Source: an uncultured Lentisphaeraceae bacterium
GTDB lineage: Bacteria > Verrucomicrobiota > Kiritimatiellia > RFP12 > DVOR01
Reading direction: 5' to 3'
Assembly: GCA_949288955.1 (NCBI GenBank)
Contig: CASEMS010000002.1
Span: forward strand, 6,490 to 70,489
DNA: 64,000 nucleotides
Shown: positions 1 to 64,000 of the stretch, one piece after another
Layout of the letters: each line of letters opens with the position of its first letter
Position numbering within the stretch: the first letter of the stretch is position 1
Position numbers and translations under genes: made by a program
The notes under the pieces: model-generated
Told to the model about the DNA's origin: nothing
The model's database searches: none
The model's input: the letters and a program-made list of their open reading frames with translations, nothing else

Positions 1-195
1 GTAACGGAAGGGCATGGGGCGCTCCTTAGGCAAGCAGGTCGCACGCGACGGCGGCGGCCCAGAGGAGGGTGAAAAGAACCCGGACGGCGCGGCACCGCTC
101 CGGGTCGTGAATCTCGATGAAGTGTCCGCGCACGCTGCGCAGGATGTCGACGAGCCCGTCGAAGGCTTGGCAGGGGAGTGCGCGCAGGCGACCGC

Positions 196-1230
196 TCACT
201 TGGCCTCCAACGCCCTCACCTTGGCCTCCAAATCGGCGACCTTCTTCTTGAGCTTCTCAAGGATACGCGGGAAGAGGAGCGTCTCGGCGAACTTGCGTTT
301 GGGGATGGCGGGCGTGCCGGCGACGTACTCACCGGAGGGGACATCCTCCTTGACGCCGGCCTGGGGGGCCACCTGCGCGCGTTCGTGGACGGTGAGATGC
401 CCGGAGACGCCAGCCTGCGACCAGATGAGCGCGCCGGTCTCGATCTTCGCGCTCCCGGCGATGCCCGCTTGGGCGATAATGCCGACGAAGGGCGCAATCT
501 GCACGTTGTGGCCGATCTGGACAAGGTTGTCGATCTTCACGCAGTCGCCAATGCGGGTGCGACCGAAACGGGCGCGGTCGACACAGGTATTGGAACCGAT
601 CTCGACGTCATTCCCGATCTCGACGATGCCGACCTGCGGGACCTTGGTGATGACCGGCCCTGTGGGGCCGATCTCCACCGTGTAGCCATACCCATCCGTG
701 CCAATCTTAACACCGGCGTGCAAGATGACGCGATCGCCAAGCACGCAGGACTCGCGGATGTTCACCTGCGGATAGAGATGGCAGCCGCGGCCGATCTTGA
801 CGTGCTGGGCGATGAAGACCTGACCGTCGATGACCGTGTCGTCGCCGATGGAGGCGCCATCCTCGATGACCGTGTAGGGCCCGATGTAGAGATTCTTGCC
901 GAGGGTCACGCCCTCACCGATGACGGCGGTGGCGTGGATGCCCGGTTCGCGGACGACAGGCTTGGGCCCGAAGATGGGCGCAAGGGAGGCGAACGCCTTG
1001 TTGGGGTCGTCCACGCGGATAAGAGTGGCAGGGCACTCACCCTCGTAATCGCGGGCAACGAGGACGGCGGTGGCCTTGGTGTCACGCATCTGCGGGGCGT
1101 ACTTCTGGTTGGCCAGGAAGGAGACATCCCCCTCGCGCGCCTCCAAGAGGCTCGCCATCGCGTGGATCTCTGTCTCGCCGTCGCCCTCAAAGGTGCCATT
1201 GACGGCCTTTGCGACCTTACTGAGCTTCAT
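196..1230 (-). CDS. lpxD: UDP-3-O-(3-hydroxyacyl)glucosamine N-acyltransferase LpxD
   Basis: 344 aa; left-handed beta-helix hexapeptide repeats (IGxxxxIG...), LpxD-type N-terminal domain, C-terminal coiled tail; start overlaps upstream gene stop. Confidence 0.9.
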   Translation of the reverse strand: MKLSKVAKAVNGTFEGDGETEIHAMASLLEAREGDVSFLANQKYAPQMRDTKATAVLVARDYEGECPATLIRVDDPNKAFASLAPIFGPKPVVREPGIHATAVIGEGVTLGKNLYIGPYTVIEDGASIGDDTVIDGQVFIAQHVKIGRGCHLYPQVNIRESCVLGDRVILHAGVKIGTDGYGYTVEIGPTGPVITKVPQVGIVEIGNDVEIGSNTCVDRARFGRTRIGDCVKIDNLVQIGHNVQIAPFVGIIAQAGIAGSAKIETGALIWSQAGVSGHLTVHERAQVAPQAGVKEDVPSGEYVAGTPAIPKRKFAETLLFPRILEKLKKKVADLEAKVRALEAK

Positions 1231-2962
1231 CGGGCGCTCCTTCGGGCACAGGCTCTTGCACGGGCGCGTGGGGCTCCGACTCGGCGGGAGCGGCTTCCGG
1301 CGCAGGCTCGGGGGGCACCTCGGCGACCGGTTCCGCAGGGGCGGCCTCTGGCGCGGGGGGCTCGACCGACTGCCCCGCGGGCGTCTCGTCCTCCGGCGCG
1401 GGCGCGGGCACTTCCTCCGCGGGCGCGGGTGCTTCCTCCGCGGGCTTGGCCTCGGCCTCGTCGGCCGCGCGTTCGCGCTTCATCTCCTCGGGGAGCTTGC
1501 GGAACTTGGGGTTGTCCTCGGGAAGGGCCAGGACGCCATTGTAATACTCGATGATGTGCCCCTTCTGGAAGAGGAAGGCGATCTGCCGGGCGACGACGGC
1601 GATGTCCATGTCCGCCAGCTCCGTCTTGAGCGCGGCGAGCAACTCGGCACGGGTGCAGAGCGGATGGGCGGTGACATAGTCCAACGCCGCCTTGATCTCG
1701 CGCACGGCGTGCTCGGCGGTGAAAGGCGCGGGCACCATGTTGGCGACGAACTCCGGGCCACGCGCATCGTTGCCGCGGAAGAGCGTGAACTTGCGGTGGC
1801 GGAAGGCGCCGCGCAGGGCGAAGAAGAGCGAGCGCGGGTAGCGTTGCTCGTCGCGAAGCGTGTACTTCAACAGAAGGCGAAGCGGCAGGGAGGGGGAGGT
1901 CTGCGCCAGGGAGACGGGCAAGCAGACGTGCTTGGCCTTGGCGACGAGCGTGGGGAGGATGTCGCGGCGGAAGATGGCCTCGGCCTGATCGCGGTTGTAG
2001 GCAGGGCGGGTCTCGGCAGGCGTCTCCTCGGCGGGGGCCTCCGGCGCGGGTTCGGCGGGGGCCTCGGCGCCCTCGGCGGCGGAGGCGGGCTCCGGCGCGG
2101 CGGGCGTCTCGGCGGGCTTGGCCTTCAGGCGATAGACGGTCTGCTTGGTGACGGACTGCTTCCAGGCCTCGATGGACTCGGGGTCGGTGTGCATCTCAAG
2201 GGTGCGCAAGTAATCCCGCTCGGGCATCCCGGCGCGGGCGGCGAGTTCGGCCACGCGATGACGGTAGCTGTGGTGGTTGGGCGCGCCGACCCATTCGCCG
2301 GTGAGCGTGCATTTGGCCACGCGCGGGAAGGTGCCGGATGGCGGGTCGCACGGTTCCTCGGCCACATCGAAGAAATCCTCCAGATGGTGCGCAAGGGCGT
2401 GTTGGACGACCTCGGCCTCGCTGAGGGCCACCAAGCCGCACGTCTTGCACGACCAGAACTGGACTTCCGTCTCGGGCTTGGCCTCGAAGCGCACAAGGCA
2501 GGCCTGCGGATTCTCCAGGAAGAGATTGACGAACTTCTTGACCGGGAAGGCGACGTGCGTGCCCTGAAGGGTCTTGATGATGACGCCCAGGTTCTTCTGG
2601 TTGGGAAGGATGCGGATCTCGGCGTCGAGCGGCTTGACAGGCTCGCGGCGCTCAAAGGGGCGCCCACCTTCGCGGCGCGGCGCACGGGGACGCTCCCCCT
2701 CGGCACCCTCACGGCGCGGACGGCGCTCGCCCTCGGGGCCTTCGCGGCGGGGACGGCGGGGCGGACGGCCCTCGGCGTCGCGGTCGCGGCGGGGGCGACG
2801 GTCGCGGGAATCGCCGCCCTCACGGCGGGGACGCTCCTCGCGGCCGGTGCGCTCATCGTAACTCTTGGCCTGGTATCGGCTGACATACTCGTCGGCGGAC
2901 TTACGGGCCCAAGCGGGGGCGAAGTCGAAACCGAGGCTCTCGGGGGTGTCTGCGTCGCTCAT
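1217..2962 (-). CDS. hypothetical protein with Arg/Gly-rich N-terminal region, C2H2-like zinc-finger motif and Pro/Ala/Glu-rich tail
   Basis: 581 aa ORF, codon usage consistent; motif C-x2-C-x12-H-x3-H (SCKTCGLVALSEAEVVQHALAHH); RPRREG repeats at N-term; PAE-rich low complexity at both ends; 3' end overlaps lpxD start by 14 nt. Confidence 0.6.
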   Translation of the reverse strand: MSDADTPESLGFDFAPAWARKSADEYVSRYQAKSYDERTGREERPRREGGDSRDRRPRRDRDAEGRPPRRPRREGPEGERRPRREGAEGERPRAPRREGGRPFERREPVKPLDAEIRILPNQKNLGVIIKTLQGTHVAFPVKKFVNLFLENPQACLVRFEAKPETEVQFWSCKTCGLVALSEAEVVQHALAHHLEDFFDVAEEPCDPPSGTFPRVAKCTLTGEWVGAPNHHSYRHRVAELAARAGMPERDYLRTLEMHTDPESIEAWKQSVTKQTVYRLKAKPAETPAAPEPASAAEGAEAPAEPAPEAPAEETPAETRPAYNRDQAEAIFRRDILPTLVAKAKHVCLPVSLAQTSPSLPLRLLLKYTLRDEQRYPRSLFFALRGAFRHRKFTLFRGNDARGPEFVANMVPAPFTAEHAVREIKAALDYVTAHPLCTRAELLAALKTELADMDIAVVARQIAFLFQKGHIIEYYNGVLALPEDNPKFRKLPEEMKRERAADEAEAKPAEEAPAPAEEVPAPAPEDETPAGQSVEPPAPEAAPAEPVAEVPPEPAPEAAPAESEPHAPVQEPVPEGAPDEAQ

Positions 2963-2974
2963 GTGCGCGCTCCT

Positions 2975-4927
2975 TTAGGCCTGCCCTTGGGCGACGGCGG
3001 CCAAAAGGCCACCGGCAAGGAGAAGGCGTTTCTGACGGTCGGACAGGTCGGTCACGACGTCGAACGTGGTGTTGTTGGAAAGGTCGGTGACGGTGGCGCG
3101 CCCATCTCCGGCGATGGCGGCGCGAAGCCCCTCGATGCGCAACGGCGCGCCTTGCGACACGCGGTCGTAATCCGCCGGATCGGCAAAGACGAAGGGGACG
3201 ATGCCAAAGTTGATGAGGTTGGCGCGATGGATGCGCTCGATGCCTTTCGCGATGACGGCGCGGACGCCCAGGAACATGGGGCAGAGCGCGGCGTGCTCGC
3301 GGGAGGAACCTTGACCGTAGCTCTCGCCGGCGAGGATGACGTTGGCCTTGCCGGCGTCGCGGTTGGCCACGGCGGCGGCGTAGAAGCCGGAATCGGTGTG
3401 CTCGAAGACGTACTTGGCGTACTCGGGGATGTTGGAACGGTATTTCAGGCGCGCGCCGGCGGGCATGATGTGGTCGGTGGTGATTTTGTCGCCCACCTTG
3501 ATGACGGCCACGCCGTCAAGCGTCTCGGGCAGGGGCTGGCCGGGGGGCACCTGACCGATGTTGGGGCCACGGCGGATCTCGGTGCCGGGGACGCCCTGTC
3601 CGGCGGTGTCGCGGTAGAGGAACATCCCGTCGTCGATGGTGAAGCGCTCCGGCATCGGCACGGCGGGAACCCCAAGGGCGCGCGGATCGGCGAAAGCCCC
3701 GGCGAGCGCGCTGGCGGCGGCGGTCTCGGGGGAGACGAGATAGACCTTGGCGGACTGCGTGCCGGAGCGCCCCTCGAAGTTACGGTTGCTCGTGCGCAGG
3801 CAGACGGCGTCGGTGCTCGGGCTCATGTGCGCGCCGATGCAGAACCCGCAGGCATTCTCAAGGATCCGGCACCCGGCGGCGATGAGGTCGCCCAAGAGCC
3901 CCTCATCGGCGAGCATCCGCACCACCTGCTTGGAGCCGCAGGCAATACCGACCTCGACGTCGGGGTGGACCTGCTTGCCCTTCAGCAGGAGGGCGACGGT
4001 CTTGATGTCCCGATACGAGGAGTTGGTGCAGGAGCCAATCATGATCTGGTTCACGCGCTGGCCCACGTGCTCGGCGATGGTCTCGATGTTGCCGGGATTG
4101 TGGGGGGCGGCGGCGAGCGGCTCAAGCGTGGAGAGATCCAACTCCCACGTCTCGTCGTAATCCTCGCCATCGGCCTCAAGCGGCACCCAATCCTGCTCGC
4201 GGCCCTGGGCCTTGAGGAAGGCGCGGGTGACGGCGTCGGAGGGGAAGACGGAGGTTGTGACACCGAGCTCCGCGCCCATGTTGGCGATGGTGGCGCGGCT
4301 GGGCACGTCCAGATCGGCCAAGGCGGGGCCGTAGTACTCGAAGATCTTGCCGACGTTGCCCTTGGAACCGAAGCGACGGAGGACGGCCAGGATGACATCC
4401 TTCGCCGAGACGCCGGGGGTCAGACGGCCGGTGAGGCGGATGCCCACCACCTTGGGCCAGGCGATGTAGTAGGGCCCGCCGCCCATCGCCACCGCCACAT
4501 CGATGCCACCCGCGCCGATGGCCACCATGCCCAGGCCGCCACCCGTGGGCGTGTGGGAGTCGGAGCCGATGAGCGTCTTGCCCGGCTTGCCGAAGCGCTC
4601 CAAGTGGAGCTGATGGCAGATCCCGTTGCCGGGCTTGGAGTAGACAACGCCATATTTCTTGGCGACGCTCTGGAGATAGTCATGGTCGTCGGCGTTCTCG
4701 AAGCCGATCTGCACGGTGTTGTGATCCACGTAGCTGACGGAAAGCTCGGTCTTCACCCGGTCGATGCCCATGCTCTCGAACTGGAGATAGGCCATCGTGC
4801 CGGTGGCGTCCTGCGTCAGGGTCTGGTCGATGCGGAGGCCGACCTCCCGCCCCACGACGGGCTCGCCGGAGACCAAATGCGCACGGAGGATCTTTTCGGT
4901 GACGTTCATAAGGGGAAAGGACTCCAA
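2975..4927 (-). CDS. aconitate hydratase (short mitochondrial/Bacteroidetes-type aconitase family)
   Basis: 650 aa; aconitase catalytic motifs IGSCTNSSY, CGFCIG, swivel-domain GQGSSREHAAL. Confidence 0.85.
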   Translation of the reverse strand: MESFPLMNVTEKILRAHLVSGEPVVGREVGLRIDQTLTQDATGTMAYLQFESMGIDRVKTELSVSYVDHNTVQIGFENADDHDYLQSVAKKYGVVYSKPGNGICHQLHLERFGKPGKTLIGSDSHTPTGGGLGMVAIGAGGIDVAVAMGGGPYYIAWPKVVGIRLTGRLTPGVSAKDVILAVLRRFGSKGNVGKIFEYYGPALADLDVPSRATIANMGAELGVTTSVFPSDAVTRAFLKAQGREQDWVPLEADGEDYDETWELDLSTLEPLAAAPHNPGNIETIAEHVGQRVNQIMIGSCTNSSYRDIKTVALLLKGKQVHPDVEVGIACGSKQVVRMLADEGLLGDLIAAGCRILENACGFCIGAHMSPSTDAVCLRTSNRNFEGRSGTQSAKVYLVSPETAAASALAGAFADPRALGVPAVPMPERFTIDDGMFLYRDTAGQGVPGTEIRRGPNIGQVPPGQPLPETLDGVAVIKVGDKITTDHIMPAGARLKYRSNIPEYAKYVFEHTDSGFYAAAVANRDAGKANVILAGESYGQGSSREHAALCPMFLGVRAVIAKGIERIHRANLINFGIVPFVFADPADYDRVSQGAPLRIEGLRAAIAGDGRATVTDLSNNTTFDVVTDLSDRQKRLLLAGGLLAAVAQGQA

Positions 4928-5749
4928 TCAGGCGGCTTTGCGTGCCAGCCAACGACGCTTCAGGGCAAACCAGAAAGGCGCCACGTAAACGAAGAAGAGG
5001 GTCATGGGAACCAGATAGCAACAGCAGACCACCGCCGTCTTCGGCCCAACGAAGAGCCCAAGGAAGGCAAGCACCCCGATGAACTGCCCAAGCGGCGTGT
5101 TCGTCGGCTTCGGGTACTTGAAGGGCGACACCTGCAAGAGAAGGCAAATCACGCAGTTCGCGTACATCACCCACGAGAGCCACCCGCCGTCCTGCAACGT
5201 CAGCCACCCCGGCAACGGATGGTCCAGCCCATAGCCGCGCTTCCACGCCTCGATGAGCAGGACGATGCCCGCCAGGCAGAGCGCGTTCACCGTGATGGGC
5301 ATCCCCGTGTAGCCGCTCATGCCGTGGTCCTCGTCCACCACCTTGAAACGCGCCAGGCGGATGGCCCCGGAGAGGACGATTGCGATGGACAGGAGGGCCC
5401 CCACCGGATGGAGCGTCGGCGCCGGTGCCGAGAAGTCGTGGAAGAGATAAAAGTACATCAGCATCGCCGGCGCGATGCCGAAGGCCGTGATGTCCACGAA
5501 GGTGTCGAACTCCGCACCGAAGGCCGTCGAGGCCTTCAGCATCCGCGCCATCGTGCCGTCGATGCCATCGAGGATCATCGCGCCGAGGATGAGGAGCGCG
5601 CCCCAGTAGAAGTCGCCCATCGCGGAGCAGAGCACGCTCATCAGACCGCAGACCAAGGCGCCCGAGGTGATGGAGTTCACGAACCCCACCCGATTGGCAT
5701 GGGCCGAGGGCCGCTTGATATGGAGAATCTTCCGCATGGCGCGCCTCAT
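4928..5749 (-). CDS. pssA: CDP-diacylglycerol--serine O-phosphatidyltransferase (CDP-alcohol phosphatidyltransferase family)
   Basis: 273 aa multi-TM; DG(x2)AR...G...D(x3)D CDP-OH-P-transferase motif (DGIDGTMARM...GAEFDTFVD); immediately downstream of psd. Confidence 0.8.
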   Translation of the reverse strand: MRRAMRKILHIKRPSAHANRVGFVNSITSGALVCGLMSVLCSAMGDFYWGALLILGAMILDGIDGTMARMLKASTAFGAEFDTFVDITAFGIAPAMLMYFYLFHDFSAPAPTLHPVGALLSIAIVLSGAIRLARFKVVDEDHGMSGYTGMPITVNALCLAGIVLLIEAWKRGYGLDHPLPGWLTLQDGGWLSWVMYANCVICLLLQVSPFKYPKPTNTPLGQFIGVLAFLGLFVGPKTAVVCCCYLVPMTLFFVYVAPFWFALKRRWLARKAA

Positions 5750-6465
5750 TTCCGCTTGGCGATGACCGTCTCACCCGCGCGCACCGGGTCGCCCGGCTTC
5801 ACGCAGACCTCCACGCGGTCGGCCGGCAGCCAGATGTCCATGCGGCTGCCGAACTTCATCATGCCAAGGATGCCGCCGCGCTTCACCGGCTGCCCCTGCT
5901 CCAACCAATAGATCACGCGCCGGACGATCGGCCCCGTGATTTGCTTGTGCAGGCAGCGCAACCCATCCTTGTCCTCCACCACCACGATGGAATGCTGGTT
6001 ATAGAGGCTCGAACGCTCATCCATCGTCAGCAAATGCTTCCCGTGACGGTACTCGCATTGCTTCACCGTGCCGCCGATGGAAAGACGGTTCACGTGCACA
6101 TGGAGCGGCGAGAGGAAGGTGGAGATGCGCACCGCGCGCTGACCGGGGAAGAACTCCTTGACCACCGCGCTCGCCGGCGAGCCGTCATCCTCCGTCACAT
6201 ACTGCACCGAGCGCACCGTGCCCTCCGCGCCCGAGACGATGTTCTCCTCGCCCTCCGGCGGCGTCCGCTTCGGATTGCGGAAGAACCACGCCATGAAGGC
6301 CGCGAAGACCAGGCACACCGCCAGCCACGCCGTCGCCACCCACGGCAACCCAAAGACCGGGCACAGCACGCACCCGCCGCCGACGCCCAACACCAAAGGC
6401 ACGACAATCAGCGGCCATCCGTTGCGGATAATCGCCTCCCGCTCACGTCTCTCGTTCTCGTACAT
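5746..6465 (-). CDS. psd: phosphatidylserine decarboxylase proenzyme (short archaeal-type Psd)
   Basis: 239 aa; N-terminal TM, Psd-related fold, FGS(R) self-cleavage-type motif; 4-nt overlap with pssA start. Confidence 0.75.
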   Translation of the reverse strand: MYENERREREAIIRNGWPLIVVPLVLGVGGGCVLCPVFGLPWVATAWLAVCLVFAAFMAWFFRNPKRTPPEGEENIVSGAEGTVRSVQYVTEDDGSPASAVVKEFFPGQRAVRISTFLSPLHVHVNRLSIGGTVKQCEYRHGKHLLTMDERSSLYNQHSIVVVEDKDGLRCLHKQITGPIVRRVIYWLEQGQPVKRGGILGMMKFGSRMDIWLPADRVEVCVKPGDPVRAGETVIAKRK

Positions 6466-6620
6466 CTCAAATCCGTCCTTCGCTCAGGTTGCGGGCCTCC
6501 GCCCACTTCGCCTAGCATTGTAGCAAACTCCCTCCGCCCGTGCACAAACGCCAGCCCCACTCAATGGCCCCCGGGGAGAAGGAAGACTAAGACGACCGCG
6601 CCCAAGGCGGACGCCCCACC

Positions 6621-6715
6621 CGCCGACGCTCGGTGGATCAGCCGCCGACGCAAGGAGACTTAGCCGCCGACGCTCGGTAGATCAGCCGCTGACGCTCGGT
6701 GGATCGGCGGCTGAT
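6621..6715. repeat. 22-bp minisatellite family (GGATCRGCSGCTGAYSCGAGGW-like), ~4 units
   Basis: tandem units cggtggatcagccgccgacg / gtagatcagccgctgacgctcg / gtggatcggcggctgatgg; same family at 16153, 33363, 39326, 49242, 59222. Confidence 0.7.
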
Positions 6716-6731
6716 GGTTGGGGCGTGCGCG

Positions 6732-6766
6732 ACCAAGCCTCCAAGCCTCCAACCTTCCAAACTTCC
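6732..6766. repeat. (CCAAGCCTC/CCAAACTTC)n 9-mer microsatellite
   Basis: ccaagcctccaagcctccaaccttccaaacttcc; same motif at 15981-16056 and 29225-29290. Confidence 0.7.
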
Positions 6767-6771
6767 GTTTG

Positions 6772-6850
6772 CGCGGGAGGCGAGGGCGGTAGGGAGCGGT
6801 CAGCGGGCGTCAGCCCGCAGAGCGACCGGCGGAGCCCGCAAGCCCTCCCG
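6772..6850. repeat. 77-nt palindromic module C (copy 1), 9-bp terminal inverted repeats GCGGGAGGC...GCC(C)TCCCG
   Basis: near-identical copies at 15897-15973 and 33257-33333; internal hairpin GCGGGC-loop-GCCCGC. Confidence 0.7.
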
Positions 6851-6872
6851 TTGCGTCTTCGCGGTCAAAACC

Positions 6873-9611
6873 TCAGACGCCGAGGGCGGCGTGGAGGGCG
6901 AGGGCGTTGGGGGCCATCACGCGGGCGGCGCGCCAGGGGCCGAAGTCGTGGAGTTTGGTGACGGCGGCGCACCAACGTTTCAGGGCGAAGTGTTTGTCCC
7001 GGGCGGAGGGGTCGTCCTGTCCCTTCACCTCCAGCACGACGGTCTCGCCCGAGGCGAGGCGCACGATGAAGTCGGGGATGTAGGTGTGGGCGAGGCCTTG
7101 GGAGACGTAGCGGATGCGCAGGCCGACGTGACGGTCGTTGCGGACGTAGGCCGACACCGCGTCCGCCTCCGCGAGCCAGGCGGCGACGGAGCGTTCCCAC
7201 GCGCTGTCGTAGACGGCGGCGGCGATCTGGCTTTTGGGGCCGGTGGGGGTGGGTTCCTTGGTGGTGTGCCAGGTGCGCATCCGGGCGGTGGAGAGGGTGG
7301 GCTGGCGGCTGTCGCGCACGATGGCGAGGTCTTGGCGTTCCTTGGGGGTCAGGTGGTCGAGCAGATGGCGGACGACCTGGCCCATCTGATAGGCGTAGGC
7401 CAGGCGGGCCTCGGGGGAGCCGAGGGCGGCCGTCTGCCAGAAGAGGTTCTCCTGCCAGTGGCATTTGCCGGAATCGATGAAGTCGGCGGCCAGGCGCACG
7501 AGTGCGGCGAAGAGGCGGGGCACGGCCATCTCGCGCCGTTTCCGGGCGAAGGCCGCGCTCTCCAGGAGGGCTTTGGCCATGGTGAAGAGGAGGGTCTGCC
7601 GGCGCGGCGCGGCCTGGGCGATGTCAAGGGTGTAGAGGTCGGCGCGCTCCACCTTCATCCACTCGCCGAGGGTCTGGGCCATCTGGGCGGAGACGGTGAG
7701 GGTCGGCTCCAGAATCAGCTCCGGGACGTCCTTGAGGGAGAGTTCCGGCGCGGCGACGTCGTCGATGCGGAGGATGTTGGGCCAGGCGATCTCGGCGGTC
7801 TCGCGGCCCGGCGCCACGGCGATGGGATAAGTCGGGGCGGGGGGCTCGCCGCCGCCGGCCCCTTCCGTGGGGAGGAAGCGGAAGGGAACGCCAAAGACCT
7901 GCACGTATTCCGGGCGGAGGAGGCCCGTCTCGGGGTCGACGTCGTAACTCACGCGGCGGAGGCCTCGGCCGATGACCTGCTCGCAGAGGAGCTGGCTGGT
8001 GAAGGCGCGCAGGCCGAGGATGTGGGTGACGGTGCGGGCGTCCCACCCCTCCGAGAGCATGGCCACGGAGATGAGGTTGGCGACCGCCGCGCCCGGCTGG
8101 CCTTCCTTGCCCACGGTGGCGACGCGCCTGCGGAGGGCCTCCCCCGCCGCGCCGCTCTTCTCAAGCACTTTGGAATCGATGCGCAGGACGCGCTCGGGCT
8201 CGCACAACGTCTCCGCGCCGCCCAGGGTGGCCCCGCCGCCGGAGAGGAAGTGGCGTTCGACGCGCGCGGCGGTGGTGGTGTTGTTCACCACGCTGATGAG
8301 CACGGGCGGGACGGGGACGCGGCACGCCCGCCAGAGGTCGGCGGTCTTGCGCCAGTCGGCGGCGAGGAGGGAGTAGGCGTTGGCCAGCGCGGGGGGCAGG
8401 GGGGCGGCGGGGTCGGCCGCCTCGTCGATGGCCTCCTTGATGCCCGGCGCCTCGTAGAGGTCGTAGAGGTCGGGGAGGTTCGTCTCGGGGTTGATGGGGC
8501 CGGCGGCGTCGCAGGGCATACGGGGGGTCTTGACCAGTCCGGCCTCGATGCCGTCGTTCAGGCCGAAGTCGCTGACCACCCAGCCGAAGAGGAAGTCCTC
8601 CTTGCTCATCTTGCCCGAGGGGATGAAGGGGGTGGCGGAGAAGTCGTGGCAGCGCAGGATGGGGGCCACGCGGTGGATACGGTCGAGGCCGCCCACCCAG
8701 ACGGTGTGCTCGTCCTTCTCCTCGCCCACGCCGCGGTAGTCGCCGGCCTTGGCCTTGGGCGGGAGGCGCCAGGCGTGGTGGGCCTCGTCGTTGAGGACGA
8801 GGATGCGAGGGGCCTTGGCCAGCTCCGTCCCCAGCACGGCACGGGCGTAGGCGCGGTCGCCCAACGGCCCGCGCTTGTCCACGCCCCGCCGTTTGCGCAC
8901 CTTCTCGGCGTCCTCCCACTGCATGGCCTGCCAATTGAGGATGCGCACGCGCGCCTGCGCCAGGCCCAACTGGAGCGACTCCGGCACCAGGCCGCCGCCA
9001 TACTCCGCGCCGCCCGCGGCGGGATCCAGCCCCGACAGGCGGTCGCGCACCGTGAGGTTGGGCGCCACGACGAGGACATCGCGGCAGAAGCGTTTGTCCT
9101 GGGGGTGGGCGACTTTGTTGCAGGCGTGCCAAGCGATGAGCATGGCCATCACCTTCGTCTTGCCGCCGCCCGTGCAGAGTTTGGTGCAGACGCGCTCGAA
9201 GGGGCCGCCGTCGCCGCGCAGACGCCCCTCGCCCTCGCCCCACAGCCCCTGACGCTCCGCCTCCGGCCCCTCCGTCAGCCAGATGAGCGTCTCGATGGCC
9301 TCCAACTGGCAGAAAAAGGGGCGCGGCTCCATCAACCCCTCCTCCTCCCCCACCCCATGCCACCGCCCCAGCAACTGGCGTGTGACAGGCGTGACGCCCG
9401 GCCAGCCGGCCTCGCGCCAGGCCCGCACCCGCCCGCGGATGACCTCCACCGCGCCGAGGGGCACGAACTCGCCGTCGCCCCGGCTCTTGGTGTTGAACTT
9501 GGTGTAGCCCGGCGCCCGGCGGCCCTCCGTCCTCGTCAGCGAGAGCGTCCCCGGGCGATGCTCCCAGTGCCAGGCCGGCTCGGCGTAGGGACTGTTCAGG
9601 ATCAGGCTCAT
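6873..9611 (-). CDS. res: Type III restriction enzyme Res subunit (SF2 helicase + PD-(D/E)xK endonuclease)
   Basis: 912 aa from MSLILNSPYAEP (GGGAGG SD 8 nt upstream; the ORF track extends further upstream in-frame); Walker A LCTGGGKT, DEAH box LNDEAHH, helicase motif VI, C-terminal PD...EVK nuclease motif (YIPDF...LEVKG); ATGA overlap with mod stop. Confidence 0.9.
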   Translation of the reverse strand: MSLILNSPYAEPAWHWEHRPGTLSLTRTEGRRAPGYTKFNTKSRGDGEFVPLGAVEVIRGRVRAWREAGWPGVTPVTRQLLGRWHGVGEEEGLMEPRPFFCQLEAIETLIWLTEGPEAERQGLWGEGEGRLRGDGGPFERVCTKLCTGGGKTKVMAMLIAWHACNKVAHPQDKRFCRDVLVVAPNLTVRDRLSGLDPAAGGAEYGGGLVPESLQLGLAQARVRILNWQAMQWEDAEKVRKRRGVDKRGPLGDRAYARAVLGTELAKAPRILVLNDEAHHAWRLPPKAKAGDYRGVGEEKDEHTVWVGGLDRIHRVAPILRCHDFSATPFIPSGKMSKEDFLFGWVVSDFGLNDGIEAGLVKTPRMPCDAAGPINPETNLPDLYDLYEAPGIKEAIDEAADPAAPLPPALANAYSLLAADWRKTADLWRACRVPVPPVLISVVNNTTTAARVERHFLSGGGATLGGAETLCEPERVLRIDSKVLEKSGAAGEALRRRVATVGKEGQPGAAVANLISVAMLSEGWDARTVTHILGLRAFTSQLLCEQVIGRGLRRVSYDVDPETGLLRPEYVQVFGVPFRFLPTEGAGGGEPPAPTYPIAVAPGRETAEIAWPNILRIDDVAAPELSLKDVPELILEPTLTVSAQMAQTLGEWMKVERADLYTLDIAQAAPRRQTLLFTMAKALLESAAFARKRREMAVPRLFAALVRLAADFIDSGKCHWQENLFWQTAALGSPEARLAYAYQMGQVVRHLLDHLTPKERQDLAIVRDSRQPTLSTARMRTWHTTKEPTPTGPKSQIAAAVYDSAWERSVAAWLAEADAVSAYVRNDRHVGLRIRYVSQGLAHTYIPDFIVRLASGETVVLEVKGQDDPSARDKHFALKRWCAAVTKLHDFGPWRAARVMAPNALALHAALGV

Positions 9612-12148
9612 CGCGCGGCCTCCCGGGGCGCCCCGTCCTCCGTCAGCGCGAAGACGCGGAGGCTCTCGAAGCCCTTGTCGTCGATGATCTTCACCGCCAC
9701 CTTCCGGTTCTCCCCCGGCCTGAAGGGCAGGCTCTTCGTCCCCTGATAGGCCCGCAGACGCTCCGGCGCGATCGTCCCCCGCAGGGTCGCCTCCAGCCGC
9801 CGCCAGACATCCGCGCCGGGGAAGAGGCACTGCTCCGGGTTCACGCACCGCCCATCGTAGTTGCCATCGACCATCCACATGGCGATGTTCGCCGCGCCGC
9901 GCGAGGTCATCGTCTGCCGCACCGGGTCGTAATAGTCGAAGCCCAGCACCTCCGCCGTCAGCATCCCCTCCGCGTCACGCACCAAGGCCACGTCCGGCTG
10001 CCCCACCAACGTGAAGCTTTGGTTGCGGAACTGCCGCTTCAGCAGGTCGGTCATCTGCAGATCCGTGTTCATCTGCACGGTCAGGACGCGTGCGTAGCCC
10101 ACCTTGCTGCGTGCGAGCGCCTCCGAGGCCTCGGCCGTGAACTGGAAGGCCGCGAAGACGAGCAGGGCCGGGCGGGGGCGCACGTCGTCCGCCTCGTCCA
10201 GCGCGTTGTGCACCACCGCCAGGCTCATCGGCGCCGACGCGCTCCCCAGGCAGACCAACGCCTCCTGCCCCTCCTCCGTCACCCCCCGCGCATGGAACCA
10301 CGTGTGCGCCCCCGAGACCTCCAGCGACCGGAAGCGCAGCCGCTCCTCCCCCGACCCCGTCCGGATCCCCGAGGCCCGCAGCTCCGCCACCCACTCCTCC
10401 AGATTCCGCCCCGCCGCCATCCCCTCCTCCGGCCGCGCCTCCAGCAACGGCTCGATCACCGGCTCCGGCAGCGCCTCCACCGTGAAGGGGCCCGTAACAC
10501 GCACCCGACCCTTCTCGACGATCGGCCGGTCCCACAGCGTCTCCTCCCGCGACGGCACGCCATTGGCGATGTCGCCCAACATCACGTGCGGCACCGTCTT
10601 GTAGACCAGCCCGCCGTCCACACCCCGCCCCTCGTCCGCCAGCTTGTACCAATCGTAAGCCTGCGTAATCAGCCGCCGCTTCGCCAACGCCAAGGCCACC
10701 CGACTCGTGTCGATCGTGATCCAACGCCGCCCCCACTCCTCCGCCACCACCGCCGTCGTCCCACTCCCGCACGTCGGGTCCAACACCAAGTCCCCCGGAT
10801 CCGTCGTCATCAGGATGCAACGTTGGATGACCTCACGCGATGTCTGGACAACATAGACTTTGGAGTCCGCCCGACTCTGTATGCCGCCGACATCATCCCA
10901 GAGGTTCGAGATACTCATCCAGTTGAAATCGTCCAAGTAACGGACATAGTTTAATGTGTTCGCACTGGCTTCCAAACGATTGGCTGCGGCCAACCGTTGC
11001 AATCCTTCCAATGTCGTCTTAAAGGTGCCATTGCCAGGCGAATATTTCCGCCCCCCAAACTCAAACTCGCGCACATCTCCGTTCCCCGCAGAACGGCGAG
11101 ACGTCAAATTGTCTAACCGATACACTCGGCTTCCCGTTGGCCTATCTTCATAAACGAACTTACTCCCTGTTCGTCTCTCCCACTCACTGATTGGCATACG
11201 CTCCCCAGACTCTAATTCTATGTTACGGTACTTACTCGCCCCCTCTCCCCCGAAAGTCTTCTCCTTGAAGAGCTCGTGATACTTTACCTTTTCCCGGTCC
11301 TTCGCATACCAAAGGAGATAGTCTCCTGCACGATCAAGCGTACCAGACTCGTTTCCACTCGTCGTGGTATAGGAAATCATGGAGACGCAATTGTCGGGGC
11401 CGAAGACCTCATCGAGGAGGCAACGGACGCGGTGGACGTTCTCCATCGAGATTTGGACGAAGATGGAGCCGGTGGGGGCGAGGAGGTCGCGCATGAGGAT
11501 GAGGCGGTCGCGGAGGTAGGAAAGGTAACTGTGGACACCCCATTTCCAGGTATCGCGGAAGGCCGTGACCATCTCCGGCTCGGCGGTGAGGTCCTCGTCC
11601 TTGCCGTCCTTCACGTCGCGCTTGTGGATGGAGGGCATGAAGTTGGAGCCGAACTTGATGCCGTAGGGCGGGTCCATGTAGATGCACTGCACCTGGCCCG
11701 CCAGGCGCTCATGGCGGAGCAGGGCGTTCATCACCAGCAGGGAATCGCCCGCGATCAGGCGGTTGGTCCACTGCATGGTGTGGTTGTAGGCATAGATCTC
11801 CTCCGTGCGCAGACGGCGGCGGTCGGCCTCCGGCAGGCCGAAGAGGTCCAGCTGCACCGGGTCCCGGTCTTGGTCGGCGAAGGTGGCTTTGAGGATGCGC
11901 AGGGGATTGACGGCCTCGTGCTGGTGGATGGTGAAGGTCGGCACCTCCACCGCGTCCTCGCCCTTCTGGAACCACACCAGGCGCGGGATGTCGTGCGCGT
12001 CGATTTCATAGACCTCCGGGGACCCCGTCTCACGGACGCCGCCTGTCTCGTTCGCCGCCGGGAGCACGGCGCGTTTGTGCTCCGGGTGCAGATACGTATC
12101 CGCCGCGTCGCCCTGCGGTTCATCGACACCGTGTCTCTTGCCAGCCAT
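9608..12148 (-). CDS. mod: Type III restriction-modification Mod subunit, beta-class N6-adenine DNA methyltransferase with extended C-terminal domain
   Basis: 846 aa from MAGKRHG (GGAGGG SD upstream; ORF track start at 12241 is an upstream in-frame extension); motif IV DPPYG precedes motif I TCGSGTT (beta order); ~280 aa beyond the typical Mod C-terminus. Confidence 0.9.
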   Translation of the reverse strand: MAGKRHGVDEPQGDAADTYLHPEHKRAVLPAANETGGVRETGSPEVYEIDAHDIPRLVWFQKGEDAVEVPTFTIHQHEAVNPLRILKATFADQDRDPVQLDLFGLPEADRRRLRTEEIYAYNHTMQWTNRLIAGDSLLVMNALLRHERLAGQVQCIYMDPPYGIKFGSNFMPSIHKRDVKDGKDEDLTAEPEMVTAFRDTWKWGVHSYLSYLRDRLILMRDLLAPTGSIFVQISMENVHRVRCLLDEVFGPDNCVSMISYTTTSGNESGTLDRAGDYLLWYAKDREKVKYHELFKEKTFGGEGASKYRNIELESGERMPISEWERRTGSKFVYEDRPTGSRVYRLDNLTSRRSAGNGDVREFEFGGRKYSPGNGTFKTTLEGLQRLAAANRLEASANTLNYVRYLDDFNWMSISNLWDDVGGIQSRADSKVYVVQTSREVIQRCILMTTDPGDLVLDPTCGSGTTAVVAEEWGRRWITIDTSRVALALAKRRLITQAYDWYKLADEGRGVDGGLVYKTVPHVMLGDIANGVPSREETLWDRPIVEKGRVRVTGPFTVEALPEPVIEPLLEARPEEGMAAGRNLEEWVAELRASGIRTGSGEERLRFRSLEVSGAHTWFHARGVTEEGQEALVCLGSASAPMSLAVVHNALDEADDVRPRPALLVFAAFQFTAEASEALARSKVGYARVLTVQMNTDLQMTDLLKRQFRNQSFTLVGQPDVALVRDAEGMLTAEVLGFDYYDPVRQTMTSRGAANIAMWMVDGNYDGRCVNPEQCLFPGADVWRRLEATLRGTIAPERLRAYQGTKSLPFRPGENRKVAVKIIDDKGFESLRVFALTEDGAPREAAR

Positions 12149-12347
12149 AAAGGCGCCCTCCACGTCTGTTCCGGATCGGGCGTCCGCTAAGAGCCGTGAG
12201 AGAAACAGACGGGAGGGCATACGCACCACGGCGCATGCCACACCCGAACGTTTGCTCTCTCAATGTTTAGCGGACTTTGATCCGAGCAAATCATTCGTGC
12301 GTGCTGCACGTTGACCCCTGCGGCTACTCCCGCAGGCGATGTATTGT

Positions 12348-12376
12348 AGTGTACCTTCCCCGACTCTCGCCGTCAA
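12348..12376 (-). promoter_or_regulatory. sigma70-like promoter for mod-res (TTGACG-17-TACACT)
   Basis: read on minus strand: TTGACGgcgagagtcggggaaggTACACT ~195 nt upstream of mod ATG; a GC hairpin sits in the leader. Confidence 0.5.
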
Positions 12377-12500
12377 GCCTCCCCTTTTCTTCCCCTCCCT
12401 TGCTGCACCTTGCATAATGTTATGGGTTGCGCAAAAAGAGCCGGGGATGCGCGGCGAGCCGCCATCCCCGGATGGATGTTGGGCGATTGGCGCCCCGACC

Positions 12501-14966
12501 CTAGCGTGTCGCGCGCGGGGTGACGGTGAGGATGCCGGCCGAACGGTTCCCGCCGTCGCCCTCGCCCTCCACGCGCAGCGTGTACGAGGAGAGGTCCGTC
12601 CGGAAATCCGGCAGGCGCAGCGTGTACACATTATCCTTGCGGCGGATCCCCGCATAGCCGGGATGGACGTCCTCCGCGACAAGGCGGTCGCCCTCGTAGA
12701 GGGCCACGCGGGCGATGCGCAAGGCATTGGGGCCGCTCGTCCAGCGGAACTCGACGTCATAGACGCCCGCCCGGTCGATTTGGTCGGAGACGTCCACGGC
12801 CATCACCCCCGCGGCAAGATCCCACGCGATGCCGCGTGAATAGGCGAAGGCCTCGGGCCAACGGGCATGGCAGGCACGCGCGAAGGTCAGCGCGGCGGCG
12901 ACGTCCTCCACCAACGTCCCTTTGGGCGCGGCGATGGCGGCGCCCTCCGCCTCGAAGGCACGGTCAATCTCGGCAAGCGCGGGGCCGAGGGCCTTTGGGT
13001 CGGGGTTGGCGAAGAAGGCCTCCCAACGCTTCCGGTAATAGCCGCCCATAAGGCCCGCGAGCTGACGATGGGCGTAATCGTTGAGCGAGCCGCGGGGGCG
13101 ACCCGTCCACGTGGAGACCATGCGCCGCCACGCGCGCACCCCCGCCTCGCCGCCACCGCGTCGGGCCCGGGCCTCATACCAATCCAACCGCCAACGCGGC
13201 TCATGGGCAAGGACGGTCTCCGTGCGGGCGATGGCCTCCAAGAAGGCCGTGCGCGCGTCGGCGTCCTCCTTCGCGCGGGAAAGCAGGGGCCGCCCCAAAT
13301 CGGCAAGCGCCTGCCGGGTCACGTCGGCGAGGTCGTAGCGGAAGGTGGCCTCCCCGAGCAACGCCGGCGTCTCGCGGGCCGCCCGCAGCAGCGCCTCGGC
13401 GGCGCGAAGCGTGGCGATGGGCGCATAGTAAGGCTCGCCACTCGTCCAAGACGAGACCTTCCGGGCCGTCCACGAAGGCCGGGCGCAGAGGATATTCTCG
13501 AAGGAGCCATCCTGCTCGCGGTTGAAGGTATGGGCGGAGTCGAGCAACGCGGCCAGCCCCTGAAGGACGGCCGGGGTGCAGAGCCCGTAGCGGCGGGTGG
13601 CGTAACGCGCCAGCCAATCGCCCAAGTCCGCGCGGTCCATCACCTTGTCCGCCGGCATGAAGAAGCGCTCGGCGAAGAGCTCATAGGCCATCGGGCTGGT
13701 CTCCAGCCCCTCGGAGAGAAAACCGAAGCCCGCCAACGTCTTGGCCCCGGGCGTCCGCGTCAGGCGCCCCAGGCGGCCCAACATCGGCAAGCCCCCGTTG
13801 AAGCCGTTGCGCCCGCCGAAGTTGAAGAGCTCGCACCACAGCCACGGGATCTCCCCGAAGGTGCGCGCGTAGTCGCAGCCCCCCGACTGATCGCGCACAA
13901 GCGCCTCGATAAGCGTGTGCCGGGGGTCGACGCCCCGCAGCAGCTCCGGCCGCGGGTTCGCCTGCCACGCCTGGATCACCCACTTCGCGCCCGGGCACGC
14001 CGCCTGTTGGGCGGCCTGCACCGCCCGCGCGCACGCCGTCACATCCAAGCCGCCCGTGCGCCCACCCTCATGGAAGAGATCGCCCGCGAACGCCTCCGCC
14101 CGCTCGATCCCATAGACCGCCAGCAGATTGCGGTACCACACCGCCGCCACGTCGCGGAACGCCCGCGTGGTCGGATCCAGCACGATGGGCCGCACAAAGC
14201 CGTCGCACCACGTCCCCTGCGGCACGAAGCGCGCATCCGGGAAGCGCCCCTTGTCAAGCCATTCCGGCGCGTCGTGCGGCATCAACCCCACGAAGCCATG
14301 CAGGATCGGCTCCATCCCCAACGCCCGCGCCTCCCGCACGATGAAGCGCCCCACCTCCGCGTTACGGTCAATCGCCTCCTGCGGCAAAGGCCCCCCCAGC
14401 CCCTCCAGGTTCCCCATGTTCCACCACGCCGCGGCCGCCTCATCCGGCAGGAACGCCGCGATGCTCGCCTCCGGGCAGCCCAGCTCGCGCAGCGTCAGCT
14501 GCCACACCTTCTGCAACCCCGCCTGCACCAACAGCCGCCGCACCCCGAAAAGCGCCAGCCGGTCCAGCTCCTCCCGCCACGCCCCCTCATCCCAGAACGC
14601 CATCGTGTACGACAGCGTGCAGTAATTGTACGCCACCGAGTCCGGATACGCCGGCTTGAACGAGAGCGTCCGATCCGGCGCCGGCCACGGCCCCTCCAGA
14701 CGCTCCCCGCACCACGACCAATGCGCGTCCGCCACCTCCCGCAGATAAAGGCCCAGCCCAGCCGCCGCCAACCGCGTCTCCGGCGCCGCGATCGCGATCC
14801 CCTCCTCCCCCACCCGCGCGATGCGGATCTCCCCCATCCCCGGATCCACCCGGAACGCCACCCGCCCCGCCAGCGCGAGATCCACCCGCCCCGCCAAATC
14901 CTCCAACGGCCCCGCCGAACCCACCGCCGCCGCAAACCCGGCCACCGCCATCAGCAATCCACGCAT
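12501..14966 (-). CDS. alpha-N-acetylglucosaminidase (GH89, NAGLU family)
   Basis: 821 aa from MRGLLMAVAGFAAAVGSA (signal peptide); NAGLU N-terminal, TIM-barrel and C-terminal domains recognisable (WWNMGN..., ELFNFGG...). Confidence 0.85.
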   Translation of the reverse strand: MRGLLMAVAGFAAAVGSAGPLEDLAGRVDLALAGRVAFRVDPGMGEIRIARVGEEGIAIAAPETRLAAAGLGLYLREVADAHWSWCGERLEGPWPAPDRTLSFKPAYPDSVAYNYCTLSYTMAFWDEGAWREELDRLALFGVRRLLVQAGLQKVWQLTLRELGCPEASIAAFLPDEAAAAWWNMGNLEGLGGPLPQEAIDRNAEVGRFIVREARALGMEPILHGFVGLMPHDAPEWLDKGRFPDARFVPQGTWCDGFVRPIVLDPTTRAFRDVAAVWYRNLLAVYGIERAEAFAGDLFHEGGRTGGLDVTACARAVQAAQQAACPGAKWVIQAWQANPRPELLRGVDPRHTLIEALVRDQSGGCDYARTFGEIPWLWCELFNFGGRNGFNGGLPMLGRLGRLTRTPGAKTLAGFGFLSEGLETSPMAYELFAERFFMPADKVMDRADLGDWLARYATRRYGLCTPAVLQGLAALLDSAHTFNREQDGSFENILCARPSWTARKVSSWTSGEPYYAPIATLRAAEALLRAARETPALLGEATFRYDLADVTRQALADLGRPLLSRAKEDADARTAFLEAIARTETVLAHEPRWRLDWYEARARRGGGEAGVRAWRRMVSTWTGRPRGSLNDYAHRQLAGLMGGYYRKRWEAFFANPDPKALGPALAEIDRAFEAEGAAIAAPKGTLVEDVAAALTFARACHARWPEAFAYSRGIAWDLAAGVMAVDVSDQIDRAGVYDVEFRWTSGPNALRIARVALYEGDRLVAEDVHPGYAGIRRKDNVYTLRLPDFRTDLSSYTLRVEGEGDGGNRSAGILTVTPRATR

Positions 14967-15092
14967 CGCGCAATCCTTTCGCTTCGCTCTCAAGAGATGA
15001 CCACTATTATAAGGCAACCATCGCGCCGCGCCACGCACGCCAAGCGCCCAATCCTCCCCCCATCACTGCGGAACGCACCCCACCCCACGGCA

Positions 15093-15128
15093 CAAAAAAA
15101 CCGCCGCAAGCCCTTCGCTTGCGGCGGC
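15093..15128 (-). terminator. Rho-independent terminator of the tRNA-Met/tRNA-Asn unit
   Basis: minus strand: hairpin CCGCCGCAAGCGAAGGGCTTGCGGCGG followed by TTTTTTTG. Confidence 0.7.
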
Positions 15129-15133
15129 CAAGA

Positions 15134-15208
15134 TGGCTCCGAAGGCAGGATTCGAACCTGCGACCAAGTGATTAACAGTCACCTGCGCTACCACTGCGCC
15201 ACTTCGGA
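15134..15208 (-). tRNA. tRNA-Asn (anticodon GTT)
   Basis: 75 nt; cloverleaf TCCGAAG acceptor, anticodon loop CTGTTAA, T-loop GGTTCGAATCC, encoded CCA. Confidence 0.9.
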
Positions 15209-15228
15209 TCGTGGTTGTTTCCCCTCGA

Positions 15229-15304
15229 TGGTAGCGGGTGAGGGGATCGAACCCCCGACACGCGGATTATGATTCCGCTGCTCTACCGACTGAGCTAACC
15301 CGCC
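15229..15304 (-). tRNA. tRNA-Met (anticodon CAT; elongator Met or lysidine-modified Ile2 cannot be distinguished here)
   Basis: 76 nt; acceptor GGCGGGT/ACCCGCT (G1-U72), anticodon loop ATCATAA, T-loop GGTTCGATCC, encoded CCA. Confidence 0.85.
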
Positions 15305-15404
15305 ATGTCGGGAAAACGCCGCATAGAATAGCACATGCCGTCCCCCTCTGCAAGCACTTTTTTTCGTTTTGTGAGAGACCCGAAGCACGACGGGGGGGGG
15401 GAAA

Positions 15405-15850
15405 AACCGCAGATTGCGCGGATTGAGGCGGATTTGGGGGTCGGCTACCGCCGACAGGACTGCCAGGGGGGAGACCACCAAGGACACGAAGGGGTGCACA
15501 GAGGAACACGAAGCACGACGGGGGACACAATCACAAAGGACACAACGGACACAAAGGGGAGCGCGGGCATGGCCCGCGCAGGACGGCCAGGAGGGAACCG
15601 CAGATTGCGCGGATTGAGGCGGATTTTGGGGTCGGCTACCGCCGACAGGACTGCCAGGGGGGAAAGACCACCAAGGGCACGAAGGAGGGCACAGAGGGAC
15701 ACGAAGCACGACGGGGGGACACAATCACAAAGAACACAACGGACACAAAGGGGAGCGCGGGCATGGCCCGCGCAGGACGGCGAGGGAGGAACCGCAGATT
15801 GCGCGGATTGAAGCGGATTTGGGGTCGGCTACCGCCGACAGGACTGCCAG
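15405..15850. repeat. composite tandem repeat, ~191-194 bp unit x2.3 (module A + module B)
   Basis: unit starts at 15405, 15596, 15790 (aaccgcagattgcgcggattgaRgcggattt...); module A has hairpin GTCGGC-TACC-GCCGAC and GCGGATT direct repeats; module B is T-free, purine/C-rich (cacgaag, cacaa motifs), ends in palindrome GCGCGGGC-ATG-GCCCGCGC. Confidence 0.85.
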
Positions 15851-15896
15851 AATGCCTGACAAGTACAGCACGGCGAGAGGGACTCACTTGGGCAGC

Positions 15897-15973
15897 GCGG
15901 GAGGCGAGGGCGGTAGGGAGCGGTCAGCGGGCGAAGCCCGCAGAGCGACCGGCGGAGCCCGCAAGCCTCCCGC
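15897..15973. repeat. 77-nt palindromic module C (copy 2)
   Basis: GCGGGAGGC...GCCTCCCGC terminal inverted repeats; internal GCGGGC-GAA-GCCCGC hairpin. Confidence 0.8.
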
Positions 15974-15980
15974 GCAACGG

Positions 15981-16056
15981 TCAAATCCCCCCAAGCCTCC
16001 AAACCTCCAAACCTCCAAACCTCCAAACTTCCAAACTTCCAAACTTCCAAACTTCC
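15981..16056. repeat. (CCAAACCTC/CCAAACTTC)n 9-mer microsatellite, ~8.5 units
   Basis: ccaagcctcc aaacctcc(aaacctcc)x2 (aaacttcc)x4. Confidence 0.85.
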
Positions 16057-16152
16057 AAACTTCCCGCGCCCCCTTGCGTCTTTGCGGTTCCTTCTAGGAT
16101 AGCACGAACGAGAGACGGGGCACGGCGTTTTTCCTCTGGGGGCTGGCCCTCG

Positions 16153-16220
16153 GAGGATCGGCGGCTGATCCACCCCGGGGCGGCGGCTGATCCACCTTGG
16201 ATTGGCCGCCGATCCAAAGT
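16153..16220. repeat. 22-bp minisatellite family, ~3 units
   Basis: ggaggatcggcggctgatccacccc ggggcggcggctgatccacctt ggattggccgccgatccaaag. Confidence 0.7.
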
Positions 16221-16365
16221 TATCAACAACCCCACCCTCCCGGCGGCCCCCGCGGAAAGCGTTTCGACAAGCGCGCGAGGCGCACATCGGGGGCCTTCGC
16301 GCGCTCCCCTCGCCGGCTGGGCGCGCAGGAGGTTTTCCCCGAAGAGGCCCGGCACGTTCGAGATT

Positions 16366-16394
16366 TTGCGCACGAGGGGCTTTTTTGTTATAGT
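16366..16394 (+). promoter_or_regulatory. sigma70-like promoter TTGCGC-17-TATAGT, predicts leaderless folP mRNA
   Basis: -10 ends 9 nt before the folP ATG at 16404, so the transcript start would be within ~3 nt of the ATG; no SD present. Confidence 0.5.
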
Positions 16395-16403
16395 CTTCTG
16401 CAA

Positions 16404-17252
16404 ATGCAGAAGCGAGCGCCAACGATTTGGGATTGCCGGGGGCGGGCCTTGGAGTTTGGCCCTCCCTTGGTGATGGGCATTCTCAACGTCACGTCGGACT
16501 CCTTCTTCGCGGACAGCCGCGTGGAGGGGGTGCGCGCGGTCGTGGCGCGTGGGGAGGCCTTGCTCGCGGCGGGGGCGGGGATCCTTGACGTGGGGGGGGA
16601 GTCGACGCGCCCGGGGGCCGCGCCGGTCTCGCCGGAGGAGGAGGCGGCGCGGGTGGTGCCGGCGATCCGCGCGTTGGCGGCGGCCTTCCCGGAGGCCGTG
16701 CTTTCGGTGGACACGCGGCACACGGCGGTGGCGCGGGCGGCGGTGGCGGCGGGGGCGCACATCGTGAACGACGTGGCCGGCTGCGCGCCGGAGCCGGGGA
16801 TGTGGGAGTTGGTGGCGGAGACGGGGGCGGGCTACGTGATGACCCATGCGCGCGGGACGCCCGAGACGATGGACGCGCTCACGGACTACGCGGACGTGGT
16901 GGGCGAGGTGGAGGCGGCGCTGCGGGAGGCGACGGCGCGCCTGGTGGCGCTGGGCGCGCGGCGGGGGCAGATCGCCTGGGATCCCGGACTGGGCTTCGCG
17001 AAGACGCACGCGGACTCGTGGCGGCTGTTGGGGGCGACGGCGCGCTTCGCGGCGTCGGGCCACGCGGTGGTGGTCGGGGCCTCGCGCAAACGTTTTCTGG
17101 GGGGGGAGACGCAGGGGCGCGGGCCGGCGAGCGTGGGGGCGGCGCTCTGGGCGGCCTCGCAGGGGGCGGCGGCGGTGCGCGTGCACGACGTGGCGGAGAC
17201 GGCGGAGGCCATGGGGGCCTTCCTCAAGGCAAGGGGGGCGGCGGATGTTTGA
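16404..17252 (+). CDS. folP: dihydropteroate synthase
   Basis: 282 aa from MQKRAPTIW; pterin-binding motifs GILNVTSDSFFADSR, DVGGESTRPGA, NDV; 8-nt overlap with cdaA. Confidence 0.9.
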   Translation: MQKRAPTIWDCRGRALEFGPPLVMGILNVTSDSFFADSRVEGVRAVVARGEALLAAGAGILDVGGESTRPGAAPVSPEEEAARVVPAIRALAAAFPEAVLSVDTRHTAVARAAVAAGAHIVNDVAGCAPEPGMWELVAETGAGYVMTHARGTPETMDALTDYADVVGEVEAALREATARLVALGARRGQIAWDPGLGFAKTHADSWRLLGATARFAASGHAVVVGASRKRFLGGETQGRGPASVGAALWAASQGAAAVRVHDVAETAEAMGAFLKARGAADV

Positions 17253-18096
17253 GTCGTGGTGGCCGAACCTGATGGATCTCTTCCAGATCGCCTTGCTGAC
17301 GGCGGGGGTCTATTATGCCTTCATGGTGCTGAAGGGGACGCGCGCGGCGCAGATGCTGATGGGCGTGGGCGCACTCTTCCTGGCGATCTTCCTGGTAACG
17401 TCCTTCCTGGATCTGGACGTGGTGAACGTGGTGCTGCGCTGGCTCTCGGTGATCCTCTTCCTGGCGCTGCTGGTGGTCTTCCAGCCGGAGCTGCGGCGGG
17501 CGCTGTCGCTCCTGGGGCGCAACACCTACGTGCAGCTCTTGCAGGGGCGCATCCCCGAGACGCCTGCGGAGCTGTTGGTGCGCGTGGCGCGGAGCCTGGC
17601 CACGCGCCGCCTGGGGGCGCTGCTAGTGGTGGAGCGGGCGCAGGCGCTGGATCAGTGGTGCGAGACGGGGACGCGCCTGGACGCGCTGACCAGCGAGGAG
17701 CTCCTCATCAGCATCTTCACCCCGCCCCTGCCGCTGCACGACGGCGCCGTCATCCTGCGGGGCGACCGCGTGCGCGCGGCGCGGTGCATCCTGCCCATCG
17801 ACAACGAGCTGCGCCTGGAGGGCGTGGGCACCCGCCATCGCGCGGCGGTTACCTTCTCGCAGGAGTGCGACGCGCTCATCCTCGTGGTGTCGGAGGAGCG
17901 CGGGCAGATCTCCGTGGCGCGCGAGGGCAACCTCATCCGCAACCTGAGCGACCGCCAGCTGGAGCGCCTGCTGCGCGCGGCCTCCGTGCCGCCGGAGCGC
18001 CAACACGACTTCTACCACGCCGTCTTCGGCGCGCGCCAGGAGGTGCCGTGGTTCCTCAAACCCTTCGCCCGCCGGGAGCCGAAAGGCCATGCGTAA
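17245..18096 (+). CDS. cdaA: diadenylate cyclase CdaA (c-di-AMP synthase, DAC domain, N-terminal TM helices)
   Basis: 283 aa; 3 N-terminal TM segments; DAC motifs DGAVIL and GTRHRAA. Confidence 0.9.
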   Translation: MFESWWPNLMDLFQIALLTAGVYYAFMVLKGTRAAQMLMGVGALFLAIFLVTSFLDLDVVNVVLRWLSVILFLALLVVFQPELRRALSLLGRNTYVQLLQGRIPETPAELLVRVARSLATRRLGALLVVERAQALDQWCETGTRLDALTSEELLISIFTPPLPLHDGAVILRGDRVRAARCILPIDNELRLEGVGTRHRAAVTFSQECDALILVVSEERGQISVAREGNLIRNLSDRQLERLLRAASVPPERQHDFYHAVFGARQEVPWFLKPFARREPKGHA

Positions 18097-19063
18097 CCCC
18101 ATCCCCACCCTCCGCAACAACTGGCCGTGGAAAGTCGCCGCCCTGGCCGTGGCGCTCATCGTCTTCTTCGGCGTGCGCCGCTCCGTCAGCTACACGCAGA
18201 CGCTGACGCTCTCGGTGGAGGCCGAGACGGTGGAGGGCACCCAGGCGCTGATGGGGGTGAGCCCCGGCGTGGTGAGCGTGACCTTCCGCGGCTCGGAGGC
18301 CGCCATCCGCCGCCTGTCCGTGCCGGGCGCCGAGCCGCCGATCGTCCGCCTGCGCCTGCGCCAGCCGCCCGAGGGCGCCTCCTCCGAGCGCATCCGCCTG
18401 ACGCGCCGCGACGTGCTGTGCGACGACGGGCTGCGCGTGGTCTCCATCGAGCCCTCGTCCGTGGTGGCGACCTTCGACACGCGCGCCACCCGGGTCTTCC
18501 AGGTCTCCGAGCCGATCGTCGTCGGCACCCCGACCTTCGGGGAGGTGCAGGTGAGCATCGAGCCCAAGACCGTCGAGGTGACCGGGTCGCGCGCGCTCTT
18601 GGAGGAGTTCGACGAGGCGCGCTCGCGCCTGGCGACCGCCACGCTTGACGTGGCCAACCGCTCCACCGGCTTCCAGACCGTCCTCAAGGTGCTCCCGCCC
18701 GACAGCCGCGCCGGCTGGGTGCTGCGCCCCGACAGCGTGCGCGCCGACGTGCGCATCGTCCGCGAGGATGGCTCGCGCGATTTCCACGAGGTGCCCGTGC
18801 GCGTGCTCCAATCGGCCTCCGGCCGGCGTTACCGCCCGGACTTCCCCACCGTCAAGGTCACCGCCTGGGGGGCGCGCCGCGAGTTGGCGACCATCGACCC
18901 CGCCGGCGTGGTCGCCTTGGTGGAGGAGCGGGAGGATGGCGAGGCCTCGGTGCCGATCGTCGTCCTCCCCTGCTCCAACCGCGTCAGCCGCGTGGAGATC
19001 GACCCGCCGCGGGTGTCCCTGACGCCGGAGCCCCCCGCGGGGCAGGAAGGAGGCGCGCGATGA
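18089..19063 (+). CDS. cdaR: CdaA regulatory protein CdaR (YbbR-like repeat protein)
   Basis: 324 aa; N-terminal TM then YbbR-like beta repeats; position directly after cdaA with 8-nt overlap. Confidence 0.8.
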   Translation: MRNPIPTLRNNWPWKVAALAVALIVFFGVRRSVSYTQTLTLSVEAETVEGTQALMGVSPGVVSVTFRGSEAAIRRLSVPGAEPPIVRLRLRQPPEGASSERIRLTRRDVLCDDGLRVVSIEPSSVVATFDTRATRVFQVSEPIVVGTPTFGEVQVSIEPKTVEVTGSRALLEEFDEARSRLATATLDVANRSTGFQTVLKVLPPDSRAGWVLRPDSVRADVRIVREDGSRDFHEVPVRVLQSASGRRYRPDFPTVKVTAWGARRELATIDPAGVVALVEEREDGEASVPIVVLPCSNRVSRVEIDPPRVSLTPEPPAGQEGGAR

Positions 19064-20445
19064 GGCTCACCGGTGGGCAATGGCGTTGGTTCCTCGGCGC
19101 GGGCCTGTGCGTCGCCCTCGCCGCCGTGGCCGCGGTGCTGGCGGACGCGCTGCTGGCGCGTCTGCGCCCGACGGTCGACCTGAGCGCGTGGGGCGTGGGG
19201 CCGACGCTTTCCGAGCGCGGGCGCGCCACGCTCACCGACACCTCCGGCCTCATCGCCGTGACCTGCGTCCTCCCCGCCGAATCCCCCGCCGCGCTCCCGG
19301 TCGGGCGGTTGCTGCGCGCCTTCGCCCAAGCCTCGCGCGACGCCGCGGGCGCCACCTTCGCCATCGACTACGTCGACCCCCGCATGGAGGTCGGCGCGGC
19401 CACGCGCCTGATGGCCCAAGGCGCCGAGGGCCCCGGCGTGCTTCTGCGCCAGGCGGGGCGCCACGCCTTCGTGCCCGAGAGCGCGCTGCTCTCCCCCCAG
19501 GGCGTCTACGACCCGGCCGAGGCCGAAAGCGCCGTCGCCGCCGCCATCGCCCGCCTCTCCCGCGCCGAAGGGCTGGAGGTGGGGTGGCTGACGGGCCACG
19601 GCGAGCCGGCCTTCGACGGCACCAACCCGCTCTCCGGCTTCTCCGGCCTGCGCCGCGCGTTGGAGAACGAAGGGTGCCGCCTCCGCCCTGTAACATTGGA
19701 CGTGGCGGCGGAGGATGGCGGCCTGCCCGCCTCCGTCGGCGCGCTGATGATCGTCGCCCCATGCTATCCCGTTACCTCCGCCGAGCGGGCCTTCCTGCTT
19801 GACTGGCTGGACCGCGGGGGGCGCCTCTTCTGCGCGCTCCCCGGCGCCGGCGACGCGGGGCTCGGGCCGCTTCTGGAACGGTGGGGCATCCGCTTCGGCA
19901 CGTGGCCGCGCGTCCCCGCCCACCGCATCGAGGGGGATGCGGGGCTCACCGACCTCTTGGCGGCCGACCATCCCGTCACGCGGGAGCTCGCGGGCAAGGC
20001 GCGGTTGGTCTTCGGCGCGCCCCGGGCGTTGGTGCCCGAGACCGTGCGCGGCGTCTCCGTCACCCCCCTCGTCCGGCTGGAGGCCGCGCCGATCCCCGGC
20101 GGCGCGCAGACGAACCAGACTGTGGCCGTGGCCGTGGCCGCCGAGCGCGGGGGCCGCGTGGGCGCGGATCTGGCGTTCCGCCCGGGCCGCGTGGTGGCCG
20201 TGGGCGAGGCGGCCTTCGCCGAGAACCGCTACGTGCTGAACCACGCCACCGCGAACCGCGACTTGGCGGTGAACGCGATCCGTTGGCTCACCGGCCTCTC
20301 CGGGAGCGGCGCGCGTACGGGCGCCGGCGTGCTCCGCGTGGGCGGGGACGCCCATGCCTGGAGGATGGACTTCCTGACGGTGGCGCTGGGCGTGCCGTTC
20401 GCGCTGTGCCTGGCGCTCTGGCTCTTGACACGGAGGCGTGGATGA
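19060..20445 (+). CDS. GldG-like ABC-transporter auxiliary component family protein
   Basis: 461 aa; N- and C-terminal TM anchors; GldG/ABC_transp_aux-like periplasmic domain (NxDLAVNAIRWL near C-term); ATGA overlap with cdaR stop. Confidence 0.65.
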   Translation: MRLTGGQWRWFLGAGLCVALAAVAAVLADALLARLRPTVDLSAWGVGPTLSERGRATLTDTSGLIAVTCVLPAESPAALPVGRLLRAFAQASRDAAGATFAIDYVDPRMEVGAATRLMAQGAEGPGVLLRQAGRHAFVPESALLSPQGVYDPAEAESAVAAAIARLSRAEGLEVGWLTGHGEPAFDGTNPLSGFSGLRRALENEGCRLRPVTLDVAAEDGGLPASVGALMIVAPCYPVTSAERAFLLDWLDRGGRLFCALPGAGDAGLGPLLERWGIRFGTWPRVPAHRIEGDAGLTDLLAADHPVTRELAGKARLVFGAPRALVPETVRGVSVTPLVRLEAAPIPGGAQTNQTVAVAVAAERGGRVGADLAFRPGRVVAVGEAAFAENRYVLNHATANRDLAVNAIRWLTGLSGSGARTGAGVLRVGGDAHAWRMDFLTVALGVPFALCLALWLLTRRRG

Positions 20446-22280
20446 GGTTCGTCCGGAACATCGTGGCGCTGCTGTGCCTGGTGGCGCTCCTCGCCGCCGG
20501 GTTGGTGGCGGAACGTTTCCTGGGGCGGGGGACGGCGTTCGCCGTCGGCGCCCCGCTGATCCCCGTCCCGCCCGAGACGGTCGTGGGGCTGTCGTGGGAC
20601 GTGGAGGCGCCCAACGGCGCGCTCCGCGAGATGACGCTCCGGCGCGAGGGGGAGTTCTGGCGGATGGGCCAGCCCTACCCCGAGACGCTCTGCGACGCCG
20701 CCGCCGTGGCCGACTTCCTGGACGCGCTTCAGGGGCTGCGCGTGCAGGCCCGCCTGGGCCCCGCCGAGGGGAGCGCCTTCCGCGCCGTGCGCAGGCTGGT
20801 CGTCCGCACGCCGGAGATGGCGTTCGCCCGCGGCTTCGGCGGCACGCAGCCGATGGCGTTGGCGCAGACGTTGGCCGAGGCGGATGGCACGTTGGTCTCC
20901 GTGGAGGCGGCGGCGGTGGCGCGTCTGCCGCGCACCGCCGCGACGCTGCGCGCGCAGGCCATCCTGCCCGTCAGCCCAGACCGCGTGGTGGCGTTGGAAT
21001 GGCGCGGGCCGGGGCGGCCTTTCGCCCGTGCGCAACGCCTCCCGGGCGGCAATTGGGAGGTCTCCCGCCCCATCCCCTTCGAGGTCGAGGCCCACGACGC
21101 CGAGCGTGCGCTGACCCTGCTGACACGGGCGGACACCATCAACGCCTACGTCCGCCCCGCGGACGACGCGCCCTTCGCGCCGGACCGCCCGCTCCCGGAG
21201 ACGGCGTTGGACGCCTATGGGTTGGACGAGGAGGCGGCCCTGCGCGTCTCCGTCTACGTGCGCGGGCTGGACGACCCGCTGACGCTGCGTTTCGGCGCCG
21301 CGGACCCCGCCCGCAAGGGGGCGGTCTTCTGCCTGCTCGACGATGGGCGCTCGGTGGTCTCCGTGTCGGCGTCGCTGCCGGATTGCCTGGGGGCGTCGGG
21401 GCCCTTCGTGGCGGAGTTCCAGGAGTTCATGGTGTTGGGCGAGGCGTTGGCGGCGGGGGCCGACCGCCTGACCGTCCGCCTGAGGGGGCAGGAGACGCCC
21501 GTGGAGCTGACCTGGGGGGGCGTGGGGCGCGCCCGGCTGACGCTGCCCACGGCCCTCCCCGCGGACGAGGCGATAACGCGCGACCTCTTCTTAGGGCTGA
21601 CCGCGTTCTCCGGGGAGGTGACCGGCCTGGAGCCGCCCGCCGGCGTGGAACCCCTCGGCTCCGTCACCGTGGCCCAGTCGGACGGCTCCACGCCGCCGGT
21701 CACGCTCGATTTCTATCCCGCGCAGGAGGCCGATCGCCTGTTGGCATGGCGCGCCGACCAAGGGCGGCTCTATCGCGTCGCCCGCGACCCGAAATTGGAG
21801 CTGTTGCTGTCGGAGGGGTTGCAGCATCGCCTGGCGGATCGCACGGTGCTCTCCGTGCCGGCGGGGCGGATCCGCCGCATCGCCGTCCTCCGGCGCGACG
21901 GCGCCCACTGTGCGGCCATCCGGCGCGGCGCCGCGCTGACGTGGGAGACCGAAAGCCCCGCGGGCACCTACGTGGCGACGGAGACCTTGGATGCGTGGCT
22001 GACGCGCTTCGCCGACCTCAAGGCGGGGCGGGTCCTGCGCGACGCGCCCGTCTCCCCCGCCGAATTGCGCCCCTATGGGCTGGATCGGCCGACGACGCGG
22101 CTGACCTTGGACTTGGATGGCGGGGCGGACGGCCTCCGGCGCGTGTTGCTCATCGGCGACCCCGACCCGAAGACCGGCGCGGCGCCCGCCTTGGTGCAGG
22201 GGCGCCCCGTGCTGTATGAGCTGGACGCCGAGACGGTGCGCCTGCTGTCGCGTTGGCCGATGCGGGAGGGCAAGGAATGA
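20442..22280 (+). CDS. DUF4340 domain protein (GldG-associated)
   Basis: 612 aa; N-terminal signal/TM; repeated beta-rich modules typical of DUF4340; conserved GldG–DUF4340 adjacency; ATGA overlap upstream. Confidence 0.6.
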   Translation: MRFVRNIVALLCLVALLAAGLVAERFLGRGTAFAVGAPLIPVPPETVVGLSWDVEAPNGALREMTLRREGEFWRMGQPYPETLCDAAAVADFLDALQGLRVQARLGPAEGSAFRAVRRLVVRTPEMAFARGFGGTQPMALAQTLAEADGTLVSVEAAAVARLPRTAATLRAQAILPVSPDRVVALEWRGPGRPFARAQRLPGGNWEVSRPIPFEVEAHDAERALTLLTRADTINAYVRPADDAPFAPDRPLPETALDAYGLDEEAALRVSVYVRGLDDPLTLRFGAADPARKGAVFCLLDDGRSVVSVSASLPDCLGASGPFVAEFQEFMVLGEALAAGADRLTVRLRGQETPVELTWGGVGRARLTLPTALPADEAITRDLFLGLTAFSGEVTGLEPPAGVEPLGSVTVAQSDGSTPPVTLDFYPAQEADRLLAWRADQGRLYRVARDPKLELLLSEGLQHRLADRTVLSVPAGRIRRIAVLRRDGAHCAAIRRGAALTWETESPAGTYVATETLDAWLTRFADLKAGRVLRDAPVSPAELRPYGLDRPTTRLTLDLDGGADGLRRVLLIGDPDPKTGAAPALVQGRPVLYELDAETVRLLSRWPMREGKE

Positions 22281-23707
22281 ATGGGAGTTGCGTGCCGTTG
22301 GAGGCGCTGAGCGAGGCGGCCTTCCTGACAGACGGGGATTTCCGCGTGGTGGACTGCAACGCGCGGGCGGTGGAACTGCTCCGCGCCCCCTCGCGCGAGG
22401 CCGTCATCGGCCGCGACGCCTCCGACATGCCCAACGACCACGACCTCGCCGCCGAGTTCCCCACCTATCTGCGCGAGCGCCTCACCGCCGTCCCCTTCGT
22501 CTCCTTGGAGAACCACGCCGCGCGCGACGACGGCACCACCTTCGTCGCCGAGGCCGTCCTCCACCGTCTCTCCGACGGCAACGTGCTCATCATGGTGCGC
22601 GACGTCACCGCCCGCGTCGAAAGCCTCCACCGCGCCGAGGAGGCCAACGAGCGTCTCCGCGCCGCCATCCGCGACCGCATGGAGTTCGTCTCCAACGTCT
22701 CGCACGAGCTCCGCACCCCGCTCACCTCGATGTCCTACGCGATCGGCAATATGCTCCGTGGCATTTGCGGCCCCCTCCCCCAGAAGGCGCAGGACTATCT
22801 TGGGCGCTTGCAGGTGGACGTCAAGCGCCTGATGACCACCGTCAACGACATCCTCGACCTCCGCCAGATGGAGAATGGCACCCTGACCCTCCGCAAAAGC
22901 CTCGTGCCCCTCGCCCACCTCCTCGCCGAATCGGCCGACGCCCTCCTCATCCAGGCCCAGGCCAAGCGCCAGACCCTCACCGTCGCCCCGGCCCCCAAGG
23001 AGATTTACGCGGAGGCCGACCGCCACAAAGTGGAGCGCGTCTTCTTCAACATCCTCTCCAACGCCGTCAAGTACACCCCCGAGGGCGGCACCATCCACGC
23101 CTCCATCCGCGCCGAGGGCAAGGACGCCCTCATCCAGGTGGACGACAACGGCATCGGCATCCCCCCCGAGGCCCTCCCCCGCGTCTCCCAGCGTTACTTC
23201 CGCGTGGGCGACCAAGTGGCCGGCACGGGCCTCGGCCTCTCCATCGTCCGCGAGATCGTCGAGCTCCACGGCGGCACGCTCACCATCCAATCGCCCGTGC
23301 CCGGTGACGACCGCGGCACGCGCGTCGCCGTCCGCCTCCCCGCCTGCCCAGGGCCGGAGGTGGTGGTGGTCTCCGGCGACGAGGCGCTCATCGCCGCGCT
23401 CACCCCCCCGCTCACGGATCTGGGGCTGCGCGTCCGCCCCGACCGCGAGGGGCTCGACCTCGCCAAGGGCGGCCAAACCTCCGCGCCCCCGGCCCGCTTC
23501 ATCCTTGACGGCGCCCTCCCCGACTGTTGCCTCAGCGAGCTGATCTGCCAGATCCGCGGCGACGCCCGCCTCGCGCAGACCCCCATCCTCGTGCTCTCCC
23601 CCTTCGCCATCGACGCCAGCCGCCGCGCCGAATACGCCCGGATGCGCGTCGACCTTCGCCCGTGGCCCCTTCCCATCGAGGAGCTCCGGCCCCTCTTCCA
23701 GGCCTGA
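22277..23707 (+). CDS. hybrid sensor histidine kinase (PAS – HisKA – HATPase_c – receiver-like domain)
   Basis: 476 aa from MNGSCVPL; H-box SHELRTPLTS, N/G boxes (NAVKYT, DNGIGI, GTGLGLSI); C-terminal ~120 aa receiver-like; ATGA overlap with upstream stop. Confidence 0.85.
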   Translation: MNGSCVPLEALSEAAFLTDGDFRVVDCNARAVELLRAPSREAVIGRDASDMPNDHDLAAEFPTYLRERLTAVPFVSLENHAARDDGTTFVAEAVLHRLSDGNVLIMVRDVTARVESLHRAEEANERLRAAIRDRMEFVSNVSHELRTPLTSMSYAIGNMLRGICGPLPQKAQDYLGRLQVDVKRLMTTVNDILDLRQMENGTLTLRKSLVPLAHLLAESADALLIQAQAKRQTLTVAPAPKEIYAEADRHKVERVFFNILSNAVKYTPEGGTIHASIRAEGKDALIQVDDNGIGIPPEALPRVSQRYFRVGDQVAGTGLGLSIVREIVELHGGTLTIQSPVPGDDRGTRVAVRLPACPGPEVVVVSGDEALIAALTPPLTDLGLRVRPDREGLDLAKGGQTSAPPARFILDGALPDCCLSELICQIRGDARLAQTPILVLSPFAIDASRRAEYARMRVDLRPWPLPIEELRPLFQA

Positions 23708-23731
23708 CCGCCCCCGCGAGAGACAAAAAAA

Positions 23732-23766
23732 GCCCCGCAAGGATTTCTCCTTGCGGGGCTTTTTGT
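23732..23766 (+). terminator. Rho-independent terminator
   Basis: GCCCCGCAAGGatttctCCTTGCGGGGC + TTTTTG. Confidence 0.75.
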
Positions 23767-23886
23767 CGCTTCGGCGCGGGGGGTTGTCGTCCCATCCCCC
23801 GAGCCTCGGTGCATTGTGGCGTAGGCAGGGGGACAGACAGGCGTTTGGGGATTTGCGGGTCGGGCGGGATGTGGTATTATGCGAGT

Positions 23887-25992
23887 ATGAGAACGTTTGC
23901 ACTTCTTTTGGCCGCCTGCGTGGCGGGCGGGTCGATTATGGCGGCTCCGGCGCGTCATCCCTCCTATGAGCCGAAGGCCCCTGGGGCCGTCGGGCCGGAG
24001 AATCTCTTCCGTGGCGCGAAGGCCACGGCGAAGGATCAGTGGAGCGACCGCGCGCCAGGGCTTGCGGTGAATGGGAACCGCAACCGCAACGACCATTGGG
24101 CGAGTGATTCGCTGCCGGCGTGGCACCAGCTCGATCTGGGGGAGGCAAAGACCTTCGCGTCGGTGCGGGTGGTGCCGTATTTCGGCGATGGGCGCGTCTA
24201 TGGCTTCAAGGTGGAGGGGTCTCTGGACGGGAAGACGTGGGCGATGATCGGGGATCGGACGGCGAACTCGATCGAGGGGGGGCCGGACGGCTTCCTGTTG
24301 GATTTGGACAAGCCGATGACGGCGCGTTACGTGCGGACGACCTTCACGCGGAACACGGCGAACAACGCGGGGCATCTGGTGGAGATCGAGGGGTACGCGG
24401 CGACGCAGGGAGGGGAGCCGCGCCTGATCCCGGTCTCGATGCGGCAGCGGTTCGGCCGGGACACGCTGAGCGGTCTGTCGGCGCCGGAGTCGCCGGAGGT
24501 GGCGTTGCGCGGGTGGCGCGGTGAGCGCGTGGCGGCGCAGGTGCTGGTGGAGGCGCCGGAGGGCTTCAAGGAGCTTCGCGCGGAGCCGTGCGTACTGCGG
24601 TCGGCGGATGGGCGGGAGGTGCCCGTCCGGGTGGATGTGGTGCGTTACACGCTGGGCAACGGGAAGTTGGTGGCGGACATCCTGGATGGGACGGCGCAGA
24701 CGCGCTTCGAGGGCGTGGTGCGGCCGTTCGTGCTGACGGTGGACATCCCGGCGGACGCGCCGGAGTCGGCGGAGGGAACCTTCGCGGTGCGGGTGAACGG
24801 AAAGCGCCTGGCGTGCGCGGTGCGTCTGCGGGCGGACGCGATGGTGCTGCCCCCGCCTTCGGAGTGGTCGGCGCACGTGGATCTGTGGCAGCATCCGGAC
24901 GCGGTGGCACGGTGGCATGACGTGCCGGCGTGGTCGGAGGAGCATTTCCGTCTGCTGAAGCCGTATATGGAGCGCTTGGCCTCGATGGGGCAGAAGACCA
25001 TCACCGCCACGCTCATCGACGAGGCGTGGAATGAGCAGACGTATGACCGTTTCCGCTCGATGGTTGGCATCTCGCGGAAGGCGGATGGCACGTGGGTTTA
25101 CGATTACTCGGTCTTCGACCGTTGGGTGACCTTCATGCGGGAGGAGATCGGGTTGCGCAATGCGACGATCTCGTGCTACAGCATGTTGCCGTGGTCGCTG
25201 ACCTTCCCTTATTATGATGAGGCGCAGGGGCGGACGGTGGCGCCGAAGCTGAATCCTGGGACGGCGGAGTACGAGGCGTTCTGGGGAAGCCTGCTGGAGG
25301 ACTTCGTGCGGCATGTGCGGGCGAAGGGTTGGGAGGGAATCACGCGCATCGCGATGGACGAGCGGCCGGATTACCTCTTCAAGCCGGCGTTGGCGGTGGC
25401 GCGCAAGCACGCGCCGTCGCTGAAGATCGTGGCGGCGTGCAACGCGCCCAGCAACATCACGGCGGACTTCGATGACTGCTCCTATGGCTTCCATATCTGC
25501 GAGCGGCTGGTGAAGTTGGCCGCCGAGCGCCGCGCGCAGGGGAAGCAGACGACCTTCTACGTCTGTTGTAGCCCGGCGCGCCCCAACACCTTCATGGCCT
25601 CCGGTTTGGCGGAGAGCGAGTGGCTCTTCCCGATGGCGGCGCATTACGGGCTGGATGGGATGCTGCGCTGGACCTTCCAGTCGTGGGTCGAGAATCCGCT
25701 CGTCTGCCAGGACTACACCACGTGGCCCAGCGGCGACACGTCGCTGATCTATCCCGGGAACCGCCCGAGCCTGCGTTGGGAGGGGCTGCGCAACGGAATC
25801 GAGACCTTCGAGAAGGTGCGGCTCCTGCGTGCGGCGGCCAAGGCCAAGGGGAAACCCGAGGCCATCGCCCCCGTGGAGGCGGCGCTCAAGGCCTTCACCG
25901 TCGCCCGTGGCGGCAAGGCGGGCAACCCTTACGAGGCGGATCTGATTGCGTTGGATCGGGCCTTGGAGGCGGCGACCGAGGCGCTCCGATGA
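23887..25992 (+). CDS. secreted glycoside hydrolase-like protein with N-terminal F5/8 type C (discoidin) domain and DUF4091/GH123-like catalytic region
   Basis: 701 aa; signal peptide MRTFALLLAACVAGG; discoidin motifs (WQ/HQLDLG...RYVR); the remainder resembles DUF4091-type hydrolases. Confidence 0.5.
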   Translation: MRTFALLLAACVAGGSIMAAPARHPSYEPKAPGAVGPENLFRGAKATAKDQWSDRAPGLAVNGNRNRNDHWASDSLPAWHQLDLGEAKTFASVRVVPYFGDGRVYGFKVEGSLDGKTWAMIGDRTANSIEGGPDGFLLDLDKPMTARYVRTTFTRNTANNAGHLVEIEGYAATQGGEPRLIPVSMRQRFGRDTLSGLSAPESPEVALRGWRGERVAAQVLVEAPEGFKELRAEPCVLRSADGREVPVRVDVVRYTLGNGKLVADILDGTAQTRFEGVVRPFVLTVDIPADAPESAEGTFAVRVNGKRLACAVRLRADAMVLPPPSEWSAHVDLWQHPDAVARWHDVPAWSEEHFRLLKPYMERLASMGQKTITATLIDEAWNEQTYDRFRSMVGISRKADGTWVYDYSVFDRWVTFMREEIGLRNATISCYSMLPWSLTFPYYDEAQGRTVAPKLNPGTAEYEAFWGSLLEDFVRHVRAKGWEGITRIAMDERPDYLFKPALAVARKHAPSLKIVAACNAPSNITADFDDCSYGFHICERLVKLAAERRAQGKQTTFYVCCSPARPNTFMASGLAESEWLFPMAAHYGLDGMLRWTFQSWVENPLVCQDYTTWPSGDTSLIYPGNRPSLRWEGLRNGIETFEKVRLLRAAAKAKGKPEAIAPVEAALKAFTVARGGKAGNPYEADLIALDRALEAATEALR

Positions 25993-26035
25993 GCGGCGGA
26001 CGCGGATTTCGTGTTGTTGAGAAAGGAACTCAGTC

Positions 26036-27136
26036 ATGGCAATTGTTGATGTGAAGCCGGCGGCCTCCTGCCGTTGGGACATCGTTTCCTTGGGCGAGGT
26101 GATGTTGCGCCTGGATCCCGGTGAGGGGCGCATCCACACCACCCGCCAATTCACCGTCTGGGAGGGTGGCGGCGAGTACAACGTCGCGCGCGGTCTGCGG
26201 CGGTGCTTCGGCATGCGGGCCTCGGTGGTCACGGCGTTGGCGGACAACCCGGTGGGCCGACTGGTCGAGGACTTCATCCTCCAAGGCGGGGTGGACACCT
26301 CGCACATCCGGTGGGCGCCCTATGACGGCGTGGGCTGGAACGTCCGCAACGGCCTGAACTTCACCGAGCGCGGCTTCGGCGCGCGCGGGGCGCGCGGTTG
26401 CTCCGACCGCGGCCACACCGCCATCGCGGCGCTTCGCGTGGGCGATGTCGACTGGGACGCGCTCTTCGGCGGCGAGGGCGTGCGCTGGTTCCACACCGGC
26501 GGCATCTTCGCGGGGCTCTCGGGCACCACCCCCGAGGTCGCCATCGAGGCCCTCAAGGCCGCCAAGCGCAACGGCGTCATCACCTCCTACGACCTCAATT
26601 ACCGTCCTTCCCTCTGGAAGGGCAACGGCGGCCAGGAGCACGCCCGCGCCGTCAACCGCGAGTTGGCGCAGTATGTGGACGTGATGATTGGCAACGAGGA
26701 GGACTTCACCGCGGCCCTCGGGCTGGAGGTGCCGGGTGTGGACAAGAACCTCACCGCGCTCCCCGTCGATGGCTTCAAGCGCATGATCGGCGAGGCCGTC
26801 AAGGCCTATCCCAACTTCAAGGTCGTGGCCACCACCCTCCGCGCCGTGAAGACCGCCACCGTCAACGACTGGGGCGCCATCTGCTGGGCCGATGGGCAGT
26901 TCCACGAGGCCACCCCGCGCCCCGGCCTGGAGATCCTCGACCGCGTGGGCGGCGGGGACAGCTTCGCCTCGGGTCTCATCTATGGCCTGATGGAGAAGGG
27001 CGACCCCGAGGCCGCCGTGAACTACGGCGCGGCGCATGGCGCGCTGGCCATGACCACGCCCGGCGACACCTCGATGGCCACGTTGGCCGAGGTGGAGAAG
27101 CTGGTGGGCGGCGGCTCCGCCCGCGTGGACCGTTGA
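26036..27136 (+). CDS. kdgK: PfkB-family sugar kinase, probable 2-dehydro-3-deoxygluconokinase
   Basis: 366 aa; ribokinase-fold motifs (GGxxxN, anion hole DRVGGGDSFASG); context with uxuA/uxaC/eda. Confidence 0.75.
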   Translation: MAIVDVKPAASCRWDIVSLGEVMLRLDPGEGRIHTTRQFTVWEGGGEYNVARGLRRCFGMRASVVTALADNPVGRLVEDFILQGGVDTSHIRWAPYDGVGWNVRNGLNFTERGFGARGARGCSDRGHTAIAALRVGDVDWDALFGGEGVRWFHTGGIFAGLSGTTPEVAIEALKAAKRNGVITSYDLNYRPSLWKGNGGQEHARAVNRELAQYVDVMIGNEEDFTAALGLEVPGVDKNLTALPVDGFKRMIGEAVKAYPNFKVVATTLRAVKTATVNDWGAICWADGQFHEATPRPGLEILDRVGGGDSFASGLIYGLMEKGDPEAAVNYGAAHGALAMTTPGDTSMATLAEVEKLVGGGSARVDR

Positions 27137-27158
27137 GCAAGGCAAGGAGCAGAGCGTC

Positions 27159-29138
27159 ATGAAGCAAGGTTGGCGTTGGTTCGGCACGCAGGACCCCATC
27201 TCGCTGAAGGAAATCCGCCAGGCGGGCGTCACCGACGTGGTGGCCGCCCTCTACGAGCGCAAGTGCGGCGAGGTGTGGCCCATCGAGGAAATCCGCGCGC
27301 GGCAGGAGGCCGTCCGCGCCGCGGGCATGGAGTGGTCGGTCATCGAGAGCGTGCCGGTGCATGAGAGCGTCAAGACGCGCACCGGCGACTTCCAGACCTA
27401 CATCGAGAACTACAAGCAGACCCTCCGCAACCTGGCCGCCTGCGGCATCAAGGTGGTCTGCTACAACTTCATGCCCATCCTCGATTGGACGCGCAGCCAG
27501 TTGGACTACGCCCTCCCCGACGGCTCCAGCGTGCTGAACTTCGATGAGGTGGCCGTCGCCGCCTTTGACCTCCACATCCTCAAGCGTCCCGGTGCCGAAA
27601 AGGATTATGACGACGCCCTCCGCGCCAAGGCCAAGGCTTGGTTCGAGGCCGCCGACCCCGCCCTCATCGAGAAGACCTCCAAGGGCATCCTCCTCGGCCT
27701 CCCCGGCACGGTCGACGATCTCACCGTCGAAGGCTTCCGCGACCTGCTCAAGACCTACGAAGGCATCGACGACGCCACGCTCCGCGCCAACCTCTACGCC
27801 TTCCTCAACGAGCTGGCCCCCCTCTGCGAGGAGCTCGGCGTGCGCATGGCCATCCACCCCGACGACCCCCCGCGCTCCCTCTTCGGTCTCCCCCGCATCC
27901 TCTCCGACGCCGACGACATCCGCGAGATGTGCGCCAAGGTGCCCAGCGAGAACATGGGCCTGACCCTCTGCACCGGCTCCCTCGGCGGCGGCCGCGCCAA
28001 CGATGAGGTCGCCATCTTCCGCGAGTTCGCCCGCCGCGTCCACTTCGTCCACTTCCGCAACGTCGTCTACGCCGACGGCGGCACCTTCCACGAGTCCGGC
28101 TGCCACCTTTGCGGCAAGGTTGATATGCCCCGCCTCATGCGCATTCTCCTCGATGAGGAGGCCCGCCGCGGCGAGCAGATCGTCGTCCGCCCCGACCACG
28201 GCCGCCTCATGGAGATCGACAAAGGCCGCACCTGCTACAGCGGTTACTCCTACGGCGGGCGCCTCGTCGGCCTCGCCGAGCTCCGCGGGCTTGAATATGG
28301 CCTCATCCACGGCAGCGACCTCGATGGCAAGGTCATCGTCGTCACCGGCGCCGCCGGCGTCCTCTGCTCCGTGATGACCGAGGATTTCCTCCGCCACGGC
28401 GCCAAGGTCGCCCTCCTTGACCTCCACGGCGAGAAGGCCGAGGCCTTCGCCGCCGCCCTCGCCGCCAAGGGCCTCACCGAGACCCTCCCCCTCGGCGCCA
28501 ACGTCCTCGACCGTGCCTCCCTTGAGGCCGCGCGCGACGCCGTCCTCGCCAAGTGGGGCCGCGTGGACATCCTCGTCAACGGCGCCGGCGGCAACCACCC
28601 CAAGGGCACCTGCGCCGCCGAGCAGATGACCCCCGACGCCAAGCTGGAGGAGACCTTCTTCGGCCTCGACATCGAGGGCTTCGAGTTCGTCAACCGCCTC
28701 AACTTCATCGGCACGCTGCTCCCCTCGCAGGTCTTCGCCAAGGAGATGCTCGCCACCGGCGGTTCCATCGTGAACATCTCCTCCATGGCCGCCACCCAGC
28801 CCCTCACCAAGGTCGCCGCCTACGCCGCCGCCAAGGCCTCCATCGAGAACTTCACCCGCTGGCTCGCCACCCACCTCGCGCCCATGGGCATCCGCGTCAA
28901 CGCCATCGCCCCCGGCTTCTTCATCACCAACCAGAACCGCTTCCTCATGCTGGAGCAGGACGGCAAGACCCTCACCCCCCGCGGACACAAGGTCATCGCC
29001 AAGACGCCCATGCGCAAGTTCGGCCAACCCAGCGACCTCTGCGGCGCCGTGCGCTACCTCGTCTCCGACGACGCCTCCTTCGTCACCGGCATTGTCATCC
29101 CGATCGACGGCGGGTTCCTGGCCTACTCCGGCGTCTGA
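27159..29138 (+). CDS. uxuA: fusion protein: mannonate dehydratase (UxuA) + short-chain dehydrogenase/reductase (UxuB-type D-mannonate oxidoreductase)
   Basis: 659 aa; N-terminal ~360 aa UxuA (MKQGWRWFG..., TIM-barrel xylose-isomerase-like); C-terminal SDR with TGAAGxxG Rossmann (VVTGAAGVLC), catalytic S...YxxxK (AAYAAAK). Confidence 0.85.
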   Translation: MKQGWRWFGTQDPISLKEIRQAGVTDVVAALYERKCGEVWPIEEIRARQEAVRAAGMEWSVIESVPVHESVKTRTGDFQTYIENYKQTLRNLAACGIKVVCYNFMPILDWTRSQLDYALPDGSSVLNFDEVAVAAFDLHILKRPGAEKDYDDALRAKAKAWFEAADPALIEKTSKGILLGLPGTVDDLTVEGFRDLLKTYEGIDDATLRANLYAFLNELAPLCEELGVRMAIHPDDPPRSLFGLPRILSDADDIREMCAKVPSENMGLTLCTGSLGGGRANDEVAIFREFARRVHFVHFRNVVYADGGTFHESGCHLCGKVDMPRLMRILLDEEARRGEQIVVRPDHGRLMEIDKGRTCYSGYSYGGRLVGLAELRGLEYGLIHGSDLDGKVIVVTGAAGVLCSVMTEDFLRHGAKVALLDLHGEKAEAFAAALAAKGLTETLPLGANVLDRASLEAARDAVLAKWGRVDILVNGAGGNHPKGTCAAEQMTPDAKLEETFFGLDIEGFEFVNRLNFIGTLLPSQVFAKEMLATGGSIVNISSMAATQPLTKVAAYAAAKASIENFTRWLATHLAPMGIRVNAIAPGFFITNQNRFLMLEQDGKTLTPRGHKVIAKTPMRKFGQPSDLCGAVRYLVSDDASFVTGIVIPIDGGFLAYSGV

Positions 29139-29170
29139 TGTGCGCACCGCGCACATCAGACGCGGAAGTT
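29139..29170. repeat. perfect 12-bp inverted repeat TCTGATGTGCGC-acc-GCGCACATCAGA at the uxuA stop
   Basis: hairpin without T-run; followed by inverted and direct copies of the CCAAAC 9-mer repeat. Confidence 0.7.
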
Positions 29171-29290
29171 TGGAGACTTGGATGCTTGGCCTGCGCTCCG
29201 CGCCCCCCGGCGTCCCGCAGGAGTTCCAAACAGCCAAGCCTCCAAACCTCCAAGCCTCCAAACTTCCAATCAGCCAAGCCCCCAAACTTC
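29160..29290. repeat. 9-mer (CCAAGCCTC/CCAAACTTC) repeat block with one inverted copy followed by direct copies
   Basis: ggaagtttggagacttggatgcttggc (inverted) ... ccaaacagccaagcctccaaacctccaagcctccaaacttccaatcagccaagcccccaaacttcc (direct). Confidence 0.7.
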
Positions 29291-29293
29291 CCC

Positions 29294-30640
29294 ATGCGCC
29301 CCTTCATCCATCCCGACTTCCTCCTCGATACGCCGCAGGCCCGCACGCTCTACCATGAGTATGCCGAGCCCTGCCCTGTCATCGACTACCACTGCCACCT
29401 CTCCCCCAAGGAGATCGCCGAGAACCGCCCCTTCGCCAACATCACCCAAGCCTGGCTCGGCGGCGACCACTACAAGTGGCGCGCCATGCGCACCGTGGGC
29501 GTCCCCGAACGCCTCATCACCGGCGACGCCGACGACCACGCCAAGTTCCTCGCTTGGTGCGACACCGTCCCCAAACTCCTCCGCAATCCCCTCTACCACT
29601 GGTCGCACCTCGAACTCGCCCGCGTCTTCGGCATCGCCGACCTCCTCCTCTCCCCCGCCACCGCCGAGACGGTTTGGGCCCGCGCCAACGCCCGCCTCGC
29701 CGAGCCCGGCAACGGCCCCCGCGACATCCTCCTCCGCCTTGGCGTCCGTCTCGTCTGCACCACCGACGACCCCGACGACGACCTCGCCGAGCACCGTGCG
29801 CAGAACGCCCGCGGCGACGGCCTCACCATGCGCCCCGCTTGGCGCCCCGGCCGTTACCTCGCCCTTCAGGCCCTCGACCGCCCCTTCGCGGAGACCCTCG
29901 CCCATCTCCGCGCGCGCCATGCCTTCTTCCACGACAACGGTTGCCGCCTCTCCGACTACTCCGTCGAATCCTTCGCCGAACCTTGCGCCGAGGCCGAGGC
30001 CGCCAAGATCCACGAGGCCGCCCGTGCCGGCAAGGCCCTCTCCCCCGCCGAGCGCACCGCCTACGCCGCTTGGATGCTCGATTGGTTCGCCCGTCTCGAC
30101 GCCGAGACCGGCTGGGTCCGCCAGCTCCACATCGGCGCCCTGCGCAACCCCAACGCCGCCATGTTCGCCAAACTCGGCCCCGACACCGGCTTCGACGCCA
30201 TTGCCGACTTCCCCTACGCCGAGCCCCTCGCCGCCCACCTCTCCGCCCTCGCCGCCGACGGTGCCCTCCCCCGCACCATCCTCTACAACCTCAACCCCAA
30301 AGACACCACCATGCTCGCCGTCCTCTGCGGGTCCTTCCAGGACGGCACCCCCGGCGGCCGCGTCAACCTCGGCCCCGCCTGGTGGTTCCTCGACCAGATG
30401 GACGGCATCGAGGAGAACCTTCGCGCCGTCTCCGCCCTCGGCTGCCTCGCCCAATTCCCCGGGATGCTCACCGACAGCCGCTCCGTCCTCTCCGTCCCCC
30501 GCCACGAGTACTTCCGCCGCATCCTCTGCCGGATGCTTGGCCGCGACCTCGCGGGCGGATTCCTCCCCGACGACCTCCCCGCCGTCGGCGCGATGGTCCG
30601 CGCCATCGCCTTCGGCAACCCCAACGCCCTCTTCGCCTAA
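29294..30640 (+). CDS. uxaC: glucuronate isomerase
   Basis: 448 aa from MRPFIHPDFLL; UxaC motifs DYHCHL, WLGGDHYKWR. Confidence 0.9.
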   Translation: MRPFIHPDFLLDTPQARTLYHEYAEPCPVIDYHCHLSPKEIAENRPFANITQAWLGGDHYKWRAMRTVGVPERLITGDADDHAKFLAWCDTVPKLLRNPLYHWSHLELARVFGIADLLLSPATAETVWARANARLAEPGNGPRDILLRLGVRLVCTTDDPDDDLAEHRAQNARGDGLTMRPAWRPGRYLALQALDRPFAETLAHLRARHAFFHDNGCRLSDYSVESFAEPCAEAEAAKIHEAARAGKALSPAERTAYAAWMLDWFARLDAETGWVRQLHIGALRNPNAAMFAKLGPDTGFDAIADFPYAEPLAAHLSALAADGALPRTILYNLNPKDTTMLAVLCGSFQDGTPGGRVNLGPAWWFLDQMDGIEENLRAVSALGCLAQFPGMLTDSRSVLSVPRHEYFRRILCRMLGRDLAGGFLPDDLPAVGAMVRAIAFGNPNALFA

Positions 30641-30652
30641 AGGAACACCGTC

Positions 30653-31231
30653 ATGCAAGACTACATCGAACGCTTCCGCGCCGCCCGTGTCGTCCCCGTC
30701 ATCGTCCTTGACGACCCCGCCCGCGCCGTCCCCCTCGCCAAAGCCCTCCTTGCCCAAGGCATCACCGCCGCCGAGGTCACCTTCCGCACCCCCGCCGCCG
30801 AGGAATCCATCCGCCGCATCGCCGCCGAGGTCCCCGACATTTTCGTCGGCGCCGGCACCGTCCTCACCGAGGACGAGCTCGCCCGCGCCCACGCCGCCGG
30901 CGCCCAATTCGCCGTCGCCCCCGGCCTCGACCCCGCCATCCTCGATGCCGCCGCCGAGCTCGGCCTCCCCTTCTGCCCCGGCGTCGCCACCGCCAGCGAG
31001 TTCATGGCCGCCATCCGCCTCGGCTGCCGGATGGTCAAGTTCTTCCCCGCCCGCGACGCCGGCGGCATCCCCCTCCTCAAGAGCATCCTCGCCGCCATCG
31101 GCCACACCGGCGTCCAGGTCATGCCCACCGGCGGCATCTCCCAGGCCTCCGCCGAGGAATGGCTCGCCATCCCGCAGGTCGTCTGCGTCGGCGGCTCCTG
31201 GATGGTCAAGCCCATCCTCGCCTCCCTCTGA
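30653..31231 (+). CDS. eda: 2-dehydro-3-deoxy-phosphogluconate aldolase
   Basis: 192 aa; KDPG aldolase fold, Schiff-base Lys region KFFPA. Confidence 0.85.
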   Translation: MQDYIERFRAARVVPVIVLDDPARAVPLAKALLAQGITAAEVTFRTPAAEESIRRIAAEVPDIFVGAGTVLTEDELARAHAAGAQFAVAPGLDPAILDAAAELGLPFCPGVATASEFMAAIRLGCRMVKFFPARDAGGIPLLKSILAAIGHTGVQVMPTGGISQASAEEWLAIPQVVCVGGSWMVKPILASL

Positions 31232-31250
31232 GGCCCTTCCCAAACGCAAC

Positions 31251-31287
31251 GCGCCCCCGAGCCTTTCGGCCGGGGGCGCTTTTTTGT
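31251..31287 (+). terminator. Rho-independent terminator after eda
   Basis: GCGCCCCCGAGCCtttcGGCCGGGGGCGC + TTTTTTG. Confidence 0.75.
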
Positions 31288-31318
31288 TTGGGGTGCGTTT
31301 ACGCGGCGCGGCGGCGGC

Positions 31319-31789
31319 TCACTCGAAGTCGAGGGCGATGGTGCCGTCCACGATGGCGATGTCGCGCAACGTGCCGCCGAGGGTGATGCCGCGCAGGCCG
31401 GCCAGGGTCTTGATGGCCACCGTGAGCGTGTTGCCCACCACCGAGAGCCCGGGCTTGCCGGCCACGGCGCTTGCCAGCTGGCCCATCAGCTGCCCGGCAA
31501 TCATGTCGCCGCCCATCATCGCCAGCGACACCTTCGCCAAGGTGATGTCCAGCGCCTCGCCGTTCTGCGCCGGCGTCAGGCGGATCTGCGCCTCCACCGG
31601 CACCGGCAGGATGCCCATCGAGGCCTTGCACTTGAAGATCAGCGTGCCGTTCTTCAGCGACACCCTCGGATCCTTCACCTTCTTCAAGGCCTCGCCCTGG
31701 GGGCCCTCGGCCATTTTCGCGAAGGCCGTCGCCAAACCCGTGTTGATGTCCTGCTCCGTAAGCGTGAGCGCCAACTTGCTGAGAATCAT
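31319..31789 (-). CDS. DUF2993 (LmeA-like) family protein
   Basis: 156 aa from MILSKLALTL; ORF track version has an unlikely N-terminal extension. Confidence 0.5.
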   Translation of the reverse strand: MILSKLALTLTEQDINTGLATAFAKMAEGPQGEALKKVKDPRVSLKNGTLIFKCKASMGILPVPVEAQIRLTPAQNGEALDITLAKVSLAMMGGDMIAGQLMGQLASAVAGKPGLSVVGNTLTVAIKTLAGLRGITLGGTLRDIAIVDGTIALDFE

Positions 31790-32000
31790 GTCTGCCGTTC
31801 CCGTACTGATTGCGATTATCGCTCTGCGCGGTGCCCGGAATGGGCTCGGAGGAGGGGGAGAGCCCCCCGCAATCGCCTGACGCCAATCAGGCGCGCACCC
31901 TTCTGAACCTTTCCGGCCTAGAAATCGGGATGAAGTGTAACATAACCTCCGCCGACACGTCAAAGCGCCATCGCCCGCTTTGCCGCCGCCGCGATTCGCC

Positions 32001-32035
32001 CCAAAAACAAGGCGCCCGCCGATTCGGCGGGCGCC
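32001..32035 (-). terminator. Rho-independent terminator of prepilin-type gene
   Basis: minus strand: GCGCCCGCCGAATCGGCGGGCGC + CTTGTTTTTGG. Confidence 0.7.
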
Positions 32036-32067
32036 TGTGCGTGTGGGTGGGATGTGTGCGGCGTCGC

Positions 32068-32829
32068 TTAGTTGGAGGAGCCGGTCTGCATGAACTCGAA
32101 GGCGTTGCCGTCGCCCTGCTCGAACTCGCTCAGGGTGGCGGTGCCGAGGCCCTCAAGCATCGCCTGGGGATAGACCTCGTCGGCGGCGAACTTCTTGCCG
32201 GAGCCATCCTTGCGGATGATGACGCACCCATCGCGGCCGAAGGGCTGCTGGGTGTTGAGGAGGGTTTCGACGTCGGTGGCGGTGTCATTGCCGGCGGCGC
32301 CGACGAGGGCGGTGCCGATGACGTTGCGGGTGCAGAAGACCGGCGCGATGGAGGGGGCCTCGCGGGTGTTCTTGGCGAGGATCCAGGCGCAGTTGTTGTC
32401 GTTGATGGTCTGGCCGGAGGCGGCGGGGACGCCCTGGCCGGCGATCATCGCGGGCTCGATGTCCTTGAGCACCTTCAGGCGGTTGCGCTTCTGCACGTCG
32501 TTCTCCTCGACGTAAAGAGCCTCTTGGAAGTAATCGGCGGTGGAGGAGAAGTCCTGGTACATATCAGGCCCGTTGAGGGTCTGGCCCTCGGGCTTGAGGT
32601 CCTGGTTCTCGGAGGCGGGCCAGGCGATGCTGGCGTAGCGGCCGGACATGTCGGCGGAGATGATGGCCTGGACGACCTTGCGGCCATTGCCCATCATGCC
32701 CGTCAGGTTACCCTGCAGGAGGAAGTTCGTCACCGGCCCGAAGAGGGAGGTGGCCAAGATGCCGATAATCACGATCACGACGAGCAGCTCGATCATCGTG
32801 AAGCCTTGCTTGCGGTTTGCCTTCATTTC
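32068..32829 (-). CDS. prepilin-type N-terminal cleavage/methylation domain protein (type II secretion/type IV pilin-like)
   Basis: 253 aa from MKANRKQGFTMIELLVVIVIIGILA (class III signal peptide with G-1, F+1, E+5). Confidence 0.8.
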   Translation of the reverse strand, partial: EMKANRKQGFTMIELLVVIVIIGILATSLFGPVTNFLLQGNLTGMMGNGRKVVQAIISADMSGRYASIAWPASENQDLKPEGQTLNGPDMYQDFSSTADYFQEALYVEENDVQKRNRLKVLKDIEPAMIAGQGVPAASGQTINDNNCAWILAKNTREAPSIAPVFCTRNVIGTALVGAAGNDTATDVETLLNTQQPFGRDGCVIIRKDGSGKKFAADEVYPQAMLEGLGTATLSEFEQGDGNAFEFMQTGSSN

Positions 32830-32974
32830 TGTCACTCCTTGGCTGTTGCGCTGGAAGACGCCATGTCCGCCCTTACGCACACCATGAATGCTAGCAAAGC
32901 CCGCCCCTCAAAGCAAGCCCTTTTTCCCGATTGTGGCCGGGGGAATAAAGAAAACGGGAAACACCAAGCACGCT

Positions 32975-33256
32975 TGGAACGGCGAGGGAGAGATCACAAA
33001 GGGCACGAAGGGGGACACGGAGGAGCACGAAGCACGACGGGGACACAATCACAACGGGCACAAAGAACACAAAGGGGGCGCGGGCGTGGCCCGCGCGGGA
33101 CGGGATGGACGGTGAGAGGAAACCGCGGATTGCGCGGATTGAAGCGGATTGGGGGTCGGCTACCGCCGACAGGACTGCCAGAGGAAAAGACCACAGAGGG
33201 CACGAAGGGGGACACGGAGGAGCACGAAGTATGGAGGGGGACTCACAACGGGCAGC
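32975..33256. repeat. module B + module A + partial B of the composite repeat (single copy)
   Basis: same modules as 15405-15850: cacgaag/cacaa-rich T-free block ending GCGCGGGCGTGGCCCGCGC, then aaccgcggattgcgcggattgaagcggatt...gtcggctaccgccgac. Confidence 0.8.
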
Positions 33257-33333
33257 GCGGGAGGCGAGGGCGGTAGGGAGCGATCAGCGGGCGAAGCCCG
33301 CAGAGCGACCGGCGGAGCCCGCAAGCCTCCCGC
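33257..33333. repeat. 77-nt palindromic module C (copy 3)
   Basis: differs from copy 2 by a single G>A. Confidence 0.8.
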
Positions 33334-33362
33334 GCAACCTTGCGTCTTTGCGGTTCCCCCAA

Positions 33363-33408
33363 GGAGGATCGGCCGCCGAGCCGAGGAGAATCGGCCGCCG
33401 AGCCGAGA
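33363..33408. repeat. 22-bp minisatellite family, 2 units
   Basis: ggaggatcggccgccgagccga ggagaatcggccgccgagccgag. Confidence 0.65.
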
Positions 33409-33504
33409 TTGCGTCGGCGGCGCCGATGGCGGCGGCGTGGGACTTGGCCTCCCGCTCATGGGCGGCGAGCCGCTCCCGAAGCGACTCCTGCGCCGCGCCA
33501 CCAC

Positions 33505-33819
33505 CGTCGCGTTCAGTTGGGCCAGCAGCTCCTTCGGCGCGGCAAGCAGGGCGGCGGAGTCATGGTTGCCCGCGATGAGGATCAGCCGGCCACACGCGCC
33601 GTCGTTCCGAAGGTCGGCGATGAATTGGTAGTAGCGGCGCTGCGCTGCGGGGGTCGGCTGGCGCACGTCGAAGACATCCCCCGCCACCACCAGCGCGTCC
33701 GGACGCTCCGCGCGGACGAGTCCGCGCAGGAAAGCGAGGAAGGCGTCGTGCTCCTCGCCGCGGTCTTGGTCATGGAGCCGTGCGCCAAGGTGCCAATCGG
33801 AGGTGTGGATGAGCTTCAT
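33505..33819 (-). pseudogene. sbcD: sbcD (Mre11-like nuclease) 5' remnant, ~105 codons, truncated at junction with repeat elements
   Basis: MKLIHTSDWHLG...DALVVAGDVFDV...LILIAGNHDS...LNATVVA matches SbcD phosphoesterase motifs I-III; the reading frame then runs into minisatellite/module C sequence; no sbcC nearby. Confidence 0.65.
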
Positions 33820-33904
33820 GCCACCAGTATAGCACAGCCACCCCCCGTGCCCGGGCACCCGGTGTGCAAGACATCCCGCACACCGCGAGACGCGACGGCG
33901 TGGG

Positions 33905-34363
33905 TCAGAAGACGAGGAACTTGGCGATGAAGTAGTTGAGGGCGATTTCGAGGAGGGTAACCACGAGGTTGATGATCTCGGGCCACCAGCCGTACTCGGC
34001 CTTGACGCGCGCCTTGTCGCGGAGATCCCAGCGGAGCCATTTGTCGATGAGCCACCACATGAGCAGGACGGTGAGGGCGGCGGTGGCGACGCGCGTGGCA
34101 TAGAAGACCCAGGCGGACTCCAACCAGCCGGTCTCGGTGCCGGGGAAGGCGAGGAGACGCATGAGGACGAAGGCGGTGGTGGCCGCCGCCGTCCACGAGA
34201 GCACCTTGCTCCACACGTTGCCCAAGCCCCACTTCCGGAAGCAGACGGAGTATCCCACGAAACTGACGGCGGTGGAGCACACGCCGGCGAAGAGATACCA
34301 GAAGAGCTCCCAGAAGAGGGCCGGGTCGATGAAGAGGGCGATGAGGTTATTGAGCGCTGACAA
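33905..34363 (-). CDS. GtrA-like small membrane protein
   Basis: 152 aa, 4 predicted TM helices, GtrA-family size and topology. Confidence 0.55.
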   Translation of the reverse strand: MSALNNLIALFIDPALFWELFWYLFAGVCSTAVSFVGYSVCFRKWGLGNVWSKVLSWTAAATTAFVLMRLLAFPGTETGWLESAWVFYATRVATAALTVLLMWWLIDKWLRWDLRDKARVKAEYGWWPEIINLVVTLLEIALNYFIAKFLVF

Positions 34364-35558
34364 GGTTCAGTGGCCCATCCTTGAGGAGTTCGCGGCAGAG
34401 CTGCCAGCACTCATATTGCATCCGCGGGACATGGAAGCAACCCTTGAAGAGATTGCCCTTGATGTCGGAGCAGACGCGGCCGTCGCGGGAGAGGTAGCCG
34501 AACCAATCGCCGTATTCCTTGTCGGGGAAATGGGCGTGGGTCCAGTCATGCGCCAAGGTGTGCATCTTGGCGTACTTCTCGGCGCCGGTGAGCTGGTAGG
34601 CCAGGAGGGTGGCGATGCAGACCTCGTTGTGGGGCCACCAGAACTTCATGTCCTGCCAGTACTCGCTGACGGGGTGGTTGTAGACGTCGCGGTAGTAGAG
34701 GATCCCGCCGTATTCCTTGTCCCAGCCGCGCTCCCAGGACCAGTCGAGCATATCCAGGCCGATGCGCATATAGTCGGTGCGGCCGCGGCGTTTGCCCTCC
34801 TTCATGATGAACCAGGCGCCCTCGATGGCGTGGCCGGGGTTGAGGGTGCGCTCGTCGATGTGGTCGATGATCTGACCGTCGGGGGCGACGGTCTCCATGA
34901 CGCAGCGGATCTCGGACTTGAGGTGGTACTTGACGATGTCGGCGATGGCCTGGTCGATGCGCGCCTCGGCCTCCTCGTAGCCGATGCTGTCGCGGAGGCG
35001 CTGGCAGGTGGAGATGTTGATCATCGGGTGGCCGAGGCCGCGGGTGGGGCGCACGCCGGTGAACTTGGGGGGCGTGTCCACGTGGTCGCCGTAGAGCTTA
35101 TAGGTCTTGCGGGCGAGCTCCGCGTACTCATCGGAACCGGTGAGGCGGGCGTATTCGCCGTAGGCGATACAGGCGAAGGACTCGGAGAAGGCGTAGCGGC
35201 GTTTGCGGATGGGGTCGCCCCGGCGGGTCATGTGGAAGTACATCCGGCCGTCGGCGGGGTCGTAGCAATACTTGCGCAGGAACTCAAGGGTGCCCTTGGC
35301 GGCGGCCTCCCACTCGGGGCGGCGCTCCACATGGTTGCAGAGGAAGCCGAGCATCCAGGCGAAACGCCCCTGCTGCCAGACGCCCTTGTCGTCGTCGATG
35401 CGGTTGCCCTTGCGGTCCACGCCGGTCATGATGCCGCCGTATTCCTTGTCGAGCCCGTGCTCCATCCAGAAGGGGACGGTGTCGCAGAGGAGACCGTCGT
35501 GGTAGACGGCCTCAAGCTGCTGGAGACGTTCGGTGCTGAGCATGGCGGGCTCCTTCAT
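34347..35558 (-). CDS. N-acylglucosamine 2-epimerase (AGE/renin-binding protein family)
   Basis: 403 aa from MKEPAMLST; alpha6/alpha6 barrel AGE motifs; ATGA overlap with nanA stop. Confidence 0.85.
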   Translation of the reverse strand: MKEPAMLSTERLQQLEAVYHDGLLCDTVPFWMEHGLDKEYGGIMTGVDRKGNRIDDDKGVWQQGRFAWMLGFLCNHVERRPEWEAAAKGTLEFLRKYCYDPADGRMYFHMTRRGDPIRKRRYAFSESFACIAYGEYARLTGSDEYAELARKTYKLYGDHVDTPPKFTGVRPTRGLGHPMINISTCQRLRDSIGYEEAEARIDQAIADIVKYHLKSEIRCVMETVAPDGQIIDHIDERTLNPGHAIEGAWFIMKEGKRRGRTDYMRIGLDMLDWSWERGWDKEYGGILYYRDVYNHPVSEYWQDMKFWWPHNEVCIATLLAYQLTGAEKYAKMHTLAHDWTHAHFPDKEYGDWFGYLSRDGRVCSDIKGNLFKGCFHVPRMQYECWQLCRELLKDGPLNLVSAQ

Positions 35559-36451
35559 TCGGCGAGGATGGCGGCGACGGTGTCGGCGCACTCCTTGCGC
35601 TGCTCGGGGGTGAGGTTGGTGAGGGGCGGGCGGACGGTCGGCATGTCCAGCCCATGGATGGCCATCATCGCCTTGCCGGCCACGACGCCGCCGTACTTGA
35701 CGAGCAGGTCGACGATCCGGCAGACCTTCGCCATCCCGCGGTCGATGGCCGCCTGGTCGCCCTGGCGGTAAGCCTCCCAGATACCGTAATAGAGCGGCGC
35801 GGCGTAGTTGTAGGTCGAGCCGATGGCCGACTTCGCGCCGAGCGCCAACGCCCCCGCGAACCACTCGTCGATGCCCCAGGTGATGTCATACTTCCCACCG
35901 CAGGCGCGCAGACACCGCTGGAACATGTAAAGGTCGGGGTAATTGAACTTGATGCCCGCCAACTGCGGGATGCGCCCATCGGCCTTCAGCAGGAACTGCT
36001 CCATGTCGAAGTTCACCCCGCTCATGCTCGTGTGGTAATAATAGAAGGGCAGCTCCGGCGCCGCCACGAGCACCGCGTTGATGTCGTCGATGAGCGCGTC
36101 GATGCTGCCGGGGCGGAAGAAGTTCGGCGGCACGATGGAGGTGGCGCTCACGCCCACCTCCTGCGCATAGGCCGCCAACTCGCGCGCGTCCGTCACCGAG
36201 AGCGCGCCCACGTGCGCGATGAGGAAGAGCCGTCCCTCCGCGGCCTCCACCCACGCCTTCATCACCTGCTTGCGCTCCTCCACCGAGCAGCAGATGCCCT
36301 CGCCGGTGGTGCCGCAGACATAGGCGCCGATGACCTTCTGCTTCAGCAGCGTCTCCACCTGCTTGGGGATGAGATCCAGGTTCACGCTGCCATCCGCGTT
36401 GAACGGCGTGTGGGGCGCGGCGATGAGGCCTTCGAGTTTCTTCATGTCCAT
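35555..36451 (-). CDS. nanA: N-acetylneuraminate lyase (DapA/NanA aldolase family)
   Basis: 298 aa; class I aldolase TIM barrel (GTTGEG, Schiff-base Lys in GIKF region); translationally coupled to the epimerase. Confidence 0.75.
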   Translation of the reverse strand: MDMKKLEGLIAAPHTPFNADGSVNLDLIPKQVETLLKQKVIGAYVCGTTGEGICCSVEERKQVMKAWVEAAEGRLFLIAHVGALSVTDARELAAYAQEVGVSATSIVPPNFFRPGSIDALIDDINAVLVAAPELPFYYYHTSMSGVNFDMEQFLLKADGRIPQLAGIKFNYPDLYMFQRCLRACGGKYDITWGIDEWFAGALALGAKSAIGSTYNYAAPLYYGIWEAYRQGDQAAIDRGMAKVCRIVDLLVKYGGVVAGKAMMAIHGLDMPTVRPPLTNLTPEQRKECADTVAAILAE

Positions 36452-36583
36452 TCCTCCGAAACTGGGGATTCAACCAATCAAACACCCTTATTATAGACGC
36501 TCCCCATGCCCCACGCAACCACCGCCGCCAAAGACCGGGGGCGATGCGGGGGTGGCAGCGGTTGGGCCGGCGCCGCCCGCGCG

Positions 36584-37462
36584 TCAGAGAAGGAGAAGGG
36601 AGAGGGCCATGATGGCCATGCCGGCGACGAGGCCGTAGAGGGAGTCGTGCCCCTTGCCGTAGGCGCGGGAGGCGGGGAGCAGCTCGTCGAGGCTGATGAA
36701 GACCATGATGCCGGCGACGGCCCCGGAGACGAGCCCCAGCAGGAGCGGGGGCGGCTCGAAGAAGAGCGCGCCGTTGGCGACGGCCAAGACGGCCCAGAGC
36801 GCCAACGCGCCGATGGGCTCGGCGAAGCCCGCCAGGCAGCTCCACACGAAGGCGCGGCGGCGGTTGCCGGTGGCGTAGTAGATGGGGACGGAGACGGAGA
36901 TGCCCTCGGGGATGTTGTGGAGGGCGATGGCGAAGGCGATGACCACGCCCAGGTGCGGATCGACCAACGCGGCGAGGAAAGTGGAGAGGCCTTCGGGGAA
37001 GTTGTGGATGGTGATGGCCAACGCGGTGAAGGCGCCCATGCGCAGGAGGTTGCGGCGGGTCTGGCGGGTCTTGCGCCGGAAGGCGCGGCGCTCGGCGGGG
37101 GAGGCATCCGCGTCGGGGGCGCGCAACTCGGCGTAGTCCTGCCGGGAGTGGGTCTCGTGGGGGTTCTCGGCGTCGGGCACGAGGCGGTCGATGAGGAAGA
37201 TGAGCGCGATGCCCGCGAAGAAACCCAGCGTGCCGAGCGCGGAGGCGGGGCGCTCGGCGAAGCCCGCCTCCGCCACCTGCCGGAAGGCCTCGGGGAGGAT
37301 CTCCATGAAGGAGACATAGAGCATCACGCCCGCGGAGAGCCCCGTGCAGACGGAGAGGAAGCGCGTGTTCGTGCGCGGCGCGAAGAAGGCGATGGCCGCC
37401 CCCACGCCGGTGGAGAGGCCCGCCAACAGGGTGAGGGCGAAGGCGACGAGGAACGGCGTCAT
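36584..37462 (-). CDS. zupT: ZIP-family divalent metal (zinc) transporter
   Basis: 292 aa; 8 TM; HNxPEG motifs twice ([18 protein letters not shown]). Confidence 0.85.
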
Positions 37463-37470
37463 GGGCGCGT

Positions 37471-39237
37471 TCAGGCGTTGACCGCCGCGTCGACCTTGGC
37501 GATGAGATCCTCCACGGAGATGCGCTCCTGGGCCATCGTGTCGCGGTCACGGAGGGTGACGGTGCCGTCCTTCTCCAGCGTGTCGAAGTCGACCGTGACG
37601 CAGAAGGGCGTGCCGATCTCGTCCTGACGGCGGTAGCGGCGGCCGATGGCGCCGGTCTCGTCCCAGAAGCAGTTCCAGCGCTTCCGCAGGCGGAGGTAGA
37701 TGTCGCGGGCGAGGGCGCGGAGCTCGGGGCGGTTCTTGACGAGCGGGAAGACGGCGACCTTCACGGGGGCGATGGCGGGGGCCAGGTGGAGCACGGTGCG
37801 GACGTCGGCCTTGCCCTTCTCGTCCACCAGGTGCTGCTCCTCGTAGGCGTTGCAGAGCATCGCCAGGGCCATGCGGTCGACGCCGGCGGAGGGCTCGATG
37901 ACGTGGGGGATGTACTTGCCCTCGAAGAGGCGGTCGAGGAAGGCGTTGGCGGCCTCGGCGGTCTTGCCGCGCCCCTGCCACTCGGCGACGACCTTGGCGC
38001 GGAAGGCGGCCTTCGCCTCCTCGGAGAGTTGCTTGACGGCGAGTTTGAGCGGCTCGTCGAAGACCTCCATGCTCTTGCCGGAGTGCTCCTGGTGGCGCGA
38101 GAGGTCAAAGTCGGAGCGGGCGGCGATGCCCTCCAGCTCCTGCGTGCCGAAGGGGAAGCGATACTCGATGTCCACGCAGGCGCGGGCATAGTGCGCCAGC
38201 TCGTCGGGCTGCTGCCAGTATTCCACGAAGGAGTCCTGCGGCAGGCCGTTGGCCACCAGCCACTGCTTGCGCTGCTCCACCCAATACTTGTGCCAACAGG
38301 CCCAGCCCCAGTCGGGCCGCGGCTCGGAGAGGTCGGTCTCCGGCGTGAGCGGCGCCACGTGGCCGCACAGCAGCTCCACCGCCTCGTCGGGCTTGATGAA
38401 GAACTCCAGCTCCATCTGCTCGAACTCGCGCGAGCGGAAGATGTAGTTGCGGGGGGTGACCTCGTTGCGGAAGGACTTGCCCACCTGCCCGATGCCGAAG
38501 GGCGGCGCCTGGCGGCTGGCGACCATCACGTTGGCGAAGTCCGCGAAGATGGCCTGCGCCGTCTCGGGGCGGAGGTAGGCCACGTTGTCGGGGTCGTCGA
38601 CGGGGCCGACGACGGTCTTGAACATCAGGTTGAAGGGGCGCGGCTCGGTCATCACGCCGCCGCAGTTCGGGCAGGGGAGGATCTCGCCCTCCGCCTCCGG
38701 GGGGGTGGCCAACAGGAGGAAGAGCGCCCGCACGTCCGCCACCGTCTTGAGGGCCTCGAAGATGGTTTCCAGATGCTCGGGGTGCTGCACGGTGTAGAGC
38801 CCCGGGGCGATGCCCTTGCCTTTGCCCTTGCACCAATTCGCCACCGCCCCGGCGTCCCCCACCAACGGGGCGAGGGCGGCCTTGATGGCGGAGTCCTCGA
38901 AGAGCTCCCACACCTGGTCGGAGCGCATCAGCTTGCGGCAGTTGCCCTTGCACATGCTCATGGGGTCGGAGAAGGTCTCAAGGTGGCCGGAAGCCTTCCA
39001 GATGGCCGGGTGCATGATGATGGAGGCGTCGAGGCCCTCCACGTCCTCGCGGTCGCGCACCATGAAGCGCCACCACCGCTCCTTGATGTTGCGCTTCAGC
39101 TCACACCCCAGCGGGCCGTAATCCCAGAACCCGGCGAACCCGCCGTAGACCTCCGAGCTTTGGAAGATGAACCCACGCCGCTTGCACAGCGAGACCAACG
39201 CATCCAACGAACTCTTCGGCGCTTCCTTCTTGTCCAT
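37471..39237 (-). CDS. glyS: glycine--tRNA ligase (class II, homodimeric GlyQS type)
   Basis: 588 aa from [10 protein letters not shown]; class II motifs, anticodon-binding C-terminal domain; the ORF track version carries a repeat-derived N-terminal extension. Confidence 0.9.
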
Positions 39238-39325
39238 GTCGCATTCCTTGTGAAAGTCGAAACGCGCATAGTATAGCACACGCCCCACGCCCTGACAGAC
39301 CCGGGCGGGCGAGTCCGGGGAGGTT

Positions 39326-39440
39326 CGGCGGCTCACCCAAGGAGGATCAGCCGCTGAGCCGAGGTGGATCAGCCGCTGAGTCAAAGTGGATCGGCCGCCG
39401 AGCCGAGGTGGATCAGCCGCTGAATCAAAGTGGATCGGCC
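39326..39440. repeat. 22-bp minisatellite family, ~5 units
   Basis: ggaggatcagccgctgagccgag gtggatcagccgctgagtcaaa gtggatcggccgccgagccgag gtggatcagccgctgaatcaaa gtggatcggcccc. Confidence 0.8.
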
Positions 39441-39527
39441 CCCGGCCGTCCGGGAGGGCGCGGGGCCTGCGGGTCCGGCCGGTTCCGACCGGGGTGCGCC
39501 GCCCATCTTCCGGCGCGCGAAAAAACG

Positions 39528-39536
39528 TGCTATAAT
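39528..39536 (+). promoter_or_regulatory. extended -10 promoter TGcTATAAT upstream of ruvB
   Basis: member of recurring GTGCTATAMT motif (also 45799, 52143, 54999). Confidence 0.45.
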
Positions 39537-39544
39537 GCGGAGGC

Positions 39545-40561
39545 ATGAGCACGGTGAGGCCATCGGATGAGATGAACCAACGGAACGCGTCCTTCGACAA
39601 TCGGCTGAGGCCGACGCGTTTCGCGGACTTTGTCGGCCAGCAAAAGGTGCGCGACCGCCTGATGTTGGCGGTGGAGGCCGCGTTGGGGCGCGGGGAGCAG
39701 CTCGACCACGTGCTCCTCTCCGGGCCGCCCGGGCTGGGCAAGACGACCCTCGCCTACATCCTGGGCGAGGCGATGGGCGTGCACGTGAAGGCCACGAGCG
39801 GCCCCGTCATCGACAAGCCCGCGGACCTGGCCGGCCTGCTGACCTCCTTGGAGCCCGGCGACATCGTCTTCATCGATGAGATCCACCGGATGCAGCGCAC
39901 GGTGGAGGAATATCTCTACTCGGCGATGGAGGACTTCGTCATCGACATCATGATCGACCAAGGGCCGAACGCGCGGAGCGTGCGCCTGGAGCTGCCGCGC
40001 TTCACGTTGGTGGGGGCGACGACGCGCATCGGCCTGATTTCCGCCCCCCTCCGTTCGCGCTTCGGCCTCCAAAACCGGCTGGATTACTACGCGCACGAGG
40101 AGCTGGCCGGCATCGTCACGAACAACGCCGCGAAGCTGGGCGTGGAGATCGACGCGCGGGGCGCGGCGGAGATCGCCGCGCGCAGCCGCGGCACCCCGCG
40201 CATCGCCAACAACCTCCTCCGCCGCGTGCGCGACTACGCCCAGGTGCGCGCGGGCAACCGCATCACCGGCGAGGTGGCCGACCAGGCCCTGGCACTCTTG
40301 GAGATCGACCCGCAGGGGTTGGACGAGATGGACATCCGCATCCTCGAAGCCATCGTGGCGAAGTTCGGCGGCGGCCCCGTGGGCGTGGGCACCATCGCCG
40401 TCGCCGTCGGCGAGGAGCCCGACACCGTCGAGGAGGTCTACGAGCCCTACCTCATCCAAGAAGGCTACATCGACCGCACGCCCAAGGGGCGCATCGCGTT
40501 GCCCAAAGCCTATGACCGCCTGGGGCTGAAGCCCGCGGCACGGCAGGACACACTCTTCTGA
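39545..40561 (+). CDS. ruvB: Holliday junction branch migration DNA helicase RuvB
   Basis: 338 aa; AAA+ Walker [10 protein letters not shown], Walker B DEIHR, sensor and winged-helix regions. Confidence 0.95.
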
Positions 40562-40571
40562 CGAGGCACGC

Positions 40572-41225
40572 ATGGCGGTCAACCTCTCCCATCCCCCCGA
40601 GCGGCCCGTGCGCGTCAAGCGCACCGAGCGCGTCCGCGGCCTGCGTTGGCGGAGCCAAGAGGAGCGGCGCGACGCCAAGCGGAAGATCGACGCCATCCGC
40701 CGCGACGCGGAGCGCCAACGCATCGAGGCCCTGCGCATCGACGTGCGCGCCTTCCACTCCCCCAAGGTGCTCCTGCTGATACTCGGCCTGATGGTGGTGG
40801 TCGGCGGCCTCCTCGCCCTCGTGGCGGGCAAACCGAAGCCCGAGCGGCCCGACGTGACGCCGCTCAACCAGACCCGCGCCCGCCGGAGCGTCAAGACCAT
40901 CGCCCTGGCGATGACCCTCCATCGCGTCCACACCGGCGCCTGGCCGCAACAGCGGCTGGGGCTCTTCGCCCTCGCCAAGGACTACGGCACGCCCGGCTGG
41001 AAGGGGCCCTACATCAACTGGGCCTACAAAGACCCCTGGGGCACGCACTACGTCTATCGGATGCCCGTCTCGCCCTTCGAGGCCCCCACCCTCTTTTCCT
41101 GCGGCCCCGACAAACTGCCCGACACCAACGACGACATCCGCGCCGTCCCCGAGGACTTCGTCTGCAAGGAGGGCGATTGGAGGCGGGCACCGACCGACGA
41201 CACCAAGGAGACACCGACGCCATGA
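40572..41225 (+). CDS. GspG-like pseudopilin-fold protein lacking a prepilin leader (N-terminal basic region + single TM)
   Basis: 217 aa; C-terminal motif DPWGTHYVYR as in T2SS GspG/type IV pilin globular domain; no G-F/M-T-L-x-E leader. Confidence 0.5.
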   Translation: MAVNLSHPPERPVRVKRTERVRGLRWRSQEERRDAKRKIDAIRRDAERQRIEALRIDVRAFHSPKVLLLILGLMVVVGGLLALVAGKPKPERPDVTPLNQTRARRSVKTIALAMTLHRVHTGAWPQQRLGLFALAKDYGTPGWKGPYINWAYKDPWGTHYVYRMPVSPFEAPTLFSCGPDKLPDTNDDIRAVPEDFVCKEGDWRRAPTDDTKETPTP

Positions 41226-44200
41226 ACCTCGTGAAGCGACTGTTGGCCAATCCCTACCTCTGGGGCGCGATCGCCCTCGCCACCCTGCTCCTCGGCCTCA
41301 CGCCCTGGGTCTACCCCGGCGAGGCGGCGACGCAAATGGCCCAATGGCTCGGCGTGTGGGAGACCGGCGCGGGCAACGCGCACCCGATGGCGCAGGGAGT
41401 CTTCCTCGGCATCGCGTGGATCGCCCCCTCGGTCGCGGCCTTCAACGTGGCCAACGCCCTCTTCGCGGCCCTCTGCGTGCTCTGCCTCTGCGCGCTCGTC
41501 CGTTGGCTGATCGTCCTGTTGACCCCCGAGCCCCGCACCGCGGCGCACCGGCTGACGGCCATCGCCGTCGGCGTGCCGCTGGCCGCGTTCGCGCTTCTCC
41601 TTTCCCCCGACTTCCTGCGCGCGGGCACGCACTTCCAATGGCAGCCCCTCGACCTCGCGCTGACCCTCGCCACGGCCGTCCACATCTGCGGGACGGCCTA
41701 CAACGGCCACCATCGGCGGATGTTCGTCGCGGCCTTCGCCATCGGCGTCATCGCCCTCTGCTCGCCGTGGCAGTTGCTGTTGGCGCCCCTCCTGACGGTC
41801 GCGCTGGGGCTGGGCTACTTCGCGGCGCACGACCGCGTGCGCATCCGCCCCTTCGTCACCTGCCTCCTCATCCCCCTGTTCCTGGGCATGGCGGTGGTGT
41901 CAGGCAGCGCGGTCTGCTTCGCGCTTGGCGCCGGCGCGTCGAGCGCCACCGGCGCGCTCAAGGTCTTTGTCCTCACGCAGGCGATCGGCACGCTCGAAGC
42001 GTTGCGCGGGCCGTGGCTGCTGATGGCGCTCTTCGGCGTCCTGCCGGGGCTTCTGGCGCCCTTCGTCCTCGGCGCGGTGGGCGCCAACCGCCGCACGCTG
42101 GCCGTGGTGGGCACCTACCTTTCGATGGCCGTGCTGGCGGCGGTAACCTTCCTGCCCCTCTCCGTCTCGCCGACGGCCCTCGCCGCCGAGTGGGGCGAGG
42201 CCTATCCCCTGCTCGCCGCCGCGCTCGTGGCCCTGGCCGTGGGCGTGACAGGCGGCGCGGGCGCGCTCCTCATCGCCGTGCGCACGCCCGCCGAGGGCGG
42301 CGCCGAACGCGGCGCGGTGCGCGCCTTGGGCCGCGCCGTGGCGTGGGTGGCCGTCCCCGGCACCGTGGTCTGCCTGGGCGTCGGCGCCTGGGGCGCCATC
42401 CAGGCCGTCCGCGCGGACGCCACCGCCGAGAATCTGCCCCGCGCCTACGCGGATGCCATCCTCGACCGTTGCCCCGAAGGCTGCTACCTCTTGGGCGACG
42501 GCGTGGCAGACCCCTACCTGGCCCTGCGTCTGGCCGAACGGCCCGGCGCCTTCCTGATTTCCCTGGCGGACGATTCCGAGCGCGGCCGAGACCGCATCCG
42601 CGACCATCTGAAGGCCGACCCCTACTTCGCGGACAAGCCGGAATTGCGCGACCGTCTGCGTCTCTCGCTCGACATCGGCCTCATCCCCTTCATCCAAGAC
42701 TGGCTCCGCGCGGACGAGGGCGCGTGCGCCCATTTCGCCACCCTCAGCCTGCCCGACCTCTGGTACACCGGCAACCGCCAACCCTTGCCCGACGGACTCC
42801 TTTACAGGGGCGCGCCGACGCGCGAGGCGCAAAGCGCGGCCCTCACGCCGCCCACCCATGTGGGCGACGTCCTGCCCGCGGCGGACGCCGAGATCCCGGA
42901 GAAAGCCGCCGCCAACGTCCGCGCCTTCGCGGGCTATGCGCGGCGGCAGGTCGGCTTCGTGGCCAACAACGTCGCCTTCTATCTCGCCGCGGACGACAAG
43001 AAGGACGCGGCCTACGACCTCTTCACCCAGGTCTACGCCTACGACCCCGACAACGTCTCCGCCCTCTTCAACATCTTCGAGCTCGTCAACGGCGGCCTCC
43101 ACCCCGAGAAGAAGGACTGGTGCGAGCAGGAGATGAACGCCCTCATCAAGCGCCTCGCCGGGCGTCGGATCCGCCTCTGGGCGCTCTCCCGCACCTACGG
43201 CTACATCCGCTCCCCGCAGCTCCTCAGCGCCATCGCCGGCAGCTGGGCCATGAGCGGGCAGACCGGTGCCGCCCTCTCCGGCATGGATCTGGCCATGGAG
43301 ATGCTCGGCGAAGGCCAGCAATCCGCACTCCAAAGCGCCGTCGCCGCCCTCTACGCCATGGCCCCCGGCCGCCGCGGCGAGGCCATCGCCCGCTACAAAG
43401 CCCTCCTCGCCCAATCCACCGACCCCGCCCAAAGCCTGGCCTACATCCGCGAGCTCATCCGCATGACCATCCTGGAGAACGACCTCGACGAGGCCCAAGC
43501 CCTCCTCGAACGCGCCGAGGCCGCCGGCGACCCCACCGCACTCGCCTACGAGCGCGCCCTCGTCCACGCCGCCGCCGGCGACCAAGCCAAGGCGTTGGAG
43601 TCCCTCAACCGTTTCCTCGACCGCTTCCCCAAAAACCTCGAGGCCAACGCCATGCTCGCCACCCTCCAGCTCCAGGCCGGCCAACTCGACGACCTCCGCA
43701 AACACACACGCCCCCGTCTGATCGCCGCCGCCGGCACCGAGGACAGCTACTTCGTCCAGATCATCGACGCCCAACTCGCCGAGCGCGAGGGCAACCTCCA
43801 GCGCGCCCGCGCCTGCTACCTCCGCGCGCTCACCCTCAAGCCCGAGGTCCAGGCCCTCCGCAACACCGTCCTGGCCCTCGACATCCGCCTCAACGACAAG
43901 GCCTCCGCCGCCCGCCACGCCCGCGACTTCCTCTACCAAGACCGCGCCCTCCCCCTCGCCAACTACGTCATGGGCTCCATCGCCCTCAGCGAGGGCGACC
44001 TCGACCGCGCCCTGGGCTACCTCACCTTCGCCACCAGCCCCGACGCCAACCCGCCCCTCCCCGAGGCCTTCAACGACCTCGCCGAGACCCACCGCCGCAT
44101 GGGCGACTGGGCCGCCGCCCTCGCCGCCGCGCAACGCGCCTGCGAACTGGCCCCCAAACTCCCCGTGGCCCACGAAACCGCCGCCGCCGCGCTCCTTGGC

Positions 44201-44464
44201 CTCAAGCGTTACGCCGAGGCCCACGCCGAGCTCGACACCGCCATCGACCTCGACCGCGAGCTCCGCCCCGGCCAACCCACCGACCCCCGCTTCTTCATCA
44301 CCCGCGCGCGCCTCCACGCCGCCGAGGGGCACCCCGACCTCGCGCGCGCCGCGCTCGCCGAGGCCCGCGCGCAATACGATATCCTGGACCCCGGAGCCAA
44401 GGCCGAGTTCGACGCGCTCGACGCGCAGCTCAAGGGAGAGGCGGCCCAAAATGGCGCGCTATGA
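41222..44464 (+). CDS. large polytopic membrane protein with C-terminal tetratricopeptide repeats
   Basis: 1080 aa; ~12 TM helices in first ~450 aa, then TPR-like helical repeats; ATGA overlap with upstream gene. Confidence 0.6.
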   Translation: MNLVKRLLANPYLWGAIALATLLLGLTPWVYPGEAATQMAQWLGVWETGAGNAHPMAQGVFLGIAWIAPSVAAFNVANALFAALCVLCLCALVRWLIVLLTPEPRTAAHRLTAIAVGVPLAAFALLLSPDFLRAGTHFQWQPLDLALTLATAVHICGTAYNGHHRRMFVAAFAIGVIALCSPWQLLLAPLLTVALGLGYFAAHDRVRIRPFVTCLLIPLFLGMAVVSGSAVCFALGAGASSATGALKVFVLTQAIGTLEALRGPWLLMALFGVLPGLLAPFVLGAVGANRRTLAVVGTYLSMAVLAAVTFLPLSVSPTALAAEWGEAYPLLAAALVALAVGVTGGAGALLIAVRTPAEGGAERGAVRALGRAVAWVAVPGTVVCLGVGAWGAIQAVRADATAENLPRAYADAILDRCPEGCYLLGDGVADPYLALRLAERPGAFLISLADDSERGRDRIRDHLKADPYFADKPELRDRLRLSLDIGLIPFIQDWLRADEGACAHFATLSLPDLWYTGNRQPLPDGLLYRGAPTREAQSAALTPPTHVGDVLPAADAEIPEKAAANVRAFAGYARRQVGFVANNVAFYLAADDKKDAAYDLFTQVYAYDPDNVSALFNIFELVNGGLHPEKKDWCEQEMNALIKRLAGRRIRLWALSRTYGYIRSPQLLSAIAGSWAMSGQTGAALSGMDLAMEMLGEGQQSALQSAVAALYAMAPGRRGEAIARYKALLAQSTDPAQSLAYIRELIRMTILENDLDEAQALLERAEAAGDPTALAYERALVHAAAGDQAKALESLNRFLDRFPKNLEANAMLATLQLQAGQLDDLRKHTRPRLIAAAGTEDSYFVQIIDAQLAEREGNLQRARACYLRALTLKPEVQALRNTVLALDIRLNDKASAARHARDFLYQDRALPLANYVMGSIALSEGDLDRALGYLTFATSPDANPPLPEAFNDLAETHRRMGDWAAALAAAQRACELAPKLPVAHETAAAALLGLKRYAEAHAELDTAIDLDRELRPGQPTDPRFFITRARLHAAEGHPDLARAALAEARAQYDILDPGAKAEFDALDAQLKGEAAQNGAL

Positions 44465-45806
44465 GCGCCGCAACGCCCTGATCCTCGGGGCGGGCCGAAG
44501 CGGGCGGGCCGCCGCGCGCCTCGCCTTGGAGACCGGCGGGCGCGCCTCCGTCGTCGACGAACGCTGGGCGCCCGACGCCCTCTCCGCCCTCGCCACCGAG
44601 GGCGTCTCCTGCCTCCATGCCGACCGCGCGCGCCTGCCCGACGGCGCCTACGACCTCGCCATCGTCTCCCCCTCCTTCCCGCCCGACCACCCGTGGGTCG
44701 TCGCCGCGCGCGACCGGGGCCTCTCCGTGATCTCCGAGCTGGAGTTCGGCGCCGCGCACTGGCGCGGCGACGCGATCGCCGTAACCGGAAGCAAAGGCAA
44801 AAGCTCCGTGGTCAAGTGCCTGGCCGACGCGCTGTGCGCCGCCGGCCGCCAGGCCGTCCCCGCCGGCAACTACGGCATCCCCCTCTCCGAGCGTGTGCTG
44901 GCCTGCCCCGACCGCGGCGCGGGCGTCATCGCCGTCACCGAGGTCTCCTCCTTCCAGCTAGAGCACACGCGCACCTTCGCGCCCCGCCTCGCCGCCATCC
45001 TCAACCTTCAGGCCGACCATCTCGACCGCCACGGCACCTTCGAGGCCTATGCCCGCCTCAAGCGGCGCATCTTCCAGGCCCAACGCCCCGAGGACGGCAC
45101 CCGCGCCTACCTGCCTTGGGGCCTCTCCCCCCTCGGCATCCGCGCCGACGTTCCCCTCGAACGCTTCGGGCGCGAGGCGTGGGTCGATTGGCGGCACGTC
45201 CCCGGCGCCATCCTCCACAAGGACCTGCGCATCCCCTTCTCCGGCTACTTCGACAACGCCGTCCTAGGCCCTGCCGCCGCCCTCATCGCCGCCATGCTCC
45301 ATGCCTGCGGGCTGACCGAGGGGCAGATCGCCGCCGGTCTCTCCGACTTCCAGCCCCTCCCCCACCGGATGCAGGCCATCGGCGAACGCGGCGGCGTCCG
45401 CTTCATCGACGACTCCAAAGGCACCTCCCTCGCCGCCACCCAGGCCGCCCTCCGCATGGTCGGCCGCAACGTGCGCCTCATCGCGGGCGGCCAGCTCAAG
45501 GAGACCGACCTCGACTTCCTGGACGAGGAGCTCGCCACCTGCGCCCGCAAGGCCTACCTCATCGGCCAGGCGCAGGAAGCCCTCCGCGATGCCTGGGCGG
45601 ACATCCTCCCCTGCCAGTGCTGCGGCGACATGGCCACCGCCGTCCGCGCCGCCTTCGCCGACGCCGCCCCCGGCGACACCATCCTCCTCTCCCCCGGCTG
45701 CGCCAGCTTCGACCAATATCCCGGCATGGCCGCCCGCGGCGACGACTTCCGTGCGCGCTTCCTGGCCCTCCCCACCCCTTCCGACGCCACGCCCCCTGTG
45801 CTATAA
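44451..45806 (+). CDS. murD: UDP-N-acetylmuramoylalanine--D-glutamate ligase
   Basis: 451 aa from MARYERRNALILGAG; Mur ligase P-loop GSKGKSS, DHLDRHG. Confidence 0.9.
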   Translation: MARYERRNALILGAGRSGRAAARLALETGGRASVVDERWAPDALSALATEGVSCLHADRARLPDGAYDLAIVSPSFPPDHPWVVAARDRGLSVISELEFGAAHWRGDAIAVTGSKGKSSVVKCLADALCAAGRQAVPAGNYGIPLSERVLACPDRGAGVIAVTEVSSFQLEHTRTFAPRLAAILNLQADHLDRHGTFEAYARLKRRIFQAQRPEDGTRAYLPWGLSPLGIRADVPLERFGREAWVDWRHVPGAILHKDLRIPFSGYFDNAVLGPAAALIAAMLHACGLTEGQIAAGLSDFQPLPHRMQAIGERGGVRFIDDSKGTSLAATQAALRMVGRNVRLIAGGQLKETDLDFLDEELATCARKAYLIGQAQEALRDAWADILPCQCCGDMATAVRAAFADAAPGDTILLSPGCASFDQYPGMAARGDDFRARFLALPTPSDATPPVL

Positions 45807-45807
45807 T
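45799..45807 (+). promoter_or_regulatory. extended -10 promoter TGcTATAAT overlapping murD stop codon
   Basis: followed by AGGAGG SD and ATG of the NERD gene. Confidence 0.45.
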
Positions 45808-45832
45808 AGCCTTCCCTAACACAGGAGGCCTC

Positions 45833-46702
45833 ATGAGCTGGTTTTGGATCTGCCTCATCGCGTTGGCAGCCCTCGCCGCCCTCGCGGCAGGCACGGCAAA
45901 GACGAAAAACAAGGCGCGTCGGCGGCGCGCCCCCGACGACGGCAAGCGCGCCGCCAAGGGCGCGATCGGCGAGGACGCCATCGTCCGCCTCCTCGAACGC
46001 GCCATCCCAGCCCCCAAACGCATCCTGCGCAACCTCTACCTCCCCAAACCCGACGGCTCGACCACCGAACTCGACGTCGTCATGATCCATGCCGCCGGGC
46101 TCTTCGTCTTCGAGAGCAAGAACTTCTCCGGGTGGGTCTTCGGCCACGCCGACGACCCCCACTGGACCCAATGCCTCCCCGGCCCGCGCGGGGAACCTGC
46201 CCAAAAAGAGCGCTTCTACAACCCCATCCGCCAGAACGACGCCCACCTTCGCCACCTCCGCGGCCTCCTCCCCCCGGACGTCCCCCCGCCCCCGCTCCGC
46301 TCCTTCATCGTCTTCTCCGACGGCTGCGCGCTCAAAGACGTTACACCCTTCGTCCCCGGCCATCTCGTAACCACCCTCGGCCACCTCGCCGCCGCCCTCC
46401 ACGCCACCCTCGCCATCTCCCCCGAGACGCTCCCCCCGCAAGCGATCGACCGCCTCGCCCAAATCCTGGGGCCCTACGCCCACCCCACCGACGCCCAGAA
46501 AGCCGCCCACGTCGCCACCCTCCAGGCGCCGGCCGCCACCCCCACCCAGTGCCCCCGCTGCGGCGCCCCGCTCGTCGCGCGCGTCGCCGCCAAGGGCGAC
46601 CACGCCGGCCAGACCTTCCTCGGCTGCTCCCGCTTCCCCAAATGCCACTACACCCACTTCCCCGACCCGCCGCCCCAAGAGGCCCCAGGCGCCAACGCCT
46701 GA
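45833..46702 (+). CDS. NERD domain protein with C-terminal topoisomerase-type C4 zinc finger
   Basis: 289 aa; N-terminal TM; NERD-like core; CPRCGAPLV...FLGCSRFPKC zinc ribbon. Confidence 0.6.
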   Translation: MSWFWICLIALAALAALAAGTAKTKNKARRRRAPDDGKRAAKGAIGEDAIVRLLERAIPAPKRILRNLYLPKPDGSTTELDVVMIHAAGLFVFESKNFSGWVFGHADDPHWTQCLPGPRGEPAQKERFYNPIRQNDAHLRHLRGLLPPDVPPPPLRSFIVFSDGCALKDVTPFVPGHLVTTLGHLAAALHATLAISPETLPPQAIDRLAQILGPYAHPTDAQKAAHVATLQAPAATPTQCPRCGAPLVARVAAKGDHAGQTFLGCSRFPKCHYTHFPDPPPQEAPGANA

Positions 46703-46738
46703 GCGACAGCCGCCGGATGCCCCCCGGGACGGCCGGGT

Positions 46739-46767
46739 TTGACAGGGGCGGCGCGATATGGTATCTT
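46739..46767 (+). promoter_or_regulatory. near-consensus sigma70 promoter TTGACA-17-TATCTT
   Basis: 43 nt upstream of a strong-SD small ORF. Confidence 0.55.
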
Positions 46768-46809
46768 GCGCGACATTTCGTATCCGCAACAGAGTTCGGA
46801 GGATTTGCA

Positions 46810-47013
46810 ATGGGAACTGGTCGTACACTCAATAAGAAGCCGGCGACGCGTCCGGTGAAGTCCGCGGGCGAGCGTCGCCGCCGCGACGCGGTGCAGCGCA
46901 AGCGCCTGGTGGCGTTGGGCCTGGATGAGGCCACGGTGGCGAAGCTGAACGCGGTGCAGATCCGCGATTACCTGCGCACGCCGGAGAAGACGCGCGCGGC
47001 GTTCGCGAAGTAA
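46810..47013 (+). CDS. small basic protein (67 aa) with possible SAP/Rho-N-like helix-hairpin motif
   Basis: GGAGGATTTGCA-ATG strong SD; Lys/Arg-rich; LDEATVAKLNAVQIRDYLRTPEK. Confidence 0.5.
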   Translation: MGTGRTLNKKPATRPVKSAGERRRRDAVQRKRLVALGLDEATVAKLNAVQIRDYLRTPEKTRAAFAK

Positions 47014-47109
47014 GCCACGGCGCGCCGGCGAGACGGCGCGCGGCAGAGACCGGGGGCACATCCGCGTGGCGGGTGTGCCTTTGGCATATCAGGGAGCGAG
47101 GAGGCGCGT

Positions 47110-48430
47110 GATGCGGGATTTCCTGGGGCGGTTGGCGGCACGGCGGCGTTTCGGCGTGCGCCCGGGGTTGGAGACGATGCGGACGCTGTGCGCGGCGTTG
47201 GGGAACCCCGAGCGGGAGCTGGCGGCGATCCATGTGGCGGGGACGAACGGCAAGGGAAGCGTGACGGCGATCTGCGAGGCGGCCTTGCGCACGATGGGCC
47301 TGCGCGTGGGACGCTACACCTCGCCGCACCTGGTGCGGGTGAACGAACGCTTCGTGCTGGATGGGCGGGAGGCGACGGACGAGGAGCTGGGCGCGGCGTT
47401 GGACGAGGTGGAGGCGGCGTGCGCGCGGGCGGGGGTGGAGCCGACCTTCTTCGAGGCGCTGACGGCGTGCGCCTTCGTGCTCTTCCGTCGGGCGGGAATC
47501 CGCCTGGCGGTGTTGGAGGTGGGGATGGGTGGGCGGTGGGACGCCACGAACGTGATCGAGGCGCCGTTGGTCTCGGTGATCACGCGCGTGGCCTTGGACC
47601 ATTGCGCGGTGCTGGGGGAGACGGTGGAGGCCATCGCCGCGGAGAAGGCGGGCATCGTCAAGCCGGGGCGCCCGGTGGTGATCGGGGCGATGGACCCGCG
47701 GGCGAAGGCGGCGATCGCGCGCCGGGCGGCGGAGCTGGGCGCGCCGCTGCACGACGCGGCGGAGGAGATCCGCGTGGAGGCGAGCCGCCGGACGGTGCAT
47801 GGGCAGACGCTGACGTGCGCGAGCCCGGCACGGGATTACCCGGCGGCGCTGACGCGCCTGGCGGGGAGTTACCAGGCGGAGAACGCGGCGACGGCGCTGT
47901 GCGCGTTGGAGCGGCTGGGGGAGCAGGGGCTGGAGGTGCCGCCAAAGGCCTTCGCCGAGGGGCTGCGGACGGTGTCGTGGCCGGGGCGCTGCCAACTGGT
48001 CGCGGCGGACCCGCCGACCTTCCTGGACGGCGGGCACAACCCGGACGCGCTGCGGGCGCTGCGCCAGGCCTTGCAGTCGATGCACGTGCGGCGGCGGGTG
48101 GCCCTGGTCTGCGGCTTCTGCGCGGACAAGGCGGTGGGGGACGCGCTGCGGGAGATCGCCCCGATCGTCTCGGCGGCGTGGGCGGTGCCCTTGGCGAACG
48201 AGCGGGGGCTGCCGCCGGAGGCCTTGGCGGAGACCCTGCGCCAGCGCGGCATCCGCCAGACGCACGTGGCGGCCACGGTGGCCGAGGGGTTGGAGGGCGC
48301 CACGGCCTGGGCGCAGGACAATCAGGGGACGGTGCTGGTCTGCGGCTCGCTCTTCCTGGTGGGGGAGGTGCTGGCGCTGGGGGAGGGCGCGGAGGGGATC
48401 GACCCGAGCGAGGCCCTGCGTGCGCATTGA
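47110..48430 (+). CDS. folC: bifunctional folylpolyglutamate synthase/dihydrofolate synthase
   Basis: 440 aa from MRDFLGRL (GTG alternative at 47066); Mur-ligase-family P-loop GTNGKGS. Confidence 0.85.
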
Positions 48431-49169
48431 CCCGCCGGTGGACAAGGACATCCGCTGGGTCTACGAGGACGCGCGGATGCTCGTGGTGGACAAACCGGCC
48501 GACCTGCCCGTCCACAGCAGCGGAAGCTACCGCCTGAACACCCTGGAGCGCCTCTTGCGCCTCTACCGCCCGGGCAACACCATCCACCTCGTCTCCCGTC
48601 TGGACCGCGAGACAAGCGGCTTGGTCCTGGTGGCGAAGGACCCGGAGATGGCGGCCATCCTGGGCAAGGCGCCGAAGCGGAAGGTCTACCACGTGCTGGT
48701 CGAGGGGCGTTTCCCCGAGGGGCGGCTCTGCGCCGCCGGCGCCATCCGCCGCACCAACGCCCCGCCGGTCTACTCCATGCGCGTGCTGGAAGGGGCCACC
48801 CTCACCCCCACCCTGCCGCCCCTCCCCGACGACCGCGGCGCGGCCACCTGGTTCGAGCGCCTCGGCGAAGGCCCGTGGCCGGGCACCAGCCTGCTCCGCG
48901 CGGAGTTGGTGACCGGCCGCACCCACCAAATCCGCGCCAGCCTGCGTTCCCTCGGCTTCCCCGTGGTGGGCGACAAGGTCTACGGCCCCGACCCCGAGAT
49001 CTTCCTGCGCTTCCGCGAGGACGCGCTGACGGCGGCCGACCGCCAAGCCCTCCGCCTGCCCAACCAAGCCCTCCGCGCCGTGGCGCTGGAGGTCCTCGGC
49101 CGCAGCTTCCGCACCGTCCGCCCCCCTTGGCGCGCGCAGGACGGGCGGGACTTCCGCGCACACGGCTGA
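48420..49169 (+). CDS. RluA-family pseudouridine synthase
   Basis: 249 aa, GTG start overlapping folC stop; catalytic motif HLVSRLDRETSGLVLVAK, RTHQIR. Confidence 0.8.
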   Translation: MRIDPPVDKDIRWVYEDARMLVVDKPADLPVHSSGSYRLNTLERLLRLYRPGNTIHLVSRLDRETSGLVLVAKDPEMAAILGKAPKRKVYHVLVEGRFPEGRLCAAGAIRRTNAPPVYSMRVLEGATLTPTLPPLPDDRGAATWFERLGEGPWPGTSLLRAELVTGRTHQIRASLRSLGFPVVGDKVYGPDPEIFLRFREDALTAADRQALRLPNQALRAVALEVLGRSFRTVRPPWRAQDGRDFRAHG

Positions 49170-49184
49170 ACCGGGCATAAAAAA

Positions 49185-49219
49185 GCCCCCGACCGAGCAA
49201 TCGGTCGGGGGCTTTTTTG
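49185..49219 (+). terminator. Rho-independent terminator
   Basis: GCCCCCGACCGagcaaTCGGTCGGGGGC + TTTTTTG. Confidence 0.75.
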
Positions 49220-49241
49220 TACCCTGCGGGCGGGCGTCTGG

Positions 49242-49305
49242 CGGATCGGCGGCTAACCCGAGGTGGATCAGCCGCTGACCCGAGGTGGATTGGCCGCCGA
49301 GCCGT
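49242..49305. repeat. 22-bp minisatellite family, 3 units
   Basis: ggcggatcggcggctaacccga ggtggatcagccgctgacccga ggtggattggccgccgagccg. Confidence 0.75.
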
Positions 49306-49359
49306 TTCGGGGTGGCGGCCCCAGGGCACCCCCACGGCCGCGCCGAAAAACGGTGGGGC

Positions 49360-49388
49360 TTGTGAGACGGCGGGGGATTTGGTACAAT
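49360..49388 (+). promoter_or_regulatory. sigma70 promoter TTGTGA-17-TACAAT for tRNA-Arg
   Basis: -10 ends 14 nt before the tRNA 5' end. Confidence 0.6.
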
Positions 49389-49402
49389 GCGTCCGTTTTC
49401 GT

Positions 49403-49479
49403 GCGATAGTAGCTCAATTGGATAGAGCGTTGGCCTCCGAAGCCAAAGGTTGCGGGTTCGATTCCCGCCTTTCGCACCA
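49403..49479 (+). tRNA. tRNA-Arg (anticodon CCG)
   Basis: 77 nt; anticodon loop CTCCGAA; T-arm GCGGGTTCGATTCCCGC; encoded CCA; one U-U mismatch in acceptor stem. Confidence 0.85.
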
Positions 49480-49506
49480 TTTCTTTTTCCCGGGAGAGCA
49501 AGCGTC

Positions 49507-50760
49507 ATGGCTGTGGATTTCAAGGCGGCATACAAGACGGTGATGGACGATCATTTCGCGCCGACGCTGGAGATTTCGTTCGTGGATGGGGGGCGCCGCC
49601 AGACGCTCGTCTACGAAAAGGTGGCGTGGACGATCGACGGGGTGCGCAAGGGCCTGCGCTACGGCGAGAACCCGGGGCAGGAGGCGGCGATGTACCGCCT
49701 GACGAACGGCAACCTGACGATCGGCGCGGTGGAGACGATCCTGCCGGGGCGGGCGTTGGTGACGGACGCGGAGCTGCTCCAGTTCGGCAAGCACCCGGGC
49801 AAGATCAATCTGACGGACGCGGACAACGCGCTGAACATCCTGCGCTTCCTCTCGGCCACGCCGTGCGCGGTGATCGTGAAGCACAACAACCCCTGCGGCG
49901 TGGCCAAGGGCGCCACCCTCGCCGAGGCCTACGACCGCGCGAACAAGGCGGACATCCTGGCGGCCTTCGGCGGCTGCATCGCGCTGAACCGCACGTGCGA
50001 CCGGGAGACGGCGGAGCTGATCACCCGCAATTACGCCGAGGTGGTGGTGGCGCCGGACTTCGAGGATGGCGCGCTGGCGCTCTTCGCGGCGAAGAAGAAC
50101 CTGCGCGTGATGCGCATCGGCGAGATGGCCCGCCTGGAGACCTACGCGGCGGAGCGCTTCGTGGACTTCAAGAGCCTGATGGATGGCGGCCTCATCGCCC
50201 AGCTGAGCTATCTGCCCGAGGCGCGGACGACGGACGCCTTCATCCTGCCCGAGGTGGTGGACAAGCAGGGGGTGACCCACACGATCGCACGCAAGCCGAC
50301 GGCCAAGGAGCTGGATGACCTGCTCTTCGGTTGGCTGGTGGAGAGCGGGGTGACCTCGAACTCGGTGCTCTTCGTGAAGGACGGGGTGACCGTGGGCATC
50401 GGCACCGGGGAGCAGGATCGCGTGGGGGTGGCGGAGATCGCCCGCGACAAGGCCTATCGCAAACTGGCCGACCGTTACGCGCGGGAGACCTACGGCACGC
50501 CCTACAACGAATTGGCCGACGCCTCCAAGCAGGCGGCGTGCGACGCCTTCGCCAAAGAGACGAACGGCGGCCTGAAGGGCGCGGCGATGGTCTCCGACGC
50601 CTTCTTCCCCTTCCGCGACGGCGTGGAGGTGGGCATCCGCGAGGGCGTCTCGGCGGTGGTGCAGCCCGGCGGCGCCATCCGCGACTGGGACATCATCGAT
50701 TGCTGCAACGAGCACGGCGTGGCGATGGTCTTCACGGGCCAGCGCAGCTTCCGCCACTGA
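49507..50760 (+). CDS. purH: AICAR transformylase domain protein (PurH C-terminal domain only; no IMP cyclohydrolase/MGS domain)
   Basis: 417 aa from MAVDFKAAYK; aligns to PurH from YGEN(P/S) through C-terminal SDAFFPFRDG...QPGG(A/S)IRD...HG(V/I)AM(V/L)FTG.R.FRH; N-terminal ~200-aa IMPCH domain absent. Confidence 0.75.
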   Translation: MAVDFKAAYKTVMDDHFAPTLEISFVDGGRRQTLVYEKVAWTIDGVRKGLRYGENPGQEAAMYRLTNGNLTIGAVETILPGRALVTDAELLQFGKHPGKINLTDADNALNILRFLSATPCAVIVKHNNPCGVAKGATLAEAYDRANKADILAAFGGCIALNRTCDRETAELITRNYAEVVVAPDFEDGALALFAAKKNLRVMRIGEMARLETYAAERFVDFKSLMDGGLIAQLSYLPEARTTDAFILPEVVDKQGVTHTIARKPTAKELDDLLFGWLVESGVTSNSVLFVKDGVTVGIGTGEQDRVGVAEIARDKAYRKLADRYARETYGTPYNELADASKQAACDAFAKETNGGLKGAAMVSDAFFPFRDGVEVGIREGVSAVVQPGGAIRDWDIIDCCNEHGVAMVFTGQRSFRH

Positions 50761-50770
50761 GGGCACGGCG

Positions 50771-51367
50771 ATGCGGCGGGCCTGCATGGCGTTGGGACTG
50801 GTTGGGGCGTGCCTGCTCTGCGGGTGCGCGGCCACGATGGAGCGGTACGCGAACCCGGACGCGCTCACGATGCGCAGCCCCGTGTCGAACGCGCGGTCGC
50901 TGGACATCCCCAAACGTTTCTTCGACGACGAGCTCCCGGCGCGCTTCCAGCACAAGGGCATCGGCATCATCAACGACCAGGAGACCTTCCTCCGCCTCTG
51001 GGCGGCCTACAACACCACGGACACGACGGCCCTGCCCCCCTCCATCGACTTCGAGAACTTCGTGGTGCTCTTCATCTATGACCCGGAGTATTACAACCGC
51101 ATCTTCATCCGCGGCCTGAATGTCTGGGAGGGCATCGCCAACCCCATCGTCGAGCGCACCAACTGGAAGCTCTCCATCGGCGGAGACCCCAAGATGCGCG
51201 AGATCCGCGAGAAGCAGGGCCTCTCCGTGCCCGAGCCCAAGGTGAACGTGGGGCTGTTGGAGCTGCTGCGCAACAAGCCCGGGCGCCCCGGCGTCACGGC
51301 GGTGTTGGTGGAAGGTGCGGAAGACCCCGCCGACAGCCTCGTCATCCCCGTCCCGGAGGCCCCCTGA
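50771..51367 (+). CDS. lipoprotein, function unknown
   Basis: 198 aa; signal peptide with lipobox LLCGCA. Confidence 0.6.
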   Translation: MRRACMALGLVGACLLCGCAATMERYANPDALTMRSPVSNARSLDIPKRFFDDELPARFQHKGIGIINDQETFLRLWAAYNTTDTTALPPSIDFENFVVLFIYDPEYYNRIFIRGLNVWEGIANPIVERTNWKLSIGGDPKMREIREKQGLSVPEPKVNVGLLELLRNKPGRPGVTAVLVEGAEDPADSLVIPVPEAP

Positions 51368-52086
51368 TGCACCGCCAGCTCACATTCCGCCAGGCCTGTG
51401 AGCGCCTCCGCATCCCCGAGCAGACCCTCCGCGACGCGGTGAAATACGGCGAGGTGCCCTGCCGCCGGCAAGGCGACGAGGTGGTCTTCGACGCCGACGA
51501 GCTGGCCGCCTGGGGATCCCGCCGCATCCTCGCCCTGCGCGAGCGCGACCTCCTCCCCGAGCACGCCGCCTCCACCCGCCTGGAGGCCCGCACCCCCGCC
51601 GAGGACACCCTCCTGCCGCAGCTCCTCAAGCCCACCTACGTCGACCTCGACTTCCGCGCCAAGACCCGGAAAAGCGTCATCCGCGACCTCGTGGACATGG
51701 CCGACGGCCTGGAGCTGCTCTGCGACCCCACCGACCTCCTCCGCCAGTTGGAGGAGCGCGAGGCCGTCTCCTCCACCGCCCTCCCCGGCGGCATCGCCCT
51801 CCCGCACCCCCACCATCCCGACCCCTACCTGATCATGGAGCCGTTCATGTTGGTGGCGCGCGCCCGCAAGCCCATCTGGTTCGGCGCGGACGACGATGCG
51901 CCGACCGACCTCTTCTGCCTCCTCTGCTGCGGCGAGAACATGCGCCACCTCCACGTCCTCGCCCGCCTCTGCATGATGATCCGCGAGACGGACTTCCTCG
52001 AAGCCGTCCGCGCCGCCGAGACCCCCGAGGCCGTGACCGAGGCCGCCTTCGCCGCCGAGCGCGCCGTCCTCGCCAAACTCCGCTGA
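51367..52086 (+). CDS. HTH (Xis/MerR-like) + PTS EIIA(Ntr)-type (PTS_EIIA_2) regulatory protein
   Basis: 239 aa; N-terminal helix-turn-helix; C-terminal EIIA fructose/Ntr family with phospho-His region GGIALPHPHH; TGATG overlap with upstream gene. Confidence 0.6.
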   Translation: MHRQLTFRQACERLRIPEQTLRDAVKYGEVPCRRQGDEVVFDADELAAWGSRRILALRERDLLPEHAASTRLEARTPAEDTLLPQLLKPTYVDLDFRAKTRKSVIRDLVDMADGLELLCDPTDLLRQLEEREAVSSTALPGGIALPHPHHPDPYLIMEPFMLVARARKPIWFGADDDAPTDLFCLLCCGENMRHLHVLARLCMMIRETDFLEAVRAAETPEAVTEAAFAAERAVLAKLR

Positions 52087-52142
52087 CACCCGCGGCCCGA
52101 CCGCACGACGCCCCGCACCGAGAGACAGGCCGGGGCGTAGTG

Positions 52143-52151
52143 TGCTATACT
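52143..52151 (+). promoter_or_regulatory. extended -10 promoter TGcTATACT; predicts leaderless kinase mRNA
   Basis: -10 ends 7 nt before ATG at 52159; no SD. Confidence 0.4.
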
Positions 52152-52158
52152 GTCCTTT

Positions 52159-54330
52159 ATGGCACACACGGACAGCGATGAGGCCCCTTGGGCGCTTGCC
52201 CCCGGCGAGCGGGTGGGCGACTGGCGCGTCGTGGCGCGCCTTGGCCGCGGCGGCATGGGCGAGGTCTACGCCGTCGAGGGCCAGGAACCCGGCCCCAAAC
52301 TGGCCCTCAAGCTGTTCACGGCCGAGGGGCGGGACGCGGCCTTCCTGCGCCAACGCTTCGGCGACATGGGCCGCGCCTTGCAGACGTTGGGGCACCCACG
52401 GGTGGTCAGGGTGTCGCAAACGGGCGAGCTGTGGGCGAAAGGGCGCCAATGGCCGTTCGTGCTCATGGCGTTGGTGGGAGTGACGCCCGAGGTGCGCGCG
52501 GAGGCGTTGCGCGCCCCCTCGGCCCTGCTCGACGCCCCCGAGCCGCCGCCCGAGGCCGAGTTGGTCTCCCTCACCGCCGCCGACCTGCTCGCCACCCCCG
52601 GCTCCCTCCCCGCGCCCCTCTTGGAGCGTCTGTGGGCGGACGCCGCCGGGGCGCTCCGTTGGCTCCACGCGCAGGGCATCGTCCACGGCGACATCAAACC
52701 CGCCAACCTGCTGCTCTCCGCCGGGGGCCATGCCACCTTGGCGGATTTCGGCTTGGCGCGCATCCAGGAGGAGGCCTCCCGGCCAGTGGGTTACGAGCCG
52801 ACCCTGCCCGATCTGCGCGAGGCCATCCGCGGCACCCCCGAGTATCTGGCGCCCGAGCTCCTCCGCGGCGGGGCGCCCACCCCGGCGGCCGACCTCTATG
52901 CGCTGGGGCTCACCTTCTTCCTCCTGCGCACCGGCGTCCCCTACGTCGATGGCCCCGTCACCCGCCTGCTGCTGGAGGGGGATCTCCCCCTCTCCTGGCG
53001 TGGGCGTTTCCAAGCCCTGCTCTGCCACGACCCCGCGGCCCGCCATTGGCCCGACACCTCGCGGTTCGTCTCCCGGCGCGTGGCCTTGGCCCTCGGCGGC
53101 GCGGCGTTGCTGGGCGCCTTCGGCGGCGGCGCGTGGGCGGCGTGGGCGGCGTGGCGCGCGCCCGCGCGCCGTTGGGCCAGAGGCGAGCCCCTGGCCCTTG
53201 GGATCGGCGAGCGCGCCTCGGTGGGGCAGCCCCTCGGCACCACGTTGCCCCCGCTGGTCCTTGGCAGAGGGGCGGGGCTCACCTTCGCGCTCGGCGGCGG
53301 CTCGTGGCGGTTGGGCGAGGCGAGCATCGACGAGACGGCCACCCTGACGCTCCGAGGGCCGGGCAGCCTCCTCTTCCCCCGGGGCGAGCGGCACGCCTTC
53401 CGCGGGCGCCTCCGTCTCACCGAGGGCGCCACCGCGCACTTCGAGAGCAAAAGCCAGGGCAAGCCCGCCGTCGCCGTCGAGCGTGGGGCGACCCTCTCCA
53501 TGAACACCGGGAACAACCGTTACGCCAGCGAACAGTTCCGCGAGATCGATCTCTCGCGCGGCGGGAGCTTCCGCTCCGACGGCCGCCGCCTCTACCTGGA
53601 TTACCGCCCGCCCCTCGCCGTCCGCCTCGGGCAGGGCGCACGGTTCGCGGGGGACATCGTGGCCTGCGGGGCGCGCGTCCATGCCGAGAGCGGCGACTGC
53701 CGGTTGGAGGGGCGCGGGCTTTATCTCTGGTCGGGGCTGGCGCTTTCCGCCGCCAAGGGCGCCACCCTCACCTTCGATGGCGGGCTCTTCATGTATGACT
53801 ACTGGAAGACGTGCAGCCTCGACGTCTCCGAGAACGCCGGGACGGTCATCCTCGCCTGCCCCACCTTCCGCCCCCTCTGCGCGGTGAACCTCCGCTCCGG
53901 GCGCACCGTGCTCCGCACCAAGGCCGCACAGGACGTCAAGGGCAATTGGTGCCGCAAGAAGACCTGCCAGGATTGGCACCTCGCCGCGGGCGCCACCCTC
54001 GCCGGCACGGGCGGCGTAACCTTTTCGCCCACCACGTGCCTGCGGGTGGCCTCGGGCGGCATCCTCGAAGGCGGCGAGGGCGACGCAGGCACGCTGACTC
54101 TCTCGCGCGCCCACCTGGCCTCCGGGGCGATCCTGGACTGCCGCGGCGGGCGTTTGGCCTTCGGCTGGCTGGCGGGCGAGGGCGTCGTCTCCCTCCGTTG
54201 CGGAGGCGCCGCGCCCGGCCCGCTCTTCACCTGGGAATCCGCCCTTGACCCCCTCCCCACCTTCCGGGCCGAGGATCTTCCCCCCGGCCATTCCCTGCGC
54301 GTGGGGGCAAACGCCGTGGAATTGGCATGA
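52159..54330 (+). CDS. serine/threonine protein kinase with C-terminal beta-rich (beta-helix-like) domain
   Basis: 723 aa; Hanks motifs GxGxxG(E)VY, ALK, HGDIKPANLLL, DFG, GTPEYLAPE; one internal hydrophobic segment; Gly/Thr/Leu-rich repeats in C-terminal half. Confidence 0.85.
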   Translation: MAHTDSDEAPWALAPGERVGDWRVVARLGRGGMGEVYAVEGQEPGPKLALKLFTAEGRDAAFLRQRFGDMGRALQTLGHPRVVRVSQTGELWAKGRQWPFVLMALVGVTPEVRAEALRAPSALLDAPEPPPEAELVSLTAADLLATPGSLPAPLLERLWADAAGALRWLHAQGIVHGDIKPANLLLSAGGHATLADFGLARIQEEASRPVGYEPTLPDLREAIRGTPEYLAPELLRGGAPTPAADLYALGLTFFLLRTGVPYVDGPVTRLLLEGDLPLSWRGRFQALLCHDPAARHWPDTSRFVSRRVALALGGAALLGAFGGGAWAAWAAWRAPARRWARGEPLALGIGERASVGQPLGTTLPPLVLGRGAGLTFALGGGSWRLGEASIDETATLTLRGPGSLLFPRGERHAFRGRLRLTEGATAHFESKSQGKPAVAVERGATLSMNTGNNRYASEQFREIDLSRGGSFRSDGRRLYLDYRPPLAVRLGQGARFAGDIVACGARVHAESGDCRLEGRGLYLWSGLALSAAKGATLTFDGGLFMYDYWKTCSLDVSENAGTVILACPTFRPLCAVNLRSGRTVLRTKAAQDVKGNWCRKKTCQDWHLAAGATLAGTGGVTFSPTTCLRVASGGILEGGEGDAGTLTLSRAHLASGAILDCRGGRLAFGWLAGEGVVSLRCGGAAPGPLFTWESALDPLPTFRAEDLPPGHSLRVGANAVELA

Positions 54331-54923
54331 TGAGACCCCCCGAGACCCCCAAGACCCTTCTGCGCAACCTCTCGGATCCCGCCGCGGAGGACCTCCACTG
54401 GTCGCGCCTCGTCGCCCTCTACACCCCCGTGGTCTCCGCCTGGCTGCGTCTGCGCGGGCTGCGGGACGACGCGTTGGAGGAGGGGACGCAGGATGTCTTC
54501 GTGCGCTTGGTGCGTGTGCTGCGCACCTCGCCGCACGACCCCGCCCGCGCACACTTCCGCACCTACCTGGGATGCGTCGTCGACAGCGTGGCCCGCGACC
54601 GTCTCCGCCGCCTCCGCGCCGACCGCGCCCGCCTGGCCGAGGCGTGGCATAACGGCGAGAGCGTGGTGCAACCCGAGCTCCCCATCGACGAACGCTTGGA
54701 CGCGCAATTCCGGCTGGCCGCTTACGAGGTGGTGGTGGGCCGCCTCCGCCGCTCGCCCGACCTCAGCCCCCTCCAACGCGAGGTGCTGGAATCCTGCATC
54801 CTCGGCTGCGAACGCCCCCGCGACGTCGCCAAGCGCCTTGGGCGCCTCGCCAACACCGTCGTCCAAACCCGACGCCGCCTGCTCCGCACCATCCGCGCGG
54901 AGGTCGACGCCCTGTGCGAATGA
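54327..54923 (+). CDS. ECF-family RNA polymerase sigma factor
   Basis: 198 aa; sigma70 region 2 and region 4 HTH; ATGA overlap with the kinase stop. Confidence 0.7.
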   Translation: MMRPPETPKTLLRNLSDPAAEDLHWSRLVALYTPVVSAWLRLRGLRDDALEEGTQDVFVRLVRVLRTSPHDPARAHFRTYLGCVVDSVARDRLRRLRADRARLAEAWHNGESVVQPELPIDERLDAQFRLAAYEVVVGRLRRSPDLSPLQREVLESCILGCERPRDVAKRLGRLANTVVQTRRRLLRTIRAEVDALCE

Positions 54924-54998
54924 GCCGCGCCACCGAACGCCCTCCCCATCCCGCCGATTGGCGAAAGGACAAAAGAGGCGACGCGCCTTGCCCGGATT

Positions 54999-55007
54999 TG
55001 CTATACT
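54999..55007 (+). promoter_or_regulatory. extended -10 promoter TGcTATACT for tRNA-Pro
   Basis: 17 nt upstream of the tRNA 5' end. Confidence 0.45.
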
Positions 55008-55024
55008 GCGCGCTAACCCTTTCA

Positions 55025-55101
55025 CGGAGCGTAGCGCAGCCTGGTAGCGCATCTGCTTTGGGAGCAGAGTGTCGGGGGTTCAAATCCCCCCGCTCCGACC
55101 A
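55025..55101 (+). tRNA. tRNA-Pro (anticodon TGG)
   Basis: 77 nt; acceptor CGGAGCG/CGCTCCG; anticodon loop TTTGGGA; T-loop GGTTCAAATCC; encoded CCA. Confidence 0.9.
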
Positions 55102-55255
55102 TTTCCCCTCGAACGCCGCGTGCCCAACGATCGCCTCTCCCAGATTGCCCGCCACCATGCGTCTTCCCGTGTGGCCGCCACGCCTGATTTTCGGGCAACG
55201 GTTGCACGGCGCGGACGAGCTTTGCTAAACTGTGCCCATAGCCAAGGAGGTTCCC

Positions 55256-55714
55256 ATGGAAGACGAGAAGTTGGATGAGAAGCTGAACGAGGCGCCCGTC
55301 ACGGACGAGGACGTCGAGATCATGCCCACGGACATCGTGTTCGACTGCCCGGTGTGCGGCCACAACCTGGTGGTGGACTATCGCGCGGCGGGCCTTCAGG
55401 TGCCTTGCTCGTCGTGCGGGAGCATCATCCAGGTGCCCATCCCCGAGAACATGCATTTGGAGGACTTGGACTGCGACCCCGGCGAACTGCTCCAGCAGCT
55501 GCTCCAGACGCGCCGGATGCTCGTCAAGGCCGAGGCCGCCGCCCAACAGGCCGGGGAGAAGGTGGTGGAGCTAACCCAGCAGCTGGCCGATTACCGCAAG
55601 ACGCTCCTGGCCGTCAAGGGCCGCGTGGAGACCTTGCAGGAGGCGGCCGACCTGGCGAACGCCACCCGCCAGGACGTGCTGGACATCATCGCCTCGGCCG
55701 GCGGGGGCAAATAA
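55256..55714 (+). CDS. zinc-ribbon protein with coiled-coil C-terminus
   Basis: 152 aa from MEDEKLDEK (AAGGAGG SD 5 nt upstream); CPVCGH...CSSCG. Confidence 0.55.
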   Translation: MEDEKLDEKLNEAPVTDEDVEIMPTDIVFDCPVCGHNLVVDYRAAGLQVPCSSCGSIIQVPIPENMHLEDLDCDPGELLQQLLQTRRMLVKAEAAAQQAGEKVVELTQQLADYRKTLLAVKGRVETLQEAADLANATRQDVLDIIASAGGGK

Positions 55715-55719
55715 GCCGC

Positions 55720-56655
55720 ATGAAGCCCAAGATTCGTTTCCGGCATCGCCTGGAATATGCGGGCCTGCGCACGGTGCAGGCCCTGCTGACGGCTTTCCCG
55801 ATCGCCTGGGTGGGGGCCGCCGCCAAGGGGATCCTGCGCGTGGTCTTCCGCCTGTGCTGGCCGGTGCGGGCGGAGACGGTATCGCGCGTGCGGGAGGTCT
55901 TCGGCCCGGAGACCCCGATCGCCGTCTGCCGGGAGATCGCGCGCACCTCCGTCTGGAACCTGCTGATGAACTTCGTGGAGATCTTCCACGCGGGGCGGAT
56001 GGACGCGGATTACCTGCGGGCGCACATGGAGGGCACCGACGCGGCCAAGGCCACGCTCCAGGCGCTCATCGACAAGCACGGGGGCGTGGTCATCGCCCTG
56101 CCGCACATGGGCAACTGGGATTTGGCGGGCGTGGCGTGCGCGCACTTCGGCATCCCGCTGATGGCGTTGGCGCGCGCCCAGAACAACCCCTTGGTGGAGG
56201 CGTGGCTGGTGCGCAACCGCCTGGGCAACTTCGAGGCCGTCGACCGCCGCTACCCCAGCTCCTTCGTGCGCATCGCCCACCATCTCAAGAGCGGCGGCGC
56301 CTTCGCCATCCTGCCCGACGTGCGGCACAACAAGCCCGGCGTGGGCGTCACCGTCTTCGGCAAGCCGGACGTCCAGCTCGGCAAGGGCATGGCCAAGTTC
56401 GCCCGCATGGCCAACGTGCCCATCGTCCCCTTCTTCATGGAGCGCCTCGACGCCTCGCACCATCGCCTCACCTTGGGCGACCCCATCCTCCCCGACCTGG
56501 AGGCCGACGCCGAGGCCGACGCCAAGCGCCTCACACAGGCGGTCTGGGATCTCTTCGAGCGGCGCATCCGAGCCAACCCGGGGCAATGGTTCTGGCACAA
56601 CCGCCGCTGGATCCTCACCCCGCTCTACACCCAGACCCGCCACAAACACGGATAA
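55720..56655 (+). CDS. lipid A biosynthesis lauroyl/myristoyl acyltransferase family (LpxL/HtrB-like)
   Basis: 311 aa from MKPKIRF; LPLAT-type HX4D-like region (LPHMGNWD) and overall LpxL architecture. Confidence 0.65.
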
Positions 56656-56659
56656 GACC

Positions 56660-57889
56660 ATGATCCTCGCCAACGAACACTACGGGAAGCTCCAAGCCTC
56701 CTATCTCTTCGCCAACATCGCCAAGCGCGTCAAGGCCTACCAAGAGGCCAACCCCGGCGCGGACGTCATCCGCCTGGGCATCGGCGACGTCACCCTCCCC
56801 CTCGCCCCCGCCTGCCTCGAAGCCATGCACAAGGCCGTCGACGAGCTCGGCCACGCCGCCACCTTCCGTGGCTACGGCCCCGAGCAAGGCTACGCCTTCC
56901 TCCGCGAGGCCATCGCCAAGAACGACTTCCAGGCCCGCGGCTGCGACATCCAGCCCGACGAGATCTTCGTCTCCGACGGCTCCAAGTGCGACTGCGCCAA
57001 CATCCAGGAGCTCTTCGCCGCCGAGGGGCTGCGCATCGCCATCCCCGACCCCGTCTACCCCGTCTACGTCGACACCAACGTCATGGCCGGGCGCACCGGC
57101 CCCGTGGCGGAGGGCCGCTACCAAGGCCTCCTCTACCTCGAAGGCACCGCCGCCAACGGGTTCGTCCCCGCGCCCCCCGCCGGCGCGCCCGCCGACCTCA
57201 TCTACCTCTGCTTCCCCAACAACCCCACCGGCGCCGTCGCCACCCGCGCGCAGCTCCAGGCCTGGGTGGACTACGCCCGCGCCAACAAGGCGCTCATCCT
57301 CTTCGACGCCGCCTACGAGGCCTTCATCCGCGACCCCGCCATCCCCCACTCCATCTACGAGATCCCCGGCGCGCGCGACTGCGCCATCGAGTTCCGCTCC
57401 TTCTCCAAGAAAGCCGGGTTCACCGGCGTGCGCTGCGCCTTCACCGTCGTCCCCAAGGGGCTGACCGCCTACGCCCAGGACGGCACGCCCATCCCCCTCC
57501 ACCCGATGTGGAACCGCCGCCACACCACCAAGTTCAACGGCGTCTCCTATCCCGTCCAGCGCGCCGCCGAGGCCGTCTACTCCCAGGACGGCGCCTGCCA
57601 GACCACCCAGCAGGTCGATTACTACCTCGGCAACGCCAAGCTCATCCGCGCCGGCATCCGCGCCCTCGGCCTCGACTGCGTGGGCGGCGACAACTCCCCC
57701 TATGTCTGGGTCGACGTCAAGGCCGACTCCTGGGACTTCTTCGACACCCTCCTCCACAAGGCCCAGGTCGTCACCACCCCCGGCGCGGGCTTCGGCAAAT
57801 GCGGCGAAGGCTACATCCGCATCTCCGCCTTCAACGACCGCGCCCGCGTCGAGGAGGCCATGGCCCGCATCGCCAAGGCCCTTCGCTGA
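56660..57889 (+). CDS. dapL: LL-diaminopimelate aminotransferase
   Basis: 409 aa; class I/II PLP aminotransferase with DapL-specific N-terminus ([13 protein letters not shown]), PLP-Lys in [10 protein letters not shown]. Confidence 0.85.
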
Positions 57890-57900
57890 ACCGTCCCAAC

Positions 57901-57928
57901 GCCCGCCGGCCCACGGCGGGCTTTTTTG
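57901..57928 (+). terminator. Rho-independent terminator after dapL
   Basis: GCCCGCCGGcccaCGGCGGGC + TTTTTTG. Confidence 0.7.
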
Positions 57929-57940
57929 TTGGAGAACACC

Positions 57941-59140
57941 ATGACCGGCAACATGCTCATCGCCCAAAGCGGCGGCCCCTCGATGGTCATCAACCAAAGC
58001 CTCGTCGGCGCCGTCCTCGCCGCCAAGGCCTCCTCCAAGATCGTCGAGATCTACGGCGCGCTCCACGGCATCCAAGGCATCCTCGACGAAGCCTTCGTGG
58101 ATCTCCGCGCCGAGCCCGAGGAAGTCCTCCTCCGCGTCGCCCAGACCCCCAGCTCCGCCCTCGGCTCCGTCCGCCGCAAACCCACCCCCGAGGACTGCCG
58201 CGCAATCTTCGCCGTCCTGGCCCGCCGCGACATCCGCTACTTCTTCTACATCGGCGGCAACGACTCCGCCGAGACCGCCAACATCATCGCCGAGGAGGCC
58301 GGGCGCCAAGGCTACGACCTGCGCTGCTTCCACATCCCCAAGACCATCGACAACGACCTGCTCTGCAACGACCACACCCCCGGCTACGGCTCCGCCGCGC
58401 GCTTCGTCGCCTGCGCCGTCCGCGGGGACGACCTGGACAACCGCGCCCTCGGCGGCGTGAAGATCGACGTGATCATGGGCCGCAACGCCGGCTTCCTCAC
58501 CGCCGCCGCCGCCCTCGCCCGCCAAGACCCCGACGACGGCCCCCACCTGCTCTACTTCCCCGAGCGCCCCTTCACCCTCGACCGCTTCGTCGCCGACGTC
58601 GCCGAGTGCATGAACCGCCACGGACGCTGCGTCGTCGCCGTCTCCGAAGGCATCCGCGGCCCCGACGGGCGCCCCATCGCCGAGGCCTTCTCCACCGAGG
58701 TCGACGCGCACGGCAACCGGCAGCTCACCACCGGCGCCCTCGGCGAACGCCTCGCCGCCGCCATCCGCCAGCGCCTCAACGTCCCCCGCGTCCGCGCCGA
58801 CACCTTCGGCTTCATCCAGCGCTGCTTCGTCGGCTGCGTCTCCGAGACCGACGCCAACGAGGCCCGCCTCGTCGGCTCCGTCGCCGTCCAGGCCGCCGTC
58901 GGCGGGAAATACCAGAACGGCACGGTGACCCTCACCCGCCTCCCCGGCGCCACCTACCAGATCGACTACGCCATCGCGCCCCTCCCCGCCGTCGCCCGGA
59001 ACACCCGCTCCCTCCCCGACCGCTACATCAACCCCGAGGGCAACAACGTAACCGGCCTCTTCCTCGACTACGCCCGCCCCCTCGTCGGCCCCCTCCCCGT
59101 CACCGCCCGCCTCAACGCCCTCCGCGGCCGCAACGCCTGA
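57941..59140 (+). CDS. pfk: 6-phosphofructokinase (PFK-A family; ATP- vs PPi-dependence not resolvable from sequence alone)
   Basis: 399 aa from MTGNM (GGAGA SD); motifs GGNDS, PKTIDNDL, IMGRNAG. Confidence 0.8.
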   Translation: MTGNMLIAQSGGPSMVINQSLVGAVLAAKASSKIVEIYGALHGIQGILDEAFVDLRAEPEEVLLRVAQTPSSALGSVRRKPTPEDCRAIFAVLARRDIRYFFYIGGNDSAETANIIAEEAGRQGYDLRCFHIPKTIDNDLLCNDHTPGYGSAARFVACAVRGDDLDNRALGGVKIDVIMGRNAGFLTAAAALARQDPDDGPHLLYFPERPFTLDRFVADVAECMNRHGRCVVAVSEGIRGPDGRPIAEAFSTEVDAHGNRQLTTGALGERLAAAIRQRLNVPRVRADTFGFIQRCFVGCVSETDANEARLVGSVAVQAAVGGKYQNGTVTLTRLPGATYQIDYAIAPLPAVARNTRSLPDRYINPEGNNVTGLFLDYARPLVGPLPVTARLNALRGRNA

Positions 59141-59164
59141 ACGCCCCGACGACGACATAAAAAA

Positions 59165-59196
59165 GCCCCCGCCATCAACGGCGGGGGCTTTTTTTG
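59165..59196 (+). terminator. Rho-independent terminator after pfk
   Basis: GCCCCCGCCatcaacGGCGGGGGC + TTTTTTTG. Confidence 0.75.
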
Positions 59197-59221
59197 TGCC
59201 CAAGCGCGGCCACCCCGAAAA

Positions 59222-59345
59222 GGATCGGCGGCCGAGACAAAGTGGATCAGCGGCTGACCCGAGGAGGATCGGCGGCCACCCCGAGGTGGATCGGCGGCTG
59301 ACCCGAGGAGGATCGGCGGCTGAGGCAAGGTGGATCAGGGGCCGA
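59222..59345. repeat. 22-bp minisatellite family, ~6 units
   Basis: ggatcggcggccgagacaaagt ggatcagcggctgacccgagga ggatcggcggccaccccgaggt ggatcggcggctgacccgagga ggatcggcggctgaggcaaggt ggatcaggggccgaccggg; the array extends into the 3' end of deoA. Confidence 0.85.
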
Positions 59346-60645
59346 CCGGGAAGGCGTCGGGGAGGGTCGCGGCCACCAACGTGCGGCGAGGGGGCGGGGC
59401 GTCCGCCAAGCGGAAGGCCTTGGCGGCCTCTTCCGCCAAAGCCGAGGCGCGGGCCTCGCCGTCGGCGCAGAGCACGCAGAGCGGCGCCCCCGCCTCGACG
59501 CGCTCGCCCTGCTGGAGGAGGCCATCCACGCCCGCGGCGGGGTCGGGGGTCTCGTCCACGGCCTGGCGGCCCGCGCCCAACGCCAACGCCACGCGGCCGA
59601 TGGCCTTGGCATCCACGTGCGCCACCCAGCCCGCGCACGGCGCGCGCACCGCCACCCGGGCGCGCGCCTCCGGCAGCGGCGCATCCGGGTCGCCCCCCTG
59701 CGCCAGCGTCATCCGGCGGAAGATCGCCGCGGCCTCGCCCGAATCCAAGGCGCGCGCGGCGGCTTGGCGGGCGGCGCCCAGATCCGAAAAGCGGCCCGCC
59801 GCGTGCGCCAGGTGGGCGGCCTCCTCGATGGTCAGCGCGCGGACGTCCCACGGGCCGGCGCCCGCGAGGGTCTCCCGCGCCTCGCGCACCTCCAGCGCGT
59901 TGCCGACGGCGCGCCCGAGGGGCTGATCCATGTCGGTGAGCAAGGCGCGGCAGGTCCTCCCCAAGCGGCGCCCGGTGGCGATCAGCGCCTCGGCGAGGCG
60001 TTTGGCCTGGGGGAGGGTGCCCATGAAGGCGCCGGAGCCGAACTTGACGTCGAAGAGCAGGGTGGAGGCTCCCTCCGCGAGTTTCTTGCTCATGATGGAG
60101 GCGACGATCAGCGGCACGCTCGGCACCGTCGCCGTCACGTCGCGCAAGGCGTAAAGGCGGCGGTCGGCGGGCGCCAGGTCGTCCGTCTGGCCGATCAGGC
60201 AGCAGCCCACCTCGGCCACGATCCGGCGGAAGTCCCCCACCCCCAGGCGCACGTTGAAGCCCGGGATGCTCTCCAGCTTGTCCAGCGTCCCACCCGTCAG
60301 GCCGAGGCCCCGGCCCGAGATCATCGGCACCGCGAGGCCCAACGCCGCGCAGACCGGCGCCAACGGCAGCGAGATCTTGTCCCCCACCCCGCCCGTCGAG
60401 TGCTTGTCGGCCGTCGGCCGGCCGATCCCGTCCCACGCGAGGCAGCGCCCCGAGCGCATCATCGCGTCCGTCAGCGTCGCCGTCTCCCGCGCCGTCATCC
60501 CATTCAGGTAGACGGCCATCAGCCAGGCCGCGATCTGATAATCCGGCAGCGTCCCCTCCGTCACCCCGCGCACCCAGGCGCGCAGGGCCTCGTCGGCGTG
60601 CTCCCGGCCGTCGCGCTTCTCCTCGATAAACCACTGTGGAACCAT
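59335..60645 (-). CDS. deoA: thymidine/pyrimidine-nucleoside phosphorylase
   Basis: 436 aa from MVPQWFIEEKRDG; motifs DKHSTGGVGDK, phosphate-binding and alpha/beta domain. Confidence 0.85.
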   Translation of the reverse strand: MVPQWFIEEKRDGREHADEALRAWVRGVTEGTLPDYQIAAWLMAVYLNGMTARETATLTDAMMRSGRCLAWDGIGRPTADKHSTGGVGDKISLPLAPVCAALGLAVPMISGRGLGLTGGTLDKLESIPGFNVRLGVGDFRRIVAEVGCCLIGQTDDLAPADRRLYALRDVTATVPSVPLIVASIMSKKLAEGASTLLFDVKFGSGAFMGTLPQAKRLAEALIATGRRLGRTCRALLTDMDQPLGRAVGNALEVREARETLAGAGPWDVRALTIEEAAHLAHAAGRFSDLGAARQAAARALDSGEAAAIFRRMTLAQGGDPDAPLPEARARVAVRAPCAGWVAHVDAKAIGRVALALGAGRQAVDETPDPAAGVDGLLQQGERVEAGAPLCVLCADGEARASALAEEAAKAFRLADAPPPRRTLVAATLPDAFPVGP

Positions 60646-60689
60646 GACTCCGCTCCTTTCCCGGCCCCGTCGGCCTAGCCCTATCATAA

Positions 60690-60728
60690 CAAAAAAGCCC
60701 CGCAAGTATTGCTACTTGCGGGGCTTTT
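60690..60728. terminator. bidirectional hairpin terminator (serves tRNA-Thr on minus strand)
   Basis: AAAAAA GCCCCGCAAGTAttgcTACTTGCGGGGC TTTT. Confidence 0.7.
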
Positions 60729-60732
60729 AAGA

Positions 60733-60809
60733 TGGAGCCAACTGACGGAATCGGACCGACGACCTGCGCATTACGAATGCGCTGCTCTACCTAGCTGAGC
60801 TAAGTTGGC
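60733..60809 (-). tRNA. tRNA-Thr (anticodon CGT)
   Basis: 77 nt; acceptor GCCAACT/AGTTGGC; anticodon loop TTCGTAA; T-loop GGTCCGATTCC; encoded CCA. Confidence 0.9.
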
Positions 60810-60956
60810 AGAACGGCGAATAGGATACCAAACGCCCGCCCGAAAGGCAATCCCCTTTTTTCGATCTGCCGCCGAATGTATTTTTTCGCTTGCCTTTTTC
60901 AGAGATTTTGAGATACTTATGCGCATTTACAAGTGCCATCGGAAGGACTGCCAAGG

Positions 60957-62654
60957 ATGATCAGGTGGAGCCAGACCCTGTTGAACACGCTGCGCGAGGC
61001 GCCGCAGGACGCCGAGATCGTCAGCCACAAGCTGATGATCCGCGCGGGCATGATGCGCAAACTCGGGGGCGGGCTGTACACCTACCTGCCGCTTGGGATG
61101 CGCGCATTGCGCAAGATCGAGGCCATCGTCCGCGAGGAGATGGACCGCGCCGGGGCGCAGGAGACGCTCTTCCCCATCCTCCAGCCCGCCGAGCTGTGGA
61201 AGCAGACGGGCCGCTGGGAGTCGATGGGCCCCGGGATGTTCCGCGTGCGGGACCGCAAGGAGGCGTGGTACGTCCTCGCCCCCACCGCCGAGGAGGCCTT
61301 CACCGCCCTGGCCAAGAGCGAGATCTCCTCCTACCGCCAGCTGCCGCGCACCATCTACCAGATGCAGGACAAGTTCCGCGACGAGATCCGCCCCCGCTTC
61401 GGCCTCATCCGCGGCAAAGAGTTCATCATGAAGGACGCCTACAGCTTCGACGCCGACGACGCGGGGGCCGACAAGAGCTACCGCGCGATGTACGAGGCCT
61501 ACGTGCGCATCTTCCGGCGCGTGGGGCTGGCGGCCAAGCCCGTCGAGGCCGACACCGGCGACATCGGCGGCAACTTCTCCCATGAGTTCATGGTCTTCGC
61601 CGCCAGCGGCGAGGATGGCATCCTCGACTGCCCCGCCTGCGGCTACGCGGCCAACCAGGAGCGCGCCGAGCGCCAAACCGCCCCCGTGCCCTACCGGGCG
61701 GAGGCCGGCGCCGCCGAGCCCGTCGCCACCCCCGGCCAGCACACCTGCGAGGAGGTGGCGCGCTTCCTCGGGCGGCCGCTCGACCAGATCGTCAAGAGCC
61801 TCGTCCTCCTCGTCGGCGGCAAGCCCGTCATGGCCCTGGTGCCCGGCGACCGCGAGCTGAGCGAGACGAAGCTGCGCCGCCTCTTCGGCGGGGCCAAGGT
61901 GGAGGAGGCCGACCCCGAGACCGTGGCGCGCCTGGCCGGCCCCGTCGGCTCCATCGGCCCCGTGGGCCTTGACCTCCCCCTCTACGCCGACCGCGCGCTC
62001 GAAGGCGCCGCCGACATGGTGGTGGGCGCGAACAAGGAAAGCTTCCACCTCATCCACGTCTCCCTGGCGCGCGACGCGAAGGTGACCGCCTACGAGGACC
62101 TGGCCACCGTCCGCGCGGGCGACCTTTGCCCGAAGTGCGGCAAGCCCCTGGAGATCCGCCGCGGCACCGAGGTGGGCCAGTGCTTCAAGCTGGGCACCAA
62201 ATACTCCGCCGCCATGGGCGCCACCTATCTGGACGAGCAGGGCACGGCCAAGCCCCTCGTGATGGGCTGCTACGGCATCGGCGTCAGCCGCACCTTGCAG
62301 GCCATCGTGGAGCAGAGCAACGACGAGCACGGCATCATCTGGCCCGCCGCCGTCGCCCCCTGCCAGGTGGCCCTGCTCATCCTCGACACGGACGTGCCCG
62401 AGGTCGTCGCCCAGGCCGAGGCCTTGGGCGCCGAATTGGAGAGGCTCGGCATCGACGTCTTCGTGGACGACCGCGCCGAGCGCCCCGGCGTGAAGTTCAA
62501 GGATGCCGACCTCATCGGCCTGCCCATCCGCGTCGTGGCCGGCGCCAAGGGCCTGGCCAAAGGCGGCTTCGAGATCCGCCGCCGCACGGAGCGCGACTCC
62601 GCCATCGTCCCCCCCGCCGAGGCCGCCCAGGCCATCGCCGGGATGCTGAACTGA
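60957..62654 (+). CDS. proS: proline--tRNA ligase (bacterial type with editing domain)
   Basis: 565 aa from MIRWSQTLL; class II motifs, INS editing domain, C-terminal anticodon-binding domain. Confidence 0.9.
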   Translation: MIRWSQTLLNTLREAPQDAEIVSHKLMIRAGMMRKLGGGLYTYLPLGMRALRKIEAIVREEMDRAGAQETLFPILQPAELWKQTGRWESMGPGMFRVRDRKEAWYVLAPTAEEAFTALAKSEISSYRQLPRTIYQMQDKFRDEIRPRFGLIRGKEFIMKDAYSFDADDAGADKSYRAMYEAYVRIFRRVGLAAKPVEADTGDIGGNFSHEFMVFAASGEDGILDCPACGYAANQERAERQTAPVPYRAEAGAAEPVATPGQHTCEEVARFLGRPLDQIVKSLVLLVGGKPVMALVPGDRELSETKLRRLFGGAKVEEADPETVARLAGPVGSIGPVGLDLPLYADRALEGAADMVVGANKESFHLIHVSLARDAKVTAYEDLATVRAGDLCPKCGKPLEIRRGTEVGQCFKLGTKYSAAMGATYLDEQGTAKPLVMGCYGIGVSRTLQAIVEQSNDEHGIIWPAAVAPCQVALLILDTDVPEVVAQAEALGAELERLGIDVFVDDRAERPGVKFKDADLIGLPIRVVAGAKGLAKGGFEIRRRTERDSAIVPPAEAAQAIAGMLN

Positions 62655-62696
62655 ACCGACACACGACAACCCGCTTAAAAAGACAAGGACATCGCC

Positions 62697-63047
62697 ATGA
62701 AGAACGCAGACACCAACCCCGCCGAGCGCATCCCCTCCACCAGCACGCGCCGTGACCTCTCGACGGTCATCGCCGCCACCCACAAGATCCCCCAGACGCT
62801 GGCCTACAAGATCATCGACACCACCTTCGAGGCCCTCCTCGCCAACCTCATCAAGAACGGGCACGTCGAGCTCCGCGGCTTCGGCGTCTTCGAGGTCGTC
62901 TCCCGCAAGGGGCGCCGCGGCCGCAACCCCAAGAAGCCCGAGCAGGAGGTCTGGATCGCCGAGCGCCGCTCCATCCGCTTCAAGCCCTCGCGCCTGCTGC
63001 GCAAGGACCTCGAGGATGCCACCCTGGCCCCGCGCCATCGCCGCTGA
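62697..63047 (+). CDS. hup: HU/IHF-family DNA-binding protein
   Basis: 116 aa; HU fold signature (GFGxF, RxGRNPxT arm). Confidence 0.8.
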   Translation: MKNADTNPAERIPSTSTRRDLSTVIAATHKIPQTLAYKIIDTTFEALLANLIKNGHVELRGFGVFEVVSRKGRRGRNPKKPEQEVWIAERRSIRFKPSRLLRKDLEDATLAPRHRR

Positions 63048-63134
63048 GTCCCGAACCCCGACCCCCCGGCGCGGCTCCCGCGGCACGGCGGGGCCGCGCC
63101 CTTCGTTTCATCCCTCCCACCCCGGATCGCACCC

Positions 63135-64000
63135 ATGAGCACCGTCACCTTCGACGCCCCGCGCGGCATGCGCGACTTCTACCCCGAGGACATGGCCTGG
63201 CGCAACCGCGTCTTCGACGCCTGGCGCGCCGCCGCCGAGCGCTTCGGCTTCCAGCCCTACGACGCCTGCGTCGTGGAATCCCTTGAGCTGCTCCAGCGCA
63301 AGAGCGGCGAGGAGGTCTCCGAGCAGATCTATGCCTTCCAGGACAAGTCCGGGCGCAACCTGGCCCTCCGCCCCGAGATGACCCCCACCCTCGCGCGCAT
63401 GGTCGCCGCCCGCCAAAGCCGCCTCCACTTCCCCATCAAATGGTCGGCCATCGCCCAATGCTTCCGCTACGAGCGCATGACCCGTGGCCGCAAGCGCGAG
63501 CACTACCAGCTGAACCTCGACATCGTCGGCACCGAGGACACCCTGGCCGAGGCCGAGCTCCTCGGCGCCGCCGCCACGGCCGTCCGCCTCATGGGCCTGC
63601 CCGACGAGGCTTGGCGCATCCACGTCTCCAGCCGCGCGCTCCTGGGCGAGCTCCTGGCCCAAAGTGGCATCCCCGCCGACCAGCACACCGCCGTCTTCAT
63701 GGCGCTCGACAAGCGCGGCAAAATCCCCGACGAGGAGATCGCCGCGATCCTCCGCGCGGGCGGCCTCTCCCAAGAGGCCGTCGACGCCGCCTTCCGCCTG
63801 CTGGCCGTGGACAGCCTGGAGGCCGCCGCCGCGCTCGTCGGCCCCGACTCCCCGGCCATCGCGGCTCTCCGCGCCCTCCACGCCCACGCCGCGCGCATGG
63901 GCTACGCGCACCTGCTCCAATTCGACATCGCCGTCATCCGCGGCCTCTCCTACTACACCGGCATCGTCTTCGAGGCCTTCGACGCCCAGCGGCGCTTCCG
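63135..64000 (+). CDS. hisS: histidine--tRNA ligase (5' partial, continues beyond window)
   Basis: N-terminal PRGMRDFYPED, class II motif 1/2, LRPEMTP. Confidence 0.85.
   Translation, partial: MSTVTFDAPRGMRDFYPEDMAWRNRVFDAWRAAAERFGFQPYDACVVESLELLQRKSGEEVSEQIYAFQDKSGRNLALRPEMTPTLARMVAARQSRLHFPIKWSAIAQCFRYERMTRGRKREHYQLNLDIVGTEDTLAEAELLGAAATAVRLMGLPDEAWRIHVSSRALLGELLAQSGIPADQHTAVFMALDKRGKIPDEEIAAILRAGGLSQEAVDAAFRLLAVDSLEAAAALVGPDSPAIAALRALHAHAARMGYAHLLQFDIAVIRGLSYYTGIVFEAFDAQRRF

Follow-up and report, generated by a model that had tools for sequence, protein, structure and literature searches.

A family of structured hairpin repeats in intergenic regions of Kiritimatiellae

REP, BIME and REPIN elements are mobilised by RAYT (TnpA-REP), an HUH Y1 enzyme; REPs and REPINs reach copy numbers of tens to thousands per genome, and HUH/Y1 enzymes read REPs and the ends of IS200/IS605 as folded single strands. 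The ITRs of parvoviruses are also read by an HUH protein, Rep. Some E. coli REPs have been shown to terminate transcription or to protect the upstream mRNA. The canonical REP is a stem-loop of 20-40 bp, with a stem of 5-13 bp and a loop of 2-20 nt (PMC3733652). REPs form inverted dimers and mosaic clusters, abut stop codons and are known from many phyla, including Opitutus terrae, a member of the PVC group (PMC3733652). How they are disseminated is still poorly understood (PMC8266576). A literature search on repeats in Kiritimatiellota returned nothing relevant.

The stretch of DNA analysed here (64 kb, G+C content 69%), referred to as the window, carries three copies of a hairpin that is a real feature, has relatives beyond these copies and defines a new structured repeat family in Kiritimatiellae. 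Its units share with REPs and BIMEs an extragenic location, the formation of inverted dimers and an occurrence in mosaic clusters with other motifs (8-nt, 22-nt and 194-nt repeats). The favoured reading, which has a somewhat better than even chance of being right, is that of a lineage-restricted, interspersed, non-coding hairpin repeat family that is non-autonomous and resembles REP, BIME and REPIN elements. The comparison set for the window consisted of seven further strains about 97% identical to it.

The three copies in the window and their surroundings

The hairpin lies on the + strand at 6773-6851 (copy 1, 79 nt), 15897-15973 (copy 2, 77 nt) and 33257-33333 (copy 3, 77 nt), so that the three near-identical copies described in the earlier note were confirmed, with the span of the first now set at 6773-6851. 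When the two halves of the element (31-32 nt) were matched with at most one mismatch, each was found at exactly three places in the window, namely copies 1-3, and at none in 100 dinucleotide-preserving shuffles; no copy is expected by chance. A covariance-model search with filters off detected no further copy in the window. The terminal inverted repeat GCGGGAGGC/GCCTCCCGC and the inner stem GCGGGC/GCCCGC had been described correctly, as had the loop of copy 1 (GTCA versus GAA), the additional C in its 3' arm and the single G>A that distinguishes copy 3 from copy 2. The latter change is located at 33283 and is specific to the window, and the last base of copy 1 differs too. All three copies are of type A, copy 1 being a variant with the apical loop GTCA and the extra C (51.1 and 78.1 bits against covariance models R1 and R2, respectively). 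The apical GCGAAGC, as in copy 2, is taken here, as a lead only, to be the well-known very stable DNA mini-hairpin.

The predicted fold of the unit is one long hairpin, which by computation forms on both strands. Relative to shuffled sequences the RNA fold has z scores of -4.6 (copy 2), -5.1 (copy 3) and -2.1 (copy 1), and the single-strand DNA fold -4.4 (copy 2) and -2.8 (copy 1). The argument that conserved stems with variable loops reveal selection on structure fails on these copies, since they differ at only about four positions and cannot demonstrate it.

The element extends beyond the hairpin. Each copy is followed 3', on the + strand, by a conserved tail, TTGCGTCTTYGCGG, which is otherwise absent from the window and is part of the unit. 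At copy 1 it reads TTGCGTCTTCGCGGTCA (6851-6867, + strand) and stops 6 nt short of the res-like gene's stop codon; here the 8-nt linker CGCAACCT, found just 3' of the hairpin in sister strains, has been lost. At copy 3 it reads TTGCGTCTTTGCGGTTC (33340-33356, + strand). Copy 2 has the same TTGCGTCTTTGCGGTTC as a distal tail motif (16074-16090, + strand), separated from the hairpin by 8.4 units of the 8-nt tandem repeat TCCAAACT (15998-16064), an array that is one unit shorter in sister strain L066; a proximal tail, present directly after the hairpin in L066, is deleted in the window. Upstream of copy 2, on the - strand, lies a partner module (15786-15850) consisting of an inverted tail-like end GGAACCGCAGATTGCGCGG and a small hairpin GTCGGCTACCGCCGAC, and the same kind of module recurs upstream of copy 3 (33118-33181, - strand). 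As read from the sequence, the first letters of this module, GGAACCGCA, are the tail end TGCGGTTCC in exact reverse complement.

All three copies are embedded in intergenic mosaics of 22-nt, 8-nt and ~194-nt tandem repeats. The mosaic beside copy 1 (6620-6760) comprises 22-nt repeats (6620-6705) and 8-nt CCAAGCCT repeats (6733-6760), the 8-nt block being missing in sister strains L066, L081 and L085, and another 22-nt repeat (33362-33407) directly follows the tail of copy 3. The 22-nt tandem repeats occupy at least six intergenic sites in the window (6620-6705, 16138-16230, 33362-33407, 39337-39448, 49243-49297 and 59206-59347); their unit has the palindromic core GGATCRGCSGCYGA, while the analogue in the related BRZ MAGs introduced below is also 22 nt long and has a different palindrome, GACCCCTATAGGGTC. 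The 8-nt repeat, of the type CCAAACYT with a C-rich and G-poor + strand, occurs at 6733-6760, 15998-16064 and 29225-29291, varies in unit number across sister strains and has counterparts of the same kind in the BRZ MAGs (CCAATCAG/CCAAACTT). It could be a microsatellite or, if transcribed, a tract resembling a Rho-utilisation site. The 194-nt tandem repeat (15405-15850, 2.3 copies), whose final unit is the partner module of copy 2, includes among its sub-modules runs of short repeats similar to CACGAAG/CACAAAG, and a single stretch related to it is located upstream of copy 3 (32985-33250).

Copy 1 is intergenic, with psd on one side and a type III restriction-modification pair on the other. 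This pair, encoded on the - strand and kept in all sister strains, consists of an N6_N4 methylase (9608-12259) and a protein of about 1000 aa (6873-9878) with a weak ResIII match. The copy had been placed directly 3' of the res stop codon; that codon (6873-6875, - strand) is in fact 22 nt past the hairpin, and the gap is the element's own tail (6851-6867). Copy 2 is situated between tRNA-Met and folP, and copy 3 between a prepilin-like gene and a remnant of sbcD. Copy 3 had likewise been assigned to the truncation point of sbcD; it does belong to the adjacent repeat cluster but is about 165 nt from the end of homology (~33499), not at the break itself. The remnant (33499-33819, - strand) retains residues 1-107 of about 375, and the truncation is common to all three strains compared. 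Another gene may have left its remnant in the 93 nt that separate the break from the repeats. SbcCD is a nuclease that cuts DNA hairpins, and the loss of sbcD from a palindrome-rich genome is a curious coincidence.

The genes scanned with Pfam around the units are housekeeping, restriction-modification and uncharacterised genes, the scan of the window having covered those before the later ones at ~39.5-64 kb. No transposase, RAYT or Y1 gene was detected by Pfam in the ORFs near the window copies and in the BRZ loci, and the gene tables of the related loci examined contain no RAYT, Y1 or other transposase. No small ORF or type I toxin near the units is conserved between copies. An extended -10-like motif, TGCTAnnnT, was seen by eye to recur on the - strand (~15325-15333, 6517-6525, 32888-32896 and 16096-16104), upstream of tRNA-Met, of psd and of the prepilin-like gene (possibly leaderless), with one instance pointing into the tail of copy 2. 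In the BRZ MAGs TGCTATACT was noticed upstream of genes, also by eye.

Relatives, unit architecture and covariation

A pattern scan covering one genome per species returned 52 stretches, five of which contained true relatives. These belong to MAGs titled Kiritimatiellaeota, BRZ_EK bin27 and BRZ_KQ bin80; the remaining stretches were rejected as chance matches in G+C-rich taxa. Two scans of metagenome contigs with core patterns yielded 0 hits and 13 chance hits, and viral contigs and plasmids were unmatched. The covariance models R1 and R2, built from the window copies together with the relatives' copies and searched against about 290 kb, gave 40 hits (30 distinct), which come from the window's species, the BRZ MAGs and a third lineage, ERZ16268180 scaffold_232. 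Four further members were found in a later search of L096, a BRZ_KQ-like contig from a relative of the BRZ MAGs. At least three lineages other than the window's species and its strains carry the family.

All units are intergenic. Three were seen in the 64-kb window and up to five in a single 8-kb BRZ locus, the relatives' stretches being no longer than ~21 kb. Between lineages whose FolP proteins are at most 73% identical, the unit core is 92-94% identical. Some Kiritimatiellae relatives, with an S7 96% identical to that of BRZ_EK, have compact intergenic regions and yielded no member in about 70 kb; the family is therefore patchy in its distribution. Another palindromic element, GCGTGGAAA...TTTCCACGC (~62 nt), occurs in L032 (7784-7933), L074 (20500-20652) and L044 (~1180-1260). 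It has an A'-like interior followed by a CGTCTTYGCGG tail and was missed by the covariance model; the 30 sequences counted are therefore not the whole family.

The units fall into subtypes A, A', B, C and X, range from 54 to 88 nt and have a common layout of fixed polarity. In all subtypes an outer stem, P1, of 9-10 bp is followed by a second stem, P2, of 4-7 bp and a conserved asymmetric internal loop (5' CGGKAGGGMG, 3' GYGKNAG), capped by an apical hairpin that varies in length and sequence. The conserved 3' tail, YYGCGTCTTYGCGG, begins mostly 6-8 nt downstream of the hairpin and is composed of a short direct repeat, TTGCG-TCT-TTGCGG. It was found in 28 of the 30 distinct 3' flanks, at 1-11 nt from the hairpin, both exceptions being deletion derivatives, and the columns of the internal loop are identical in 26-30 of the 30 sequences. 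The most conserved parts of the unit are thus the unpaired internal loop and the tail.

P1 and P2 differ in sequence between subtypes while retaining complementarity, with changes on both sides in 15 of 16 outer pairs. The proportion of paired cells is 91.2%, a value somewhat inflated by an alignment that was fitted to the structure, compared with 76.2% after shuffling (none of 500 shuffles reached it) and 31-41% with a slid partner. Compensation is also evident inside type C (ACGCGAGGG/CCCTCGCGT versus ACGCAAGGG/CCCTTGCGT). Random stem substitutions, named in the earlier note as counter-evidence, do exist as uncompensated changes and truncations in individual copies, but between subfamilies the changes are compensated. 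Across the wider family selection acts on pairing and not on stem sequence. The inner helix CGGTC/GACCG was left unproven because it shows no covariation and its pairing is frequently broken by A.C. A pseudoknot between tail and internal loop was discarded, as complementarity is absent by eye.

Inverted pairs of units, about 28 nt apart with their tails outward, are frequent and occur in the BRZ loci, L083/L084 and L096. In L083 (196-428) such a pair, X on the - strand and B on the + strand, folds as a T/Y shape (DNA z -7.0), in which the two outward tails form a perfect 15-bp stem closing both hairpins; the geometry recalls that of parvoviral ITRs.

Turnover between genomes and the nature of the element

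Comparison of the strains revealed rapid change around the units, although these are short-read metagenome assemblies in which repeats can misassemble, so that some of the junction variants may be artefacts. At the site of copy 1, five strains have a type A unit with an identical core and a 5' junction that is different in each, the arm being shortened by 0-6 nt and one strain carrying a 34-nt internal duplication. Two strains have instead two tandem composites, each composed of an inverted tail, X on the - strand, a spacer, B on the + strand and a tail. Copy 2 is present in all strains covering its site (seven sampled), five of them with two uncompensated C>T changes and different flanks. At the site of copy 3, L079 is without part of the 5' arm, and L080 without the 3' arm, the tail and the 22-nt repeats. 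L079 also contains, about 2 kb from the copy 3 cluster, a strain-specific island of ~3.2 kb (11367-14605) with HTH_3/Peptidase_M78, DUF4417 and four small ORFs, which is absent from L080.

Similar changes were observed between the BRZ MAGs. BRZ_EK and BRZ_KQ are 96% identical in the rplU-obg-rpsG region, and a 133-nt unit (hairpin and tail) downstream of rpsG has opposite orientations in the two, with different modules around it; the BRZ_KQ arrangement was also found in a third contig. The family spreads, is lost, replaced and inverted at the DNA level, and its individual copies are dispensable. Larger blocks are shared as well: a 779-nt composite is duplicated at 98% identity inside one MAG (L044 1174-1952 versus L011 2125-1348), and two lineages of different G+C content share a 217-nt composite at 91% identity (L032 7784-7996 versus L074 20652-20436). 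Such duplication of whole composites points to transfer or to strong constraint acting on blocks that exceed a single unit. Neither a clean-edged empty site nor a target-site duplication was found at the junctions inspected, and for this reason transposition itself is presumed; recombination, gene conversion and slippage alone could yield the polymorphisms.

The earlier note had offered a small RNA or a recognition hairpin as alternatives. A recognition hairpin within a mobile repeat fits the data better, even though no enzyme was found, and an RNA gene is unsupported. Variable stems beside a conserved loop and tail argue that a folded single strand is recognised and not duplex termini, and the lack of target duplications favours this as well. 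An enzyme encoded in trans, most likely an HUH/Y1 nuclease of the RAYT type, would then probably recognise the units as folded single-stranded DNA; it would read the conserved loop and tail and require of the stems only that they pair. Since no RAYT, Y1 or transposase gene was found among the flanking genes examined, this mobilising enzyme is purely postulated. Nested insertion, together with recombination or slippage between repeats, may account for the mosaic reshuffling, and any effects on neighbouring genes, for example through a stable hairpin in the res-like gene's 3' UTR, would be secondary.

Loop and tail are highly conserved across genera, which would also be compatible with a role of advantage to the host, either as RNA or in protein binding. 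In a more novel interpretation, to which only a small probability is given, the unit is the recognition module of an undescribed mobilisation or processing system of Kiritimatiellae, based on a new HUH/RAYT-like clade or on another protein, or else belongs to a new class of protein-binding structured RNA. Such a system might act on folded single strands that include T/Y doublets, in which paired tails close two hairpins.

A conventional MITE, that is, a deletion derivative of an IS or a solo IS end moved by a DDE transposase, with P1 or the paired inverted tails as its terminal inverted repeats, is similarly unlikely. P1 is indeed a terminal inverted repeat of 9-10 bp, a perfect 15-bp inverted repeat (TTCCGCGAAGACGCG/CGCGTCTTCGCGGAA) delimits the pairs, the size range is appropriate, and presence, replacement and orientation are polymorphic. 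However, it is P1 that varies by subtype and the internal loop that is conserved, whereas terminal binding sites should give the opposite pattern, and single units have one tail only. Inspection by eye of the junctions in the window, L032/L037, L044 and L083 found no target-site duplication, and the DDE-type MITE is disfavoured because the termini vary and such duplications are absent. In about 0.7 Mb of related sequence there is no full-length IS with these ends, nor do plasmids and viral contigs match; the suggestion that the copies might be fragments of a longer known IS terminus found no support either, no such IS having been detected.

It is still less probable that the family consists of cis-acting transcript elements, each a stable hairpin after a gene that serves as a bidirectional terminator or as a shield against 3' exonucleases. 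The position of copy 1, which together with its tail starts 6 nt after the stop codon of the res-like gene, agrees with such a role, as does a hand tally of the type A copies, about six of nine of which follow a co-directional gene when the unit is read on its reverse strand. The hairpin is present on both strands, and REPs have been reported near the 3' ends of ORFs (PMC3733652). The stem, however, is not followed immediately by a U tract: the U-rich tail begins 6-9 nt after it, and a consensus scan with a U tract required within 0-2 nt flags no copy on either strand as an intrinsic terminator. The same scan flags the canonical terminator after tRNA-Asn, and canonical terminators exist nearby, for instance at 15129-15099, and in L044, where one separates the end of the gene from the repeat composite. 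Moreover, copy 2 and the units L032a and L011b are upstream of genes, not after them, and the conserved loop, the tail, the subtypes and the inverted pairs are left unexplained. Some copies, such as copy 1 after the res-like gene, may nevertheless act as terminators or stabilisers.

Equally improbable are multi-copy small structured RNA genes, each a hairpin with tail of ~80-100 nt, transcribed alone and acting in trans, the conserved internal loop serving for instance to bind a protein, or the GGAGG/CCUCC-like loop to pair with mRNAs. Covarying stems with a conserved loop and tail are the classic pattern of a functional structured RNA, the RNA folds better than shuffles, the core is far better conserved between lineages than FolP, and the instance of the extended -10-like motif at 16096-16104 (- strand), TGCTATCCT, points, by eye, into the tail and copy 2. 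On the other hand, promoters and terminators are not consistent at unit ends; the tail was considered as a sigma-54, ECF or sigma-70 promoter, but the spacings are unfit and a scan finds none. Mismatches in the outer helix (13 G.T versus 8 A.C) reveal no strand preference, an early hint of a functional - strand (G27A giving A.C on the + strand) being cancelled by opposite cases. Orientation flips at one locus between genomes 96% identical, and within a species copies lose an arm or are swapped for other subtypes under no visible constraint. DNA repeats, moreover, are typically paired in inverted fashion and embedded in mosaics of repeats. No Rfam family matches the units, either in the whole window at the gathering threshold or in 15300-16200 at E<=10, and in three BRZ loci carrying 12 units no match at E<=1 overlaps any of them. 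The element is probably not a new RNA gene. The hint of tRNA length was misleading, as ARAGORN and Rfam RF00005 find only the five genuine tRNAs of the window, and neither a tRNA nor a tmRNA is called at the copies.

A false lead is thereby removed: the units are neither tRNA-like genes nor a riboswitch, and annotation pipelines should therefore mask them as repeats. A structured repeat family with its own covariance model is now documented in a poorly studied phylum, where intergenic regions can reach 1-2 kb and are built from interchangeable modules. Stems that vary, next to a loop and a tail that are conserved, make for an unusually explicit layout and provide a concrete handle for finding the enzyme that spreads REP-like elements. 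The fast turnover of modules among strains about 97% identical makes them useful strain markers and a likely source of misassembly in metagenomes.

Comparison with known systems

Among integrons, the attC sites (57-141 nt) are of similar size and are likewise single-strand hairpins with conserved structure, variable stem sequence, conserved unpaired features and a variable terminal structure. The family differs from them in that the R'/R'' core sites (GTTRRRY/RYYYAAC) are absent from the ends, the units occur in inverted pairs, and there is no integrase and no cassette array among the ordinary chromosomal neighbours examined, the window copies being separated by 9-17 kb and surrounded by housekeeping genes. 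The GCGCAAC/TCAAA flanks were rejected as attC, dif/Xer or IHF sites, since they do not fit the consensus.

The mosaics of Neisseria (dRS3/CGTC-1 with Correia/NEMIS), ERIC, BOX and RUP resemble the present arrangement in forming large intergenic regions of interleaved short repeat families. In the Neisseria mosaics and other MITE-like repeats, as here, module content varies by strain and hairpin units measure ~60-150 nt. Sequence similarity to Neisseria mosaics, ERIC, BOX and RUP is, however, absent, and while Correia elements have conserved 26-bp terminal inverted repeats and TA duplications, the termini of the family vary and no duplication was seen.

The ends of IS200/IS605 and PATEs combine a subterminal hairpin with a short conserved motif a few nucleotides away, which is how an HUH TnpA reads ends, and the unit is built in a similar manner. 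Comparable too is that IS200/IS605 elements do not require terminal inverted repeats and make no target duplication. Their left and right end hairpins have the same orientation and flank tnpA/tnpB, whereas the units are solitary or in inverted pairs with no ORF, and no Rfam RNA motif of the IS605 type matches them.

The closest likeness is to REP, BIME and REPIN elements, with which the family shares multiple extragenic copies, imperfect palindromes whose polarity comes from unpaired motifs, several subfamilies per genome, mosaic clusters and the abutting of stop codons. Inverted dimers are frequent in both (spacers of 20-100 bp in REP/BIME/REPIN, ~28 nt here), and in both the elements are near-identical within a genome, different between genomes and patchily spread in phylogeny. 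Several features set the family apart. Its units of 54-88 nt, with two stacked stems (P1 and P2), a large internal loop and a nested apical hairpin, exceed the simple stem-loop of 20-40 bp, and no unpaired GTAG/CGTC tag stands directly at the foot of the stem. Instead, CAA(G) or CAGC precedes the foot of P1, the internal loop contains GTAG (in the window and in type C) or GGAG (in BRZ), and CGTC is found further 3', in the tail that lies 6-8 nt from the stem. REPs have nothing corresponding to the conserved direct-repeat tail of 14 nt, and a cognate RAYT (Y1_Tnp) gene, which REP/REPIN repeats typically flank, was not seen among the flanking genes examined. Because canonical size and terminal tag differ in this way, the family is REP/BIME-like and not a member of the REPs.

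Follow-up and report, generated by a model that had tools for sequence, protein, structure and literature searches.

A strain-variable complex of short interspersed repeats between tRNA and folP genes in an uncultured Kiritimatiellae bacterium

Analysis of the window, the whole 64-kb stretch of DNA examined here, places a non-coding repeat complex of ~0.9 kb between the divergent candidate promoters of a tRNA-Met/tRNA-Asn operon and of folP. The region is probably a strain-variable, chromosomal mosaic of non-coding short interspersed repeats specific to this lineage of uncultured Kiritimatiellae bacteria. Rather than one element, it comprises at least six independent repeat families (modules A to F) lying together; the original prediction had recognized four module types.

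Architecture of the complex and its flanks

Both tRNA genes read leftwards and point away from the complex (Table 1). An earlier description had put the complex downstream of the tRNA unit, a placement that has to be reversed: because tRNA-Met and tRNA-Asn lie on the minus strand, the complex occupies the region upstream of their operon, an intergenic region divergent with folP. The operon ends in an intrinsic terminator (15129-15099), the single convincing one in the terminator scan. Its promoter was read from the sequence, scoring under the threshold of the promoter scan, and is listed as a candidate only; an A-tract (15357-15375) adjoins the -35 box, and the whole candidate stretch is identical in strains L006-L011 and borders the variable DNA on its left. 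Pfam assigns the other genes of the window to housekeeping functions. No transposase or integrase was found in the 64 kb, and the Pfam search found no transposase or RAYT gene in the window or its flanks. A known insertion sequence (IS) or integron as the home of the array, which would have counted against the original prediction, was therefore rejected. GC skew tracks gene orientation across the window, so that the window is not assignable to a replichore. A DHDPS-like protein is encoded at 35555-36451 on the minus strand.

Table 1 Positions of the repeat modules, flanking genes and further repeat loci in the window
Feature	Position	Strand	Description
tRNA-Asn	15134-15208	-	ARAGORN, Rfam tRNA matches
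tRNA-Met	15229-15304	-	ARAGORN, Rfam tRNA matches; left boundary
Candidate tRNA-operon promoter	15325-15375	-	-10 TATTCT 15325-15330, spacer 17 nt, -35 TTGCAG 15348-15353
B fragment and G10 homopolymer	15381-15404	+	GAAGCACGACGGGGG; BLAST match 15381-15397, 16-17 nt; start of complex
Module A, copy 1	15405-15465	+	
Module B, copy 1	15466-15595	+	A42 C33 G52 T3
Module A, copy 2	15596-15656	+	98% identity to A copy 1
Module B, copy 2	15657-15789	+	95% identity to B copy 1; BLAST match from 15665
Module A, copy 3	15790-15850	+	Closes the 2.3-copy tandem
Single-copy linker	15851-15894		44 nt; directly 3' of A copy 3
Module C	15895-15975	+	81-nt foldback; perfect 11-bp terminal inverted repeats GCGCGGGAGGC/GCCTCCCGCGC; nested hairpin GCGGGC-GAA-GCCCGC
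Module D	15991-16062	+	8-mer microsatellite (CCAARCYT)x9; TRF period 8, regex
Module E	16072-16092	+	CTTGCGTCTTTGCGGTT; pattern search
Module F	16150-16218	.	22-bp units, core GATCRGCSGCYGA; two direct and one inverted; inverted repeat with 18-bp stem, z = -3.8
Conserved single-copy folP upstream region	16221-16472	+	Right boundary; near-identical in L006-L012
Candidate folP promoter	16366-16394	+	TTGCGC 16366-16371, spacer 17 nt, TATAGT 16389-16394
folP	start 16473	+	Pfam Pterin_bind
Third mosaic	6597-6864	+	F array 6597-6730, D 6733-6766, C 6771-6844, E 6853-6864
Inverted 8-mer (D-type) arrays	29165-29291	.	Reversed units ~29165-29190, forward units 29226-29291
Second mosaic	32986-33407	+	B 32986-33103, A 33121-33181, partial B 33182-33229, C 33255-33335, E 33342-33353, F x2 33362-33407
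F-type 22-bp array	39284-39483	+	Up to ~9 units
F-type 22-bp array	49227-49338		
F-type 22-bp array	59184-59383		

A tandem repeat with a period of 194 bp spans 15405-15850 (2.3 copies, 94% matches; TRF), in agreement with the predicted A+B unit of 191-194 bp beginning at 15405, 15596 and 15790. Module A, foreseen as a ~60-nt element with a hairpin and GCGGATT-type repeats, is 61 nt long and consists of three direct GCRGATT repeats at intervals of 9-10 nt, a hairpin, GTCGGC-TACC-GCCGAC (6-bp stem, TACC loop), and then AGGACTGCCAG. BLAST against the window recovers four copies (15405, 15596, 15790 and 33121), all on the plus strand and 95-100% identical, and the module A pattern likewise gives four matches against 0.00 expected in shuffles. 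Module B is a purine-rich, degenerate repeat of 9-11 nt (GGRCACRAAGG) followed by the 8-bp palindrome GCGCGGGC-ATG-GCCCGCGC and a linker. Within its first copy TRF detects a period of 9 at 15532-15557, and the part of the second copy comprising B2 and the palindrome is 97.7% identical to the first. The terminal palindrome had been predicted correctly, but B is T-poor rather than thymine-free, with 2-3 T per 130-133 nt. Its copies in the window (15466, 15665, 32990 and a partial one at 33182-33229; BLAST) also lie on the plus strand throughout.

Module C does have perfect terminal inverted repeats as claimed, but they measure 11 rather than 9 bp and the element 81 rather than 77 nt. It is predicted to fold into a rod (-58.3 kcal/mol; z = -4.4 on the plus strand and -3.8 on the minus strand). 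The three copies in the window (6771-6844, 15895-15975 and 33255-33335; BLAST) are 97-99% identical and all in plus orientation, the 3' inverted repeat being degenerate in the copy at 6771-6844. Module D had been taken for a 9-mer, (CCAAACYTC)n; TRF gives its period as 8. Exact plus-strand matches to the module E pattern lie at 6853, 16076 and 33342 (12 matches with up to one mismatch, versus 2.5 expected by chance), and at each of these loci E comes after C or D. In sister strains, a larger foldback element has the E motif, GCGTCTTYGCGG, as its terminal inverted repeat.

For module F, the predicted 22-bp minisatellite at 16150-16218, the unit length was right, but its two direct units and one inverted unit form an inverted repeat. 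Across 20 units (18 on the plus strand), the core GATCRGCSGCYGA has a stem of at most ~5 bp (TCRGC/GCYGA). The R/Y position of this stem reads A-T in six units, G-C in six, G-T in five and A-C in three, with no departure from independence, and no significant covariation was found in the F stem among the 20 units. GGTG precedes the GATC core in 9/20 (reading GTGG-ATC), GGAG in four and AGTG in two, the remainder being single variants.

Recurrence of the modules elsewhere in a different order was confirmed by BLAST, with A, B and C at 32986-33335 and D, C and E at 6733-6864. In total, seven intergenic loci in the 64 kb carry modules, more than had been listed before, and two other Kiritimatiellaeota metagenome assemblies (MAGs) as well as sister strains also contain modules. 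The second mosaic adjoins a truncated sbcD-like pseudogene. F arrays number six in the window and one in the 9 kb beyond it, and all are extragenic. Every A, B, C and E copy of the window is on the plus strand, and all seven loci share the plus orientation (two-sided binomial p ~0.016), unlike the expectation for purely neutral random insertion.

As predicted, the complex has no plausible coding capacity. One plus-strand frame stays open over 264 codons of the region, which could point to a degenerate protein-coding or repeat-protein gene in GC-rich, T-poor DNA. However, the five ORFs found have no Pfam match at E<=0.1 and overlap the tRNA genes or folP; units of 191 and 194 bp are not multiples of three and shift the frame; and strains differ by whole-module rearrangements, not by in-frame changes. 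A coding origin is accordingly scarcely credible. A CRISPR array was also rejected, as the 22-bp and 8-bp arrays run head-to-tail without spacers and the 194-bp units repeat throughout.

Variation among strains and distribution in relatives

The flanks of the window are 98.7-99.1% identical to those of L008 and L011, and sister strains part from the window sequence at 15381-15404 onwards. At 15.4-16.2 kb, at least three to four alleles occur among near-identical strains, as read from short-read metagenome assemblies, in which repeats may be collapsed or wrongly joined. Strains L006-L010 are without A at this locus and have the order B-B'-C-E-D-E-F. L011 keeps the A-B-A-B tandem but has a ~65-nt deletion that truncates the third A; it also carries an additional E and is short of one 8-mer unit. 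The 6.6 kb locus has at least five alleles among the window and six strains; L008 and L009 carry there two copies of another foldback element of ~215 nt, with the E motif as terminal inverted repeat. At 33 kb, six alleles are found in seven strains. The allele differences among strains concern module content, beyond copy number. Exchange between loci is seen in L007, where B at the 15-kb locus shares 94% identity with the window's 33-kb copy versus 88-89% with the window's 15-kb copies.

Mis-joined or duplicated repeat reads could mimic such variation, since the DNA is repeat-rich and the short-read contigs L012, L025 and L026 stop at or inside repeat clusters. Yet the A-B-A-B tandem, with copy-specific substitutions, is present again in L011 (98.7% identity), an independent assembly from another sample, and is therefore not an artefact of the window's assembly. 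Copies at other loci are also diverged (85-95% identity), and an assembly artefact is very improbable.

Comparison of these alleles supports viewing the region as a recombining composite and not as the product of purely local slippage. The original prediction of a mobile or recombining composite is borne out for recombination, the modules being separable and their order and content varying by strain, while its transposition is a matter of inference. The strain comparison shows that clustered modules are rapidly remodelled by slipped-strand mispairing (8-mer copy-number change), unequal crossing-over (194-bp A+B duplication), ectopic exchange between loci (the L007 B copy) and deletion. The end points of the deletions suggest short homologies, and a microhomology mechanism may have been at work. 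Hairpin and foldback modules would have spread into intergenic DNA as non-autonomous elements or via ectopic recombination, and selection would tolerate the cluster only between two promoters, themselves invariant.

A MITE-like family had also been proposed, and the anatomy of C agrees with it: the element is small and non-coding, has 11-bp terminal inverted repeats and a rod-shaped fold (z = -4.4), and occurs in three window copies, in strain copies and in diverged MAG copies. On the other side, C lacks a target-site duplication and a presence/absence polymorphism with precise ends. No flanking direct repeat was found at the three C copies, and no clean empty site was recovered, the strains without C at 6.6 kb having another element there. 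Given that no target-site duplication, clean empty site or nearby transposase was found, transposition of A or C is something we only infer.

Outside the species, diverged copies of A, C, D and E are present in the two other Kiritimatiellaeota MAGs with a partly conserved module order, which could indicate function. No module was found in relatives that are closer by RuvB or folP. In relatives whose folP is 74% and 65% identical, the folP operon persists but the intergenic regions, of 258 and 145 nt, are free of repeats; a conserved folP/tRNA leader or regulatory element was rejected because these relatives retain the operon without the complex. Pattern searches gave 0 matches for stem-free A in JGI metagenomes, 0 for A in viral contigs, and 0 for C in JGI metagenomes with a pattern that is slightly too strict and also misses the copies in sequences L001 and L002. 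A literature search on repeats in Kiritimatiellaeota returned nothing relevant. The repeat families are restricted to a single group of uncultured Kiritimatiellae from the gut.

Hairpin conservation and candidate roles

Covariation, suggested beforehand as a check on the module folds, was found in modules A and C, whose stems are kept by compensatory changes. These changes separate two haplotype groups per element, effectively one evolutionary event each, and so carry low statistical power. Over 12 copies of the A hairpin, compensatory double changes affect three of the six pairs and 100% of cells are paired, compared with 18-44% in a control in which the partner was slid by 1-3 columns. The C copies in the MAGs adopt the same rod, although their outer stem is another one and their apical stem shows a paired deletion of 1 bp. 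These are single-sequence folds, used in place of RNAalifold on seven C copies, where MAFFT misaligned the diverged outer stems and covariation was understated. In the MAGs, A has a second GGACTGCCAG after an inserted CACAGAG array. Judged from these substitutions, the A and C hairpins matter, in a way that fits RNA and single-stranded DNA alike. Compensatory changes of this kind imply that the hairpin, in either form, would be needed for propagation or for a host-level role, for example transcript-end protection.

The region could instead be a transcribed, structured non-coding RNA array, as had been proposed, with A and C as hairpin domains and B, which has GGA/AGGA every ~10 nt, as a protein-binding or ribosome-binding-like sponge. 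Retention of the A and C stems via compensatory changes agrees with this, as do the many (A)GGA motifs in B. The outer helix of A alternates between A-U and G-U on the plus strand, the G-U version being a C-A mismatch on the opposite strand, and the A+B unit folds with z = -3.1 against shuffles on the plus strand versus z = -1.9 on the minus strand. Module C, in contrast, folds about equally well on both strands. Rfam returned tRNAs only over the whole window at the gathering score, and the search of 15250-16480 at E<=1 returned tRNA only, so that the Rfam check proposed for the complex yielded no family besides tRNA. No promoter-like site was found inside the complex, and its terminator-like sites show no excess over chance. 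Modules lie sense, antisense and divergent relative to neighbouring genes in the window and the MAGs, the orientation of A to its flanking genes being inconsistent among the MAG loci, and the module content of a locus varies even between 99%-identical strains. On balance we regard an RNA array as improbable.

The repeats could alternatively act as DNA, in a host-function array of phased sites for a nucleoid-associated or regulatory protein (GCRGATT and the B repeats, at about one helical turn), as a supercoiling or insulator element separating the divergent promoters, or as a contingency-like locus whose copy number tunes expression. IHF and gyrase are among the host proteins that bind REP/BIME repeats. 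The short direct repeats do have a 9-11-nt phase, two divergent promoters of invariant sequence bracket the complex exactly, and the G10 tract and the variable 8-mer copy number are close to these promoters. REP/BIME elements are reported to bind several host proteins (PMC2817692). For the modules studied here, no candidate binding protein was identified. Against a host-function array, the intergenic regions that house modules in the window and MAG loci may be convergent, tandem or divergent and share no common neighbour, the closest relatives are without modules, and strains whose genes are near-identical differ widely in module set, a pattern at odds with a tuned regulatory role. This explanation is unlikely.

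Module A combines repeats one helical turn apart, a covarying stem, an invariant TACC loop and an invariant AGGACTGCCAG. These features might mark the recognition site of a single-stranded-DNA enzyme (HUH/Rep-like or RAYT-like). Module A would then represent a new class of iteron-plus-hairpin mini-element in PVC bacteria that seeds the microsatellites on its 3' side, and the shared plus orientation would reflect replication-strand-dependent insertion. We consider this combination speculative and give it little probability; the preferred reading is still a mosaic of short interspersed repeats.

Relation to known repeat systems

By analogy, the mosaic is comparable to REP/BIME, BOX and MITE elements and would not amount to a new kind of system. 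REP and BIME repeats are known from Enterobacteria and Pseudomonas, and GTAG/CGTC-tagged REP families also from the PVC bacterium Opitutus terrae, according to PMC2817692 and PMC3733652. Tagged REPs are 20-40-bp stem-loops whose stem measures 6-13 bp (rarely 5), with a short loop and, at one end, an unpaired GTAG (variants include GTGG) or CGTC (Di Nocera 2013, PMC3733652). REPs are extragenic and number more than 100 per genome, and REP/REPIN systems include a RAYT (Y1 transposase) gene with REPs on its flanks. As in REP/BIME systems, the modules described here are short extragenic palindromic units at many intergenic sites that form composite, mosaic, partly tandem clusters with other conserved motifs; they have sub-families with alternative complementary stems, allow G-T pairs in stems and vary between strains. 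A GTGG variant tag is reported for the GTAG-20 REPs of O. terrae, and F reads GTGG in 9/20 units, a comparison made by tag alone.

The differences are equally specific. The F stem is of ~5 bp without significant covariation, and nothing in REPs corresponds to A, B or D (phased direct repeats, three in number, beside a hairpin; strand-asymmetric microsatellites). No RAYT gene lies in the window or its flanks, and the modules have no sequence homology to described REPs, GTAG-20 having been compared by description. BIME units are regularly spaced, alternate in orientation and have conserved non-REP motifs between them, whereas here the units run nearly all head-to-tail (F 18/20 on plus). Membership among the BIMEs was rejected because of this co-orientation, although a mosaic with conserved motifs is present; the complex works like a BIME without being a member.

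The BOX elements of Streptococcus pneumoniae (boxA-boxB(n)-boxC, PMC3049150) resemble the complex in being built of short-box modules of variable internal number, and in being intergenic, foldable and strain-variable. Unlike the fixed A-B-C syntax of BOX, at least six module types occur here in several orders together with microsatellites, and BOX is unrelated in sequence and phylum. Like MITE and foldback elements such as Correia/NEMIS of Neisseria, RUP and ERIC, module C and the L008/L009 element of 215 nt are short, non-coding and multi-copy and fold into rods, but no target-site duplication, empty/filled site pair or parent IS was found, and C mostly has E on one side only. The STRR of cyanobacteria and the MIRU-type minisatellites of mycobacteria are intergenic tandem repeats that vary in copy number between strains. 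Strand-asymmetric microsatellites of 7-10 nt and tandem arrays of tens of nt are common to these and the present complex, in which, by contrast, the microsatellites are embedded among hairpin elements and the sequences are unrelated.

These repeat families were previously undescribed in the Kiritimatiellae, a poorly studied, uncultured gut lineage, and they explain short-read contig breaks at intergenic regions of its genomes. With several alleles at ~99% flank identity, the loci are hypervariable markers for strain typing. They also provide a natural example of interspersed repeats that remodel intergenic DNA while promoters are spared, and the covarying hairpins offer a handle for finding the enzyme that maintains them or an RNA-level function.

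Module map and genomic setting of the complex

BLAST searches of the window with hand-cut modules, together with a repeat finder and with Tandem Repeats Finder for the tandem arrays, resolved the region at 15.4-16.2 kb into a cluster of separable, non-coding repeat families, named A to F (Table). The repeat complex of the original prediction is real and needs minor corrections: Tandem Repeats Finder recovered the A+B unit as 2.3 copies of a 194-bp repeat with 94% matches at 15405-15850, while microsatellite D has a period of 8 bp rather than 9, C and its terminal inverted repeats exceed the 77 nt and 9 bp first described, and B, thought to be thymine-free, is T-poor (2-3 T per 130-133 nt). The minisatellite does consist of 22-bp units, but it is not purely direct, one of its three units being inverted. 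The expected lack of plausible coding capacity was borne out, as the A+B unit lengths of 191 and 194 nt are not divisible by three and break frame, and none of the five ORFs crossing the region has a Pfam match at E<=0.1. The suggested Rfam scan returned tRNAs only, whether run on the full window at gathering score or on 15250-16480 at E<=1.

Because both neighboring tRNA genes lie on the minus strand and folP on the plus strand, the complex sits in the intergenic DNA from which the two transcription units diverge, upstream of each, not downstream of the tRNAs as first described. A consensus scan found no promoter-like site, and its sole convincing terminator was that of the tRNA operon; the candidate promoters in the Table are weak sites picked by eye. 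A G10 homopolymer (15396-15405), identical in the sister-strain scaffold L011, is placed ~20 nt upstream of the candidate tRNA promoter's A-tract and could be a slippage-prone tract. The window has a G+C content of 69.3% and carries housekeeping genes (lpxD, aconitase, NAGLU, folP-cdaA-ybbR, ruvB, murD-like, purH, pfk, proS, HU and hisS). No transposase or integrase is among the window genes, which speaks against the array being part of a known IS or integron. Elsewhere in the window, a ~912-aa protein with no Pfam domain adjoins a ~846-aa protein with an N6_N4 DNA methylase domain (6873-12259, minus strand); the pair is conserved in all sister strains and could be a restriction-modification or defence pair.

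Features of the repeat complex, its flanks and related repeat loci (window positions unless a scaffold is named)
Feature	Position	Strand	Description
tRNA-Asn	15134-15208	minus	
tRNA-Met	15229-15304	minus	
Candidate tRNA promoter	15325-15353	minus	TTGCAG, 17 nt, TATTCT; weak, by eye, not a tool result
B fragment and G10 tract	15381-15404		
A, copy 1	15405-15465		
B, copy 1	15466-15595		
A, copy 2	15596-15656		
B, copy 2	15657-15789		
A, copy 3	15790-15850		
Single-copy linker	15851-15894		
C	15895-15975		81 nt, perfect 11-bp terminal inverted repeats
D	15991-16062		(CCAARCYT)x9; 8-bp array at 15998-16064 in Tandem Repeats Finder
E	about 16072-16092		CTTGCGTCTTTGCGGTT
F	16150-16218		three 22-bp units, one inverted; jointly an 18-bp-stem inverted repeat
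Candidate folP promoter	16366-16394		TTGCGC, 17 nt, TATAGT; weak, by eye, not a tool result
folP	start 16473	plus	product reads MGILNVTSD...
Second mosaic	32986-33407		order B-A-B'-C-E-F
Third mosaic	6597-6864		order F-D-C-E
D arrays	29165-29291		
F arrays, all	6597-6730, 16150-16218, 33362-33407, 39284-39483, 49227-49338, 59184-59383		22-bp head-to-tail units, core GATCRGCSGCYGA
~215-nt foldback copies	L008 191-430, 509-736; L009 261-428, 507-735		
Further MAG repeat families	L001 690-760, L005 6270-6350, L001/L004 3650-3860		

Allelic variation among near-identical strains

Independent metagenome scaffolds of sister strains, from several samples, were retrieved by look-up of the FolP, PfkB and HU-like proteins of the window, and are 98.7-99.1% identical to the window in genes and promoter-proximal DNA. 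The region between is hypervariable but its flanking promoters do not vary, and variation always ends at conserved promoter or gene flanks. At the 15-kb locus, L011 carries the A-B-A-B tandem and shares its copy-specific substitutions, so that the window's arrangement is no assembly artefact; L011 differs in that its third A has lost ~65 nt, C is followed by an additional E and the 8-mer array is one unit shorter. Scaffolds L006-L010 lack A and read B-palindrome-linker-B'-C-E-D(CCAAGCCT variant)-partial C-E-F, with an additional ~45-nt deletion in L006. The 6.6-kb locus has at least five alleles among the window and six strains. In L008 and L009, D-C is replaced there by two copies of a ~215-nt foldback element that is absent from the window and has the E motif (CCGCGAAGACGCG...CGCGTCTTCGCGG) as its terminal inverted repeats. 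The 33-kb locus has six alleles in seven strains, which differ by deletions inside A and B. These alleles come from short-read assemblies, yet they differ in module content, beyond copy number. Contigs L012, L025 and L026 terminate at or inside clusters, as expected for multi-copy repeats.

The B copy of the L007 15-kb locus shares 94% identity with the 33-kb copy of the window but only 88-89% with its 15-kb copies, a similarity that points to ectopic exchange or replacement and not just local decay. Changes in 8-mer copy number, a tandem duplication of 194 bp, internal deletions and similarity between loci are all observed.

Two contigs also change context close to or at repeat or tRNA sites. 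L025 departs from the common sequence at ~16893, after the upstream region of the N_methyl gene, where other strains have a B-A-C mosaic, and the genes left of proS in L028 (1-8000) are wholly different. Rearrangement or chimeric joining may explain both contigs. At the 33-kb locus, a truncated sbcD-like gene (33411-33822, minus strand), with an N-terminal Metallophos domain beginning MKLIHTSDWHLG, ends exactly at the F repeats, and this pseudogene fragment is progressively eroded in sister strains (~250 nt in L023, ~100 nt in L019-L024). SbcCD cleaves DNA hairpins, which makes this decay beside a hairpin-rich cluster curious.

Hairpins, orientation and proposed mechanism

Compensatory change was sought within the modules and appeared in two of them. 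The 12 distinct copies of A fall into two stem haplotypes (GTCGGC/GCCGAC and GCGTGC/GCACGC) around an invariant TACC loop and following AGGAC. On alignment the 6-bp stem is 100% paired, with compensatory double changes in three of six pairs, and pairing falls to 18-44% when the partner is slid by 1-3 columns; in the flanking helix GCRG/CUGC, A-U alternates with G-U. Both strands of the window copies of C fold as a rod (-58.3 and -54.2 kcal/mol; z = -4.4 and -3.8). Copies in two other Kiritimatiellaeota MAGs keep this rod, but their outer stem differs (GGCGCGAA.../...TTCGCGCC) and their apical stem is shorter by one base pair, removed from both sides. The compensatory patterns are real, though each comes from two haplotype groups and is hence of low power, and they fit an RNA hairpin and a single-stranded-DNA hairpin alike. 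We consider it improbable that A, with phased direct repeats beside a covarying hairpin, marks an undiscovered recognition system. In the short F stem, the variable R/Y position (A-T 6, G-C 6, G-T 5, A-C 3) shows no departure from independence.

The modules recur in other orders in the second and third mosaics, as originally predicted. All seven repeat loci of the window are intergenic, and all carry their modules in plus orientation regardless of flanking-gene direction (two-sided binomial p about 0.016, our calculation). The replichore could not be assigned from GC skew, which follows the direction of the genes. Copies of A lying within a few kb of each other in the MAG loci can point in opposite directions. 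Eighteen of 20 F units lie on the plus strand, and the core begins with GATC in 17 of the 20 (GATT in three), which spaces GATC sites about two helical turns apart. Intrinsic terminators (49205, 59175) immediately precede two of the F arrays, and one array is found just upstream of tRNA-Arg.

The changes between strains probably arose through slipped-strand mispairing, recombination (unequal or ectopic) and deletions mediated by microhomology. A, C, the 215-nt element and perhaps F may have reached intergenic sites as non-autonomous mobile DNA, with stems conserved through hairpin recognition needed in propagation or through a host role at the RNA or DNA level. For the proposal of a mobile or recombining composite, the L007 B copy favors recombination; mobility fared less well, as no target-site duplication or empty site was found, and no transposase within reach.

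Distribution and relation to known repeat systems

By RuvB, the closest named relatives are 'Kiritimatiellae bacterium' and 'Candidatus Spyradenecus' MAGs (89% identity). When 185,579 species-representative genomes were scanned for exact matches to the 25-nt core of A, only two MAGs were hit, both labelled uncultured Kiritimatiellaeota; JGI metagenomes (A and C patterns) and IMG/VR (A pattern) gave no match. The window accordingly belongs to an uncultured Kiritimatiellae bacterium, represented by ENA and Logan assemblies. The two MAGs (L001-L005) hold seven A occurrences, two with a diverged 5' part and five with the same three GCAGATT repeats, hairpin and AGGACTGCCAG. Different microsatellites follow A there, namely (CACAGAG)n, (CACAAAG)n or (GGACACGAAG)n, with 8-mer CCAAACTT arrays further along, and E follows each diverged C copy, indicating a loose syntax with optional modules. 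These MAGs also contain further families (for example GGACC(A/C)CTATAGGGTC-type units and an TCATTGAAAACTTTTGCCCTTTTTACCGCTACTTTTCAATG inverted pair), which suggests that intergenic DNA is commonly repeat-rich across the clade.

The complex is no conserved regulatory element for folP or the tRNAs, since several relatives keep the neighboring operons with no module in 20 kb (L013 and L016-18, FolP 74% and 65% identity; L032 and L034, RuvB 95% and 92%); the region upstream of folP is 258 nt in L013 and 145 nt in L016. It is instead a patchily distributed, lineage-specific repeat load.

The closest analogues are REP elements with composite BIMEs and the GTAG/CGTC-tagged REP super-families. Abundant GTAG/CGTC-tagged REP families, some with a GTGG tag, are described in Opitutus terrae (PVC) (PMC2817692; PMC3733652). 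Many F units read GTGG-ATCRGCSGCYGA, which hints at REP membership, and the arrays may be REP-like with a GTGG tag; however, the F stem is short and lacks covariation, no RAYT gene is within reach, and F units run head to tail, whereas BIMEs are defined by alternating architecture. The modular make-up recalls pneumococcal BOX elements (PMC3049150), and C and the 215-nt element resemble MITE or foldback elements, but with no demonstrable target-site duplication. The complex works like REP/BIME, BOX and MITE systems, with no sequence membership in any described family. It is a real feature, well explained as a new lineage-specific case of a known kind, interspersed mosaic repeats, and is of practical use in typing strains and diagnosing assemblies of Kiritimatiellae.

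Follow-up and report, generated by a model that had tools for sequence, protein, structure and literature searches.

A predicted six-gene operon joining folP-cdaA-cdaR to a portable GldG-like/DUF4340/PAS kinase trio that lacks adjacent ABC transporter genes

Why should the genes of a membrane-bound diadenylate cyclase and its partner be followed by those of a GldG-like protein, a DUF4340 protein and a histidine kinase? In the window (the whole 64-kb stretch of DNA that was analysed), six genes lie in succession on the plus strand: folP (16404-17252; dihydropteroate synthase, 282 aa), which is the first cistron, cdaA (17245-18096; membrane-bound diadenylate cyclase, 283 aa), cdaR (18089-19063; YbbR-domain protein, 324 aa), a GldG-like gene (19060-20445; 461 aa), a DUF4340 gene (20442-22280; 612 aa) and a gene for a PAS histidine kinase (HK) with a receiver-like tail (22277-23707; 476 aa). 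The original prediction claimed six same-strand genes linked by start/stop overlaps in a single compact unit. When coordinates, frames and overlaps were re-derived, all of them agreed with that claim, the five successive junctions from folP to HK overlapping by 8, 8, 4, 4 and 4 nt. Such junctions are nothing unusual in this genome: of about 30 other pairs of same-strand neighbours, about 9 could be joined by an overlap. By itself, then, overlap is no distinction; what stands out is five of them in a row and their conservation among relatives. The six genes are predicted to be co-transcribed as one operon.

One recognisable promoter and one terminator were found for the unit. The promoter (16366-16394, plus strand) is made up of a −35-like TTGCGC (16366-16371), a 17-nt spacer and the extended −10 TGTTATAGT (16386-16394). 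Because the −10 ends 9 nt upstream of the folP ATG, the mRNA is predicted to be leaderless or nearly so, and the operon mRNA probably starts without a leader from this single extended −10 promoter, in line with what had been proposed. The −10 motif was spotted by eye and then checked by conservation across relatives; of 22 distinct relatives, 17 have a TGnTAnnnT box 6-10 nt upstream of the folP start codon. The −35 was likewise assigned by eye and is weak, which accounts for a generic sigma-70 scan of 15000-24500 giving no promoter site. On its plus strand the unit has a single good TGnTAnnnT box, with one weak additional extended −10 match inside it, at 17393; the motif is also seen just upstream of other genes in the window. 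No Shine-Dalgarno site precedes folP, and the internal genes have GGAGG-type sites. The single terminator that had been claimed was confirmed as a strong hairpin with a 17-bp stem at 23727-23764, 20 nt past the HK stop codon. It is preceded by an A-run and followed by a T-run, so that it may be used in both directions, and the 90 nt past the stop codon have a predicted fold of −53 kcal/mol. A terminator scan inside the unit gave two weak hairpins, at 17291 and 19988, of 5-7 pairs and within coding sequence. Octamer repeats upstream of folP were considered as a regulatory array and rejected, being a dispersed intergenic repeat.

The folP product matched Pterin_bind in Pfam (7.9e-69, 232 bits) and the NCBIfam DHPS model TIGR01496 (263.5 bits, cut-off 162.6). 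For CdaA, the DAC (4e-37, 126.9 bits) and CdaA_N (1.6e-6, 28.6 bits) domains both passed the Pfam cut-offs, and the score against NCBIfam TIGR00159 (188.4) fell 0.4 bits short of the cut-off of 188.8. The DAC domain carries DGA at 166-168 and RHR at 197-199 and is joined to an N-terminal transmembrane (TM) domain of three helices, so the protein is a predicted diadenylate cyclase of the CdaA type. CdaR has one N-terminal TM helix (residues 11-29) with the remainder extracytoplasmic, and one YbbR repeat was detected (3.3e-6, 27.7 bits, cut-off 22.3). Its gene adjoins cdaA in all relatives. By TM helix, YbbR domain and position after cdaA, it is a CdaR, a putative regulator of CdaA. Outside Firmicutes, CdaR is poorly understood, and so is the control of CdaA. 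The Firmicutes Bacillus subtilis, Listeria and Staphylococcus have a cdaA-cdaR-glmM operon (dacA-ybbR-glmM). The locus resembles it in that a membrane CdaA is followed by a single-pass YbbR-domain CdaR and both are grouped with further envelope-related genes. Unlike in that operon, folP comes first here, the GldG-like gene follows cdaR, the three last genes have no known c-di-AMP link, and the host belongs to the PVC group. The locus is not of the cdaA-cdaR-glmM type: glmM does not come immediately after cdaR, and no phosphoglucomutase-type Pfam match, as expected of GlmM, was found after cdaR or among the window ORFs scanned.

The GldG-like protein matched ABC_transp_aux (PF09822; 3.1e-10, 40.2 bits against a cut-off of 34.7) over profile positions 3-115 of 288, and also DUF4350 in Pfam. 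Its TM helices at 14-32 and 438-456 flank a periplasmic GIFT-type domain, and canonical relatives are patterned alike. With the AF2 model (pLDDT 85), Foldseek returned the IFT52 N-domain (3e-9) and, from the human oligosaccharyltransferase complex, chain 6s7t_G, which we take to be OST48; a PDB sequence search returned IFT52 only. The score above threshold, the modelled GIFT-type fold and both membrane anchors place the protein in the GldG/ABC_transp_aux family. The DUF4340 protein reached 5.5e-16 and 59.7 bits (cut-off 25) against PF14238 at residues 501-599. Behind an N-terminal TM helix (4-22) it has about four tandem DUF4340-like periplasmic domains, which are seen as weak yet recurrent internal matches at about 70, 200, 360 and 495. 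Residues 59-602 align with the DUF4340 partner from canonical loci. The PDB sequence search gave no match for this protein, and its single-sequence AF2 model was unusable (pLDDT 35). The four products other than FolP and the kinase are all anchored in the membrane by conserved TM helices. In CdaR, the GldG-like protein and the DUF4340 protein the helices are about as conserved as the soluble parts, which suggests specific membrane partners. GldG and DUF4340 are widespread, and to our knowledge have no known molecular function.

The sixth product combines PAS, HisKA (57.9 bits) and HATPase_c (96.7 bits) domains in Pfam, with H143 within SHELRTPL, and is a predicted sensor histidine kinase of the HisKA family; since all NCBIfam equivalog scores were far below their cut-offs, no named kinase family applies. 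No TM segment was predicted, i.e. the kinase is soluble, and direct relay from the periplasmic proteins would thus need very short cytoplasmic stubs. The claimed receiver-like tail (residues 356-476, nt 23342-23704, plus strand, placed by tail alignment and REC homology) was recovered in profile comparisons. A profile of 15 orthologous tails matched PDB receiver domains (RpaA 8.8e-7), hhalign gave a probability of 93% against CheY/Spo0F/PhoB, and the orthologue in locus L002 matched Pfam Response_reg (E 0.002). Judged against D12/D13, D57, T87 and K109 of CheY, Asp411 never varies and the Ser/Thr position is retained for the most part; at the Lys position there is Pro or a different residue, and the first of the acidic residues has gone. 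As judged from these alignments, the tail is clearly homologous to receivers and degenerate. A nearby cognate response-regulator gene is lacking: a search that scored its positive control, OmpR, at 2.6e-34 turned up no canonical receiver gene, neither in the window nor in the flanks of any locus. In the WalK-YycH-YycI system of Bacillus and in Bce-type ABC-transporter/kinase pairs, accessory membrane proteins encoded in the kinase's own operon exert control over it. Here too a kinase gene adjoins those of two extracytoplasmic proteins anchored in the membrane, which might serve as sensory input, but the likeness is an analogy only. Both WalK and BceS sit in the membrane and touch their partners by way of TM helices; the present kinase has no TM segment, and the accessory proteins are unrelated in sequence.

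How far the arrangement extends was seen from MAGs of gut origin that bear the label Kiritimatiellae or Lentisphaeraceae; their GC contents are 45-69%, and DUF4340 identity goes down to 30%. The complete six-gene order was found in 18 further related loci, and about ten more, cut by contig ends, were consistent with it. Every relative with enough flank kept the order, the DUF4340 gene lies directly after the GldG-like gene in all of them as it does here, and the cdaR/GldG-like overlap is −4 in nearly all. Loci L030/L031 have spacers of 68-280 nt between some genes with the order unchanged, and no promoter boxes were found in these enlarged spacers. The best 120 CdaA homologues, all at least 69% identical, all fell within the six-gene clade. 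The neighbourhood survey thus disposes of the case, named beforehand as fatal to the prediction, in which no relative keeps the gene order. Held over large divergence and despite the grown spacers, the cdaR/GldG-like adjacency could reflect a real functional tie. The arrangement had also been claimed as undescribed; in the literature searched we found no published description of it, no link of GldG or DUF4340 to c-di-AMP, and nothing relevant on cdaA with folP or on Kiritimatiellae with c-di-AMP.

The last three genes are also found without cdaA. In a sister lineage (L002 and L036) the order is cysS-tmk-GldG-DUF4340-HK, with a tmk/GldG overlap of 4 nt in L036. The HK in these loci is 42-46% identical over its PAS domain and, in the case of L002, right to the end with the receiver tail included. 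The GldG-like, DUF4340 and HK genes are a portable trio that moves as a unit. In the next clade out, a canonical set of ABC ATPase, permease, GldG and DUF4340 is found without the kinase, and the closest outgroups have ATPase and permease directly upstream or a permease fused to GldG. In an NJ tree (without support values) the ABC-less clades group together, sister to the ABC-linked loci L003, L005 and L035. L003 comes from a fairly close relative, its RuvB being 78% identical as against 90% for the six-gene locus L033; the canonical locus of L003 abuts ruvB, from which the L033 operon is four genes away. An N-terminal extension of about 250 aa, an ABC-2 permease wherever checked, is present in about 39 of the best 150 relatives. 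Among these 150, the odd-length proteins that were checked with Pfam included permease fusions and one LysR fusion only, and none with DAC, YbbR or kinase domains; the LysR fusion is probably a gene-calling artefact. At the present locus an ATPase and permease encoded with or fused to GldG, as in a GldA/GldF/GldG-type exporter, are absent. Pfam and tblastn detected neither an ABC ATPase nor a GldF-like permease in the 64-kb window, and the 10 kb around each trio locus likewise contain none; for the locus itself the original prediction was right on this point.

A tempting explanation, and the one originally put forward, is that CdaA, CdaR, the GldG-like and DUF4340 proteins and the kinase form one envelope signalling complex. 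The YbbR, GIFT and DUF4340 domains would sense the periplasm and tune c-di-AMP, or the c-di-AMP state would be relayed to the kinase, with the trio in the regulatory place that GlmM has behind cdaA-cdaR in Firmicutes. The six-gene order in every clade member seen, over the whole range of GC and DUF4340 identity, argues for such a complex, as do the four membrane-anchored proteins with their conserved helices and the lack of a phosphoglucomutase-type protein after cdaR or among the window ORFs scanned. However, the trio lies behind tmk in L002 and L036, the kinase is soluble, overlapping junctions are common in the genome, and the odd-length proteins checked among the best 150 relatives include no GldG fusion with DAC, YbbR or HK. 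Moreover, folP is joined no less closely, although we know of nothing that ties it to c-di-AMP; in this genome, overlap and a conserved order thus do not tell functional partners from other genes. The E. coli ftsH-folP-glmM operon likewise groups folP with envelope genes to which it has no known functional tie, the downstream genes being different; folP adjacency is therefore not evidence of shared function. A CdaA-centred complex does not follow from the coupling, and we regard it as unlikely. Its more elaborate form seems distinctly improbable: here the ABC-orphaned pair and the PAS-kinase-receiver would have been recruited as regulators of CdaA-CdaR, in an envelope-anchored complex that sets c-di-AMP by periplasmic or cell-wall state; such a complex would be the diderm equivalent of GlmM control and stand in its place.

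Alternatively, the GldG-like and DUF4340 proteins might still work for an ABC-2 exporter whose ATPase and permease genes lie at another place in the genome; the kinase would be an additional regulator or a bystander, and the position in the operon incidental. All nearest outgroups are ABC-linked or permease-fused, and the genes of such exporters need not lie together: in L035, L039 and L040 the permease, or its fusion to GldG, has no ATPase next to it, and in Flavobacterium johnsoniae gldA lies apart from gldF-gldG. Conservation of the TM helices also speaks for this reading, and in L037 a cytoplasmic GAF kinase lies directly upstream of a complete canonical ABC-GldFG-DUF4340 set, which indicates that a kinase can accompany an intact transporter. 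Against a distant partner stand the missing ATPase and permease genes in the window and near every trio locus, and the stability of the ABC-less state over two clades with the kinase always present; we hold this explanation as a tentative possibility. That the six genes are adjacent by chance and the trio is driven separately by internal promoters is very improbable. The spacers in L030/L031 and the two weak internal hairpins could be taken in its favour, but these hairpins are short and lie in coding sequence, the only extra extended −10 match inside the unit is the weak one at 17393, and the order is conserved in about 28 loci. In addition, with an overlap at each junction in the window, a terminator would find no space between the genes.

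The operon is best read as a housekeeping folP-cdaA-cdaR block joined to a lineage-specific, ABC-orphaned envelope/kinase module, since the trio is portable and the outgroups carry the canonical ABC set. The whole of this account, one leaderless operon in which an ABC-derived pair and a kinase are attached to folP-cdaA-cdaR, seems to us reasonably probable. Translation would proceed through overlapping stop and start codons. The first module supplies a housekeeping folate enzyme, the membrane c-di-AMP synthase and its extracytoplasmic YbbR-domain partner, and the second the GldG-like and DUF4340 proteins with the soluble PAS kinase and its degenerate receiver end. The pair probably descends from accessory subunits of an ABC-2 exporter; the second module would then have shed its adjacent ABC genes and acquired the kinase, and in the sister lineage have joined cysS-tmk instead. 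The two proteins might form an inner-membrane-anchored periplasmic scaffold whose state the kinase reports or sets. Attachment to cdaA-cdaR would give co-expression with envelope-facing proteins, and not an obligatory c-di-AMP mechanism. A tie of the trio to c-di-AMP is suggested by its conserved adjacency only, and because the trio also occurs as a unit behind other genes, a working link would be hypothetical.

The value of the locus is that of a hypothesis generator for uncultured gut Kiritimatiellae-type bacteria, and it overturns nothing by itself. It singles out a GldG/DUF4340 pair without its former ABC transporter, invariably accompanied by a soluble kinase and, in one clade, fixed next to cdaA-cdaR. 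GldG/DUF4340 can thus exist without an adjacent transporter, and studies of protein interaction and of c-di-AMP levels have a definite set of proteins to work with. Compared with GldA/GldF/GldG of Flavobacterium johnsoniae and the ABC_tran-ABC2_membrane-ABC_transp_aux-DUF4340 sets, the GldG-like and DUF4340 proteins are full-length homologues with the same topology and the same GIFT fold. In contrast to those sets, here no ATPase or permease is adjacent, the PAS kinase is always attached and housekeeping genes lie upstream. Whereas GldG sets are widespread, the ABC-less family is very narrow. A metagenome scan with the GldG profile gave 6 loci only, all close relatives, and in an exhaustive profile search about six representatives at 50% identity scored above 399 bits, as against 300 bits or less for canonical relatives.

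Six open reading frames on the plus strand at 16404-23707 are joined by successive stop/start overlaps of 8, 8, 4, 4 and 4 nt, as the original prediction stated; GC content of the window is about 69%. All parts of the unit belong to known families. Pfam and NCBIfam models identify, in gene order, dihydropteroate synthase (folP), CdaA (DAC domain plus CdaA N-terminal membrane domain; DGA at 166, RHR at 197), the YbbR-domain protein CdaR, a GldG-like protein (ABC_transp_aux at 40.2 bits against a cut-off of 34.7; DUF4350 too), a DUF4340 protein and a PAS-HisKA-HATPase kinase (HK). By hydropathy, TM helices are present in CdaA, a single N-terminal one in CdaR and in the DUF4340 protein, two in the GldG-like protein (one at either end) and none in the kinase. 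The flanking genes are unrelated to the unit: tRNA-Met, tRNA-Asn and a GH89-type alpha-N-acetylglucosaminidase lie 5' on the minus strand, and a GH123 glycosidase lies 3'.

Related loci were sampled by scanning GTDB species, each through a single genome (20 loci), and metagenomes (6 more), the others being obtained via contig look-ups. The source records, all from the PVC group, are gut and other animal-associated MAGs named Kiritimatiellae, Lentisphaeraceae or Candidatus Spyradenecus. For the GldG-like protein, 61 cluster representatives are detectable, and the named ones are all labelled Kiritimatiellia or Kiritimatiellae. The order folP-cdaA-cdaR-GldG-DUF4340-HK is kept on one strand in all loci with sufficient flank, being complete in 18 and interrupted in the remainder by contig ends alone. 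This holds at GC contents from 45 to 69% and in the most distant members, L001 and L033 (identity 48-52% for folP, 41-44% for CdaR, about 41% for GldG and about 30% for DUF4340). The objection that the order is conserved in no relative therefore fails. Nearly all loci share the 4-nt overlap of cdaR and GldG. Spacers (68-280 nt) are confined to the L030/L031 lineage, where the order is also kept: 234-280 nt at cdaA/cdaR and DUF4340/HK (L030 533-812 and 5139-5372; L031 8630-8909) and 68-70 nt before GldG. They contain no extended -10 box, and it is possible that they stem from mis-called starts.

A consensus sigma-70 scan of 15000-24500 gave no site. An extended -10 box, TGTTATAGT, is found at 16386-16394, 9 nt 5' of the folP ATG, and a box of the TGnTAnnnT kind lies 6-10 nt 5' of this ATG in 17 of 22 distinct relatives. 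The motif occurs 24 times in the window against 10.4 expected, a count reached in none of 100 shuffles. At several other genes (GH123, ruvB, a Ser/Thr kinase and one of prepilin type) such a box precedes the ATG by 6-9 nt, and at tRNA genes the distance is about 20 nt; matches other than that of folP include 23872-23880, 39528-39536, 52143-52151, 32888-32896 (-), 49380, 54999 and 60822 (-). Judged from this enrichment and spacing, extended -10 promoters and leaderless mRNAs appear to be a widespread habit of this genome. Within the unit, the plus strand holds one further match only, a poor one (17393). No Shine-Dalgarno sequence precedes folP, and GGAGG-like sites lie close 5' of each of the five internal genes. 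A 17-bp hairpin with an A-run and a T-run on its sides is located 20 nt 3' of the kinase stop codon. The single promoter, leaderless transcript and single terminator of the original prediction therefore stand as predicted features, now with comparative support.

The receiver-like tail ascribed to the kinase was confirmed by profile comparison. The orthologous tails (residues 356-476) align well with one another; their profile matches receiver domains of solved structures (RpaA at 8.8e-7, and many more) and aligns with CheY/Spo0F/PhoB at 93% probability, and the orthologue in locus L002 gives a sub-threshold Pfam Response_reg match. Asp411, aligned with CheY D57, is invariant; the Lys is not retained at its position, and only part of the acidic pair remains. 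As read from its domains, the protein is a hybrid kinase in architecture. Neither the 64-kb window nor the surroundings of any related locus contain a canonical response-regulator gene.

In an AF2 model (pLDDT 85), the GldG-like protein consists of a central alpha/beta domain with a long helix at either end. The central domain matches the GIFT domain of IFT52 (E 3e-9), OST48 of the human oligosaccharyltransferase complex (chain 6s7t_G) and ThuA/GATase1-like proteins. The GldG-IFT52 relationship is already known; a PDB sequence search found no bacterial GldG structure. The DUF4340 protein probably consists of four tandem domains, because weak internal profile matches recur at about 70, 200, 360 and 495. 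In the GldG-like protein, DUF4340 and CdaR, conservation of the TM helices is about equal to that of the soluble parts, which suggests specific membrane contacts and does not indicate the partners.

The trio of GldG-like protein, DUF4340 and kinase also occurs apart from cdaA. In loci L002 and L036 (GldG 37-38% identical) the gene order is cysS-tmk-GldG-DUF4340-HK, with a 4-nt overlap of tmk and GldG in L036; the kinase is orthologous in both (46% identity over nearly full length in L002, 42% across the PAS region seen in L036). At 32-34% identity (L003/4, L005/6 and L035), an ABC ATPase and/or ABC-2 permease lies immediately 5' of GldG-DUF4340, and no kinase accompanies the pair. In a neighbour-joining GldG tree, built without support values, the six-gene and tmk-linked clades group, the ABC-linked clade is their sister, and all three are nested inside ordinary GldG proteins. 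When 1.84 billion representatives were searched exhaustively with a profile, only about six scored above 399 bits, canonical forms following at 300 bits or less. About 39 of the 150 best carry an N-terminal extension of about 250 residues, an ABC-2 permease in every case checked; among the odd-length proteins checked in these 150, none was fused to a DAC, YbbR or kinase domain. The canonical locus L003 adjoins ruvB, and in the six-gene locus L033 ruvB is four genes from the operon; RuvB identity to that of the window is 78% and 90%, respectively, so that L003 comes from a fairly close relative. This gives a weak hint that the operon's pair descended in place from a canonical set and is not an extra paralogue.

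Our reading is that a lineage-specific, ABC-orphaned module of GldG/DUF4340 and kinase has been joined to a housekeeping block, folP-cdaA-cdaR, and that one promoter would drive both. The original prediction suggested in addition a mechanistic tie of the trio to c-di-AMP synthesis. The evidence for such a tie is limited to conserved adjacency. Four points speak against it: the trio sits behind tmk just as well; folP is coupled equally tightly without a known functional link; overlapping junctions are frequent in this genome, an overlap being possible for about 9 of about 30 further same-strand pairs; and the kinase is soluble, with only few cytoplasmic residues exposed by the GldG-like and DUF4340 proteins.

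A serious alternative to an orphaned module is that the pair still serves an ABC-2 exporter encoded elsewhere in the genome. Unlinked components are known from L035, L039 and L040. In L037 (GCA_033612695.1, 782-10010) a cytoplasmic GAF-GAF histidine kinase lies immediately, 7 nt, 5' of a canonical set (ABC ATPase, permease/GldG fusion, DUF4340), so kinases can accompany intact transporters. Just before this kinase, on the other strand, L037 carries a Kup-type K+ transporter and a DUF4118 (KdpD-like) kinase, a single case. c-di-AMP has a role in K+ homeostasis, which makes these potassium genes curious. No paper in the literature searched links c-di-AMP to GldG or DUF4340, or folP to cdaA, in keeping with the claim that the coupling was not previously described, and none deals with the function of DUF4340; an essential DUF4340 domain is reported in Verrucomicrobium spinosum (PMC12283558). 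Neither the ABC-less trio nor its constant association with cdaA-cdaR in one gut PVC clade seems to have been described before.

Several other features were observed. The 1.1-kb spacer from tRNA-Met to folP (15305-16403) is non-coding and A-skewed, contains no ORF with coding-like GC3, and holds a 194-bp tandem repeat (15405-15850; 2.3 copies, 94% match) and an 8-bp tandem, TCCAAACT (15998-16064; 8.4 copies). Tracts of the octamer (CCAARCYT)n are dispersed between genes in this genome and in two relatives, with 11 matches in the window against 0 expected (tracts at 6733-6752, 15991-16058 and 29234-29269; L011 7276, 19813 and 20309; L014 1208 and 12382). The block of ruvB, a very large TPR protein and a MurD-like ligase (39545-45806) is common to L033 (8071-14325), where it comes directly after the six-gene operon, on the other strand; the window has it 16 kb from the operon and inverted. 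At 6873-12220 (minus strand), an 870-aa protein with an N6_N4 DNA methylase domain adjoins one of about 1000 aa without Pfam match; their ORFs possibly overlap by 4 nt, and they may form a restriction-modification or other defence-type pair. No clean ORF was found in 29270-30640; short minus-strand pieces there (29593-29853, 30283-30636) have very high GC3 and could represent a gene that is frameshifted or degraded. Finally, mannonate dehydratase (UxuA) and a short-chain dehydrogenase domain are fused in a single 659-aa ORF at 27159-29138 (plus strand), which lies in a group of hexuronate and KDPG-aldolase genes.
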